Positions 1 to 40,051 of a stretch of DNA of 40,051 nt are shown here, one piece after another (the first letter of the stretch is position 1; every line of letters starts with the position of its first letter). Location of the stretch: positions 1-40,051 of the forward strand of contig JAGGSF010000080.1 in assembly GCA_021159235.1 (NCBI GenBank), read 5' to 3'. The notes beneath the pieces were generated by a model that worked only from the letters and a program-made list of their open reading frames with translations, did not search any database and was not told where the DNA came from. The DNA is from Deltaproteobacteria bacterium (GTDB lineage: Bacteria > Campylobacterota_A > Desulfurellia > JAGGSF01). The translations under genes were made by a program, and so were the position numbers.

Positions 1-93
1 GTACTTTGCGACGAAAAGCGTTAAGATGTTTATTATTACCAAAATAATCATACAAGTCGCTATTATAAGTAATGGAACATTTATTGTTTCCAT
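1..93 (-). CDS. Partial CDS: N-terminus of a hydrophobic (membrane) protein that runs off the left edge
   Basis: ATG at 93-91 (minus) is preceded by a purine-rich SD-like AAGGGGGAAAAG. The translation METINVPLLIIATCMIILVIINILTLFVAKY looks like a TM helix, and the frame stays open to the window edge. It is absent from the ORF track because it is truncated. Confidence 0.3.
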   Translation of the reverse strand, partial: METINVPLLIIATCMIILVIINILTLFVAKY

Positions 94-113
94 CTTTTCC
101 CCCTTATTGTATT

Positions 114-141
114 ATTATACCTGTAAAAAATAGCAAATCAA
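114..141 (-). promoter_or_regulatory. Sigma70-like promoter candidate for the left-edge membrane protein gene
   Basis: On the minus strand: TTGATT (141-136), 16-nt spacer, TATAAT (119-114). It sits about 20 nt upstream of the ATG at 93. Confidence 0.35.
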
Positions 142-170
142 CGGAGAGATTAAATATATACAGGAAGGTT

Positions 171-204
171 AAAAGCAGGCAGGAGCAGACATGCTCCTGC
201 CTGC
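171..204 (-). terminator. Rho-independent terminator downstream of fumC
   Basis: Perfect 13-bp inverted repeat GCAGGCAGGAGCA / TGCTCCTGCCTGC (175-187 and 192-204) with a 4-nt loop. On the minus strand it is followed by TTTT (174-171). It starts 4 nt after the fumC stop codon (209-211). Confidence 0.7.
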
Positions 205-208
205 AGGT

Positions 209-1609
209 TTAAGAAACTTTGTAAGGAGTTATCATCTTACGAGGATCAACTATTTCATCGTATTCCTTCTCTGTTACAAAACCCGTTTGGAGCGCAGCCT
301 CTTTCAAGGTGAGTCCCTTCTCATCGGCAAGATGAGCAATTTTAGATGCCTTATCGTATCCTATGGCACGAGACAAGGGTGTGACCAGCATCAAATCATT
401 CTTTAAGAAGTAATCAATCTTCTCTGTGTTTGCCTCTATGCCTGCAGCGCAGTTCTTGTTGAAGCTTTCGCACATATCGCCTAAAAGTCTTATGGATTGT
501 AACAGATTATATATCAAAACAGGTTTATACATATTTAGCTCTAATCCAAGACCTGAACCTGCCATGTTTATAGCCACATCGTTGCCTATTACCTGACAAC
601 AAACCTGTGTCATCGCTTCGCACTGTGTCGGATTGACCTTTCCTGGCATAATAGAGCTTCCTGGTTCATTGGCAGGAATCCTTATTTCACCAATGCCGCA
701 GCGTGGGCCGCAGGATAGTATCCTTATATCGTTGGCTATCTTTCTCAGACTGCAGGCCAGTGTCTTCAGTGCACCACTGGCTTCAACGATTGCACTATGA
801 GATGCCAGAGCCGCGAACTTGTTGGGTGCAGGGACAAAATCAATGCCCGTTTCCTTTGAAATCTCTTCTGCCGCTATTACGTCAAAGCCTTCAGGTGAAT
901 TCACACCTGTGCCCACTGCTGTTCCACCTAAAGCCAGTTGTTTTAAGTGAGTTAAACTATTTTCAATGGCTTCTATGCCCTGGTCAATCTGATTGACATA
1001 ACCTGAAAACTCCTGTCCTAAGGTAAGAGGTGTAGCATCCTGCAGGTGTGTTCTTCCTACTTTTATGATATCCTTGAATTCTTCTGATTTTTTGTTTAAC
1101 ACATCCCTTAACCCCTTTACCTTCGGAATAAGTTCTTCTATTATTGCCTTTGTTGCAGCGATATACATGGCAGTAGGAAATGTATCATTTGAAGATTGTG
1201 ACTTATTCACATGGTCGTTGGGATGAACAGGACTTTTGGTACCACGTTCCTTGACACCCAGTATCTCATTTGCCCTGTTTGAAATGACTTCATTGACATT
1301 CATATTAGTTTGAGTGCCGCTCCCTGTTTGCCATACCACCAGGGGAAATTGGTCGTCCAGCTTTCCTTCTATAACCTCATCTGCCGCTTTACATATGGCA
1401 TCTTTGAGCTTTTCATCCAGCACGCCTAACTTACAGTTCGCTATTGCGGCAGCCTTCTTTAGAATACCGAATGCTCTGATAACCTCTATCGGTATCTTTT
1501 CTCCACCTATCCTGAAATTTTGCAGTGAACGTTGGGTTTGTGCACCCCAATATTTGTCCTCTTCTACTTCAATGCTACCCAGAGCATCCGTTTCAATTCT
1601 CTTTGCCAT
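209..1609 (-). CDS. fumC: Fumarate hydratase, class II
   Basis: Carries the fumarase/aspartase superfamily signature [16 protein letters not shown] (FumC-type continuation) and an N-terminal YWGAQTQRS motif. I trimmed the start to ATG 1609 (MAKRIETD...), which has GGAGGA 4 nt upstream. The longer ORF-track start at 1660 has no SD. Confidence 0.9.
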
Positions 1610-1643
1610 GACATCCTCCTTTAAAATAAGATTCAATATATTT

Positions 1644-1671
1644 ATTTTATCATTTTTCAAGGCTTTTGCAA
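1644..1671 (-). promoter_or_regulatory. Sigma70-like promoter candidate for fumC
   Basis: Minus strand: TTGCAA (1671-1666), 16 nt, TAAAAT (1649-1644), in the 66-nt gap between the GT4 stop and the fumC start. Confidence 0.3.
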
Positions 1672-1675
1672 TATT

Positions 1676-2722
1676 TTATCCTGCTTTCAAAATGGGTTTT
1701 GTTATAATCATTTTTCTGTAGATTTTGAGATAGTTTCTTGCCATGCGAGAAGCGGTGAATCTTTCTTCAAATGCCTTTCTGCAGTCTTCGCGATTCAAGC
1801 TTGATGTTTTTTCCACTGCTTTCACTGCATCTTCTATACTTTCTACTATGAATCCTGTAACTCCATCTTCTATCACCTCAGGCACGGAACCGCATCTCCA
1901 GGCAATTACCGGTGTACCACAGGCTAAGGATTCTATCATAACCAAGCCAAAAGGTTCAGGCCAATCAATGGGGAAAATTAGTGCATAAGCATTACCTAAG
2001 AATTCATCTTTTTCCTTTTCTCCTATTTCACCCATAAATTCTGCATAGGGACTTTTAAGCAGTGGTTTAATTTTATCCTTAAAATATTCTTTATCGGCTT
2101 CATCTACTTTTGCAGCAATCTTCAGTTTCATGCCCACCCTTTCAGCGATCTCTATCGCTCTATCCACCCTTTTTTCAGGACATATCCTGCCTAAGAATGC
2201 CAGATATTCGCCGGGTTTTTCATGAAAGCTGTACAGATCTTCTGGCAATCCATGATATACTGTGCCCTGCCAGTTGAGCCAGGGAAGGGGTTTTCTCTGG
2301 TTATTTGAAATAGAGATTACAGGTATATCTTCAAAATTTCTATAGAAGAGTAGGTAATCTTTCAAATCCAGTCTTCCGTGAAGGGTAGTAACAGTAGGCG
2401 TATTGCATGTTCTTACCAACGGGAAATGAAGATAGTCAATATGGAAGTGAATAATATCAAAATAGGAAGACATCTCAAATACCTTTTGAACCATGAGAAC
2501 ATGATAACATATTTTATCTTTGCAGCTTTCATCCAATCTAAGAGATCTTTCGCAGAGGGGGACGAGATGGGCACGAGTAATAGAATCTCCACTGGCAAAA
2601 AGTGTTACATCATGTCCTTCTTTTACCAGTTCCTCTACCAGATAGGAAACAACCCTTTCTGTTCCTCCATAATACTTCGGGGGCACACTTTCATACAGGG
2701 GTGAAACCTGCGCAATTCTCAT
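1676..2722 (-). CDS. Glycosyltransferase family 4 (GT-B, group 1), acceptor unknown
   Basis: 348 aa. N-terminal MRIAQVSPLYESVPPKYYGGTERVV and a C-terminal EX7E-type motif PEPFGLVMIESLACGTPVIAWRCGSVPEVIEDGVTGF are typical of GT4 enzymes. ATG start with GGAG 9 nt upstream. Confidence 0.8.
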   Translation of the reverse strand: MRIAQVSPLYESVPPKYYGGTERVVSYLVEELVKEGHDVTLFASGDSITRAHLVPLCERSLRLDESCKDKICYHVLMVQKVFEMSSYFDIIHFHIDYLHFPLVRTCNTPTVTTLHGRLDLKDYLLFYRNFEDIPVISISNNQRKPLPWLNWQGTVYHGLPEDLYSFHEKPGEYLAFLGRICPEKRVDRAIEIAERVGMKLKIAAKVDEADKEYFKDKIKPLLKSPYAEFMGEIGEKEKDEFLGNAYALIFPIDWPEPFGLVMIESLACGTPVIAWRCGSVPEVIEDGVTGFIVESIEDAVKAVEKTSSLNREDCRKAFEERFTASRMARNYLKIYRKMIITKPILKAG

Positions 2723-2811
2723 ATCATATTACTCCACGATTTAATTTTTCCGAAATGCAACATCATATATAATTCTATTTATGAAAAAGTAAAGTAAGAC
2801 TGAGTTATTTA

Positions 2812-5139
2812 TCAATAATAATATTCTGTTATTAAAGCAGGCATTTCTCTTTCAAAGACATAATCTTCATTTGTTCTAATAGAGGTAAGTTTATCAAAAA
2901 TTCCTATTTCTATCTCTTCTTCTTTAGAAGATACGGCTCTTAATTTTATGGACTCATTTGTCAAATCTAATTTTAACCGCTTACCTTTCCAGAATAAGGA
3001 AAAAATCATCCTCTTCCAGCTTCTTGGCATTCTTGGATCTATAAACAATCTTTCCTCTTTGATGCTTATCCCTGCAAAACCAAAAACAATTGCTTGCCAT
3101 GTTCCTCCCAGACAGGCGCCATGAATTCCATCTTTGGTATTTCCGTATAAATTATTGATGTCTATACATAAGGATACATTAAAGAGGTCATATGCTCGGT
3201 GCAGATCCCGACATTCAAGGGCTAATATTGAGTGTATAGAAGGACTCAGAGAGGATTTATGTAGTGTTCTTTTTATGTAAAAATCGTAGTTTACCTTTTT
3301 TGTCTTTAAATCAAAGTTATCCGATAACAGATACAGGAGCATGAGGGTATCTGCCTGCTTTACCAGTTGAGTTTTAGCCAACTCTTTGATTTTTAACCCC
3401 CTGGGAAGAACAGGCATACCGTTTTCATCTGTCTCCGTCAAAATAACCTTCTTCAATTTAAAGTATCCATCAAATTGCTCAATAACTCCTTCTTTGTTCA
3501 TATTTATAGATATTAGAGAAGCTACCTTTTTCCAGTTTTTTACCTCTTCACATTTCAATTTTAATTTTCTTTGCAGACGTTGAGAGACTGAAGGCGCATC
3601 TTCTCTGATTTTATAAAACATTTTGCGGGCAACTGTTAAATTCCATTTTGCCATCATATTAGTGTAGGCATTGTTGTTTACGTTTACATGGAACTCATCC
3701 GGACCGATGACATGGTTTATCTCATATCTATTTTTCTCTTTGTTGTATTCTGCTCTTGAAACCCAGAATCTCGCTGTTTCAAATAAGACTTCATAACCGT
3801 ATCTTTCCATGAATCTTTCATCACCGGTTGCAATAAAGTAGTTGTATACAGCATAGGCAATATCTGCAGTAATATGATGTTCCATTTTATGGGTATAAAC
3901 TTTTGTTATACTCCCATCGATATCTCTTGCCCAGGCAGGCGTCTCTTCTTCTCCAGTGTCTGCTGATTCCCAGGGAAACATTATCCCTCTAAATTTTAAT
4001 TTTTTAGCAATTTCCCTCGCTCTTTTTAATCTTGAACATCTGTATAACAGAATGTTTTTAGCAATCTTTGGCATTGTAAAGAGATAAAAGGGCATGAGGA
4101 ATATCTCTGCATCCCAGAATATATGTCCCCTGTATCCTTCGCCAGTTAGAGTTCTCGCACCAATGCTGGAGAAGCCATTATCTGCAGGAGCGCAGATAAG
4201 CATGTGATATATATTGAACCGTATATTCTGTTGCAAATCTGCCTTTCCTTCAACTAAAATACCTGCTTTTTGCCAGAGTTTCTCCCAGCTTTTTATATGC
4301 TCTTCAACAAGCACATCAAACTCCGTATGTAAAACCTTGTAGAATTTCTTGAATGCTTCCCTTTTATGTTTGACAATTTTGCTTTGAGATGGGAAACACT
4401 TTATACAGAATATCTTGGTGAATATAATGGTTTGACCCTTTTTTAATTTAATTTTGAGGATGCTGTCTTTGGCAAGGATTTTTCTACCGTTAATCTCATA
4501 ATAAAGACCACTCCAGTATACTATGGTGTGTTTTTTCTCCGGTGTTTGAACCAGTAAATATCCAGCATTTCGAAATTGTCCCAACTCTTTTATCCTGAAA
4601 TGCCGTTTTTGGCCTTCGGTAAGAATAGGGCCATTATAAACGGATGTGTCTATCTGTGTGTTTATATCTATTTCACAGGCACTATCCAGAGGAGTGAGAG
4701 CTATCTGCATTACACCGGTATTCTTGTTTTTCATAGAAACAAATCTCAAACATTGATAATCAAACCGATGCTCCTTGCTACTTTGGTATAAGGTATGACG
4801 CAGAAGAAGTCCCTTTTTAAGATTGAGTATTCTTTGATGCTTAAGAACATCCATTATTCCCAAGGCTATTTTTTCTCCTTCTGCAGTAGCTGTAAAATTG
4901 AATGGATTGGGAAGATTAACCAGCTCAGCAACCTGGGAAAACATTTTGTCGTATACGCCGGCGATATATGTTCCCGGCATAGCACCAAGGGGAATCTCTT
5001 CTAATACTGCCCTTACACCTAAGTATCCATTGCCCAAAGAAAACAGAGCTTCGTGAATATTCTGTAGAGAATGTTCCCACTTATTTTCCTTTATAAGCCA
5101 TGAATCATCATCAATATAATGGGAGTAAAAACCTTTCAT
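2812..5139 (-). CDS. Glycoside hydrolase family 65 disaccharide phosphorylase (kojibiose/trehalose/maltose phosphorylase type)
   Basis: 775 aa, the usual GH65 size and domain order. The N-terminal LFSLGNGYLGVR motif and the central (alpha/alpha)6 region (GHIFWDAEIF, NNNAYTN) are GH65-like. The start overlaps the upstream beta-PGM stop as ATGA, the classic phosphorylase/beta-PGM pairing. Confidence 0.85.
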   Translation of the reverse strand: MKGFYSHYIDDDSWLIKENKWEHSLQNIHEALFSLGNGYLGVRAVLEEIPLGAMPGTYIAGVYDKMFSQVAELVNLPNPFNFTATAEGEKIALGIMDVLKHQRILNLKKGLLLRHTLYQSSKEHRFDYQCLRFVSMKNKNTGVMQIALTPLDSACEIDINTQIDTSVYNGPILTEGQKRHFRIKELGQFRNAGYLLVQTPEKKHTIVYWSGLYYEINGRKILAKDSILKIKLKKGQTIIFTKIFCIKCFPSQSKIVKHKREAFKKFYKVLHTEFDVLVEEHIKSWEKLWQKAGILVEGKADLQQNIRFNIYHMLICAPADNGFSSIGARTLTGEGYRGHIFWDAEIFLMPFYLFTMPKIAKNILLYRCSRLKRAREIAKKLKFRGIMFPWESADTGEEETPAWARDIDGSITKVYTHKMEHHITADIAYAVYNYFIATGDERFMERYGYEVLFETARFWVSRAEYNKEKNRYEINHVIGPDEFHVNVNNNAYTNMMAKWNLTVARKMFYKIREDAPSVSQRLQRKLKLKCEEVKNWKKVASLISINMNKEGVIEQFDGYFKLKKVILTETDENGMPVLPRGLKIKELAKTQLVKQADTLMLLYLLSDNFDLKTKKVNYDFYIKRTLHKSSLSPSIHSILALECRDLHRAYDLFNVSLCIDINNLYGNTKDGIHGACLGGTWQAIVFGFAGISIKEERLFIDPRMPRSWKRMIFSLFWKGKRLKLDLTNESIKLRAVSSKEEEIEIGIFDKLTSIRTNEDYVFEREMPALITEYYY

Positions 5140-5789
5140 GATGAGACCAGTTGTTTCAACTGTTCGATACTTATCTGACTTACATCGGATATCACTAAAT
5201 CAGCTTCTTTTAACCTCTCTGGGTTGTTATACCTGTCTATTCCAATGCATTTTGTGCCCGCTGTTTTTGCTGCTTCTACACCCAATACTGCATCTTCAAA
5301 CACCACACATCGTTCTGGAGTTGAGTTTAGTCTGTCAATAGCCAGTAGAAAGGCATCGGGATGAGGTTTCCCCCTTTTTATATCGTTACCGGTAATTATT
5401 ACATCAAATAGGTTATCTATATTAGCCTTCTTCAAGATATAAAGGCAGTTTTTGCTGGAAGAGATTACTGCCACTTTTATACCTTCTTTCCTTAAGTTTT
5501 TTATTAAATTTAATGTGCTTTCATAAACCTTTACTCCTTCTTTCTCTAAAAACTCCAGGAAATAGTCTTGTTTCTTTGAAGCTGCTTTTTTTAATTCTTC
5601 TTGTGACAAATGAGACAGAATGGCTCTTGCTCCATCTATTCTGGGTATGCCATCTACTTTTTCTTTGTAATCTTGAAAGCTAAAATCTTTTCCGTATTCA
5701 GAAAACATCTTCTTCCAGGCTTTAAAGTGTAAAGGAACTGTATCTACAACAACTCCGTCTAAATCAAATATCACCGCTTCTAAACTCAT
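5136..5789 (-). CDS. pgmB: Beta-phosphoglucomutase (HAD superfamily)
   Basis: 217 aa. HAD motif I is FDLDGVVVDT and the C-terminal motif is FEDAVLGVEAAKTAG. It is translationally coupled to the GH65 phosphorylase. Confidence 0.75.
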   Translation of the reverse strand: MSLEAVIFDLDGVVVDTVPLHFKAWKKMFSEYGKDFSFQDYKEKVDGIPRIDGARAILSHLSQEELKKAASKKQDYFLEFLEKEGVKVYESTLNLIKNLRKEGIKVAVISSSKNCLYILKKANIDNLFDVIITGNDIKRGKPHPDAFLLAIDRLNSTPERCVVFEDAVLGVEAAKTAGTKCIGIDRYNNPERLKEADLVISDVSQISIEQLKQLVSS

Positions 5790-5868
5790 ATTTTTTATAA
5801 TAGTATTTTTCGCTTATTCACACCAGTAGGAATTTGTATCAGCTGTGCTTTCATGATAGAATAAAAAT

Positions 5869-7062
5869 ATGAAGACGGTCTATTCTGTAACAGAGCTCAC
5901 CACACGTATAAAAGATCTTCTGGAAGAAAATTTCCGCAGGGTGTGGGTAGAGGGAGAAATAAACAATTTCAAACATCATTCCTCTGGACATATGTATTTT
6001 TCATTACAGGATGAAAAAAGCAGTATACGGGCGGTAATCTATAGGACTACAGCACAAAGGATAGGATTTTTGCCAAAGAATGGAATGAAGGTTGTTGCTA
6101 TGGGTAATATCGGTGTCTATCCTCCACGGGGTGAATATCAGCTCATCGTAGGGTACATTGAACCTGAAGGATTGGGAGCAAAACAACTTGCTTTTGAGGA
6201 GTTGAAGAAAGAATTAGAAAAAAAGGGTTATTTTGAACATAAAAAACCCATTCCTCCTTTTCCCAAGAAAATTATAGTGGTAACCTCTCCTACTGGTGCA
6301 GCTGTTAGAGACATTGTCAATATTATTTCACGAAGGGCAAGAGGTGTTGAGCTTTACATCTATCCGGTGCAGGTTCAGGGAGAAACAGCAAAATATGAGA
6401 TAATACAGGCTCTCAGCAAAATAAACACGGGTTTTATAGATGCAGATGTGGTGATTTTATCCCGAGGAGGGGGTTCGTGGGAAGATTTGTGGACATTCAA
6501 CGAAAGGGAGATAGCGGAAGCAATTCATGCCTGTCGTTATCCTTTAATCAGTGCTATAGGTCATGAGATAGATTTTACCATTGCAGATTTCGTTGCAGAC
6601 TTGCGTGCACCCACCCCTTCTGCTGCAGCAGAACTGGTTGTAAAGAACAGGTTTGAACTTTTGGAAAAGATAGATTTGATCAGGGATAGTATAAAAAACA
6701 ATGCTTTGAAGATGTTTGAAATGAGAAAGAGGGAATATGACCTTACCTGGGGAGAAAAGAACATACTTAGGTTTGTTTCCTCATTGCAGGATAGGATGAG
6801 GAAAGTTGATGATTTAGAGGAAAAAATAATTAGAGAAATAAACATTGTATATGAAAGAAAAAGGGAAAAACTTAAAGGACTAAAAGAGAAATTGTGTGCG
6901 CTTAACCCTGCCTCTATCTTAAGAAGGGGTTATTCTATAACCTATGATGAAAGTGGACGGATAATAAAAACTGTGAAAAGTATTATTCCTGAGTCTACAT
7001 TAAAGACACAGCTGCAAGATGGTGTTGTTAAGTCCAGGGTAGAGAAAATCTTTCTACAATAA
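5869..7062 (+). CDS. xseA: Exodeoxyribonuclease VII large subunit
   Basis: 397 aa. The N-terminal OB-fold region (YSVTELTTRIKDLLEENFRRVWVEGEINNFKHHSSGHMYFSLQDE) and the catalytic core (RGGGSWEDLWTFNE, IGHEIDFTIADFVAD) are typical of XseA. Confidence 0.9.
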   Translation: MKTVYSVTELTTRIKDLLEENFRRVWVEGEINNFKHHSSGHMYFSLQDEKSSIRAVIYRTTAQRIGFLPKNGMKVVAMGNIGVYPPRGEYQLIVGYIEPEGLGAKQLAFEELKKELEKKGYFEHKKPIPPFPKKIIVVTSPTGAAVRDIVNIISRRARGVELYIYPVQVQGETAKYEIIQALSKINTGFIDADVVILSRGGGSWEDLWTFNEREIAEAIHACRYPLISAIGHEIDFTIADFVADLRAPTPSAAAELVVKNRFELLEKIDLIRDSIKNNALKMFEMRKREYDLTWGEKNILRFVSSLQDRMRKVDDLEEKIIREINIVYERKREKLKGLKEKLCALNPASILRRGYSITYDESGRIIKTVKSIIPESTLKTQLQDGVVKSRVEKIFLQ

Positions 7063-7960
7063 TGCCTTCCCTTAAGCCTCCATCGGTGGAGATAATCTCA
7101 TCTTTCCTGTACAAATTCAGCAATTCCTCCAGGAATATGCATCCTGATACAATTACATCTTCCCTTCCTTTTTCTAATATAGGAAAATGATGCAGTCTTT
7201 CCTTTGCAGTTAATCTTACCATCTTCTCTCTTAATTTTTCTATCTCCTTTTTCCTTAGATGAAATCCTGTGGTTTTTTCCCAATCATATTCCTTGAGTTT
7301 TAAAGCAATGGCAGAAAGAGTGGTTACTGTTCCTGCATCACCAATGATATCTCTTATTGGATAGCTCAAGAAATCCTTTAATGATTCAGACAATGTATGT
7401 CCAATAAAATCCCTTAATTTGTCTAATTCTTTCTTTACTGGAGGATCATGTAATAAGAAGGATTCTGTGAGTTTTACCACTCCTTGAGGGATGCTTAAGA
7501 CATGTTTTATTCCTCTATCAAAGATGACGAATTCCGTGCTTCCACCGCCTAAATCAAAAAAGAGATTGGTGTTGTTCAGTTTATATTTCTCTTTGAGCAG
7601 AAATAGAGCACCCTTTGTAGTAAGTTCTGCTTCTTTCTTTCCGGTAATAATCTCTGGTGAAAAACCCATTTTCTTTACCTTTTTTAAGAAGACATCCCTG
7701 TTTTCTGCTTCTCTCAATGCACTGGTGGCTAAAAATGATACCTCTCGGACCTGAAATTCATCTATCTTTTTTTTGAATCCTTCAAGTGCAGATATTGTTC
7801 TTTCCATAGCTGAGACTTTAAGCAATTTCTGTTTAGATATACTCTCTCCTGTTCTGACCAATACATTTTGTGAAAAAAGGGGATATATTTTATTTTCCTT
7901 TACATCGGCGATGAGTATTCTCAGTGTATTTGTTCCCAGGTCTATGGACGCTATTCTCAT
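7028..7960 (-). CDS. Ppx/GppA family phosphatase (exopolyphosphatase / pppGpp phosphohydrolase), short form
   Basis: 310 aa. ASKHA-fold N-terminus MRIASIDLGTNTLRILIADV and a second phosphate motif DLGGGSTEF. The start overlaps the PiT stop (ATGA). Confidence 0.85.
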   Translation of the reverse strand: MRIASIDLGTNTLRILIADVKENKIYPLFSQNVLVRTGESISKQKLLKVSAMERTISALEGFKKKIDEFQVREVSFLATSALREAENRDVFLKKVKKMGFSPEIITGKKEAELTTKGALFLLKEKYKLNNTNLFFDLGGGSTEFVIFDRGIKHVLSIPQGVVKLTESFLLHDPPVKKELDKLRDFIGHTLSESLKDFLSYPIRDIIGDAGTVTTLSAIALKLKEYDWEKTTGFHLRKKEIEKLREKMVRLTAKERLHHFPILEKGREDVIVSGCIFLEELLNLYRKDEIISTDGGLREGIIVERFSLPWT

Positions 7961-9192
7961 CTAAAAAACATTCCTAAAATGAGGTATATTACAATGGATA
8001 AAACCATCGCTATAGGCACAGTTAAGATCCAGGCTAAGGAAATATCTTTGATGACCTTTAGGTTTAAGGATGCTATACCTCTGGCCAGACCTACGCCAAT
8101 CACAGCACCAACCAGGGTATGGGTAGTGGATACGGGAAGACCCAGCCTGGAACAGAGCAAAACAGTGGTGGCTGCAGCAAGTTCTGCCGAAAATCCCCTT
8201 GAAGGATTCATGCCGGTGATCTTTCTTCCAATGACAATGATCACTCTAAATCCATAGGTAGCCAGTCCAGCAACGATGCCCAAAGCTCCTGTACCCAAAA
8301 CCCACACCGGTACATAGACCTCTGATACACCTTCTGTAAATTTATATGCAAATACTGCTCCTGCTAATGGTCCTACGGCATTGGCTACATCGTTTGCCCC
8401 ATGAGAAAAAGCCATGGAACAAGCAGTCATTATCTGCAATCCTTTAAATATACGTTCTACCTGAGGATACCTTTTCTTGTAAGATACCTCTCTCACCTCC
8501 ACCTTAGCGGTAAGCGTCTTGGTTATAAAAAATGTAATAGCTGAAATAATAAGAGCAATAAGCAGTACCTTGTTAAATGAGAGACACAGGTGTAGGTTTT
8601 TTAAACCTTTATAAAAAATGGCAAAACTAAGTATTAAAATAACTGAGGATGACAGATAAGGTGCATATTTCTTGGCGGCGACAACGGGTTTTTCCACCTG
8701 AAGAATCAATCTTTTTACAAAAGAAAAGATGAGAAAGGCAATAATTGCTCCCGTCAGGGGAGAGATGATCCAGCTTAGTACAATTTGCAGAACTTTTGCC
8801 CAATGAATGGAGGAAAATCCGCTTCCCACAATACCAAACCCCATGACTGCACCCACTATAGAATGAGTGGTAGAAACAGGCATACCTGAACGGGAGGCGA
8901 TGTTCAGCCAGATGGCAGCAGCAAGCAAGCTGGATACCATGCCCAGTGCAAATGTATTAGCTGCATAGCTTGTAGGGCTGACTATCCCTTTAGCAATGGT
9001 GCCTGTAACATGACTGCCTACAAGCACAGCACCGGCGAACTCAAATATGGCAGCGACTATTATCGCCTGTTTAAATGAGAGAGCGCGTGAGCCAACAGAT
9101 GTACCCATAGCATTGGCTACATCATTTGCTCCTATATTCCACGCCATGTAAAGTGCAAAGATGGTAGCAAGGATAAGGAGAGTGCTGTGCAT
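7957..9192 (-). CDS. pit: Inorganic phosphate transporter, PiT family
   Basis: 411 aa, polytopic. It contains the duplicated PiT signature GANDVANAMGTSVG / GANDVANAVGPLAG. Confidence 0.9.
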   Translation of the reverse strand: MHSTLLILATIFALYMAWNIGANDVANAMGTSVGSRALSFKQAIIVAAIFEFAGAVLVGSHVTGTIAKGIVSPTSYAANTFALGMVSSLLAAAIWLNIASRSGMPVSTTHSIVGAVMGFGIVGSGFSSIHWAKVLQIVLSWIISPLTGAIIAFLIFSFVKRLILQVEKPVVAAKKYAPYLSSSVILILSFAIFYKGLKNLHLCLSFNKVLLIALIISAITFFITKTLTAKVEVREVSYKKRYPQVERIFKGLQIMTACSMAFSHGANDVANAVGPLAGAVFAYKFTEGVSEVYVPVWVLGTGALGIVAGLATYGFRVIIVIGRKITGMNPSRGFSAELAAATTVLLCSRLGLPVSTTHTLVGAVIGVGLARGIASLNLKVIKDISLAWILTVPIAMVLSIVIYLILGMFFR

Positions 9193-9194
9193 AT

Positions 9195-9863
9195 TTACTT
9201 GGAGATGATGAGCCTAATCCTGTTGCCCACTTTCTCTGCAGCGTTGGCTACATCACTCGTAGCCTGTATAATTTTCAACCATAACCATAGATCGGCAAAA
9301 CTAAACTTTTCCGAGGTATTCAATATAATCTTGGTAATCTCATATCCTAACCTGTCTGTTTTATGTTCTTCTTCGTTCAGTTTATCCAGCAGCTCAGTGA
9401 TATGTTTTGTCTCTGGTCCCCCAAATGAAGATTCTCTCAATGTCTCCAATTCATCAACCACTTTTTTGGATAGATTAGCTACATCCACTACCTTTTCCAC
9501 AAAGTATTTCACTTTTTCTACCAGCTCGGAGGGAATTTTTATCATTTTAAAAGAAAGTAAAACGCCCACATCTTCTGCTGCATCGGCAACGGCATCTATG
9601 GAGGTGATGATTTCCAGTACATCTCCTCGTGCTACTGACATAAATATACTGTTGGGCAAAGAACTCCTGATCTTATTTTTGATTATGTCTGTTTCGTATT
9701 CCTTATGAGATATTTCTTCCGCCAGTCTTTGAACTTCTTTCTCCTTCCCTGATAAAAAAGCGTCAAAAGTGGCGGGAATGAGCCTGACACATTCATATGC
9801 CATATTCATCATCTCTTGCATTGCCTGGAACGGTGATCTTCTAAAAATATCAAAGATCTTCAT
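9195..9863 (-). CDS. DUF47 / PhoU-like phosphate transport regulator (YkaA/TIGR00153 type)
   Basis: 222 aa and predicted helical. The sequence pattern (E..ISHKEYETD ... AEDV ... EHKTD) and its position 2 nt upstream of a PiT gene are characteristic of this family. Confidence 0.75.
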   Translation of the reverse strand: MKIFDIFRRSPFQAMQEMMNMAYECVRLIPATFDAFLSGKEKEVQRLAEEISHKEYETDIIKNKIRSSLPNSIFMSVARGDVLEIITSIDAVADAAEDVGVLLSFKMIKIPSELVEKVKYFVEKVVDVANLSKKVVDELETLRESSFGGPETKHITELLDKLNEEEHKTDRLGYEITKIILNTSEKFSFADLWLWLKIIQATSDVANAAEKVGNRIRLIISK

Positions 9864-9866
9864 TTT

Positions 9867-10889
9867 TTATAATGTTTCTAAGGTTTTCATCTCTTCTATA
9901 ATCTTTTTTGCTACATTCATAAAAGCTTTAGCTCCCAATGAATCAGGTTTGCCAACCACAATGGGTTTTCCTTCATCACTACCTGTTCTGATATCTACAT
10001 CAATGGGTATCTCTCCCAGGAATGGCAGGGAAAGCTGAATACTGAGTTTCTTTCCTCCACCATGGCTAAATATATCCACCCTCTTTCCACAATGAGGACA
10101 GATAAAGTAGCTCATATTCTCAATTACACCCAGTACAGGAATCTTGAGTTTTTTAAAGAAATCTACTGCTCTTGCAGCATCTGTTAAAGCTACATCCTGT
10201 GGTGTGGTGACAACGAGGCCGCCCGTTACCTTAGTCAGCTGAGCCATAGACAGCTGGGCATCACCTGTCCCTGGAGGAAAATCCACAACCAGAAAGTCTA
10301 AATCTCCCCAGCTAACATCTTCCAGGAATTGTTCTACCGTCTTATGAATTAATGGTCCTCTCCAGATAAGTGCTGTTCCCTTGGGAATAAGGTTGCCAAT
10401 AGAGAATACCTTAATACCCTCTTTTTCCACGGGTAGCATTTTATCTTTTTCTTCCTGGTTTAATCTTATAGCCTCTTCTTCTATACCCATCATCTTCGGT
10501 ACATTTGGCCCATAGATGTCTGTATCTAGAATGCCTACTCTTTGGCCTGATTTAGCCAGGGCCAGAGCAATATTCACACTTACCGTAGTCTTACCCACGC
10601 CACCTTTTCCCGAAGTCGTGCCGATGATGTGTTTTATCCGGGGAACAATATTCTTTTTTTCTATCTTTACATTGACCTTTTTTACACCCTCTATCTTTTC
10701 TAATGTCTGGATTATACTTGATCTCAGCTGTTGTGAGATTGCTTCATCTTCTATGCCTAAGGAGCCTTTTACTGTAACTTCTCCGTTTTCATTTATCTTC
10801 ACATCCTCTACTATGCCTAAACTTACAATATCTTTTGTGTGCTCAGGGAATTTAACCTTTTTTAATTCATTCATGATTCTTTCTTTCAT
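9867..10889 (-). CDS. apbC: Mrp/NBP35 (ApbC) family Fe-S cluster carrier ATPase
   Basis: Deviant Walker A GKGGVGKTT, an N-terminal DUF59-like domain, and a C-terminal ENMSYFICPHCGK motif. I chose the ATG at 10889 (MKERIMNEL) because it has GAGGAGG 5 nt upstream and a promoter-like element lies upstream of it. The ORF-track start at 10979 is a GTG with no SD. Confidence 0.9.
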   Translation of the reverse strand: MKERIMNELKKVKFPEHTKDIVSLGIVEDVKINENGEVTVKGSLGIEDEAISQQLRSSIIQTLEKIEGVKKVNVKIEKKNIVPRIKHIIGTTSGKGGVGKTTVSVNIALALAKSGQRVGILDTDIYGPNVPKMMGIEEEAIRLNQEEKDKMLPVEKEGIKVFSIGNLIPKGTALIWRGPLIHKTVEQFLEDVSWGDLDFLVVDFPPGTGDAQLSMAQLTKVTGGLVVTTPQDVALTDAARAVDFFKKLKIPVLGVIENMSYFICPHCGKRVDIFSHGGGKKLSIQLSLPFLGEIPIDVDIRTGSDEGKPIVVGKPDSLGAKAFMNVAKKIIEEMKTLETL

Positions 10890-10914
10890 TTTGACCTCCT
10901 CAAAGATATTACAT

Positions 10915-10942
10915 AGATTATCACGATTTTTTTTTCTGTCAA
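10915..10942 (-). promoter_or_regulatory. Sigma70-like promoter candidate for the mrp-DUF47-pit-ppx string
   Basis: Minus strand: TTGACA (10942-10937), 16 nt, TAATCT (10920-10915), about 25 nt upstream of the ATG at 10889. Confidence 0.4.
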
Positions 10943-11046
10943 TTATTTGAATGCCCCCCATCAAAAATCTATATGACACAAATCAAAGATTTAAGCGTAA
11001 ACATCTCATTACAATTTATATGAAACAACAAGGTGTCGAAGGATTT

Positions 11047-11454
11047 TTAGAATAATATCTCTATCGCCTTATATGGACAAACGGAAACGCACAATTCACA
11101 GGCAATGCATTTTTCCTTGTCAAAGGAAATTTTCATTTCCTTCCTGTCAACAGCAATGGCCTTTGTAGGGCAGATGGAAGCGCAGGCAGTACAGTGGGTG
11201 CACCTTTCCTCCAACCATATTATATCCTGGGCAAGAGGCTGCACCTCCACGCCCAGTTCCTGAAGATAATTCATCCCTCTCTGTAATGATTCCCTCTTCC
11301 CACTGATCTCTATCATCAGCCTTCCTTCTTCCTTTGGACTGATCTTTGCCTTCAAGATATTCACAACCAGATCATAGTCCCTGATCAGGTGATATGTTAC
11401 GGGCTGATCAATCAAGGAAGGGGGAAAGGTTAAAACTACTTTCCTCTTCTGCAT
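11047..11454 (-). CDS. NIL-domain / 2x[4Fe-4S] ferredoxin-domain protein (partner of COG1900 homocysteine biosynthesis protein)
   Basis: 135 aa. The N-terminal ~75 aa are NIL-like and are followed by two CxxCxxCxxxCP motifs (CTHCTACASICP, CIACELCVSVCP). GGAG SD; 10 nt downstream of the COG1900 gene. Confidence 0.8.
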   Translation of the reverse strand: MQKRKVVLTFPPSLIDQPVTYHLIRDYDLVVNILKAKISPKEEGRLMIEISGKRESLQRGMNYLQELGVEVQPLAQDIIWLEERCTHCTACASICPTKAIAVDRKEMKISFDKEKCIACELCVSVCPYKAIEILF

Positions 11455-11464
11455 GTAAAACTCC

Positions 11465-12664
11465 TTATTCTATTGGCCTTTCTTTGAGGTCTTTAAAGGT
11501 TATTCCTGCATCTACAGAAGGAAGCAAAAACACAGGTTCGGTCAATAAAAATTTTCCTCTTTTTATCCATTCCTTGAGTATTTGAGCAATCTCTCGGGCT
11601 TTAGCATAACTGGAAAGACCGGCTGCAGGAACCTTCTTTCCCCGAACGGTTATCATACCTGTTTTAAGTTCGGCATAGCTTACCTCACACAAAACCTCCG
11701 AGCTGCCCGAAGGATAACTCTTGGAATAGTCCACCACCGGTGCATATATCTCCTCATCACTTACCACTGTATACCTCAGTATTTCCTCATTGAGAATGGG
11801 AATGGGCACCCCTATCCCCACCGTCAGATCAGCTCCATACCCTGTTATACTTGTTCCCCTCAACCATTCAGGAGACATCTGCTTCAAGTCTCCCATCACC
11901 GCAAGTGTGCCTGAGGCAACCTTTGGGATACCCTCTTCTGTTCTGGGAACATTGGGGTTATGTTGAGTGCCATTCCAGACCACATAACCCACTCCACCCC
12001 CCAGGAATATCCTTGTTCCTATACCGATAGTCTTGTAATATGGATCGTTTAAAAGGGGTGAAAGCTGACCCGCGCTACAGTAATAGGCGTTCCCCAGATT
12101 GGGTTTCAACATCCCCATATAGGTATATATCACCTTATCGGAGAGGTTTACCGCTACCTCGTAGTTCTGAGTAGCATTTCGTGGATTAAATAAGATAGCT
12201 TCATTTAAATCCCTTATGTTAATCCAGGTTTCCAGTTTTTTTCTTGGATAACAGTCTGTTCCATAGGCAGTAGCTTGAAGTTTGATATCCTTGCCTGCCA
12301 CTAAGTCCTCGATTACATGTCCACCTCCATAGTTGAATCTGCCGGGATAGATTTTGTTTCTGGGGTCATCATCGGGAAGAGCGGTTGCACCGAGATATAT
12401 GTCTACAGCAGCGAGATCCGCACAGGCGGGAACACCATTAAGATATACCTTTTCTATCTTTATCCTGGGCTTTGAATGTCCAATATTAATCAAGACACCA
12501 GAAGAGCACATCGGCCCAAATGTTCCCGTAGTAACTACATCTACCTCCTGTGCGGCTTTTTTTATATCCTTTTCTTTTGCAATATCGATGATTTCCTCAG
12601 CCGTTACAACTACAGCTTTCCCCTTTTTTATTTTCTCATTGATCTCAGCAATCGTCTTTGCCAT
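11465..12664 (-). CDS. COG1900 (DUF39) homocysteine biosynthesis protein, without CBS domains
   Basis: 399 aa. The N-terminal pattern (KTIAEINEKIKKGKAVVVTAEE...VDVVTTGTFGPMCSSG) and the size match the COG1900 family. The adjacent NIL-ferredoxin gene reproduces the MA1821/MA1822-type pair. Strong SD AAGGAGAAGG. Confidence 0.8.
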   Translation of the reverse strand: MAKTIAEINEKIKKGKAVVVTAEEIIDIAKEKDIKKAAQEVDVVTTGTFGPMCSSGVLINIGHSKPRIKIEKVYLNGVPACADLAAVDIYLGATALPDDDPRNKIYPGRFNYGGGHVIEDLVAGKDIKLQATAYGTDCYPRKKLETWINIRDLNEAILFNPRNATQNYEVAVNLSDKVIYTYMGMLKPNLGNAYYCSAGQLSPLLNDPYYKTIGIGTRIFLGGGVGYVVWNGTQHNPNVPRTEEGIPKVASGTLAVMGDLKQMSPEWLRGTSITGYGADLTVGIGVPIPILNEEILRYTVVSDEEIYAPVVDYSKSYPSGSSEVLCEVSYAELKTGMITVRGKKVPAAGLSSYAKAREIAQILKEWIKRGKFLLTEPVFLLPSVDAGITFKDLKERPIE

Positions 12665-12731
12665 TTAAACCTTCTCCTTTCTTCTCAGCCCTCTAACTAA
12701 ACCTTGCAGAACCATTGATTACAATTGTTTA

Positions 12732-12761
12732 TCTATACATCCTTAGCCGAATTTTTGTCAA
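12732..12761 (-). promoter_or_regulatory. Sigma70-like promoter candidate for the COG1900/NIL-ferredoxin operon
   Basis: Minus strand: TTGACA (12761-12756), 18 nt, TATAGA (12737-12732). This leaves a ~60-nt purine-rich leader before the ATG at 12664. Confidence 0.35.
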
Positions 12762-12815
12762 GTTTTACATTCGCTTTAGTAGGTGTATTTCTGGCAGTGG
12801 CTAAATTCAGTATAC

Positions 12816-12843
12816 TTGTCAAACAAAAAAATTATGATAATAT
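12816..12843 (+). promoter_or_regulatory. Promoter candidate directly abutting the DUF4912 start codon (possible leaderless transcript)
   Basis: TTGTCA (12816-12821), 16 nt, TAATAT (12838-12843), then 6 nt to the ATG at 12850. There is no SD-like purine run. Confidence 0.3.
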
Positions 12844-12849
12844 GAAAAC

Positions 12850-13314
12850 ATGGAAGAGGAAGCAAAAAGGGTAAAGTTTTACAAAGCTCAGGTCTGGGGG
12901 CAGATAGAGGAAAAATCCATCCCCTCCAGATATATGAAAAACAGGATTATTCTCTTGTCGGTTGATCCCTATCATCTATTTACATCCTGGGAAGTGATGG
13001 AAAAACCGCCTTTTATAATCAGAGTATTTGATTTTACCCGCAGGTTTTTTCCGCAGTACAATGAAGTCTTTTCATTTAAAGTAGAAAGTGATGTAGGAAA
13101 CTGGTATATGAATGGAAAACCCTCGGCTGTCTATCTTGCTCAGATAGGTAAGGTAAAAGAGGGGAAATTTATCCTGATTGCTCAATCAAACATTGTTCAG
13201 ATGCCCAATGGCTCTGTATCCACCAGCAGGATATGTATGGAGATGAGAAAGATAAGGATAGAGGAAAAAAAGATACTTAAAGAGGAAAAAATGGAACACG
13301 CTTATGAAAGATGA
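12850..13314 (+). CDS. DUF4912-like protein (usual companion of GH57 branching enzymes)
   Basis: 154 aa. The segment IPSRYMKNRIILLSVDPYHLFTSWEV resembles the conserved DUF4912 core. It overlaps the downstream GH57 gene by 11 nt. Confidence 0.6.
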   Translation: MEEEAKRVKFYKAQVWGQIEEKSIPSRYMKNRIILLSVDPYHLFTSWEVMEKPPFIIRVFDFTRRFFPQYNEVFSFKVESDVGNWYMNGKPSAVYLAQIGKVKEGKFILIAQSNIVQMPNGSVSTSRICMEMRKIRIEEKKILKEEKMEHAYER

Positions 13315-14890
13315 CTTGGGTTTTTTAAATCTGGTTTTGCATGCCCACCTTCCTTATGTTCGCCATCCTGAATTTGATGATTTTCTGGAGGAGGATTGGT
13401 TTTACGAGGCATTGTGGGAAACATATATTCCATTTATAGATATGCTGGAAAGATTATGTTATGAAGATGTGGACTTTAGTATAACACTCAGTCTGTCTCC
13501 TACCCTGTGTTCTATGATGGAAGATGAACTGTTAACAGAGAGATTTTTAAGAAAAATGGAAAATTTGAAAGGGCTTATCTTTAAGGAGAAAGAGAGACTG
13601 AAGAACACTGCGTTTGAAAAATCTGTAGGAATGTATGAGAAGAGGATGAAAAAGATAGAAGAGATAATTTCACGCTACAATCCTGTTACGAAAGCATTTA
13701 AAAGATTTTTTGAAGAAAAAAAACTGAATCTCATCACAACATCTGCTACCCATATCTTTATGCCGCATCTGCGATATGCAGGAAAAGCAAACGAAGCACA
13801 GATAAAAATAGGAATTGAGTATTTAAAAACTGTATTCGGTAGAAGACCGAAGGGCTTTTGGCTACCTGAATGTGGATATTACAGGGGTGTGGAAGATATA
13901 CTGGAGAAGGAAGGTGTGGAGTATTTCTTTGGGGAAACACACTGCATCATGTATGCAGACCACTATCCAAAGAGGGGTGTCTACGCACCGATGTTTACAG
14001 AAAACGGTGTTGCTTGCTTTGCAAGGGATACAGAATCTTCCAGGCAGGTGTGGAGTGCAAGGGAAGGTTATCCTGGAGATTTTGATTACAGGGAATTCTA
14101 CAGAGATGTAGGATTTGATGCTCCTTATGATTACATAAGACCCTACTTGCATAAAGATGGTGTAAGGGGAAACACGGGATTGAAATATTACAGAATCACG
14201 GGCAGTAATGTAGATTTAGGAAAGAAAGAACCATACGATCCTGAAGCTGCCAGAAAAAAGACGATCATCCATGCAGAAGACTTTTTATTCAATAGGCAGA
14301 AGCAGATGAAATATTTAAATACCATTTATAACAGAAAGCCCATCATAAATGCATTCTACGATATGGAGTTGTTTGGTCATTGGTGGTGGGAAGGGATAGA
14401 CTTCTTAGAGGAGGTAATAAGAAAAATAGAGAGATTCAACATAAAACTTATAACGCCGGATGAGTATTTGGATGTGTATCCTGAAAATCAGGTAAGCAGG
14501 TTGAATGAATCCAGCTGGGGATGGAAGGGATATGGAGAGACATGGTTAAACGGAACAAACGATTGGATATACAGACATCTGTACGAAATGGAAGACAGAA
14601 TGGAAGAGATGGCAAAAAAATACAAGGACACAAAAGATAAGAGAATATTATTTATACTGTCTCAGATGGCAAGAGAACTGCTGTTAGCTCAATCCTCCGA
14701 TTGGTTATTTATCATGCATGAAGGCAGTTGCCGCCAGTATGCAGAAAGAAGAGAAAAACTGCATATAAACAGGTTCAATCACATGTATGAAAACCTGAAG
14801 AAAAACTTCATAGATGTGGAATTTGCTGAAGAGAGTTATAAAAAAGACAATATCTTTCCAGCCTTGAACTGGAAGGTCTATGCATGTTAA
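13304..14890 (+). CDS. GH57 family 1,4-alpha-glucan branching enzyme
   Basis: 528 aa. The N-terminal GFLNLVLHAHLPYVRHPE motif, WLPECGY, and a C-terminal helical domain (DUF1957-like, SSDWLFIM) match the GH57 branching enzymes characterised in Thermus and Thermococcus. Confidence 0.85.
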   Translation: MKDDLGFLNLVLHAHLPYVRHPEFDDFLEEDWFYEALWETYIPFIDMLERLCYEDVDFSITLSLSPTLCSMMEDELLTERFLRKMENLKGLIFKEKERLKNTAFEKSVGMYEKRMKKIEEIISRYNPVTKAFKRFFEEKKLNLITTSATHIFMPHLRYAGKANEAQIKIGIEYLKTVFGRRPKGFWLPECGYYRGVEDILEKEGVEYFFGETHCIMYADHYPKRGVYAPMFTENGVACFARDTESSRQVWSAREGYPGDFDYREFYRDVGFDAPYDYIRPYLHKDGVRGNTGLKYYRITGSNVDLGKKEPYDPEAARKKTIIHAEDFLFNRQKQMKYLNTIYNRKPIINAFYDMELFGHWWWEGIDFLEEVIRKIERFNIKLITPDEYLDVYPENQVSRLNESSWGWKGYGETWLNGTNDWIYRHLYEMEDRMEEMAKKYKDTKDKRILFILSQMARELLLAQSSDWLFIMHEGSCRQYAERREKLHINRFNHMYENLKKNFIDVEFAEESYKKDNIFPALNWKVYAC

Positions 14891-16959
14891 AAATAGGAAT
14901 AATCTTTTTATTCCTTGTTTTCTCTTCTTATTCCTTTGCACAGGAAATTCACATTGAAGCAGATAACATCACCTATTACGAAAAACAAAAACTCTATATT
15001 GGAGAGGGGCATTGTGTTGTTAAAAGAGAAGATGCAACATTAAAAGCGGACAAAATAGATCTTAACAAGGAAACAGGCATCACCCATGTTAAAGGCAATG
15101 TAGAATTTCATTCAGGTGACGATTGGATAAAAGGGAAAAAAGGCACAGTAAATGTAAATCTGTGGAAAGGGTTTATTGAAGATGCTACCTTATTTCTCTC
15201 CAGAGATTTTTTATGGATAAAGGCAAAAAAGATTGTTATTTTAGATAAAACACGCTTCTACGCAGAAAATAGTGCGCTTACCTCCTGCTTTTGTGAAAAC
15301 TGGTTGAAGGGGAAGGGTGCTCATCCCAAATGGACCTTTCATGCCAGAAAAGCTTATGTAGTAAGAGATAAATATCTAAAGGCTTATCCCTTGATTTTTA
15401 AAACAAGAGGCGTGCCTGTGTTTGGACTGCCATATATATATCGTAATTTAAACAGAAAGAGGAGAACAGGATTCTTAACCCCTTCTTTTGGGTATTCCTC
15501 CCGGGGAGGATTTAAATATAGGCAACCATTTTTTCTGGTTTTATCCGATTCTCAAGATGCTACTTTCACATATAATCATGCAGGAAGAAAGGGCAATGGA
15601 GTGGATGTAGAATATAGATATTTCTGGACTAAAGATAGTTTTGGTCAGTGGCATGCTACGTTTTTCAAGGAGAAAAAACCGTATGGGGCAAGTGATAAAA
15701 AATCTCTCCGTTACAATGTGCATGTCAAGCATACTCAGGATTTAGAAAAATACGGTATCATCAGATCCGATATAAATCATTTGAGTGATAGAAATAACTA
15801 TCACGTATTTAAAGATGATGAGCTTTCTTTGACCAGTGAAAGGTATGTAACCAGCAAGTTGTGGTGGGAATGGCACAAGGGTGAATATAAACTGTCCATA
15901 AACAATTATTATTATGAGGATCTACTTTCAGAAAACAACAAAAGGACACTGCAGAAATATCCACAGTTTGAGGCTTCAATAACGGAAAAAAAGATACCAT
16001 CCACGCCATTTTATCTGAATACCTCAACCTACTTAACAAGAAATTACAGGAAAGAAGGAGAAAAAGGATGGGTGTATTCATTGTACCCCTCTTTAAAAGC
16101 ACCTTTTTCCATTTATCAGTTCAGCTTTTTGCCGGAGGGAAAACTGTATTATGATTACAGCTGGTGGAAAGATGAAAATGGCGAAAGACACCATAAGGGA
16201 AGAACAATCCCCGAGGGTATATTCACCGTAAGCGCCACGCTGGAAAGAATATGGTTCACAAATAAAGAGAGCACAGAAGGTATAAGACACAGAATCATTC
16301 CTCAAATCTCCTACGATTATATTCCTTACAGAGACCAGAGTGAACTGCCCGATTTTATATCCCGCAAGAGCAAGGAAAATGTATTAACCTTTAGTCTGGA
16401 AAACAGGATCACACAGAAAAAAAGCGGTAGATATTTTGATCCTCTATATGTGAAATTTTCTCAACCCTTTAACATAAACAAAAAACGCCTTCATCAGAAT
16501 CCATTTGAACCATTCTATATAGAAGGTGTATATAAGCCTACAGATACATTTTCCTTTGACTGGAAAGCCTATTATTCTACGAGAAAAGGTCTTTTTACAC
16601 AGAGCAGCGAAAATGCGCACCTGAATGTGGGCATCTTGAAGTTTTCCACCGGCTATGTGATGAACAGGGATTCCGGTTACCTGTTGAGCGATGAGTCGTG
16701 GAGTGGAAGACTGGACATATATCCACAATCAGGGTTGAATATTTTCTATTCATTTGAAAAAAATTTAAGATATGGATACTTCCCTCAGAAACGGTTCGGC
16801 ATAAACTACATGGAGGACTGCTGGGGCATAAGCCTGCAAACATATATAAATGAAACGATGGAAGAAAATAGAGAAGGTATTAAAGAGAGAAAGAAAAATA
16901 TGGGTATATGGTTTATGTTCACTTTGAAGTCCATCGGCTCGTGGGGTAAAAGGGTATGA
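14884..16959 (+). CDS. lptD: LPS-assembly outer membrane protein LptD (OstA family)
   Basis: 691 aa. Signal peptide MLKIGIIFLFLVFSSYSFA/QE, an OstA-like N-terminal domain (IEADNITYYEKQKLYIGEGHCVV...KADKIDLNKETG), and a long aromatic-rich beta-barrel-like C-terminus. Confidence 0.8.
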   Translation: MLKIGIIFLFLVFSSYSFAQEIHIEADNITYYEKQKLYIGEGHCVVKREDATLKADKIDLNKETGITHVKGNVEFHSGDDWIKGKKGTVNVNLWKGFIEDATLFLSRDFLWIKAKKIVILDKTRFYAENSALTSCFCENWLKGKGAHPKWTFHARKAYVVRDKYLKAYPLIFKTRGVPVFGLPYIYRNLNRKRRTGFLTPSFGYSSRGGFKYRQPFFLVLSDSQDATFTYNHAGRKGNGVDVEYRYFWTKDSFGQWHATFFKEKKPYGASDKKSLRYNVHVKHTQDLEKYGIIRSDINHLSDRNNYHVFKDDELSLTSERYVTSKLWWEWHKGEYKLSINNYYYEDLLSENNKRTLQKYPQFEASITEKKIPSTPFYLNTSTYLTRNYRKEGEKGWVYSLYPSLKAPFSIYQFSFLPEGKLYYDYSWWKDENGERHHKGRTIPEGIFTVSATLERIWFTNKESTEGIRHRIIPQISYDYIPYRDQSELPDFISRKSKENVLTFSLENRITQKKSGRYFDPLYVKFSQPFNINKKRLHQNPFEPFYIEGVYKPTDTFSFDWKAYYSTRKGLFTQSSENAHLNVGILKFSTGYVMNRDSGYLLSDESWSGRLDIYPQSGLNIFYSFEKNLRYGYFPQKRFGINYMEDCWGISLQTYINETMEENREGIKERKKNMGIWFMFTLKSIGSWGKRV

Positions 16960-17531
16960 AGATTGCCTGCGGCATAACCGGAGCCAGTGGCATGCCTTAT
17001 GCCGTAAGATTGATAGAATTTTTAGCTCAAACGGAAAACGAAGTATACACAGTTGTATCAGAATGGGGAAAGAAGATTATAAAGTTGGAAATGAACAGAG
17101 AATGGGAAGAGATAATTTCTGGATTTAAAGGGAAGGTTTACAATTTTGAAGAGGATGACCTGTTTTCACCGCTGGCCAGTGGCTCTTTTGGTATAGAAAA
17201 AACAGTAATTCTTCCCTGTTCTATGAAAACACTATCCGCTATTGCACACGGCTTTTCCCAAAACTTAATAGAAAGGATGGCCGATGTATCCATAAAGGAA
17301 GGCAAAATGCTGGTGTTGTGCCCCAGGGAGATGCCCTTTTCTTCCATCCACTTAGAAAATATGCTGAAATTGAGTAAAATGGGTGTAAAGATTGCGCCTC
17401 CTGTTCCTGCTTTCTACCCTCATCCAGAAAGCATAGAGGATATAACGGATTTCGTGGTGGGTAAAATACTGGACATATTGAAGATAGAACACAACCTCTT
17501 TCGGAGATGGCATGGCAATCCAGCCTATTAA
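16956..17531 (+). CDS. ubiX: Flavin prenyltransferase UbiX
   Basis: 191 aa. Contains GITGASGMPYAVRLIEFL and the conserved PCSMKTLSAIAHG motif. ATGA overlap with the lptD stop. Confidence 0.9.
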   Translation: MKIACGITGASGMPYAVRLIEFLAQTENEVYTVVSEWGKKIIKLEMNREWEEIISGFKGKVYNFEEDDLFSPLASGSFGIEKTVILPCSMKTLSAIAHGFSQNLIERMADVSIKEGKMLVLCPREMPFSSIHLENMLKLSKMGVKIAPPVPAFYPHPESIEDITDFVVGKILDILKIEHNLFRRWHGNPAY

Positions 17532-17537
17532 TTGCTG

Positions 17538-17948
17538 CTAAATTTTTAATTCTGTGCACTGTTGTTCTTTAGATTTATACTCTTTATAGCTTTTCAAAAA
17601 TGCATCTAAACTCTCTTTTAAGTGAGAAAGCGTTTCTACCCACTCTTCCAGGTTTTTCTTTCCTTTTTCTGTAATAGTGTATATACGGCGGGCAACACCC
17701 TTTTCCTTTATATTCCACCGTGATTCTAATAATCCTTCCTCTTCCATAGTTCTCAGGATTTTGTATATATAACCTACTTCGTAATTTTCATACTTCACAC
17801 CGATTCGCTTCAGCCTTTCTATCAAATCATAACCGTGTGATTCTCCACCGAGAAGAAAGAAAAGCAAAAAAGCCCGCAGGAACCTGGGTGGCCTATCACC
17901 AGGATAATCTTTTGACCAGCAGCTTACCCTCAATTCTGCCATTACCAT
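17538..17948 (-). CDS. PadR family transcriptional regulator
   Basis: 136 aa. Winged-helix core LLGGESHGYDLIERLK...GYIYKILRTMEEEGLLESRW...RRIYTITEKGKKNL. GGGAGG SD. Confidence 0.85.
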   Translation of the reverse strand: MVMAELRVSCWSKDYPGDRPPRFLRAFLLFFLLGGESHGYDLIERLKRIGVKYENYEVGYIYKILRTMEEEGLLESRWNIKEKGVARRIYTITEKGKKNLEEWVETLSHLKESLDAFLKSYKEYKSKEQQCTELKI

Positions 17949-17978
17949 ATACCTCCCATTTATAAAATATCATTAAAC

Positions 17979-18000
17979 AATATTAGAATATGTTAATATT
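17979..18000. promoter_or_regulatory. Inverted repeat, candidate PadR operator
   Basis: AATATTA-8 nt-TAATATT, a perfect 7-nt inverted repeat 31-52 nt upstream of the padR start codon. AT-rich background lowers its significance. Confidence 0.2.
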
Positions 18001-18030
18001 TGATTTTGTCAACCATTACCATTGCTCAAG

Positions 18031-18966
18031 TTATTTCCCTAATATCTGTCCTTTTTTTAAAGGAAATCCACGCAGGAAGGAAGAGGCATCCATTTTCTTT
18101 CTACCTTCCATTTGAACCTGTTCCAACTTTAAAGCACCATCTTTACACAGGATGTAAAAGGCGTCTCTGTCTATCTTTATTATTTCCCCATAGAAGCTTC
18201 CCTTTTCCTTTAATGAAACGGGAAGAGCTTTTAGAATTTTGAGCCGTTTTCCATTTAAAAATGTGAATGTGCCTGGTCTGGGGTTCATGCCTTTTATCTT
18301 TCTTACGATTGTATAGACAGATTCTCCAAAGTTTAATCTTCCATCCTCCTTTCTTAAAGGAGGGGCATAGGTAGACAATTTTCCGTATTGCTTTTTTCTG
18401 CCAATTCTTCCATATCCTATATTTTCCAAACAGCATAGAAGCATTTTTCTTCCTATGTTTGAGAGTTTCTCTGAAAGTGTGGTGTAGTTGTCTTCCTCAT
18501 CTATCCTTACCACCCATTGCATGAGAATATCGCCGGCATCGATTTTGCTATTGACCTCTATAATTGTTACACCTGTCAGTCTGTCTCCATTGATGATTGT
18601 CCAATTTATGGGAGCAGGCCCTCTATACAGAGGGAGTAAGGAAGGATGAACATTTATCATTCTATGAGGAAAGATTTTGTTCAGTTGCTCAGGGATAAAC
18701 TTTCCGTAGGATACCACAACGCCTATCTGTGCATTACATTTTTTTATCTCCTCTAAAAACGAAGGCGATTTAAGGTCTTCAGGTTGAATTACAGGAATAT
18801 TTAAAATTTGTGCTGCTTCCTTCACCGGAGAGGGTGAGATTATTTTCCCCCTTCCACTTTTTTTATCAGGTGTAGTAACTACACGAACTATCCTGTGATG
18901 TGAATTGTTCAATGTGTAAAGGAAAGGAACCGCCCATTCGGATGTGCCAAAAAATACAATATTCAT
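18031..18966 (-). CDS. fmt: Methionyl-tRNA formyltransferase
   Basis: 311 aa. N-terminal MNIVFFGTSEWAVP, the formyltransferase core (NVHPSLLPLYRGPAPI), and a C-terminal tRNA-binding domain. ATGA overlap with the def stop. Confidence 0.92.
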   Translation of the reverse strand: MNIVFFGTSEWAVPFLYTLNNSHHRIVRVVTTPDKKSGRGKIISPSPVKEAAQILNIPVIQPEDLKSPSFLEEIKKCNAQIGVVVSYGKFIPEQLNKIFPHRMINVHPSLLPLYRGPAPINWTIINGDRLTGVTIIEVNSKIDAGDILMQWVVRIDEEDNYTTLSEKLSNIGRKMLLCCLENIGYGRIGRKKQYGKLSTYAPPLRKEDGRLNFGESVYTIVRKIKGMNPRPGTFTFLNGKRLKILKALPVSLKEKGSFYGEIIKIDRDAFYILCKDGALKLEQVQMEGRKKMDASSFLRGFPLKKGQILGK

Positions 18967-19472
18967 CCAGTTTTCAGGCGCATTTTCCTTCGATAATTGC
19001 GAAAGAGTTCTTTCCTTAAGGGTGAGATGCGGTCAATAAACAGTATGCCATTTAGATGGTCAACTTCATGTTGTGCTACAACGGAAAAAAATGTATCCGT
19101 CTCTATTGTTTTTTCCTCTCCTTTTCTGTTTATATATTTTATCTTTATATATTTTTCTCTTGGTACCGGTGAGTAAAAATCGGGAATGCTCAAGCATCCC
19201 TCTTCATGTTCTTCAAACTTGCCTGCATTTTCTATGATCTCGGGATTTATCATCTCAACCAGACCAAAACCGGGGTCATTCTTTTGCAAATCTATGATGG
19301 CTACCCTTATATTTATTCCTACCTGAGGAGCAGCCAGGCCAATACCCCCATACTTATACATGATCTCCCTCATATTATCCAGAAGCTTTATTATGCTATC
19401 ATCTATCTCCTTTACCTCTTCTGATTTAGCTCTCAATATCTTATCAGGGTAGGTTATCAATTTCACCTTCAT
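18963..19472 (-). CDS. def: Peptide deformylase
   Basis: Motifs GIGLAAPQVG, EGCLSIP and QHEVDHLNG. I trimmed the start to ATG 19472 (MKVKLITYPDKILR) because the ORF-track N-terminal extension runs through two tRNA genes. Confidence 0.92.
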   Translation of the reverse strand: MKVKLITYPDKILRAKSEEVKEIDDSIIKLLDNMREIMYKYGGIGLAAPQVGINIRVAIIDLQKNDPGFGLVEMINPEIIENAGKFEEHEEGCLSIPDFYSPVPREKYIKIKYINRKGEEKTIETDTFFSVVAQHEVDHLNGILFIDRISPLRKELFRNYRRKMRLKTG

Positions 19473-19498
19473 CTTCTCATCCCTCATCATCCATTTAA

Positions 19499-19570
19499 TG
19501 GCCCCAATGGGAATTGAACCCATGTCCCCGGCTTGAGAGGCCGATGTCCTTACCACTAGACTATGGGGCC
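19499..19570 (-). tRNA. tRNA-Glu (anticodon CUC)
   Basis: The reverse complement GGCCCCATAGTCTAGTGGTAAGGACATCGGCCTCTCAAGCCGGGGACATGGGTTCAATTCCCATTGGGGCCA folds as a cloverleaf: 7-bp acceptor stem, anticodon loop CTCTCAA, T-loop TTCAATT. No CCA is encoded. Confidence 0.9.
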
Positions 19571-19574
19571 ATAG

Positions 19575-19645
19575 CTGGGGAGCAGGGATTCGAACCCCGA
19601 TTGACGGATCCAGAGTCCGCTGTCCTGCCGTTAGACGACTCCCCA
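19575..19645 (-). tRNA. tRNA-Gln (anticodon CUG)
   Basis: The reverse complement TGGGGAGTCGTCTAACGGCAGGACAGCGGACTCTGGATCCGTCAATCGGGGTTCGAATCCCTGCTCCCCAG has a U1-A72 pair and G73 discriminator typical of bacterial tRNA-Gln, and the anticodon loop CTCTGGA. No CCA is encoded. Confidence 0.9.
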
Positions 19646-19658
19646 ATACACTAAAAAA

Positions 19659-19686
19659 ATTTAACATCCCCAAAATAATAAGTCAA
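19659..19686 (-). promoter_or_regulatory. Promoter candidate for tRNA-Gln/tRNA-Glu (and probably def-fmt)
   Basis: Minus strand: TTGACT (19686-19681), 16 nt, TTAAAT (19664-19659), 13 nt upstream of the tRNA-Gln 5' end. Confidence 0.35.
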
Positions 19687-19688
19687 CA

Positions 19689-20672
19689 CTATAGTAATCC
19701 TCCATAGCCCAGGTTGTAGATCTCCTCTTCTGTAGGTCTCTCACCTGTTGCAATACGGGGTAGTATAAGATCCAGTGACGACCTGCTACTGCATATGGCA
19801 CCTGCAGGTATGCCAAGGATTACCACCTTTTCGACATAACCGATACTCAAGTAATTGCCAGGCTGAACGGGAAGGCCACGAAAAAATGTTCTGGCTTTAT
19901 CTTTTATCGCCAGATATGTTACATCATCGGGGTCTACAGATGCGCCACCTGTTATCAGTATTACCTCACATCCAAGTTTAATGGATTTTTCTATCTCCAT
20001 CTCTATCACTTCCTTTTTATCTGGCGCTTTTGCAGTATGGATAACATTACAGTTGCAAATACTTTTTATCTTACGTTTCAAAAGAGGTGTAAATGTGTCC
20101 TTTATCCTTCCATAGAAAACTTCGTTGCCTGTGGCGATGATGCCTGTATTTTTTTTCAAAAAAGGCTTGACAGAAACTATACCTCCTCTGGCTATTTCCT
20201 TTGCTCTTTCAATAATCTTCCTTGATGTAAACAGTCCCAAGATGCGCACAGAGGCAATTTTCTGCCCTTTTTCTACTATTTTATTTGAAGGTAAAGTGGG
20301 ACAACTGGGAACTTTTAGTAGATTGAATTGAAGGAGTTTTTCTCTGTCTACCTTTGTCAATCCTTTGAAGGAGGAGTATATATTTATCTTTCCCTCTGAA
20401 GGCTGCCTGTCTCTGTATGTTCCTTCTCCCATTAAACTTTCTGCTAACTCAATTGCCGCATCGTCTTCATGTATTTCGTCAGGCGAGAGGTTGATAGTAT
20501 ATACATGTTCTTTCCCTAAACGCTTGAATTTCTCAACGTCTCCTTTCTGAATTATATATCCTCTTTTAAATAAAGGACCCTTGAATCTTTTCTCTGTGTC
20601 TACAAGTGTTACATCATGTGCCAATGGTTTGCCGATCGCCTGCTCTATCTTGATTTTTTCAATGCGACTCAA
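19689..20672 (-). CDS. MoeA-like / MoCF-biosynthesis (molybdopterin-binding) domain protein, function unknown
   Basis: 327 aa. The N-terminal AIGKPLAHDV resembles the MoeA domain I/II entry. The central GIIATGNEV...ILITGGASVDPDDVT matches the MoeA/MogA/CinA-type molybdopterin-binding fold. It is shorter than canonical MoeA (no domain IV). TTG start overlaps the upstream gene by 14 nt. Confidence 0.55.
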   Translation of the reverse strand: MSRIEKIKIEQAIGKPLAHDVTLVDTEKRFKGPLFKRGYIIQKGDVEKFKRLGKEHVYTINLSPDEIHEDDAAIELAESLMGEGTYRDRQPSEGKINIYSSFKGLTKVDREKLLQFNLLKVPSCPTLPSNKIVEKGQKIASVRILGLFTSRKIIERAKEIARGGIVSVKPFLKKNTGIIATGNEVFYGRIKDTFTPLLKRKIKSICNCNVIHTAKAPDKKEVIEMEIEKSIKLGCEVILITGGASVDPDDVTYLAIKDKARTFFRGLPVQPGNYLSIGYVEKVVILGIPAGAICSSRSSLDLILPRIATGERPTEEEIYNLGYGGLL

Positions 20673-21363
20673 AACATATCCTCTTTAAACCTAAGAGTTT
20701 TTGTGCTGAGGCAATGGTCACACCATAGAATATAACAATTCTGCTTTTGTTATCCTCCTTAAATGTCTTTATTATTTCATCGATCTTTCCATCAGCGATT
20801 GTATTGCCATTTGCTAGAGTTAAGAAAGAGCCTGCTACAATATCTTTCATGTTTCTTTCGTCTTCTATTAGAACACCGTAAAAATTTTTATCCTTATTTT
20901 TACCATCACATATCCTTATATTTTCCTTCCCTATTTTTTTTATCAGAGCTTCAGCGATGATGGGTTGTAATCCCACCATCCCTACGGTAAGAAACATGCC
21001 GTATCTACGAGAAAAACCATAAGCTATTCTCTGTGCACATCTTTTAGCCTCTTTTCCATTGCAGTGCACTGTTCCTTCTATTAGATTCAGATGCTTTAAG
21101 ACGGCATTGGTGCAAGCTATAAACAGTGCTCGATTTTCAGATGTATTTAAATCTATATTTAATATATCTTCTATTTTACCCTGAAAGTTTATAGCACCTG
21201 TGCTGAATGCCTGTCCCTTATTTCCTTTAAAATCTGCTTCTATCAGCGTTTCTTCTTCATGGGGCGAAGACAGGTGGGTTTTAACCTCAATATTTTCATG
21301 CTGGAGACTGTTTTTTTCCACAATGTTTATAAAATTTTCCTTTAATTCTTCAATCATGCTCAT
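20659..21363 (-). CDS. Hypothetical protein, Rossmann-like C-terminal half (possibly DUF364-like), function unknown
   Basis: 234 aa from ATG 21363, 1 nt after the upstream stop (TAAAATG). The track start, TTG 21378, would give 239 aa. Coding is supported by the tight packing and sense-strand consistency. The family assignment rests only on a loose resemblance (FLTVGMVGLQPIIAEALIKK..., AGSFLTLANGNTIADGKIDEII) to DUF364-type proteins. Confidence 0.6.
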   Translation of the reverse strand: MSMIEELKENFINIVEKNSLQHENIEVKTHLSSPHEEETLIEADFKGNKGQAFSTGAINFQGKIEDILNIDLNTSENRALFIACTNAVLKHLNLIEGTVHCNGKEAKRCAQRIAYGFSRRYGMFLTVGMVGLQPIIAEALIKKIGKENIRICDGKNKDKNFYGVLIEDERNMKDIVAGSFLTLANGNTIADGKIDEIIKTFKEDNKSRIVIFYGVTIASAQKLLGLKRICFESH

Positions 21364-21364
21364 T

Positions 21365-22495
21365 TTATAGATTATCAAGCTGTCTATAGGAAATTGCTTG
21401 TTCTGTGTTCATTGAAGTTTTTAGAAAATCATCAAACCAGTAAGCGTCTTTATTTGTTTTGAAAACCATAAGTTGCGATGCATTTTCCAGACCTGGAGAA
21501 CGATGATATTGCATATAGATGTGTTCTGGTGTTGTTCCCACTACTTCAATCTTTCCTGTGGAATGAGACATTATAAAGCGCGCCCTTCCAGCCAGACCGG
21601 AAACCTGCATCCTTGCTTTTCTAAATATCTCATAAGATTCAACTACTGGCACAGCATAAATTCTGTTTCCCAGTGTAGGGCGACACTGAAACACATAGTA
21701 TGAAGATACACCCATAAAGGAAAGTCTACGAAATAGCTCTGCTAAAGTATCAGGGTTATCGTTAACTCCTCTGATGAGCGGTGTTTGATTGACGACAACT
21801 GTACTTGCTTCTAACAGTCGTGTAATGGCGTCAATGCTGACAGGAGTTAACTCTCTGGGATGGTTGAAATTTGTCACTATATAGATGCGTTTTTGAGGTA
21901 AACTGTATCGGCTCAGCATTTCAATTAAAGATGGATCTTCTGTAATCCTGTATGGATTAAACGCAGGTATTTTTGTCCCTATACGAATAATCTTTACATG
22001 TTCAATGCAGCGTATCCTTTGTATAAAATCTTCCAGTTTTCTTGTAGACATAATCAGTGGGTCACCACCCGATAAGAGAACATTGGTAATCTCAGAATGA
22101 TTTCGGAGATATTGCATACTTGGAGAAACATTGTGAGTTACCTCACTATCTCCATTCATAAATAAGCGCTTACGAAAGCAAAAACGGCAGAATCCTCCGC
22201 ACATATTGTTGACAAGCAAAAGAGCTGTATCTGGATATTTATGTTCCAATCCTGCTGCTTTTACATAATGTGCCTCTTTGGAGGCATCGAGCCTGCCCCA
22301 TGGTATCAGTTCTCCTTCATGGGGAACAATTATCCGTCTGATAGGGTCATTTTCATTTGACCAATCAATTAAGGATAAGTAATAATCATTAGCCCTGAAT
22401 GCAAATTTTTTTGTAACCTCTTTTAATATTCGCCGTTGCTCAATGGGAATTTGAGTAACCTGCAGAATATCGGTAATATATCTAATCTTCTTCAC
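21365..22495 (-). CDS. KamA-family radical SAM protein (amino acid 2,3-aminomutase-like), substrate unknown
   Basis: 376 aa. KamA N-terminal motif DYYLSLIDWSNENDPIRRIIVP, radical SAM CGGFCRFC (C99/C103/C106), GGDPL, and a candidate PLP lysine in STGK. GTG start with AAGGAAG SD. Confidence 0.85.
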   Translation of the reverse strand: MKKIRYITDILQVTQIPIEQRRILKEVTKKFAFRANDYYLSLIDWSNENDPIRRIIVPHEGELIPWGRLDASKEAHYVKAAGLEHKYPDTALLLVNNMCGGFCRFCFRKRLFMNGDSEVTHNVSPSMQYLRNHSEITNVLLSGGDPLIMSTRKLEDFIQRIRCIEHVKIIRIGTKIPAFNPYRITEDPSLIEMLSRYSLPQKRIYIVTNFNHPRELTPVSIDAITRLLEASTVVVNQTPLIRGVNDNPDTLAELFRRLSFMGVSSYYVFQCRPTLGNRIYAVPVVESYEIFRKARMQVSGLAGRARFIMSHSTGKIEVVGTTPEHIYMQYHRSPGLENASQLMVFKTNKDAYWFDDFLKTSMNTEQAISYRQLDNL

Positions 22496-22522
22496 ATATC
22501 TTCCTTTTAGTTAGTTGTTTCT

Positions 22523-22551
22523 ATTTTATTTATTTTTATTGCGCCTGTCAA
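22523..22551 (-). promoter_or_regulatory. Sigma70-like promoter candidate for the KamA-like cassette
   Basis: Minus strand: TTGACA (22551-22546), 17 nt, TAAAAT (22528-22523), about 27 nt upstream of the GTG at 22495. Confidence 0.45.
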
Positions 22552-22614
22552 ATTCATGGTTTTTATTAAAAAGAATGATAACGCCCAAGCTCACCTATAG
22601 GAGCGGGATAGCGG

Positions 22615-23289
22615 TCAGGCGAAGCGTTTTGTTAGATGTTTAATATTTTCAACAAAAAATGCAAGAAGTTCAGGGTCAAAGCAATGGCTGTTTTCTTTCA
22701 TAATCCGTAAGGCTGCTTCAGGCTTAAACGCAGGGCGATAAGGCCTGTTACTTGTTAGCGCATCATAACAATCGGCAATTCGGAGTATCCGCGCAACCAA
22801 GGGAATTTCATCCCCTTTTAATCCCTCGGGATAACCACTCCCGTCAAAATTTTCATGATGATATAGGATAGCATTTCCTATTAACTCATCAAAGAGTAAA
22901 GGCCTGATAAGATTATATCCCAATTTCGTGTGATGTTTAATCATGATAAACTCAGCTTCTGTCAACTTAGTCGGCTTATTTAAGATTTGTTCATTTATAC
23001 CCATTTTTCCAATGTCATGAAGCAGGCCTGCTCGATATATCACCGGAATCTTTTCTTTCGGAAAATTTAACTGGTGGTTTAAAGTAACAAAATTTACTGC
23101 CATCTTAGCTACATGTTCTGAATGTCCTTTCGTATACGGATCTCTTAATTCAAGAGCTCGAGATAGAAGGAGGGATGTTCGTTCAATTACTTCCGATAAC
23201 TCAATAACCTTCTTTCGTTCAATCTTTATTTTTTCTTGTTGCTCGGCGATGGTTTGTTGCTGCTCCCTTATTTTATCATGTTCAGTCAT
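22615..23289 (-). CDS. HD-GYP domain protein (likely cyclic-di-GMP phosphodiesterase) with an N-terminal coiled coil
   Basis: 224 aa. Motifs HSEHVA, LLHDIGKMG and HHENFDGSGYPEGLKG. GAGGAGA SD. Confidence 0.85.
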   Translation of the reverse strand: MTEHDKIREQQQTIAEQQEKIKIERKKVIELSEVIERTSLLLSRALELRDPYTKGHSEHVAKMAVNFVTLNHQLNFPKEKIPVIYRAGLLHDIGKMGINEQILNKPTKLTEAEFIMIKHHTKLGYNLIRPLLFDELIGNAILYHHENFDGSGYPEGLKGDEIPLVARILRIADCYDALTSNRPYRPAFKPEAALRIMKENSHCFDPELLAFFVENIKHLTKRFA

Positions 23290-23330
23290 GTTTCTATCTC
23301 CTCATAGCATTTAACTGTATAATTCACTCT

Positions 23331-23366
23331 TTAAAGCTACATTACTATTTAAAGCTACATTACTAT
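23331..23366. repeat. Perfect 18-bp tandem direct repeat (2 copies) in the HD-GYP upstream region
   Basis: TTAAAGCTACATTACTAT occurs at 23331-23348 and again at 23349-23366. This is 42-77 nt upstream of the HD-GYP start codon (23289) on the minus strand. Confidence 0.95.
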
Positions 23367-23381
23367 CCCTCATAATTTCTG

Positions 23382-24161
23382 TCAAGAAAAGCTCTTTAAG
23401 CACCTTAAAAACAATATAACTTCTTTGCTACTCCTACAGAAATAGCGGGCTTTTGAATATTTTTTATAACCGACTACGATAGATATATCATCTTCTCTCA
23501 GCACCTTAAATGCATCTTCATCCGTTCTGTCATCGCCTATGTAAATTTTTAATATTTCTTCTCTCAGATTAAGCAGATGTTTCATCTTTATTACTGCCTT
23601 TCCTTTATCCCAGTTGATATTTGGTCTTACCTCATAAACCTTTTTCCCGGAGGTTATTCTCAATGTCTCATGGTAGGGACCGATGATATTCTGAATGATT
23701 TTTTTTATATCCTTCGCAGGTCTTCCTGCGACATTGCGGTAATGAACACTTAAGGTCAGACCTTTGTCTTCAATCAGAATGCCATCTATTGTATTTAATT
23801 GTACCTTTAATTTTTTGACAACATTTTTTAGAAGGGGTTTTGTTCTCTCTGCCTCCGGATGCACCCAACAATGTTCTTTATAAGAAATTTCAAAGCCGTG
23901 ATTCCCGGCATATATTATACCTTCAATCCCTATGAGATCTTTCACTTCACTTAATGAGCGACCGCTGATAATACCTATGGAGATACATGGATTTTGGGAA
24001 AGATCGATCAAAAGCTTTCTTGTTTCAGGTGAAAGTTTAGCTAATGATGGGTCTTTGCAGATAGGCACCAGTGTTCCATCATAATCCAGGCACAACAAGA
24101 TATGTTTGTTTCTTGTTTTATTCTTTATTTCAGAGAAAGAGTTAAACAGATATTTTTTCAC
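23382..24161 (-). CDS. otsB: Trehalose-6-phosphate phosphatase
   Basis: 259 aa. HAD motif I LCLDYDGTLVPI, the trehalose-phosphatase type cap, and IGDDRTDEDAF. The GTG start overlaps the upstream stop (GTGA). Confidence 0.85.
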   Translation of the reverse strand: MKKYLFNSFSEIKNKTRNKHILLCLDYDGTLVPICKDPSLAKLSPETRKLLIDLSQNPCISIGIISGRSLSEVKDLIGIEGIIYAGNHGFEISYKEHCWVHPEAERTKPLLKNVVKKLKVQLNTIDGILIEDKGLTLSVHYRNVAGRPAKDIKKIIQNIIGPYHETLRITSGKKVYEVRPNINWDKGKAVIKMKHLLNLREEILKIYIGDDRTDEDAFKVLREDDISIVVGYKKYSKARYFCRSSKEVILFLRCLKSFS

Positions 24162-25378
24162 AGGTATACTATATCTTCCTTACGATACAACGATAAAAAT
24201 AACAAAAGATAATCACGAATGTGTCTGGTAATAAGAAAATTGTCCTTTATATGTTCTCTTCCGTTTTCCCCCAACTTTTTTGCATATTCGGGATCACTTA
24301 AGAGTTGTTTTATCCAGTAAGCTGTTCCTTCTATGGTATGGGTTAGTATGCCAGAATATCCATGTATAATCTGTAATGGTATGCCTCCCACAGCAGATGC
24401 AATTACCGGTTTTGCCTTCCATAAGGCCTCGGAAACGGTGAGTCCAAAGCCCTCGCGTAAGGATTTCTGAAGTATAATAGTTGAACCTCTTTGCAGGGCA
24501 TTTATCTCTAAATGAGAAGCGGGAGAAAGATGCAATACAAATATATCCTTGTCCTGTTTTGCTTCTTCCATTACCGCCTTAAGCACCTTTTTACCCTCCG
24601 GATCATCTGTTGCTCCACCTCCGGCTAAAACAAGCTGACAATCCATGTGTTTTTTTACAAGACGATAGGCCCTTATTACACCTACAGGATCTTTTAAATA
24701 ATCAAACCTTGAAATTTGGGTTATAACGGGCTTCTCTCTATCAATACCATATCCTTCAAAAACAGAGTCTATGAATTTTTCAGGTAAATCTCTATTTTTC
24801 TCACTCAAAGGATCTATGGAAGGAGAGATGAGAATCTGTTTAGTAGAGATATCTCGACCAAATGTAGGAGCGGAGAAGACAACGGTATCATATTTTTCAA
24901 TGTAGCTTTTCAGAAATGACCAAATACGCTTATTGGGATTGGAAAAGTCGATATGACATCGCCAGATCCAGTTCCTTCCTATTTTATTTCTTTTTTCAAT
25001 AAGTGCAGCAGGTTGAGGATCATGAACAAATATTATGTCACCGTAAAAGTCTATCTCCTCTGCATTTTTTTGGTTGACATCCAAAAAGTAATTTAGTTCA
25101 TCATCTGTAATTTCTACCCTTGCAGAGTGAAGGGCGTTGTGTATCTTTTTGCTTATCACAAAGAATTTTTCATCACCCTTTATAACGTCCCATCCTACAT
25201 TCACACCCAGCTCTTTTAAAAGTGGTATTATTCTGGTTAATATCTCTGCTACTCCACCACCCACAGCAGTAGAATTTATGTTCTGAATCGTTTTTCCAGA
25301 AATCCTATCCGCTAAAAGGTGCAACTCATCAATTATCTCATCTCCAACAATTTTTCTATATTCGCCTAACTTAATCAT
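24158..25378 (-). CDS. TreT-like GT4 glycosyltransferase (trehalose glycosyltransferring synthase family)
   Basis: The N-terminus MIKLGEYRKIVGDEIIDEL...INSTAVGGGVAEILTRIIPLLKELGVNVGWDVIKGDEKFF...HNALH resembles archaeal TreT as I recall it. The C-terminal motif is LREGFGLTVSEALWKAKPVIASAVGGIP. I chose the ATG at 25378, 2 nt after the upstream stop, with an AAGGA SD. The track start at 25501 would overlap the upstream gene by 121 nt. Confidence 0.7.
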   Translation of the reverse strand: MIKLGEYRKIVGDEIIDELHLLADRISGKTIQNINSTAVGGGVAEILTRIIPLLKELGVNVGWDVIKGDEKFFVISKKIHNALHSARVEITDDELNYFLDVNQKNAEEIDFYGDIIFVHDPQPAALIEKRNKIGRNWIWRCHIDFSNPNKRIWSFLKSYIEKYDTVVFSAPTFGRDISTKQILISPSIDPLSEKNRDLPEKFIDSVFEGYGIDREKPVITQISRFDYLKDPVGVIRAYRLVKKHMDCQLVLAGGGATDDPEGKKVLKAVMEEAKQDKDIFVLHLSPASHLEINALQRGSTIILQKSLREGFGLTVSEALWKAKPVIASAVGGIPLQIIHGYSGILTHTIEGTAYWIKQLLSDPEYAKKLGENGREHIKDNFLITRHIRDYLLLFLSLYRKEDIVYL

Positions 25379-25380
25379 TT

Positions 25381-26019
25381 TTAGTTTTCCTTGCAGATGA
25401 TAGAGATTATCTTTTCTCTCAATCCTTCCAGTGTGTATGTGTAAGGATCTAAATGGGAAATTTCTGCGGCGATTCTGTCTTTGCCTAAGTCTCTTAGCCA
25501 TCTGGAAAAGTCGTTGTCCACCTTTCCCAACCTTATCCGGGCCTCAAAGATGTGAAAGTAAAGAGAACTCTTTGATATCTTCCTCAAGATTTCTTTAAAC
25601 TCTTTTAGGTTATGAGCAATATAAGGTGTGGGTAAGATAAATGTTTTGCAAGCCATGAAGTGAAATTCACTGCCTTCGGTACAATTTCTAACCGGTCTGT
25701 TTTTGTCTATGTGCTCTTCTAAGATTTCAATGAACCTATTTCTCAACTCTCTTATGCTTGGAAAGTCGACTATATCTACACTGCCGATTTCTTCTCCCAG
25801 GGTTTTTTCCTCCAGTACATCGCTGATCCAGTAGGCAAAATCATTGGCTGGTTCCGGTAGTAGATAATGGTGCTGTTCCAGGAACTTATGGGTGTGATAA
25901 AAGATGGAGGAATCAGGGACAACCTTTATTCCCTCCAGAAGTTCTATCACATTTTTAGATTTCTTGTTTAAAATTTCTACCAGGTTAAATTGGGTATGAA
26001 AGTAAAATGGTTCAGCCAT
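25381..26019 (-). CDS. Hypothetical protein (212 aa), no recognisable family
   Basis: The ORF fits exactly between otsA (stop, 1 nt, then ATG: TGAAATG) and the TreT-like gene. GGAAGAA SD. The predicted product is soluble, with no motif I can name. Confidence 0.65.
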   Translation of the reverse strand: MAEPFYFHTQFNLVEILNKKSKNVIELLEGIKVVPDSSIFYHTHKFLEQHHYLLPEPANDFAYWISDVLEEKTLGEEIGSVDIVDFPSIRELRNRFIEILEEHIDKNRPVRNCTEGSEFHFMACKTFILPTPYIAHNLKEFKEILRKISKSSLYFHIFEARIRLGKVDNDFSRWLRDLGKDRIAAEISHLDPYTYTLEGLREKIISIICKEN

Positions 26020-26020
26020 T

Positions 26021-27538
26021 TCAAATTTCTTCCAGACCAAGTTTAAAAATCTCGGATAAAATCTTAGCCGTCCAGCGATAGATGTTGTTTTCTTTTACAA
26101 TTTCTCTCATTCTCTGCATCCTCTTTTCCTTTTCCTCTTGGTCCATCTCCAGCGCCTTCTTTATCGTGTCTGCAAACTGGTCTGTGGCGAAAGGATTTAT
26201 AAGCAATGCTGTCTCAAGTTCTCGAGCAGAACCCGTAAATCTACTCAAAATTAAAACACCATCATTATCCCATCTGGATGCGACAAACTCCTTGGCAACG
26301 AGATTCATCCCGTCATGAAGGGAACTGACAATGCATACATCCGCCAAGCGATAGTAGTTTATCAGGTCTTGTTGACAGAAATGAGTCTTACGCAATATGA
26401 TAGGTTGCCAATCTTTGAACTGGTATTTTTCGTTGATTTCAACCATCAGGTGATATACCTCGTCATTATAGTTCTTGTACTGTTGAAGATGAATGCGAGA
26501 AAGGGGGCCTAATTGAAGAAAGGTGAAGCGACCGAGATACTGGGGATATTTTTCAAAAAATCTATCAATTGCCCTAAATCGTTCCAAGATACCCTTTGTA
26601 TAATCAATCCTATCTACACCTATACCTATAAACCTGTTCTTTAATCTGTAATCCCTTTTTATTCTTTTGATATTTTCCTCAACCTCTGGCTTTTTTGACA
26701 TATTTTCTATTCTTTCAAAATCCACACCTATGGGGAATGGTCTGATCAGTGTTTCCTTCTCACGATGAGTTACAGAAGATCTTTCCCGATCTACCTTTGC
26801 TTCAATGAAATGATCTACTGTATCTAAAAAATTTTGACAGTGATAGCGAATATGAAAACCTAACAGATCGTTTCCTAAAAGACCTTCTAATATTTCATTA
26901 CCCCAGGGACATATTCTGAATGTCTCTTCATTGGGCCAGGGAATATGCCAGAACTGAGCAACTGTAATATCCGGCCTTCTGTCTTTGAGAATTTTAGAAA
27001 GCAGGGCGAAATGATAATCCTGGATAAAAACAAAACCCTCATCTTCTCCCATCTCCTCCAGTACAATTTCGGCGAATTTTTCATTTACCTTCCGGTACAT
27101 ATCCCAGTCCGATTTTCTAAAAACAGGCATGGTGTAGGCATTGTGACAGAGTGGCCATAATCCTTCATTGGCAAATCCAAAATAATATCCATTTACTTCC
27201 TCTTTATTCAACCAGACCCTTCTCAGTGTATAACTGGGATTTTCTGGGGGAACCTGAATGTGGTCGTTTGAATCCACAACATCTTTGTCTGCTTCACCGG
27301 AGCCGTGGGCAACCCATGTTCCTCCACAGATCTGCATTACGGTGTTTAATGCCAGTGCCATGCCACTGACAGGCATAACGCACCTGATTTCATCTTCAAA
27401 GAATCTGTGAAGGTAGGGTTCTCTGTTGGATACAATTATAAACCTATATGATCCTATCTTTGTTTTGACTACTTCTCTTAACTTATCTTTATCCCATACC
27501 ACTTTTATTATTCTATTTGCTTTCTGGATAACTGTCAA
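26021..27538 (-). CDS. otsA: Alpha,alpha-trehalose-phosphate synthase (GT20)
   Basis: 505 aa. Contains FIIVSNREPY, GFANEGLWPLCH, the GT20 core, and DGMNLVAKEF. The only in-frame start upstream of the conserved N-terminus is TTG 27538, 1 nt after the thrC stop (GTG 27502 is the alternative). Confidence 0.88.
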   Translation of the reverse strand: MTVIQKANRIIKVVWDKDKLREVVKTKIGSYRFIIVSNREPYLHRFFEDEIRCVMPVSGMALALNTVMQICGGTWVAHGSGEADKDVVDSNDHIQVPPENPSYTLRRVWLNKEEVNGYYFGFANEGLWPLCHNAYTMPVFRKSDWDMYRKVNEKFAEIVLEEMGEDEGFVFIQDYHFALLSKILKDRRPDITVAQFWHIPWPNEETFRICPWGNEILEGLLGNDLLGFHIRYHCQNFLDTVDHFIEAKVDRERSSVTHREKETLIRPFPIGVDFERIENMSKKPEVEENIKRIKRDYRLKNRFIGIGVDRIDYTKGILERFRAIDRFFEKYPQYLGRFTFLQLGPLSRIHLQQYKNYNDEVYHLMVEINEKYQFKDWQPIILRKTHFCQQDLINYYRLADVCIVSSLHDGMNLVAKEFVASRWDNDGVLILSRFTGSARELETALLINPFATDQFADTIKKALEMDQEEKEKRMQRMREIVKENNIYRWTAKILSEIFKLGLEEI

Positions 27539-27539
27539 T

Positions 27540-28913
27540 CTATCTCAGTGCATGTTGTTCGATAAATGTTTTCACTTTCTTAATGGAAGCATCGATAACG
27601 GTAAATCTCTCTTTCTTTTTCTCTATATCTTGTAGAGAAGGTGGTATGGGTGGAAACATACCTATACTTTCTTTTACAGGTTTTTGAAATTTTGCAGGAT
27701 GGGCGGTAGCTAAACAGATTAGTGGTTTTTCCTTATCTCTAAGTTTTCTTCCCACCCTCACTCCAACTGCAGTATGAGGATCGAGAATGTATCCCGTTTC
27801 TCTGTAAAAGTCTCTTATCTCTTCTATTGTTTCAGTTTCTGAAGCCTTTGCAGAGAGGAAATCTACTTGAACTGTTTGTAACCTCTGTTTGTCTATCTTT
27901 ATCTCTCCATATTTAGAAAATGTGTCCATCAGTTGTCTTACTTTTTCACCGTCTTCATCAAACAGGTAATACAGGTAACGCTCAAAATTGCTGGCTATCT
28001 GTATATCCATGGAGGGGCTTATGGTATTTACAACCTTGCCCTTTTTGTAGATGCCCGTGTTTACGAATTTTGACAGTATATCATTTTCATTCGTAGCGAG
28101 GATGAGTTTGTCTATATTGAGCCCCATTCTTTTGGCTATAAAACCAGCAAAGATATTACCGAAATTGCCCGTGGGAACACTGAAGTAAACAGAACCTTCA
28201 GTGGAAATCTGAAAATAGGCGTAAAAATAGTAGATGATTTGAGCTAAAATGCGCGTCCAGTTTATGGAATTTACTGCTCCCAACATGTATTTTTTCTTAA
28301 ACTCACTGTCGGAGAATATCTTTTTTACAATGTACTGGCAGTCATCAAATGAACCCTTTATAGCAATACAGAATACATTTTTGTCTTTTACCGTAGTCAT
28401 CTGTTTTTGCTGGATGGGACTGACCTTTCCATAGGGGTAAAGGATGAATATATTCATATTCTTCTTACCCTTAATTCCTTCTATGGCTGCACTGCCTGTA
28501 TCACCGGATGTAGCTCCCAGTATATTCATCTTTTTCCCCTCTTCCTGCAAAATGTATTCAAATAGATTACCCAGAAATTGGAGGGCGATATCTTTAAAAG
28601 CAAGTGTTGGTCCATGGAATAGTTCTGCAATATATATACCGGCTTTTTTTACCACCGGCACAATCTTCTCCGTATCAAAAGAAGAATAACTCTTCTGAAT
28701 AAGTCTCCATAGTGTGTTTTCCTCTATCTCATCGCCGATATACATCTTCATTAGATAAAGTGCCAGCTCTTTAAAATTGAGCGAAGAAAGGTTCTCTTCA
28801 ACAACGGGGATATACTGAGGAACGAGTAAACCACCATCATCAGCAAGCCCCATCTTCACTGCTTGTATGAATGAGATATTCTTTACTTTGCTCCTTGTGC
28901 TTTTGTAAAGCAT
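27540..28913 (-). CDS. thrC: Threonine synthase (long, E. coli/plant-type)
   Basis: 457 aa. N-terminal YKSTRSK...SFIQAVKMGLADDGGLLVP, the PLP-lysine motif FHGPTLAFKD, and ATSGDTGSAA. Confidence 0.88.
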   Translation of the reverse strand: MLYKSTRSKVKNISFIQAVKMGLADDGGLLVPQYIPVVEENLSSLNFKELALYLMKMYIGDEIEENTLWRLIQKSYSSFDTEKIVPVVKKAGIYIAELFHGPTLAFKDIALQFLGNLFEYILQEEGKKMNILGATSGDTGSAAIEGIKGKKNMNIFILYPYGKVSPIQQKQMTTVKDKNVFCIAIKGSFDDCQYIVKKIFSDSEFKKKYMLGAVNSINWTRILAQIIYYFYAYFQISTEGSVYFSVPTGNFGNIFAGFIAKRMGLNIDKLILATNENDILSKFVNTGIYKKGKVVNTISPSMDIQIASNFERYLYYLFDEDGEKVRQLMDTFSKYGEIKIDKQRLQTVQVDFLSAKASETETIEEIRDFYRETGYILDPHTAVGVRVGRKLRDKEKPLICLATAHPAKFQKPVKESIGMFPPIPPSLQDIEKKKERFTVIDASIKKVKTFIEQHALR

Positions 28914-28918
28914 ACTAT

Positions 28919-28947
28919 AAATTAGTGGGAACGTAGTTTAAAGTCAA
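28919..28947 (-). promoter_or_regulatory. Promoter candidate abutting the thrC start codon (possible leaderless transcript)
   Basis: Minus strand: TTGACT (28947-28942), 17 nt, TAATTT (28924-28919), then 5 nt to the ATG at 28913. No SD. Confidence 0.3.
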
Positions 28948-28955
28948 TCTATTCA

Positions 28956-28984
28956 TTGACAAAAATACTGAATATGGATAGATT
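28956..28984 (+). promoter_or_regulatory. Sigma70-like promoter candidate for tRNA-Leu(CAG) (and probably metK-ahcY)
   Basis: TTGACA (28956-28961), 17 nt, TAGATT (28979-28984), 9 nt upstream of the mature tRNA 5' end. Confidence 0.45.
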
Positions 28985-28993
28985 AATTGAAAG

Positions 28994-29079
28994 GCCGAAG
29001 TGGCGGAATTGGTAGACGCGCTAGATTCAGGATCTAGTGGAGGTTTTTCTCCGTACGGGTTCGAGTCCCGTCTTCGGCA
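28994..29079 (+). tRNA. tRNA-Leu (anticodon CAG)
   Basis: GCCGAAGTGGCGGAATTGGTAGACGCGCTAGATTCAGGATCTAGTGGAGGTTTTTCTCCGTACGGGTTCGAGTCCCGTCTTCGGCA is a class II tRNA with a long variable arm. The anticodon loop is TTCAGGA and the discriminator is A. No CCA is encoded. Confidence 0.9.
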
Positions 29080-29109
29080 TTTATTTTTATCAGGCAAGAG
29101 GAGAAAAGG

Positions 29110-30267
29110 ATGAAAGAGAGCTTCTTATTTACTTCAGAATCTGTGTGTGAAGGTCATCCAGATAAAGTGGCAGATCAAATCTCTGATGCAATCTTAGACG
29201 CCATAATAAAGGATGATAAAAACTGTCGTGTGGCCTGTGAGACGCTGCTTACCAGGGGTATAGTATTTGTGGCGGGAGAAATTACAACTACCGCTTATGC
29301 TGATATTCCTGAGATTGTTCGAGAGGTGGCAGAAGATGTCGGATATACGGATGCCTCTTATGGATTTGACTATCATTCCTGTGGCATAATAACATCCATT
29401 CACACTCAATCACCGGACATTGCAATGGGAGTAAATAAAGGCCACGGTGTTCTGGGTGCTGGAGACCAGGGAATGATGTTTGGCTATGCTACCGATGAAA
29501 CCCCCGAATACATGCCTGCAACCATTGCTTATGCTCATAAAATTGCTAAAAGACTGGCGGAAGTGAGAAAAAAGGGTATACTTCCTTACCTGCGTCCGGA
29601 TGGTAAATGCCAGGTATCTATCCGCTATTTAAATCATAAACCAGAAAAGGTGACAGCGGTGGTTGTTTCTGCTCAACATAGCCCGAAGATAGAAATGGAG
29701 AAATTGCGCAAGGATATTCTGGAATATGTAATAGAGTATATTATTCCCAAGGACAGGTGGGATGAAAATATAAAGATCTACATAAACCCCACCGGCAGAT
29801 TTGTAGTGGGAGGACCGCAGGCAGATACCGGTCTTACAGGCAGGAAGATTATTGTAGATACATATGGTGGTGTGGGTTCCCACGGTGGAGGATGCTTCTC
29901 TGGAAAAGACCCCACGAAGGTTGATAGATGTGGATCATATATGGCACGCTATGTGGCAAAAAACATTGTTGCTGCAGGATTGGCAAAGAGTTGTGAGGTG
30001 CAAATTGCCTATGCCATTGGTGTGGCGGAACCCGTTTCTCTCATGCTGCATACCTATGGAACGGGCATCATGCCTAAGGAAGAGATAAGAAAGTTGATTC
30101 TATCTACTTACGATTTAACGCCTGCCGGTATTATAAAAAAACTGGATCTTTTAAGACCCATATACAGGAAAACTGCTGTTTATGGCCATTTCGGTAGAGA
30201 TGATGAGGATTTTACATGGGAAAAAACAGATACAGCAGAAATTTTGAGGAAAAAGGCAGGGATATGA
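29110..30267 (+). CDS. metK: S-adenosylmethionine synthase
   Basis: 385 aa. Motifs [29 protein letters not shown] and [22 protein letters not shown]. Confidence 0.95.
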
Positions 30268-31523
30268 TAATGGATTATCACATAGCGGACTTGAGCTTAT
30301 CCTCTTCAGGTGAGAGAAGGATAGAATGGGCAGAAAAAGAAATGGGGGTGTTGAGATTAATAAAAGAGCGCTTTCAGAAGGAAAAACCACTATCTGGTTT
30401 GCGTATTTCAGCCTGCCTGCATGTAACTACCGAGACGGCAAATCTGGCTCTTACCCTGAAGGCTGGAGGGGCAGAGGTTTACCTGTGTGCTTCTAACCCG
30501 CTTTCCACCCAGGATGATATAACAGCGGCTTTAGTAAAGAATGGAGTTGCTGTTTTTGCCATAAGAGGGGAAGATAGAGATACATATTACAATCATATAA
30601 ACGAAGTTCTGGACAGAAAGCCACATATTACAATGGATGATGGGGCAGATCTTACCTCTGTCATCCACAGGGAAAGAAAAGATCTGGCAGGTAACATCCT
30701 GGGTGGTTCAGAAGAAACAACAACGGGAGTTATTAGATTAAGAAGTTTGGAGAAAAAGGGCCTGCTTTTATTTCCTCTGATAGCAGTAAATGACGCTAAT
30801 ACAAAACATCTTTTTGACAACCGCTATGGCACAGGACAAAGTGCAATAGATGGTATTATCAGGGCAACAAACAGATTGATTGCAGGTTCCACCTTTGTTG
30901 TGTGCGGATATGGTTGGTGTGGCAAAGGAATTGCCAAAAGAGCGCAAGGGTTGGGAGCAAATGTTATTGTTACTGAAGTAAATGCATTGAATGCATTAGA
31001 AGCAGTGATGGATGGTTTCAGGGTTATGCCCATCGCGGAGGCAGCTAAAATCGGTGATTTCTTCTGCACTGCAACGGGGAATACCAATGTGATTACTAAG
31101 GAACACTTTGAATTGATGAAAGATGGGGCAATTTTAGCCAATGCGGGACACTTTGATGTGGAAATAGATGTGCGAGGATTGAAGGAGAAAGCGATAGGAT
31201 TTAGAAAGATTAGAAAATCTGTTGATGAGTATACATTACCATCCGGCAGGAAGATATACCTCTTAAGTGAAGGAAGATTGGTGAATTTAGCTGCGGCTGA
31301 GGGACATCCATCCGCCGTTATGGATATGAGTTTTTCTAACCAAGCTCTATGTGCAGAGTTTTTAGCAAAATCAGGTGAAAAGCTGGAAAAGAAGGTATAT
31401 CCTGTTCCTTTCGATATTGATAAAAAGGTAGCACAACTAAAACTGGATGCAATGAATGTTTCTTATGACAGTTTAACGGAGGAGCAGGAAAAATACCTCT
31501 CCTCCTGGGAAATGGGAACTTAG
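30264..31523 (+). CDS. ahcY: Adenosylhomocysteinase
   Basis: Contains [35 protein letters not shown] and the NAD-binding [11 protein letters not shown] chose the ATG at 30264 because it overlaps the metK stop (ATGA). The track start at 30216 lies 52 nt inside metK. Confidence 0.92.
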
Positions 31524-31867
31524 GATTTTTTGGGAAGCAGGGCTACAATGATTAGTCCCACTATCTGGAGCCAGAATCCTGCTCCCAGCCACATCCAGAA
31601 GTTTCTCTTCTTCAGCAGTGCCACTATCCCACAGATTACTCCAAATATTATTCCCCAGACCAGAACGCCCATACCGAGATTGGATGATTGAAACAGAGAA
31701 CTCTGGGGTACGGTTATACCCAACTCTCCATGAAGAACATGGGCAATCTCTTCACCACCTGTCATAATAAGGATGAAGGCGATCATAAGTCCTAATATGA
31801 ACAAGCACACTCCCCATACTGTATAATGACGCTTCCAGTTAACCGTATCTTCCTTTACCGCTTCCAT
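31520..31867 (-). CDS. Small integral membrane protein, unknown function
   Basis: 115 aa with about 3 predicted TM helices. GGAGG SD. Its stop codon overlaps the ahcY stop (TTAG read on both strands). Confidence 0.55.
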
Positions 31868-31962
31868 GGCCCCTCCTTATATAAGATTACTTGGTTTCAA
31901 TTATATAATGAAAGTTTTTTTAAAGCAAGTTGTTAATGGTTGACAAATGTTCTGAGGTTTGC

Positions 31963-31990
31963 TTGACAAACAAATTTGCTTGAATATATT
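31963..31990 (+). promoter_or_regulatory. Sigma70-like promoter candidate for the tRNA-Gly/Cys/Leu cluster
   Basis: TTGACA (31963-31968), 16 nt, TATATT (31985-31990), 11 nt upstream of the tRNA-Gly 5' end. A second TTGACA lies at 31940-31945. Confidence 0.45.
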
Positions 31991-32001
31991 AAGAATGCAA
32001 T

Positions 32002-32074
<73 letters not shown>

Positions 32075-32079
32075 CTATT

Positions 32080-32150
32080 GGCGGCGTAGCCAAGTGGTAA
32101 GGCACGGGTCTGCAAAACCCTGATCCCCGGTTCGAATCCGGGCGCCGCCT
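32080..32150 (+). tRNA. tRNA-Cys (anticodon GCA)
   Basis: GGCGGCGTAGCCAAGTGGTAAGGCACGGGTCTGCAAAACCCTGATCCCCGGTTCGAATCCGGGCGCCGCCT. The anticodon loop is CTGCAAA and the U73 discriminator is the Cys identity element. Confidence 0.9.
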
Positions 32151-32161
32151 CCTGTAGAAAG

Positions 32162-32249
32162 GCCGGGGTGGCGGAACTGGTAGACGCAAGGGACTTAAAA
32201 TCCCTTGAGACTTTGTCTCGTGCGGGTTCAAGTCCCGCTCCCGGCACCA
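32162..32249 (+). tRNA. tRNA-Leu (anticodon UAA), CCA encoded
   Basis: GCCGGGGTGGCGGAACTGGTAGACGCAAGGGACTTAAAATCCCTTGAGACTTTGTCTCGTGCGGGTTCAAGTCCCGCTCCCGGCACCA is a class II tRNA with the anticodon loop CTTAAAA. The 3' CCA is at 32247-32249. Confidence 0.9.
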
Positions 32250-32341
32250 GCATTCCCTGGTATTTGTCATTATATTGCTTTTTTTCGCACTTTGTGTATA
32301 CTTATGCGTGCGTGTTTAAGAGGTGAAATGGAGGTTTTGAA

Positions 32342-32584
32342 ATGAGGGTGGTAGTATTTACAGGTCCTGGATGCCCATGGTGTAAGAAGGTGAAAGATTA
32401 TCTAAAGAGAAACCACATTTCTTTTAAAGAAGTAGATGTGTCGAGAAACGCAAGTGCACAGAGAGATATAATAAGAATGACAGGACAGATGGGTGTTCCT
32501 GTAGTTCTAATCGGCTCAAGAGCTGTGGTAGGTTTTAATAAGAGTAAAATTGATAAACTATTAGGGTTGAGGAAACAGGCATGA
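32342..32584 (+). CDS. Glutaredoxin-like protein (YruB/NrdH-like, CPWC active site)
   Basis: 80 aa. [21 protein letters not shown]...GVPVVLIG indicates a thioredoxin fold. GGAGG SD. Confidence 0.75.
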
Positions 32585-33882
32585 TCTACGATGATGAGAT
32601 GGAAACACTACCCCGGGAAGCATTGGAAGCATTGCAGTTGAAAAGATTGAAGGCACTGCTGGAGAGGGTCTATGCAACGGTGCCTTTTTACAGAAGGAGA
32701 TTTGATGAATGTGGTGTAAAACCGGAGGATGTAAACAGTCTTTCTGATTTAAGAAAATTACCTTTTACTACCAAGGATGATTTAAGAGAAAACTATCCCT
32801 TTAATATGCTTGCTGTGCCTATGGAACAGGTAATAAGAATTCATGCTTCAAGTGGAACCACAGGCAAACCCACTGTTATTTGCCATTCAAGAAGGGATAT
32901 AGAAATATGGGCTAATTTAATGGCACGCTCCCTTATGGCAACGGGGGTTACAAAGGGAGACAGTATTCAAAATGCATATGGATATGGTCTGTTTACAGGT
33001 GGCTTAGGTGTCCACTATGGAGCAGAAAAGATTGGAGCGGCGGTAATACCTATGTCGGGGGGAAACACAAAACTGCAGATACAGGTTATGCACGATTTCA
33101 AACCCACTGTTTTAACCTGCACTCCATCTTATTCTCTCTATCTGGGTGAGATGGCAGAGGAGATGGGCTACAGTAAAGATGATATTTATTTAAGAATAGG
33201 TGTTCTGGGAGCAGAACCGTGGAGTGAAGGTATCCGCAGACAGATAGAAGAAAAGTTGGGGATAGATGCTCTGGATATCTATGGATTGAGCGAGATGATG
33301 GGACCGGGGGTAGCCATTGAATGTAAAGAGGCAAAACACGGCTTACATATCTGGGAAGACCATTTTATCCCTGAAATTATCAACCCCGATACCGGTGAAG
33401 TTTTGCCAGAAGGTGAAGAGGGAGAACTGGTTATAACCACGCTTACTCGTGAGGCAACACCTCTTATAAGATATAGGACAAGGGATATCACCTCTATAAT
33501 TAAAGAACCCTGTATATGCGGTAGAACACACAGGCGTATTGCCCGTATCAGTGGAAGAACAGATGATATGCTGATCATAAGAGGAGTAAATGTCTTTCCC
33601 TCTCAGATAGAACAGGTGCTGATGCAGGTTGAAGGGGTAGAACCGCACTATCAACTGATATTAGACAGCGAAAAGGGTCTGACTACACTGGAGGTAAGGG
33701 TAGAGGTAAGTGAAGGTATTTTCTCTGACGAGGTGAAAAGATTGGAGAATTTGAAAAACAAAATTCAAGCAGAAATAAAGGAACACTGCATGATAACAGC
33801 AAAGGTGACCTTAGCAGAACCAAAGAGTATTGAGCGCAGTGCGGGTAAGGCAAAGAGGATAATTGACAGAAGAAAAACATAG
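32581..33882 (+). CDS. paaK: Phenylacetate-CoA ligase family (PaaK-like aryl/acyl-CoA ligase)
   Basis: 433 aa. N-terminal [34 protein letters not shown] and the adenylation motif [10 protein letters not shown] are typical PaaK architecture. ATGA overlap with the glutaredoxin-like gene. Confidence 0.85.
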
Positions 33883-33891
33883 GAGAATGCC

Positions 33892-34323
33892 ATGATTGTA
33901 AACCAGGTATCCGTATTTTTGGAAAACAGAGCAGGAAGACTGCTGGAGGTAACAAAGCTTTTAGGAGAGAATAACATAAATATAAGGGCGTTGTGTGTTG
34001 CCGATACTTCAGATTTTGGCATTCTACGCATGATCGTTGATGATACAGATAGAGCAATATCTATCTTAAGGGATGCAAATTTTTCGGTTGCCAAGACACC
34101 TGTTATTGCGGTAAAGGTAACCGATAAACCCGGCGGATTAGCTCATACCTTAGATGCTTTTCTTAAAGCAGGATTAAATGTGGAATATACATACGCTTCT
34201 TTAACCCGTGAAAAAGACAAGGCCATACTCATCTTTAAGATAGAAGACATTAAACAGGCAATAGACAGACTCTCTCAACAGAATATAGAGGTTTTGACAG
34301 AGAAAGAGGTAAAAAACTTGTAG
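33892..34323 (+). CDS. ACT domain protein (tandem ACT)
   Basis: 143 aa. MIVNQVSVFLENRAGRLLEVTKLLGENNINIRAL... is followed by a second ACT-like half. This protein is a usual downstream companion of PaaK-like ligases in anaerobes. AGGAGAA SD. Confidence 0.8.
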   Translation: MIVNQVSVFLENRAGRLLEVTKLLGENNINIRALCVADTSDFGILRMIVDDTDRAISILRDANFSVAKTPVIAVKVTDKPGGLAHTLDAFLKAGLNVEYTYASLTREKDKAILIFKIEDIKQAIDRLSQQNIEVLTEKEVKNL

Positions 34324-34325
34324 GG

Positions 34326-37238
34326 TTAAAATAAATGCAAGGGAAAGGTTAAGGTTCTCTTTATCACGTTTAACATGCCTTTGCTCAAGGAGGTTATGGG
34401 AACGGGATAAGCTGTCATCTTGCCTTCGATTTTACCTTTCACACGGAATGATAAACCGGTAAAGCTCTTCTCTTTCCCGCCTATAATCCATCCTAAGACA
34501 GGAATAGAGGAGATGATTCTATTTATAGTTCTAAATGTAGTGAAGGTAACAATACCATTTATATATTTGTCTGAAAGTCTGTAATCTCCTGCGAAAAATA
34601 TATCCAGTTCTTTCCCCCTTATTATCAATGGATTTTCATCTTCTATACTGAGTAAACCATTATTCAACTTTATACTGGCAAAAATCTCCTTATAAACCAG
34701 TCCTTCTTTTATCTGTGGGAAATTTAGAGTAAGAAACTCGGCAATGTTTGTTACGCTAAATACTTTATACAGTGCAGGAAAATGCTTTATCTCTCCTTTT
34801 TTTGCCTCAATATTTATCTCTCCTTCTACATTGTTTAAATTGATTTCTCTACTTGTTTTTACATACCCTCTTCCCTGAACATATTCCGTTTCCACAGAGG
34901 AGGCAAAGAGTTGCCTGAATAAAGTATTGTCTCTAAAGGCAAAGCGAATAATGGGCTGTTTTTCAAGATTTACAGTGCAAACAAAGAGAAAATAAGGAGC
35001 AAAGGAACGAATATAGAGTGTACTTTCTTCAAAGTTCACATTCGCACATACATCTTTCATTGTGGCTGTCATCTCTTCATTTTCAAACCTTAACCTTTTA
35101 ATGGCAACATTCACATAGAATGAAACATTTTCAGGAATAGAGGGAAGAATAATTTTTCTCTTTTTATCAGAAAACAGCAGAAAATTGTCTGTTTTTACAT
35201 CACCCAGAAAAACATAATGCTTGTTTCTTTTTTTTCCATCCACCGAAAATGTCAACTTGTTGCCTTCGTATACCATCTTGCCTTCGGGAATATATATATG
35301 ATTTTTTTGCGAATACACGGTGAATGAAGCATCATCTATACCCCATTCTGTCTTTAATTTCTCCACATCTAATTTTCCCTCTATCTGAGGATACAGATTT
35401 ATAGAACCAGAAATTAAAGCGGACTTTACTGGAAACTGATACTGGATGAGCTTTTGCAGAGAAGCAGGGTTGAAACGATTGAACGTTAAATGACAGAAGA
35501 CAGGCTCAAATTCTCTGGACAGTTTCATTTCTCCTTCCATCTGCCCGGATTTGTCCCTTACAATGAAATGCTCGATATTGGTATAATTTTCAGTATGCTT
35601 GCCACAAACAGAAACGAGGAGGCCATCTTCAGTGGTAAATTTTACAGTAAAAGAATATCTCTTGAAGTCTCCCTCAACTGTAAGATCCCCTGAAAGGGCA
35701 GTATCTATGTTGAGATATTGGGGAAAATACCGCTTTGATAAGATGTTGCTGTCTTTTTGGTTCAACTTTGCCTTAGCCTTAATGAAAAATCTTTCTTCAG
35801 GAAACACCATTGATGCATGGTCTATAAAAATCTTAGAGCTGTATATACCGCAATTACCTTTATCAACCAGTACAGAAATGGTTGAAGGCGGGATTCTTTT
35901 TATCTCCCAGTTTCCATCTGTATATTTGATATAAGGGAAATTTTTACTTTTTACAGAGGTATTCTTTAAGTTTAGTTTTACATCGTAGGGAAAGTAGGGA
36001 TGAGAGTGCCACTGATAATTCTTTAAAGAAACAACAGAAAGAACATATCCTTTGAATTCTACATCTCCAGCCCTTGATAGGATATCATCTGGAACAACAA
36101 CAAATTTAAGAAAATCTATTGCTTTCTTATCTATTTGTCCCTCAAGTTTTAAAAGCATATCGCAGGGGTAATACTTTTTTCTATGTATGATGAGTTTAGA
36201 GCCCTTTTTCACCTCTATTTTGCTAAATTTTCCCTTTTTTACATCAACAGTTAATTTCCCCGGGGTTATATCTATATTTGCAGATACATTTCTGAAGAAA
36301 TCCGTATGTTCCTCTACCCTGAAAGAGAGACTGTTCACCGCCATCTTTCCTGTTTTAACTACATTCGGAGAATCTGTTTTACCTTTCAGGTGAAGTTTAT
36401 CTATCTTTATACTGTAAGATAAAAGGTAATTCTCATAAACCTCAGGCAATTCAGGACTTATATATGAAACAATGGGATCTATCTCTTTCTTTTCTATAAA
36501 CGGTGTAGATACATCAAGAGAAACAGATTTTTCTTTAAAGTTTACATTCCCCCTTATCTTATATCCGTTCTCGGATGAAAGGTAAATATCCTTCAACGAT
36601 TTCTCATCTATATCTGCCTTAGCCTTTAAACCTTCAAGAGAAAGCGAAATCCACTTCAGATAACGAGCAGAAAGAATGATTTTTCCGTGAGAAAAGTCAG
36701 TCTGACCCCGATAGTAAAACTCAGCATCATCTACCTTTATATTTTCTCCCCAAACAGAGCCTGAAAAGTAAAATTTTATTCTTTCCCCTAAGTGGGCTTT
36801 TACTCTTCCACAGGCATCAATCTTTCTTATTTCATCCCTTACCGAGACATGTTCAACAACTATATTTAAAAGATAGGGAATCTCTAATCTTCCTTTTTTT
36901 ACTTTTTTTGTTATATTTACATTCGCTTTTTCTATATGAACACTGCTTACAAATTTCTTTCCCGAGATAACCGACAAAACTGCTTGAAAGGGAGAAATCC
37001 TGCTTTCTATGTGTTCAGCGGTAATACTATCTACAGACAACCTTCTTATAGCAATAACAAGATATGGAAAATGGGAAGAACATCTTACATCTTCCAATTT
37101 TATGTTTTTTGAAACCGCCTTTTCTTTAATCAATTTTTCCGCATAATTGGGTAAGAAAAACTGCCAGCTCAGAAATCCAGCTAAAATCAGAACAGTTAGA
37201 ACAAAAATAACAATCCTTAGGAACTTAAACTTACGCAT
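34326..37238 (-). CDS. Large envelope protein, AsmA/YhdP(TamB)-like
   Basis: 970 aa. It has a single N-terminal TM anchor (FLRIVIFVLTVLILAGFLSW), a long beta-rich, repeat-like body, and a C-terminal segment (GLSFRVKGKIEGKMTAYPVPITSL...) reminiscent of YhdP/AsmA C-termini. The family call is by architecture only. Confidence 0.5.
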   Translation of the reverse strand: MRKFKFLRIVIFVLTVLILAGFLSWQFFLPNYAEKLIKEKAVSKNIKLEDVRCSSHFPYLVIAIRRLSVDSITAEHIESRISPFQAVLSVISGKKFVSSVHIEKANVNITKKVKKGRLEIPYLLNIVVEHVSVRDEIRKIDACGRVKAHLGERIKFYFSGSVWGENIKVDDAEFYYRGQTDFSHGKIILSARYLKWISLSLEGLKAKADIDEKSLKDIYLSSENGYKIRGNVNFKEKSVSLDVSTPFIEKKEIDPIVSYISPELPEVYENYLLSYSIKIDKLHLKGKTDSPNVVKTGKMAVNSLSFRVEEHTDFFRNVSANIDITPGKLTVDVKKGKFSKIEVKKGSKLIIHRKKYYPCDMLLKLEGQIDKKAIDFLKFVVVPDDILSRAGDVEFKGYVLSVVSLKNYQWHSHPYFPYDVKLNLKNTSVKSKNFPYIKYTDGNWEIKRIPPSTISVLVDKGNCGIYSSKIFIDHASMVFPEERFFIKAKAKLNQKDSNILSKRYFPQYLNIDTALSGDLTVEGDFKRYSFTVKFTTEDGLLVSVCGKHTENYTNIEHFIVRDKSGQMEGEMKLSREFEPVFCHLTFNRFNPASLQKLIQYQFPVKSALISGSINLYPQIEGKLDVEKLKTEWGIDDASFTVYSQKNHIYIPEGKMVYEGNKLTFSVDGKKRNKHYVFLGDVKTDNFLLFSDKKRKIILPSIPENVSFYVNVAIKRLRFENEEMTATMKDVCANVNFEESTLYIRSFAPYFLFVCTVNLEKQPIIRFAFRDNTLFRQLFASSVETEYVQGRGYVKTSREINLNNVEGEINIEAKKGEIKHFPALYKVFSVTNIAEFLTLNFPQIKEGLVYKEIFASIKLNNGLLSIEDENPLIIRGKELDIFFAGDYRLSDKYINGIVTFTTFRTINRIISSIPVLGWIIGGKEKSFTGLSFRVKGKIEGKMTAYPVPITSLSKGMLNVIKRTLTFPLHLF

Positions 37239-37268
37239 GCATTATATACTAATGCACTTATATCCAGT

Positions 37269-38762
37269 TTACAATGTTTTCTTCAGTAAAAACAAAAGGG
37301 GTAAAAGACCGAGAAAAATAAGAGAATTAATGAAAAAAGCATCATTGTAGGCAAGCATGGAGGATTGTTTTCCCAGTTCCTGATAGATAAGGTAATGTGC
37401 CTGATGTGTAGAGAGGTGCAGAAGATGAGATATTTTGTCTGTAGCTTGATGAAAAACTATGTTGGCAGGATTAAATTGTTCTGAAAGACGAAAATGATGA
37501 AATTGTGTTCTGTGAGAAAAGATGTTGCTGACAAAGGCAACACCAAAACTTCCACCCAAACTGCGCAAAAAATTGAATATTGCGGTGGCATTACCCATAA
37601 CCTCTCTCTTTATCCCCATAAATGTAACTACGGCTAAAGGAGTAAAGAAGAAAGCGAGACCTGCTCCCTGAATAATTCGGGGATAAACTATACTCCAGAA
37701 ATCTGCATATAGATTAAAATGCGCCATAAGGTTTAAGGCATGAGCATTTAAAATGATGGCAACAGCTAAAAGGATGCGGCAATCTATTTTTCTGGTAAGA
37801 AGTCCCACCATGGGCAAAAGGATGATTTCAGCTATACCTGCCGGACCTAAGACCAACCCTGCCCAGAGTGCGGTATAGTTCATAAGTTTCTGCACATACA
37901 TGGGAAGGAGAACAACACTGCCAAAAAAGGCAAAAAATCCTGAAAATGCAATCAAACAACCCGAACTATAGGAGAGCTCTTTAAATATTTTTAAATTGAC
38001 AATAGGCTGTTTTACCTTCAACTCATTTATAATAAATCCCGCAAAAAAGATAACGGAGACAACGAGGAGACAAACAATTAAAGAGGAACTGAACCAGTCT
38101 TTGATCTCTCCTCTATCCAGCATTATCTGCAAACAGGTTACACCTATTATCATAAAGATAAATCCTGACCAGTCTATTTTTGTTATATGTTGGCGAATAT
38201 AGGGAGGATCAAAGATAAACAGAGATATGAGGATGATGCTAATGATGCATACAGGTATGTTGATATAGAATATCCAGGGCCATCCCCAGTTATCCGTAAT
38301 CCATCCCCCTAAGATAGGACCGACGATAGGAGCAACTACAATACCCATACTGAATATGGCCATTGCCATACCGTATTCCTTCTTGGGAAATGACTCCAAC
38401 AGAATAGACTGAGAGAGTGGCTGCATTCCTCCACCCCCTAAACCTTGCAGTGTTCTAAATAGAACCAGTAGGGTTAAGCTTTTAGACATGCCGCAGGCCA
38501 GAGAACTGATGGCAAAAAGCGAAACCGAAAAGAGAAGATAATTCTTACGGCCAAAGACATTGGACAACCAACCAGCAGATAAAATGGTGATGGCAGTGGC
38601 TACAATGTATAAAGTGAGAACCCATGTAACCTCATTCAAACTAACATTTAAAGAACCCTGAATATGCGGCAGTGAGACATTCACCACCGTAGAATCCATG
38701 ATCATCATGAATGTGGGCAACATAACGGTGATGGTTACAAGCCATTTGTTTACCTGTTTCAT
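37269..38762 (-). CDS. emrB: MFS efflux permease, DHA2 (EmrB/QacA) family
   Basis: 497 aa with about 14 TM segments. N-terminal [24 protein letters not shown] is typical of EmrB. ATGA overlap with the upstream HlyD-family gene. Confidence 0.88.
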   Translation of the reverse strand: MKQVNKWLVTITVMLPTFMMIMDSTVVNVSLPHIQGSLNVSLNEVTWVLTLYIVATAITILSAGWLSNVFGRKNYLLFSVSLFAISSLACGMSKSLTLLVLFRTLQGLGGGGMQPLSQSILLESFPKKEYGMAMAIFSMGIVVAPIVGPILGGWITDNWGWPWIFYINIPVCIISIILISLFIFDPPYIRQHITKIDWSGFIFMIIGVTCLQIMLDRGEIKDWFSSSLIVCLLVVSVIFFAGFIINELKVKQPIVNLKIFKELSYSSGCLIAFSGFFAFFGSVVLLPMYVQKLMNYTALWAGLVLGPAGIAEIILLPMVGLLTRKIDCRILLAVAIILNAHALNLMAHFNLYADFWSIVYPRIIQGAGLAFFFTPLAVVTFMGIKREVMGNATAIFNFLRSLGGSFGVAFVSNIFSHRTQFHHFRLSEQFNPANIVFHQATDKISHLLHLSTHQAHYLIYQELGKQSSMLAYNDAFFINSLIFLGLLPLLFLLKKTL

Positions 38763-39724
38763 TTTGAAAGAATAGTCACCTTAGCGGACATGCCTATCCT
38801 CAAAGGAGGGACATCTTCACAGAAAACAATCTTTACCGGCACCCTCTGCACAACCTTTATCCAATTTCCGGAAGCATTTTCTGGAGGAAAGAGGGAAAAT
38901 GCTGCTCCTGTTCCTGCCATAATGCTTTCTACATAACCATGAAATCTCTTTTTGGGATAAGCATCTATTTTTATTATTGCCTTTAAGCCTTTTTTTATGT
39001 GATGAAGTTTTGTTTCCTTGTAATTTGCCTCTATCCATACCTCCTTTGTGTTTACCAGAGAAAGAAGAGGCACTCCTGTTTTAACATAGTTTCCCACCTC
39101 CACACCCTTTTTAACTACAAACCCGTCTGCCGGTGCATAAATACGGGTATAATCTTTATTCAGCAATGCCTCATTCAGTTCTGCTCTTTTCTGTTTGATT
39201 AGACTTTTTTGAACGGCAAAGAGGGCTTTTTTCTGATTCAAGGTTTCTTTGACAAAACTGTATTCTGCCTGTGCTATTTTAAATCTGGTAAGCATATGTT
39301 CATAATTTTGTTTAGATAAGGCATCTCTCTGATAGAGATTCCTTGCCCTTTTCCAATCCCATTGAGTTTGTTCAAGTTTTGCCTTCTTTAAGGTAAGCTG
39401 AGCTAAGGTTGCATCTATCTCTTTTTTTATTTCGTTCAATCGTTTCTCTTCTAAATTCAACGATGCCTCTTTTTCTTTTACCTTTATTTCGAACGGCTTT
39501 CTATCCAGAACAATGAGCAGTTCGCCTTTTTTCACCCATTGATTTTCTTCCACCAATACTTCTTTTACCACTCCACTTACCCTTGAGCTGATCCAGTGAA
39601 TGTGTCCATGAACATAGGCATTAGTTGTAGAAATGTGTGTTTTTTTGTAATGCAAACCATAGATTAAACCAAGGACTACAAACAGCAAGAAGACAACAGC
39701 AAAGGGAATCTTCTTTTTCTTCAT
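38759..39724 (-). CDS. emrA: HlyD-family membrane fusion protein (EmrA-like)
   Basis: 321 aa. It has an N-terminal TM anchor, a lipoyl-like hairpin (GVVKEVLVEENQWVKKGELL), a coiled coil, and a beta-barrel domain. Confidence 0.88.
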   Translation of the reverse strand: MKKKKIPFAVVFLLFVVLGLIYGLHYKKTHISTTNAYVHGHIHWISSRVSGVVKEVLVEENQWVKKGELLIVLDRKPFEIKVKEKEASLNLEEKRLNEIKKEIDATLAQLTLKKAKLEQTQWDWKRARNLYQRDALSKQNYEHMLTRFKIAQAEYSFVKETLNQKKALFAVQKSLIKQKRAELNEALLNKDYTRIYAPADGFVVKKGVEVGNYVKTGVPLLSLVNTKEVWIEANYKETKLHHIKKGLKAIIKIDAYPKKRFHGYVESIMAGTGAAFSLFPPENASGNWIKVVQRVPVKIVFCEDVPPLRIGMSAKVTILSK

Positions 39725-39731
39725 TTACATA

Positions 39732-39760
39732 TACATAACAAACTCAAACAGCTTCGTCAA
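39732..39760 (-). promoter_or_regulatory. Promoter candidate abutting the emrA start codon (possible leaderless transcript)
   Basis: Minus strand: TTGACG (39760-39755), 17 nt, TATGTA (39737-39732), then 7 nt to the ATG at 39724. No SD. Confidence 0.3.
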
Positions 39761-39793
39761 TTAAGAGTTGTCATTACAAATTTTAAAATTTTC

Positions 39794-39822
39794 TTGATTC
39801 ATTGAGAGTGCTTAAGTATACT
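39794..39822 (+). promoter_or_regulatory. Sigma70-like promoter candidate for hppA
   Basis: TTGATT (39794-39799), 17 nt, TATACT (39817-39822), about 50 nt upstream of the ATG at 39872. Confidence 0.4.
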
Positions 39823-39871
39823 CTGTTTTCGTGTTAATCATATTTTTTTATGAGCAAAGAGAGGTGAGTTA

Positions 39872-40051
39872 ATGGAGAGCATGGTGTTTTATGCACCGTT
39901 GTTAGGTGTCGTAGGCTTGTTTATTGCGTGGATGATTTTCACTTATGTAAGGAAACAACCGATGGGTAATCCCTGCATGCGGGAGATTGCCGGTCTTGTT
40001 CGTGTAGGCGCAACTGCGTTTTTGAAGAGGGAATACACTGCTTTATCTATC
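39872..40051 (+). CDS. hppA: Partial CDS: membrane-bound proton/sodium-translocating pyrophosphatase, N-terminus
   Basis: My own translation is MESMVFYAPLLGVVGLFIAWMIFTYVRKQPMGNPCMREIAGLVRVGATAFLKREYTALSI. It shows the conserved H+-PPase N-terminal pattern (TM1, then M.EI...I..GA.AFL.REY). GAGAGGTGA SD. The frame is open to the right edge. Confidence 0.8.
   Translation, partial: MESMVFYAPLLGVVGLFIAWMIFTYVRKQPMGNPCMREIAGLVRVGATAFLKREYTALSI

What the first reader, a model, noticed from the sequence alone, without database searches (positions are those of the whole stretch)
19689..22551. Orphan three-gene cassette: KamA-like radical SAM, unassignable Rossmann-like protein, MoeA-like molybdopterin-binding-domain protein
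Three minus-strand ORFs are packed like a translationally coupled unit. The junction between genes 1 and 2 is TAA-A-ATG, and genes 2 and 3 overlap by 14 nt with a TTG start. The unit has its own TTGACA-17-TAAAAT promoter (22551-22523) and is followed by a separate tRNA promoter. None of the known partners of KamA-family enzymes is present: lysine fermentation genes kamDE/kdd/kce/kal, the EF-P beta-lysylation gene epmA, or the N-epsilon-acetyl-beta-lysine acetyltransferase ablB. Instead the aminomutase-like enzyme sits with a 234-aa protein I cannot place. That protein loosely resembles DUF364, a family proposed from a structural-genomics structure to chelate heavy metals. The third gene encodes a truncated MoeA-like protein carrying the metal-inserting molybdopterin-binding fold. 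A beta-amino-acid-forming radical enzyme paired with two metal- or cofactor-handling folds suggests an undescribed small-molecule pathway, such as a metallophore or cofactor. That functional idea is speculation; the gene arrangement is what the sequence shows.
Basis: partly seen in the sequence, partly recalled or inferred. Interest (0 to 1): 0.7.

Follow-up and report, generated by a model that had tools for sequence, protein, structure and literature searches.

The report
Aminomutase gene fused to molybdenum-cofactor pair
The three tightly packed genes are real and share a conserved promoter, but only genes 2 and 3 recur together in other microbes, beside molybdenum/tungsten uptake and cofactor-maturation genes. 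The radical-SAM aminomutase joins them in just one narrow bacterial lineage.

Summary
The gene arrangement is as described: junctions TAA-A-ATG and a 14-nt overlap, and a TTGACA-17-TAAAAT promoter conserved in relatives. All three fold guesses hold.

- Gene 1 passes the KamA family model only. It belongs to a widespread, highly conserved, uncharacterised clade. The clade keeps the Fe-S cysteines, the carboxylate-binding Arg and the PLP Lys. It replaces the lysine-binding Asp293 of lysine aminomutase with an invariant Arg, so it is not a lysine enzyme.
- Gene 2 is a divergent DUF364 protein, shown by predicted fold and by homologs carrying PF04016.
- Gene 3 is a MoeA-like molybdopterin-binding protein without the C-terminal domain.

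Synteny splits the trio. Of 80 genomes carrying gene-1 orthologs, only one close relative (a Desulfurellaceae MAG) has genes 2 and 3 adjacent. None of 83 loci with gene-2 relatives carries gene 1. Genes 2 and 3, by contrast, are adjacent in at least five other lineages, in either order. There they sit among ModABC-like transporters, ModE, XdhC, YqeB, YqeC and a xanthine-dehydrogenase-family enzyme.

Best reading: a conserved, uncharacterised Mo/W-cofactor accessory pair, co-transcribed in one clade with an unrelated non-lysine aminomutase. An integrated three-enzyme pathway is not excluded but has little support.

The parts
22523..22551 (-). Promoter-like site TTGACA-17-TAAAAT upstream of gene 1
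   Evidence: 11 of 12 match, best in the region. The block is conserved in L008, L011 and L018 even where the upstream gene differs.
21365..22495 (-). Gene 1: KamA-family PLP/radical-SAM 2,3-aminomutase of an uncharacterised, non-lysine clade (376 aa, GTG start, AAAGGAAG RBS)
   Evidence: TIGR00238 scores 206.7 against cutoff 199.2, and every equivalog model is far below its cutoff. LAM 2a5h matches at E 2.4e-52. C99/C103/C106, R108 and K315 are invariant. LAM/EpmB Asp293 aligns with invariant R272.
20659..21363 (-). Gene 2: divergent DUF364-fold protein (234 aa) with invariant His100, Cys101, Cys109 and Cys230, and a clade-specific 15-residue deletion
   Evidence: It has no Pfam or NCBIfam hit of its own. 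Homologs at 32-44% identity carry PF04016. The AlphaFold model has pLDDT 90.6, and the top Foldseek hits are the DUF364 structures 3npg and 3l5o. Alignment.
19689..20672 (-). Gene 3: MoeA-like molybdopterin-binding-domain protein lacking MoeA domain IV (327 aa, TTG start overlapping gene 2 by 14 nt)
   Evidence: PF00994 at 1.6e-17 over residues 177-307. P. horikoshii MoeA 1uz5 at E 5e-10. Model pLDDT 89.4; Foldseek top hits are MoeA, Cnx1E and gephyrin-E, and the MoCF domain matches MoaB. More than 6500 homologs of about 340 aa.
19658..19686 (-). Weaker promoter-like site TTGACT-17-TAAATT between gene 3 and the tRNA genes
   Evidence: 9 of 12 with TG. It marks the downstream end of the unit. 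No terminator-like hairpin lies between gene 3 and the tRNAs.
19498..19645 (-). tRNA-Gln(CTG) and tRNA-Glu(CTC), downstream neighbours and not part of the cassette
   Evidence: ARAGORN and Rfam. In relative L011 the trio is followed by a PPDK gene, leaving only about 80 nt, too little for the tRNAs.

Best explanation
This is a lineage-specific operon that joins two functionally separate things.

(a) Genes 2 and 3 form a recurrent two-gene accessory module of molybdenum/tungsten-pterin cofactor metabolism. Gene 3 supplies a molybdopterin-binding (MogA/MoaB/MoeA-type) domain on a MoeA-like scaffold without domain IV. Gene 2 is a DUF364-fold partner with an invariant His/Cys set. Inferred role: together they bind or process the oxyanion or the pterin between uptake and insertion or maturation.

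(b) Gene 1 is an ordinary ortholog of a widespread, stand-alone KamA-family aminomutase. It uses a [4Fe-4S]/SAM radical and PLP to move the alpha-amino group to C3 of an amino acid that is not lysine. The side chain is probably anionic, because the position of the lysine-binding Asp holds an invariant Arg. Glutamate is the leading but unproven candidate.

In the Desulfurellaceae-like clade the three genes are transcribed from one conserved promoter. Co-transcription is inferred from the sequence. A shared pathway is not shown and is judged unlikely.
For: Pair conservation: 10 of 83 metagenome loci with gene-2 relatives (29-39% identity) have a full-length gene-3 homolog (36-43%) directly adjacent on the same strand. 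That is 8 of the 40 loci with at least 1.1 kb on both flanks. Both gene orders occur, in at least 5 lineages below 55% identity to one another, with GC from 0.35 to 0.53.

Mo/W context of gene-2 relatives: ModC-like ATPase in 30 loci; permeases; SBP_bac_11 ModA-like protein in 12; canonical DUF364+DUF4213 in 11; Mrp-NifX in 9; YqeB in 8 (TIGR03309, 315-360 bits); XdhC; YqeC; ModE domain; a xanthine-dehydrogenase-family enzyme. Also FdhD, a Mo-oxidoreductase, MoaA and MoeA in L003, and SBP_bac_11 in L006. Fusions to FmdE, ABC_tran and NifU_N.

Mo/W context of gene-3 relatives: inside a mod/tup-like ABC operon next to MoeA in Phorcysia; next to MoaA and a ModE-like HTH; next to FmdE.

Literature: DUF364 lies in the modABC operon of M. 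maripaludis and is cofit with nif (bioRxiv 10.1101/2024.03.05.583561). The association with Mo/W/V transporters was already noted in PMC2954201.

Gene 1 independence: orthologs at 53-62% identity occur in Methanomicrobiales, ANME-2, Nitrospinota, Bryobacterales, Kosmotoga and others. Only L018 (86% identity, Desulfurellaceae MAG) has genes 2 and 3 adjacent. There is no conserved neighbour and no Mo/W enrichment. Gene 1 is found in 0 of 83 gene-2 loci. The window protein keeps every invariant residue of the clade.

Non-lysine specificity: LAM D293 and the EpmB Asp align with invariant R272. The D330 region reads Met-Ser-His.

Operon: junctions and a conserved promoter block.
Against: The tight packing (1-nt spacer, 14-nt overlap) and a dedicated conserved promoter are what a single functional unit would look like. 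The trio stays intact while both flanks change: an HD gene is inserted upstream here, and def-fmt is replaced by PPDK downstream in L011. No Mo/W enzyme, transporter or other cofactor gene lies in the 40 kb. This clade's gene 2 has lost a 15-residue loop conserved in all other subfamily members, which could mean a changed function. The one characterised DUF364 enzyme acts on an amino-acid moiety and co-occurs with radical-SAM enzymes (PMC12930334). No biochemical function is known for any of the three subfamilies, so the roles given to genes 2 and 3 rest on context alone.
Confidence: 0.55

Rival explanations
1. Integrated three-enzyme pathway. The aminomutase makes a beta-amino acid. The DUF364 enzyme and the molybdopterin-binding-fold protein then use it to build or modify a small molecule, either a Mo/W-binding metallophore or a modified pterin cofactor, specific to this clade.
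For: Translationally coupled packing and one conserved promoter. The trio is kept intact across flank rearrangements in relatives. The clade-specific deletion and fast divergence of gene 2 suggest a new specificity (44% identity to the nearest outside homolog, against 52% for gene 3 and 62% for gene 1). The characterised DUF364 enzyme Orf5 cyclises the amino-acid part of 4''-methyl-SAM and co-occurs with radical-SAM enzymes (PMC12930334).
Against: The trio is confined to one narrow clade. Gene 1 is a typical member of a clade that is stand-alone in 79 of 80 other genomes, with all invariant residues kept. The pair occurs without gene 1 in at least 5 other lineages. No transporter, ligase or export gene that a metallophore pathway would need lies nearby.
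Confidence: 0.2
2. Gene 1 belongs physiologically with the adjacent trehalose genes as a compatible-solute enzyme, for example a beta-glutamate-type solute. Its co-transcription with the Mo/W pair is incidental. This is a specific sub-case of the best explanation for gene 1.
For: Directly upstream on the same strand lie OtsA, DUF5752, TreT and trehalose-phosphatase, an order conserved in relatives. GH65 phosphorylase, beta-PGM-like HAD and GT4 genes lie elsewhere in the window. Beta-amino acids made by KamA-family enzymes are known osmolytes, and ablA and eam are under Na+ riboswitches in some bacteria (PMC9337991). An Arg at the Asp293 position fits an acidic substrate.
Against: Gene 1 has its own conserved promoter, separate from the trehalose genes. 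No riboswitch was found. The glutamate 2,3-aminomutase equivalog model is far from met (216 against 650 bits). Orthologs show no conserved osmolyte-gene neighbours. For Methanococcales, NMR data were reported to rule out a glutamate aminomutase route to beta-glutamate (PMC1224877).
Confidence: 0.15
3. Genes 2 and 3 have nothing to do with Mo/W in this organism. The MoCF-type domain also occurs in CinA-like NMN deamidases, and the DUF364 fold in SAM-utilising enzymes. The pair could therefore act on a nucleotide or SAM-derived metabolite.
For: Gene 3 gives weak hits to CinA-type models (E 1e-3 to 6e-6). There are no Mo/W genes in the window. Gene 2 has the loop deletion.
Against: CinA hits are weaker than MoeA/MoaB hits. 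Both families repeatedly sit in mod/tup, XdhC, YqeB, YqeC, FmdE, MoaA and MoeA contexts across lineages.
Confidence: 0.07

Closest known systems
Lysine 2,3-aminomutase (KamA/LAM, PDB 2A5H) and EF-P lysine aminomutase EpmB
   Same: Same family and catalytic apparatus: the CxxxCxxC radical-SAM motif, an Arg after the third Cys, a PLP-binding Lys in a G-K motif, and about 35% identity to LAM over 320 residues.
   Different: The Asp that binds the lysine epsilon-amino group (D293 in LAM, conserved in EpmB) is an invariant Arg. The D330 region is Met-Ser-His with a 2-residue deletion. The protein lacks the LAM C-terminal extension. Equivalog scores are far below cutoff (220 against 525; 177 against 369). 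No kamDE, ablB or epmA partner is present.
Glutamate 2,3-aminomutase (Eam, TIGR04368)
   Same: A KamA-family enzyme in which the lysine-binding Asp is replaced by a basic residue. That Eam has Lys/Asn at these positions is recalled from Ruzicka and Frey 2007, not tested here.
   Different: The score is 216 against a cutoff of 650 bits. The residue here is Arg rather than Lys, followed by Ser/His rather than Asn. The substrate is untested.
DUF364 / PF04016 (structures Dhaf4260 3L5O and PH1506 3NPG; enzyme Orf5, a methyl-azetidine-carboxylate synthase)
   Same: Two-domain fold (enolase-N-like plus Rossmann-like) matched over about 230 residues at probability 1.0. It shares the genomic association with molybdate/tungstate transport noted for DUF364 (PMC2954201; bioRxiv 10.1101/2024.03.05.583561).
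   Different: It belongs to a separate branch. The window protein misses the Pfam model, and the profile match to 3npg is only E 0.028. It has an invariant His-Cys...Cys...Cys set, and this clade has a 15-residue deletion. This branch often sits beside a canonical DUF364+DUF4213 paralog rather than replacing it. No B12-radical-SAM methylase is present, unlike the Orf5 context.
MoeA / Cnx1E / gephyrin-E molybdenum insertase, and MogA/MoaB
   Same: The MoCF_biosynth domain carries the GG-S-V-D-P-D-D signature. Foldseek top hits are MoeA-family proteins, and the MoCF domain superposes on MoaB with target-normalised TM 0.6-0.7.
   Different: No MoeA_N or MoeA_C Pfam match. The protein is about 75 residues shorter and ends about 20 residues after the MoCF domain. 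The global TM to MoeA is only about 0.35, so the domain arrangement differs. The MoeA equivalog scores 28.7 against a cutoff of 440. In Phorcysia it is encoded next to a full-length MoeA, so it is an addition and not a replacement.
Selenium-dependent molybdenum hydroxylase maturation set (YqeB, YqeC, XdhC)
   Same: Relatives of the gene 2 + gene 3 pair lie directly beside YqeB, YqeC, XdhC and a xanthine-dehydrogenase-family enzyme.
   Different: None of these genes is in this window. The pair is not part of the described marker set as far as I know.

Membership tests
KamA family radical SAM (TIGR00238) | Whole-protein score above the curated cutoff | tested here: met
   206.7 bits against cutoff 199.2
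KamA family radical SAM (TIGR00238) | CxxxCxxC cluster motif, the Arg after it, and the PLP-binding Lys | tested here: met
   C99, C103, C106, R108 and K315 are invariant in 21 orthologs and aligned to LAM and EpmB
Lysine 2,3-aminomutase (AblA TIGR03820; EpmB TIGR03821) | Equivalog score above cutoff | tested here: not met
   220 against 525.4, and 176.8 against 369.3
Lysine 2,3-aminomutase (AblA TIGR03820; EpmB TIGR03821) | Acidic residues binding the lysine epsilon-amino group (LAM Asp293 and Asp330; their role is from my knowledge of Lepore et al. 2005) | tested here: not met
   Asp293 of LAM and the corresponding Asp of EpmB align with invariant Arg272. The Asp330 region is Met309-Ser310-His311.
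Lysine 2,3-aminomutase (AblA TIGR03820; EpmB TIGR03821) | Partner genes (kamDE/kdd/kce/kal, ablB, epmA) nearby | tested here: not met
   None in the 40 kb. No GNAT or EpmA-like neighbour is enriched among orthologs.
Glutamate 2,3-aminomutase (TIGR04368) | Equivalog score above cutoff | tested here: not met
   216.4 against 650
Glutamate 2,3-aminomutase (TIGR04368) | Activity on L-glutamate | not testable with these tools
   Needs an anaerobic enzyme assay
DUF364 (PF04016) | Pfam model match | tested here: inconclusive
   The window protein has no hit. Its homologs at 32-44% identity carry PF04016, and fused subfamily members score 23-46 bits against cutoff 23.
DUF364 (PF04016) | Enolase-N-like plus Rossmann-like two-domain fold | tested here: met
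   Model pLDDT 90.6. The top six Foldseek hits are 3npg and 3l5o chains, probability 1.0, 230-241 aligned columns, TM 0.54-0.59.
DUF364 azetidine-carboxylate synthase (Orf5 type) | Sequence relationship to Orf5 and a neighbouring B12-radical-SAM C-methyltransferase | not tested
No B12-radical-SAM gene is in the window.
MoeA molybdopterin molybdotransferase | Four-domain architecture: MoeA_N (PF03453), MoCF_biosynth (PF00994) and MoeA_C (PF03454) | tested here: not met
   Only PF00994 is found, at residues 177-307 of 327. The MoeA equivalog NF007960 scores 28.7 against 440. Global TM to MoeA is about 0.35.
MoCF_biosynth domain proteins (PF00994) | Domain match above the gathering score | tested here: met
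   64 bits against 26.6. The domain superposes on MoaB with target-normalised TM 0.6-0.7.
MoCF_biosynth domain proteins (PF00994) | Binding of molybdopterin or MPT-AMP | not testable with these tools
   Needs purified protein and a Form A or MPT assay

The most novel reading that the evidence does not exclude
In this Desulfurellaceae-like clade a non-lysine KamA-type aminomutase has been recruited to the DUF364/MoeA-like pair. The beta-amino acid it makes is then processed by the loop-deleted DUF364 enzyme into a new ligand or modification of the molybdenum/tungsten-pterin cofactor, or into a Mo/W-chelating small molecule. That would be an undescribed branch of Mo/W cofactor chemistry.
Probability: 0.15. 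Interest if true: 0.8.

Novelty: new variant of a known kind. Interest (0 to 1): 0.42.

Why it matters
Three uncharacterised protein subfamilies come into focus.

1. A DUF364-branch protein and a MoeA-like protein without domain IV recur as a pair beside molybdate/tungstate uptake genes and the XdhC, YqeB and YqeC maturation genes. They are candidates for a missing step between oxyanion uptake and cofactor insertion, and the pairing gives a concrete two-protein system to test.

2. Gene 1 represents a KamA-family clade conserved at about 60% identity from methanogens to Acidobacteria. An Arg sits where lysine enzymes have Asp. Finding its substrate would add a new radical-SAM aminomutase activity and possibly a source of a beta-amino acid metabolite.

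The three-gene cassette itself appears to be a local operon fusion and not a new pathway.

Tried and rejected
- Lysine 2,3-aminomutase, AblA or EpmB identity for gene 1: rejected on equivalog scores and on the Asp-to-Arg change.
- A conserved neighbour that would reveal gene 1's role: none found. Clustering all ORFs within 5 kb in 80 loci gave only genus-level conservation. A Pfam survey of 127 immediate neighbours gave scattered families: NIF3 7, FTCD 6, radical SAM 6, Glu/Gln-tRNA synthetase 5, NRPS 4.
- Mo/W gene enrichment near gene-1 orthologs: none, apart from a MoeA about 3 kb away in one ANME-2 lineage.
- Riboswitch or other RNA upstream of gene 1: only tRNAs pass Rfam thresholds in the window.
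- Direct sequence match of gene 2 to solved structures: none with the single sequence and marginal with the profile (E 0.028). Fold comparison was needed.
- Literature on the 340-aa MoeA-like family: nothing found in the MoeA evolution paper or the D. vulgaris fitness paper.
- The papers defining LAM Asp293/Asp330 and Eam Lys/Asn were not in the library, so those roles are cited from memory.


Full report
**1. The observation**

Three minus-strand ORFs occupy 19689-22495:
- gene 1 at 21365-22495 (376 aa, GTG start after AAAGGAAG);
- gene 2 at 20659-21363 (234 aa from the ATG);
- gene 3 at 19689-20672 (327 aa, TTG start after AGAGGA).

The sequence shows the junctions exactly as reported. Gene 1 ends in TAA, one A follows, then the ATG of gene 2. 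Gene 3's TTG lies 14 nt before gene 2's TGA.

TTGACA (22551-22546), a 17-nt spacer and TAAAAT (22528-22523) form the best promoter-like site in the region, at 11 of 12. The overall number of promoter-like sites in this AT-rich stretch is not above chance (10 against 12.4 in shuffles). Conservation gives the site weight. The ~65 nt from AATTTGACA to the start codon are nearly identical in relatives L008, L011 and L018. In those relatives the gene upstream is the trehalose phosphatase, not the HD-domain gene found here, and the sequence further upstream is unrelated.

A weaker site (TTGACT-17-TAAATT, 19686-19658) precedes tRNA-Gln and tRNA-Glu. All three genes are under purifying selection (dN/dS 0.13-0.27 against two relatives).

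**2. Gene 1**

Gene 1 passes only the general KamA-family model (TIGR00238, 206.7 against 199.2 bits). It is far below every equivalog cutoff:

| Model | Score (bits) | Cutoff (bits) |
|---|---|---|
| AblA | 220 | 525 |
| Glutamate 2,3-aminomutase | 216 | 650 |
| Arginine 2,3-aminomutase | 214 | 600 |
| AblA-like-2 | 211 | 396 |
| EpmB | 177 | 369 |

Its only solved relative is Clostridium LAM, PDB 2A5H (E 2.4e-52).

Homologs at 53-62% identity are abundant. They occur in Methanomicrobiales, ANME-2/Methanosarcinales, Nitrospinota, Bryobacterales and other Acidobacteriota, Calditrichia, Krumholzibacteriia, Kosmotoga and others. This is an unusually well conserved orthologous group.

Across 21 members the cluster cysteines (C99, C103, C106), R108 and K315 are invariant. 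An alignment with LAM and E. coli EpmB shows a key difference. Both lysine enzymes share an Asp (LAM D293), which to my knowledge binds the lysine epsilon-amino group. That position is an invariant Arg (R272) in this clade. The region of LAM D330 is an invariant Met-Ser-His with a two-residue deletion.

Gene 1 therefore works like a PLP/radical-SAM 2,3-aminomutase but is not a lysine aminomutase. An amino acid with an anionic side chain is the simplest inference, with glutamate the leading candidate. This is unproven. A review also reports NMR evidence against a glutamate aminomutase route to beta-glutamate in Methanococcales (PMC1224877).

**3. Gene 2**

Gene 2 has no Pfam, NCBIfam or PDB sequence hit of its own. 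The word-indexed search found only 18 homologs. Nine are close (78-99% identity) and nine are distant (32-44%) and carry PF04016/DUF364. A profile of these finds 820 cluster representatives in the exhaustive library.

The AlphaFold model is confident (pLDDT 90.6). Its six best Foldseek matches are the two DUF364 crystal structures, 3npg and 3l5o, over about 230 columns.

The branch has invariant His100, Cys101, Cys109 and Cys230. The window's clade alone has deleted a 15-residue loop (AIGxPxRxDFPxxxGKE) that all other members conserve. Fusion partners within the branch include FmdE, a ModC-type ABC ATPase, NifU_N, a class IV aminotransferase and a GNAT.

**4. Gene 3**

Gene 3 carries PF00994 at residues 177-307 and nothing else. 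It hits archaeal MoeA 1uz5 over residues 125-305. It belongs to a very large family of ~340-aa proteins annotated as molybdopterin-binding proteins (more than 6500 hits).

The model (pLDDT 89.4) retrieves MoeA, Cnx1E and gephyrin-E first, but with a global TM of only about 0.35. The MoCF domain alone superposes on MoaB with a target-normalised TM of 0.6-0.7. There is no MoeA_N or MoeA_C match, and the chain ends about 20 residues after the MoCF domain. It is MoeA-like but fails the MoeA membership test.

**5.

Close relatives keep the trio while the flanks change. This genome has an HD-domain gene inserted upstream. One relative (L011) has PPDK downstream in place of the tRNAs, def and fmt. 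All of these belong to one narrow clade, and the nearest named genome is a Desulfurellaceae MAG.

Outside that clade the trio dissolves:
- Of the 80 best genome loci with gene-1 orthologs, only that MAG has genes 2 and 3 adjacent.
- Gene-1 orthologs have no conserved neighbour and no Mo/W enrichment.
- None of 83 loci with gene-2 relatives contains gene 1.

Genes 2 and 3 behave differently. Ten of those 83 loci carry a full-length gene-3 homolog directly next to the gene-2 homolog on the same strand. That is 8 of the 40 loci with at least 1.1 kb on both sides. Both orders occur, in at least five lineages less than 55% identical to one another. The conserved unit is the pair.

**6. What the pair is associated with**

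Neighbours of gene-2 relatives are dominated by Mo/W functions:
- ModC-like ATPases (30 loci), permeases, and ModA-type SBP_bac_11 proteins (12 loci);
- NMT1-like binding proteins;
- a canonical DUF364+DUF4213 paralog (11 loci);
- Mrp-NifX proteins (9 loci);
- YqeB (8 loci; TIGR03309 at 315-360 bits);
- XdhC, YqeC, ModE domains and a xanthine-dehydrogenase-family enzyme.

Other gene-2 relatives sit with FdhD, TauE and a molybdopterin oxidoreductase plus MoaA and MoeA, or directly before a ModA-like gene.

Gene-3 relatives show the same pattern. They sit inside a mod/tup-type ABC operon immediately before a full-length MoeA in Phorcysia, next to MoaA and a ModE-like regulator, or next to FmdE.

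The literature agrees. DUF364 was linked to Mo/W/V transporters from the first structure paper (PMC2954201). It also lies in a modABC operon cofit with nif in Methanococcus maripaludis (bioRxiv 10.1101/2024.03.05.583561). The only biochemically characterised DUF364 protein, Orf5, cyclises 4''-methyl-SAM to methyl-azetidine-carboxylate (PMC12930334). The fold can therefore be a small-molecule enzyme acting on an amino-acid moiety.

**7. Interpretation**

The best-supported reading (about 0.55) is a composite operon. It contains a conserved but uncharacterised Mo/W-pterin cofactor accessory pair: gene 3 binds the pterin and gene 2 is a Cys/His-bearing DUF364 partner. In one lineage the pair is co-transcribed with a standard member of a stand-alone, non-lysine KamA aminomutase clade.

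Shown:
- fold and family placements;
- active-site residue differences;
- synteny statistics;
- promoter conservation.

Inferred:
- co-transcription;
- the Mo/W role of the pair;
- the anionic substrate of gene 1;
- the lack of a shared pathway.

The main rival (about 0.2) is a true three-enzyme pathway in this clade. It is favoured by the tight coupling, the trio's integrity across rearrangements, the loop deletion in gene 2 and the Orf5 precedent. It is disfavoured by the phyletic pattern.

A sub-case (about 0.15) places gene 1 with the adjacent trehalose genes as an osmolyte enzyme. A minor rival (about 0.07) denies any Mo/W role here, noting weak CinA-like hits and the absence of Mo/W genes in the 40 kb.

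**8. Novelty and score**

All three proteins fall in known superfamilies but in subfamilies with no assigned function. The DUF364-branch plus MoeA-like pairing, and the Arg-for-Asp KamA clade, are useful leads. The orphan three-gene cassette is mostly a lineage-specific operon fusion.

- Interest: 0.42.
- Novelty: new variant of a known kind.
- Novel case (integrated pathway modifying or chelating Mo/W): probability 0.15, interest 0.8 if true.

Noticed in passing
window 22615-23289 (-): An HD_5/HD-domain (HD-GYP-like) gene lies between the trehalose-phosphatase gene and gene 1 here and in L098/L099. It is absent in relatives L008, L010 and L011, where the phosphatase is followed directly by the conserved gene-1 promoter block.
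   Followed up: partly
window 19689-22495 compared with L011 and L008: Synonymous divergence rises steeply along the operon against L011: dS 0.29 for gene 1, 0.87 for gene 2 and 1.51 for gene 3. Against L008 the values are 0.25, 0.58 and 0.64. This suggests a recombination breakpoint, or unusually constrained synonymous sites in gene 1, near the place where the downstream flank also differs.
   Followed up: partly
window 23382-27538 (-) and 1676-5789 (-): There is a dense set of trehalose/maltose genes. OtsA (Glyco_transf_20), DUF5752, TreT and trehalose-phosphatase lie directly upstream of the cassette. A GH65 phosphorylase, a beta-phosphoglucomutase-like HAD and a GT4 glycosyltransferase lie further away. 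A GH57 branching enzyme with DUF4912 is at 12850-14890.
   Followed up: partly
window 18963-19673 (-): The 236-aa ORF listed here is an artefact of the mechanical ORF caller. Its N-terminal part runs across tRNA-Glu and tRNA-Gln (19498-19645). The real peptide deformylase gene is the 169-aa C-terminal part, as called in L098.
   Followed up: yes
window 11047-12664 (-), 29110-31523 (+), 27540-28913 (-): Sulfur amino-acid genes cluster around the cassette: HcyBio (DUF39-type homocysteine synthesis) with a NIL-ferredoxin, SAM synthetase, adenosylhomocysteinase and threonine synthase. This could matter if either radical-SAM or DUF364 chemistry here draws heavily on SAM.
   Followed up: no
P0297, P0330/P0334, P0336, P0322, P0309: The gene-2 branch of DUF364 occurs fused to FmdE, NifU_N, a ModC-type ABC ATPase, a class IV aminotransferase and a GNAT acetyltransferase. 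The last two hint at amino-acid-type substrates for some members.
   Followed up: partly
L148 6745-7551, L156 8054-8857 and six further loci: YqeB (selenium-dependent molybdenum cofactor biosynthesis protein, TIGR03309) lies a median 27 nt downstream of gene-2 relatives in 8 loci, often with YqeC and XdhC. This suggests the DUF364 branch belongs to the selenium-dependent molybdenum hydroxylase maturation neighbourhood.
   Followed up: partly
L052, L059, L064 and one further locus (gene-1 orthologs in Acidobacteriota): Four gene-1 orthologs sit directly beside large NRPS genes (AMP-binding, Condensation, PP-binding). Six sit beside formiminotransferase-cyclodeaminase and five beside Glu/Gln-tRNA synthetase. 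These are scattered hints of a beta-amino-acid or glutamate link.
   Followed up: no
L012 6926-7669: In one otherwise near-identical relative the gene-3 homolog is called as only 247 aa, against 327 aa in L011 and L013. This may be a frameshift or an assembly error in that contig.
   Followed up: no
L133 6862-7605, L125 6750-7505: Gene-2 relatives are frequently followed by a second, canonical DUF364+DUF4213 gene (11 loci). Two DUF364 paralogs may therefore work side by side in Mo/W operons. The window has only the divergent one.
   Followed up: partly

Follow-up and report, generated by a model that had tools for sequence, protein, structure and literature searches.

A conserved trehalose cassette beside thrC encodes OrfY (DUF5752), a probable partner of a TreT-type synthase

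Introduction

Why would a gene of amino-acid biosynthesis head an operon for a compatible solute, and why would this operon encode two different trehalose-forming glycosyltransferases? These questions are raised by contig JAGGSF010000080.1 of a Deltaproteobacteria bacterium (assembly GCA_021159235.1), on whose minus strand thrC, otsA, a 212-aa ORF, a GT4 glycosyltransferase gene and otsB follow one another closely. We analyzed the whole stretch of 40,051 nucleotides, hereafter called the window. The explanation that we favor, and that we consider fairly probable as a whole, is that the last four genes form a cassette with its own promoter, that thrC is a neighbor of this cassette, that trehalose would be made by both an OtsA/OtsB and a TreT route, and that the 212-aa protein, OrfY, is the partner of TreT. 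The two oddities of the locus fall with it: the amino-acid gene would not be the head of the operon and the supposedly regulatory GT4 protein would be an ordinary TreT.

Gene content and junctions of the locus

Profile searches confirmed that the five minus-strand ORFs of the first-pass annotation are all present where it had placed them and that their family assignments hold. The thrC gene (27540-28913) encodes threonine synthase (TIGR00260, 321 bits versus a cut-off of 167). It is followed by otsA (26021-27502, starting at GTG 27502), which encodes a 493-aa trehalose-6-phosphate synthase of family GT20, by orfY (25381-26019), which encodes the internally duplicated 212-aa protein of the DUF5752 family, by treT (24158-25378, starting at ATG 25378), which encodes a 406-aa GT4 trehalose glycosyltransferring synthase, and by otsB (23382-24161, with a GTG start), which encodes a 259-aa trehalose-6-phosphate phosphatase. 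The junctions between the last four genes are seen in the sequence as previously described. The otsA TGA (26023-26021) is separated by one A from the orfY ATG at 26019, the orfY TAA (25383-25381) is separated by two A from the treT ATG at 25378 (a gap of 2 nt), and the treT TGA overlaps the otsB GTG as GTGA (24161-24158). The gene calls of a close relative display identical junctions, including the 4-nt treT/otsB overlap. The earlier view that otsA, the 212-aa ORF, the TreT-like gene and otsB form one tight unit with two trehalose-forming glycosyltransferases is supported, and the identities and start codons of these genes are established. Two longer forms were rejected, as both run into the upstream gene: a 219-aa OrfY from TTG 26040, the homologues having 211-218 aa, and a 447-aa TreT from ATG 25501, the homologues having 406 aa.

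OtsA matches PF00982 with 414 bits over profile positions 2-471 of 473, and, of its 23 PDB matches, 18 bear the name trehalose-6-phosphate synthase, among them all of the top 17. It stays below the cut-offs of the NCBIfam equivalogs (424 bits versus 565 for TIGR02400 and 496 versus 634 for PRK14501), and its score with the glucosylglycerol-phosphate synthase model (306 bits) is lower than with the trehalose-phosphate synthase models. OtsB exceeds the equivalog cut-off of TIGR00685 (157 bits versus 68) and matches PF02358 with 158 bits. OtsA would join NDP-glucose and glucose-6-phosphate, and OtsB would dephosphorylate the product to yield trehalose.

On the 3' side of otsB lies, also on the minus strand, an HD-GYP-type HD-domain gene (22615-23289; PF13487 HD_5, 128 bits). 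No such gene separates otsB from the KamA-like gene in four relatives (G001, G002, G003 and L001), and it appears to be specific to the source genome among those compared. No terminator was predicted after otsB, and the HD-GYP-type gene may be co-transcribed with it. A search of the window with Rfam returned tRNAs only; neither a riboswitch nor any other known RNA was found ahead of the cassette. Elsewhere in the window, a GH65 gene (2812-5139) was considered as a trehalose phosphorylase and set aside, its best solved relative being the kojibiose phosphorylase 3WIQ (604 bits).

A promoter in the gap between thrC and otsA

The first-pass annotation placed otsA only 1 nt from thrC by starting it at TTG 27538. 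This start was rejected: in four related genomes the aligned TTG is followed by an in-frame TAA, and the otsA of these relatives encodes 493 aa from an ATG aligned with GTG 27502 of the window. Since otsA starts at GTG 27502, the gap measures 37 nt, and TTG 27538 is part of a -35 hexamer. The gap indeed holds a candidate otsA promoter on the minus strand (27510-27538), with a -35 element TTGACA at 27538-27533, a 17-nt spacer and a -10 element TAGAAT at 27515-27510. With 11 of 12 positions matched, it is the best sigma-70-like match of the whole region scanned, and the claim that the only promoter-like element abuts the thrC ATG has to be abandoned. Between tRNA-Leu and this ATG, thrC has its own promoter-like elements in the form of three weak candidates that overlap one another and match 8-9 of 12 positions; we do not claim a clean leaderless thrC promoter, the candidate abutting the ATG leaving no room for a transcription start.

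The promoter in the gap is conserved. Over five genomes from two genera, the -35 hexamer does not vary and the -10 element reads TAGAAT or TAAAAT; the spacer has undergone substitutions and an indel in the same genomes, and the coding flanks vary. Comparable sites number 76 in the 2.25 million strand positions of the genome, so that a given 37-nt stretch would contain one by chance with a probability of about 0.001. A long ORF starts 4-10 nt 3' of 12 of these 76 sites. The end of the -10 element is 7 nt from GTG 27502, without a Shine-Dalgarno sequence in between; not all bacteria translate leaderless GUG-initiated mRNAs efficiently. We propose that the cassette is probably driven by this sigma-70-type promoter of its own. 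As no terminator was predicted between thrC and otsA, it is likely that read-through from thrC also transcribes the cassette, alongside expression from the internal promoter.

The thrC gene is present in a single copy in the genome. It is found next to otsA in one family only (f1), where all four members examined have kept this arrangement, and in no more than 2 of the 83 related loci described below. The suggestion that thrC heads the operon does not withstand the conserved promoter in the gap, the occurrence of the cassette without thrC in many phyla and the restriction of the adjacency to one family. To judge from gene order and sequence, thrC is a housekeeping neighbor outside the cassette.

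The GT4 protein as a TreT

The GT4 protein contains the N-terminal domain of TreT (PF21269, 183 bits) and a PF00534 domain (90 bits). It aligns over its full length with the TreTs from T. uzoniensis (6ZJ4; 435 bits over residues 5-398, 48.5% identity) and P. horikoshii (2X6Q; 349 bits, 43.8% identity), these two solved enzymes being themselves 48.6% identical. Of the 115 columns that do not vary among the two solved TreTs and four TreTs of type b, it keeps 100; the 15 changes are mostly conservative (I/L/V, T/S, Y/F), and those specific to type a, the type found in the window, include H33N, Q84H and G327A. The E-x7-E motif is present as EGFGLTVSE, and PimA is not found among the 21 PDB matches of the protein at E <= 0.001. 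The score with NF041139, the equivalog model of the Thermococcales TreT, is 388 bits versus a cut-off of 775; since this model is lineage-specific, the miss concerns an orthologous relationship with the enzyme of Thermococcales and leaves family membership untouched. Altogether, these comparisons characterize the GT4 protein as a full-length TreT that keeps the family-invariant residues.

The first-pass annotation had proposed to place the GT4 protein in a phylogeny with characterized TreTs. In our tree, the OrfY-linked TreT clades fall on the side of T. uzoniensis and not with the P. horikoshii enzyme. The window protein belongs to a distinct clade, type a, which has a stem of 0.84 changes per site and no biochemically characterized member among the references placed. 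Because this clade is separate, long-stemmed and devoid of a characterized reference, a shift in the acceptor specificity of its TreTs is possible. The enzyme would make trehalose from NDP-glucose and free glucose, with the reverse reaction, described for Thermococcales, as a further possibility. Side by side, the OtsA/OtsB and TreT routes would draw on both hexose pools.

OrfY, a probable dedicated partner of TreT

The 212-aa ORF, which had been listed as unknown, is OrfY, a member of the DUF5752 family. It matches PF19027 with 227 bits versus a cut-off of 23, and its AF2 model (pLDDT 87.5) has a sole significant PDB match by Foldseek, the predicted fold superimposing on 4CSO, OrfY from T. 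tenax, with an E-value of 1e-14 and a TM-score of 0.79. The PF19027 profile in turn recovers the 4CSO sequence (E 5e-28), and the fold identity of OrfY is established. Its internal repeat score is 67 versus 27 +/- 5 for shuffled sequences, and each repeat carries the signature S-x-[YF]-[YFH]-H ... [ND]-D-F-x-x-W. OrfY is strongly conserved, with 50-66% identity across phyla and 1009 clusters at 50% identity. The window protein shares only about 27% identity with its T. tenax counterpart and belongs to a separate and highly conserved subfamily. A literature search for DUF5752 or OrfY returned no papers. As to annotation, otsA should begin at GTG 27502 and the 212-aa ORF should be named OrfY/DUF5752.

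What this protein could do is suggested by the company it keeps. We compared 83 related loci from many phyla: orfY lies directly before treT on the same strand in 82, otsA and/or otsB is found on this strand in 63, and the order of the window, otsA-orfY-treT-otsB, is observed in 12. The four-gene trehalose cassette is widespread. Among the loci, a single TreT of the P. horikoshii type (L032) had flanking sequence long enough for this comparison, and no orfY precedes it. The source genome itself contains a second pair, orfYb-treTb, on another contig (C56), whose products are 27% (OrfYb) and 51% (TreTb) identical to the window copies, and each OrfY type adjoins its own TreT type. A genome of 1.13 Mb with two divergent orfY-treT pairs offers natural partner-swap controls for the specificity of OrfY.

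OrfY is also found fused to other proteins. Fusions to MscS occur in 15 different clusters, and three such fused ORFs are located directly before treT. We also found one fusion to OtsB and at least one to a maltokinase-like protein, three further long N-terminal fusions looking similar to the latter by sequence. Among the best 150 of the 1009 cluster representatives, there is no OrfY-TreT fusion protein.

On this basis, OrfY is probably a TreT-dedicated regulator. Translated just before TreT, it would act as its accessory or regulatory protein by direct binding, and it may be trehalose-sensing. For any regulatory or scaffolding part in the cassette, OrfY is a better candidate than the GT4 protein. 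A tentative hypothesis, to which we would give a limited chance, is that DUF5752 is a pseudo-twofold sensor domain that binds trehalose, the free form of which binds and tunes its own TreT while fusion to MscS couples the cytoplasmic trehalose level to channel gating. The two repeats of OrfY would then correspond to the two glucose moieties of trehalose. If this reading were true, it would provide a direct link, at the protein level, between synthesis and release of a compatible solute in many bacterial and archaeal phyla. The main interest of the locus is general and not specific to the window: OrfY is conserved, its structure has been solved, treT is its near-constant partner, and it is fused to channels and enzymes.

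Origin of the cassette

The OtsA of the window shares 59-65% identity with the OtsA of Eubacteriales and Aminicenantes MAGs that display the same gene order, and only 33-37% with the OtsA of other families in its own class. Most likely, the cassette would have reached the side of thrC by horizontal transfer, in an ancestor of the small-genome family of Desulfurellaceae relatives.

Alternative explanations

One would wonder whether TreT works mainly in reverse, turning trehalose and NDP into NDP-glucose and glucose in order to mobilize trehalose after stress, with OrfY gating the direction or timing of the reaction against a futile cycle of synthesis and breakdown. In the literature, the TreT of Thermococcales is described as reversible, tblastn and family searches of limited scope for trehalases detected no further enzyme of trehalose breakdown in the genome, and the GH65 protein of the window resembles kojibiose phosphorylase and not trehalose phosphorylase. 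We nevertheless hold this explanation to be unlikely, as the OrfY-linked clades stand apart from the P. horikoshii TreT, T. tenax is described as having only the "unidirectional" synthetic TreT pathway, and an enzyme of trehalose breakdown would be a wasteful member of a transcript that also encodes OtsA and OtsB.

It is quite improbable that OrfY is a DNA-binding transcription factor for the cassette instead of a protein partner of TreT. Neither Pfam nor Foldseek reveals a known DNA-binding fold, 4CSO being the sole significant match, even though the molecule name of this PDB entry is "OrfY protein, transcription factor" and regulators are often encoded within the operons that they control. 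The pI of the orthologues ranges from 5.3 to 9.3 (5.9 in the window), the position directly before treT is fixed whatever the content of the operon, and, in the genome with two divergent copies, each copy adjoins its own TreT. Moreover, repeated fusions join the domain to trehalose-related enzymes and, in MscS channels, to the cytoplasmic end, an arrangement hardly expected of a soluble DNA-binder.

Finally, the co-directional genes, the lack of a predicted terminator and the thrC-otsA adjacency in all four family members could speak for a five-gene operon led by thrC, and the T. tenax precedent of a GT4 protein activating trehalose-phosphate synthase for a non-catalytic OtsA activator or scaffold, as the first-pass annotation had it, but this scheme is very unlikely in view of the conserved promoter in the gap, the frequency of the cassette without thrC, the unfused OtsA and OtsB where the PimA-like T. 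tenax protein needs a fused TPSP, and a GT4 protein that is a TreT from end to end, with its invariant catalytic columns and no PimA match.

Comparison with known systems

The four-gene cassette with OrfY as TreT partner can be compared with several systems. Like otsBA of E. coli, it combines, in one transcription unit, a synthase of family GT20 with a phosphatase of the HAD type; it differs by the order otsA...otsB with two genes in between and by an OtsA that scores below the equivalog cut-offs. The TreTs of T. litoralis and P. horikoshii belong to the same enzyme family and share its conserved motifs, whereas their clade lies outside the OrfY-linked clades in our tree. These enzymes are linked to a trehalose/maltose transporter. 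The paper on trehalose in S. acidocaldarius mentions no treT neighbor.

A parallel can also be drawn with the msc-gt-tpsp operon of T. tenax, in which genes for trehalose-phosphate synthesis and a GT4 gene likewise share one operon. Its glycosyltransferase TTX_1305 (387 aa) has been described as PimA-like (Zaparty et al. 2013, PMC3634074), and activation by this protein requires the fused TPS-TPP protein (PMC3634074). On the other hand, the GT4 protein of the window is a TreT, and two genes lie between those for the unfused OtsA and OtsB. An MscS-type channel is present or fused to OrfY in other loci of the same module; unlike the T. tenax operon, that of the window has neither a channel gene nor an MscS fusion, and the genome has a single MscS homologue, which stands unfused on another contig (C44).

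A further parallel lies in the orfY-treT pair of T. tenax. There, orfY is said to precede treT in the 2008 work of Kouril et al., and this T. tenax study reportedly found no function for OrfY. In the window, the pair is hosted by a bacterium and nested between otsA and otsB, and both its OrfY subfamily and its TreT clade are separate from those of T. tenax; in both cases, an OrfY predicted to have the same fold is encoded directly upstream of a TreT-family GT4 protein.

Gene junctions and probable promoter of the trehalose cassette

Five successive ORFs are listed on the minus strand between 23382 and 28913, and their families were assigned with Pfam and NCBIfam profiles. The first one encodes a threonine synthase, ThrC (27540-28913; TIGR00260, 321 bits for a cut-off of 167). 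It is followed by the GT20 trehalose-6-phosphate synthase OtsA (26021-27502; PF00982, 414 bits), a DUF5752 protein that we call OrfY (25381-26019; PF19027, 227 bits), a TreT-like GT4 (24158-25378; PF21269, 183 bits, plus PF00534) and the trehalose-6-phosphate phosphatase OtsB (23382-24161; TIGR00685, 157 bits for a cut-off of 68). The first-pass annotation was only partly confirmed. Its genes and three of its junctions were found again when the sequence was read: the otsA TGA is separated by a single A from the orfY ATG at 26019, the orfY TAA by AA from the treT ATG at 25378, and the treT TGA overlaps the otsB GTG (GTGA). The same three junctions are present in the gene calls of a close relative, where the proteins contain 493, 211, 406 and 260 aa. 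On the other hand, the thrC/otsA junction had to be corrected.

Indeed, the TTG that had been taken as the otsA start is the first half of a -35 hexamer. The top promoter match of the whole 6.9-kb region (11/12, minus strand) lies within the thrC/otsA gap and combines TTGACA at 27538-27533, a 17-nt spacer and the -10 element TAGAAT at 27515-27510. We aligned this junction with four related genomes, namely two congeneric genomes, one MAG and one from another genus of the same family. In all four relatives the TTG is followed by an in-frame TAA, and otsA starts with an ATG that aligns to the GTG at 27502 of the window. The -35 hexamer is identical in the five genomes and the -10 element is TAGAAT in four of them and TAAAAT in the fifth, with substitutions and an indel in the 16-17-nt spacer and in the 6-7-nt stretch preceding the start codon. 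Genome-wide, sites scoring at least 11/12 number 76 in the 2.25 million strand positions, versus 34-42 in first-order Markov simulations, and these 76 sites give a chance of about 0.001 for such a site in a given 37-nt gap. At 12 of the 76, the -10 element is followed after 4-10 nt by the start codon of an ORF spanning 100 codons or more, so that a short-leader or leaderless geometry recurs in this genome. No Shine-Dalgarno sequence was read before the GTG at 27502; purine-rich stretches are seen upstream of orfY, treT and the downstream HD gene. The cassette would be transcribed from its own promoter. The terminator prediction gave nothing between thrC and otsA, and additional read-through from thrC is therefore possible.

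On the 5' side of thrC, only 80 nt (28914-28993, minus strand) lead to a divergent tRNA-Leu(CAG); thrC lacks a Shine-Dalgarno sequence and is preceded by three overlapping weak promoter candidates, one of which abuts its ATG. A second 11/12 sigma-70-like site (TTGACA-17-TAAAAT; 22523-22551, minus strand) is found 27 nt before the GTG start of a KamA-family radical SAM gene (21365-22495), which scores below every equivalog cut-off for specific aminomutases.

Distribution of the cassette

The order of a divergent metK, thrC-otsA-orfY-treT-otsB and a KamA-like gene is observed in all four family members examined (the window's genome G000 and G001-G003, two genera). In the remaining families of this class, orfY-treT is of another subtype and adjoins distantly related OtsA/OtsB (33-37% identity), without thrC. 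We recovered 83 loci from many phyla with the OrfY profile, and thrC is present in only two of them, both from Desulfurellaceae-type MAGs. The window OtsA is 59-65% identical to OtsA from Eubacteriales and Aminicenantes MAGs displaying the same otsA-orfY-treT-otsB order. From these comparisons, the simplest reading would be that the cassette was acquired ready-made and came to lie beside thrC. The proposed fusion of thrC to a trehalose operon is refuted by the conserved candidate promoter and by the rarity of thrC among the loci; this result is new here, together with the correction of promoter and start codon.

The coexistence of two trehalose-forming routes in one operon had also been regarded as an oddity. 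However, 63 of the 83 loci contain otsA and/or otsB on the same strand (52 contain both), and two routes per operon are therefore the rule of this module; the earlier interpretation is, on the whole, largely not supported. Twelve loci show the gene order of the window, and treT directly follows orfY in 82, at intervals of 2-155 nt; the exception is locus L010, which has only a partial treT match. It is possible that TreT runs in reverse and has a catabolic role. The mechanism that we infer is rather a synthetic one, in which TreT would make trehalose from NDP-glucose and free glucose.

A stand-alone HD-domain gene of the HD-GYP type (22615-23289, minus strand) separates otsB from the KamA-like gene only in G000; in G001-G003 and in locus L001, otsB is directly followed by the KamA-like gene. 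In the 92-nt gap that immediately precedes the HD gene lies an 18-nt tandem direct repeat (23326-23361, two copies, 94% identical).

A second orfY-treT pair

The G000 assembly (1.127 Mb, 122 contigs) is scored 100% complete and contains a second pair on contig C56 (locus L095), OrfYb at 3693-4376 and TreTb at 4363-5598, both on the plus strand. This pair follows ferredoxin, aldehyde:ferredoxin oxidoreductase and pyridine-nucleotide-disulfide oxidoreductase genes, the whole stretch (168-5598, plus strand) being packed tightly on one strand with overlapping stops and starts. OrfYb and TreTb are respectively 27% and 51% identical to the window copies, and the OrfY of Thermoproteus tenax is about 27-28% identical to each G000 copy. 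No second otsA, otsB or thrC was found in the G000 genome. In every genome examined, each OrfY subtype is paired with its own TreT subtype. That two divergent orfY-treT pairs coexist in one very small genome is new here.

Alpha-glucan and disaccharide genes are dense for a 1.13-Mb genome. The window carries another disaccharide cluster (1676-5789, minus strand), made up of a GH65 phosphorylase, a beta-phosphoglucomutase-like HAD protein and an additional GT4; among solved structures, the GH65 enzyme is closest to the kojibiose phosphorylase 3WIQ (604 bits). A GH57 branching enzyme gene is also present (13304-14890). No Pfam match at E <= 1e-5 was obtained for the ORF directly after the branching enzyme gene (14884-16959, plus strand, 691 aa) or for another one at 20659-21378 (minus strand, 239 aa).

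Identity and possible role of OrfY

Judged by its profile match and its predicted fold, the 212-aa ORF of the cassette is an OrfY. Its AlphaFold2 model (16 homologues; pLDDT 87.5, pTM 0.81) has a single significant PDB match, 4CSO ("The structure of OrfY from Thermoproteus tenax"; E 1e-14, TM 0.79), which is also matched by the sequence profile (E 5e-28). Kouril and colleagues reportedly found no function for OrfY, and no paper naming OrfY or DUF5752 was found in the literature searched. We take T. tenax orfY to be the ORF upstream of treT in that organism (Kouril et al. 2008, Arch Microbiol 190:355). Within the window's subtype, OrfY keeps 50-66% identity between phyla. The protein is internally duplicated, the half-versus-half alignment scoring 67 against 27 +/- 5 for shuffles, and both repeats contain S-x-[YF]-[YFH]-H ... 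[ND]-D-F-x-x-W. This repeat core is common to the window OrfY, OrfYb and T. tenax OrfY.

DUF5752 forms 1009 clusters among the 1.84 billion representatives searched, and the best 150 of these were surveyed for fusions. Among these 150, at least 15 distinct proteins have an MscS-channel beta-domain (PF00924) immediately followed by DUF5752, at least one maltokinase-like fusion (Mak_N_cap) is confirmed, three more long N-terminal fusions look maltokinase-like by sequence, and at least one OtsB-type phosphatase is fused to DUF5752. In three Chloroflexota MAGs (L067, L071 and L081), a single MscS-OrfY ORF of 457-480 aa lies directly between otsA-otsB and treT, and a separate MscS gene is found just upstream of orfY in about ten further loci.

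The depositors of 4CSO named the molecule "OrfY protein, transcription factor", but this label, though possible, is not supported, since neither Pfam nor the structure search reveals a recognisable DNA-binding fold and neither the charge (pI 5.3-9.3) nor the MscS, maltokinase-like and OtsB-type fusions speak for it. Trehalose is the sole common factor of these three kinds of fusion partner, among them an osmolyte-release channel and a trehalose-phosphate phosphatase, and of the neighbour TreT. Together with the pseudo-twofold repeat, this link makes a putative trehalose-sensing role attractive. OrfY would be made stoichiometrically with TreT and act on it directly. The role of OrfY is a real question that concerns the whole family and is not special to this locus.

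Comparison of the window GT4 with TreT and with the T. tenax activator

The window GT4 aligns over its full length with the TreT of T. uzoniensis (6ZJ4, 435 bits, 48.5% identity) and with that of P. horikoshii (2X6Q, 349 bits, 43.8%), these two solved enzymes being 48.6% identical to each other. No PimA entry is present among its 21 PDB matches. Of the 115 columns that do not vary among the two solved TreTs and four TreTs of type b, it keeps 100, with mostly conservative substitutions in the others, and its EGFGLTVSE (E-x7-E) motif is intact. As a caveat, in a maximum-likelihood tree it belongs to a clade of 83 sequences (support 100/99, long stem of 0.84) in which many phyla are mixed, with no characterised member among the references placed. 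Of the two solved enzymes, that of T. uzoniensis is weakly placed (80/56) with the type-b clade, and that of P. horikoshii falls outside both clades.

A GT4 activating the synthase in T. tenax had been put forward as a precedent. The paper had been correctly described: the activator TTX_1305 is presented there as a PimA-like GT4 of 387 aa, and its effect requires that TPS and TPP be fused (PMC3634074). The analogy to the window GT4 nevertheless fails on two defining features, and this explicit failure is new here. Besides this activator GT, T. tenax possesses a distinct TreT pathway. On these sequence comparisons the window GT4 is best described as a TreT and not as an activator of the T. tenax type, and the locus belongs to a known and common kind.
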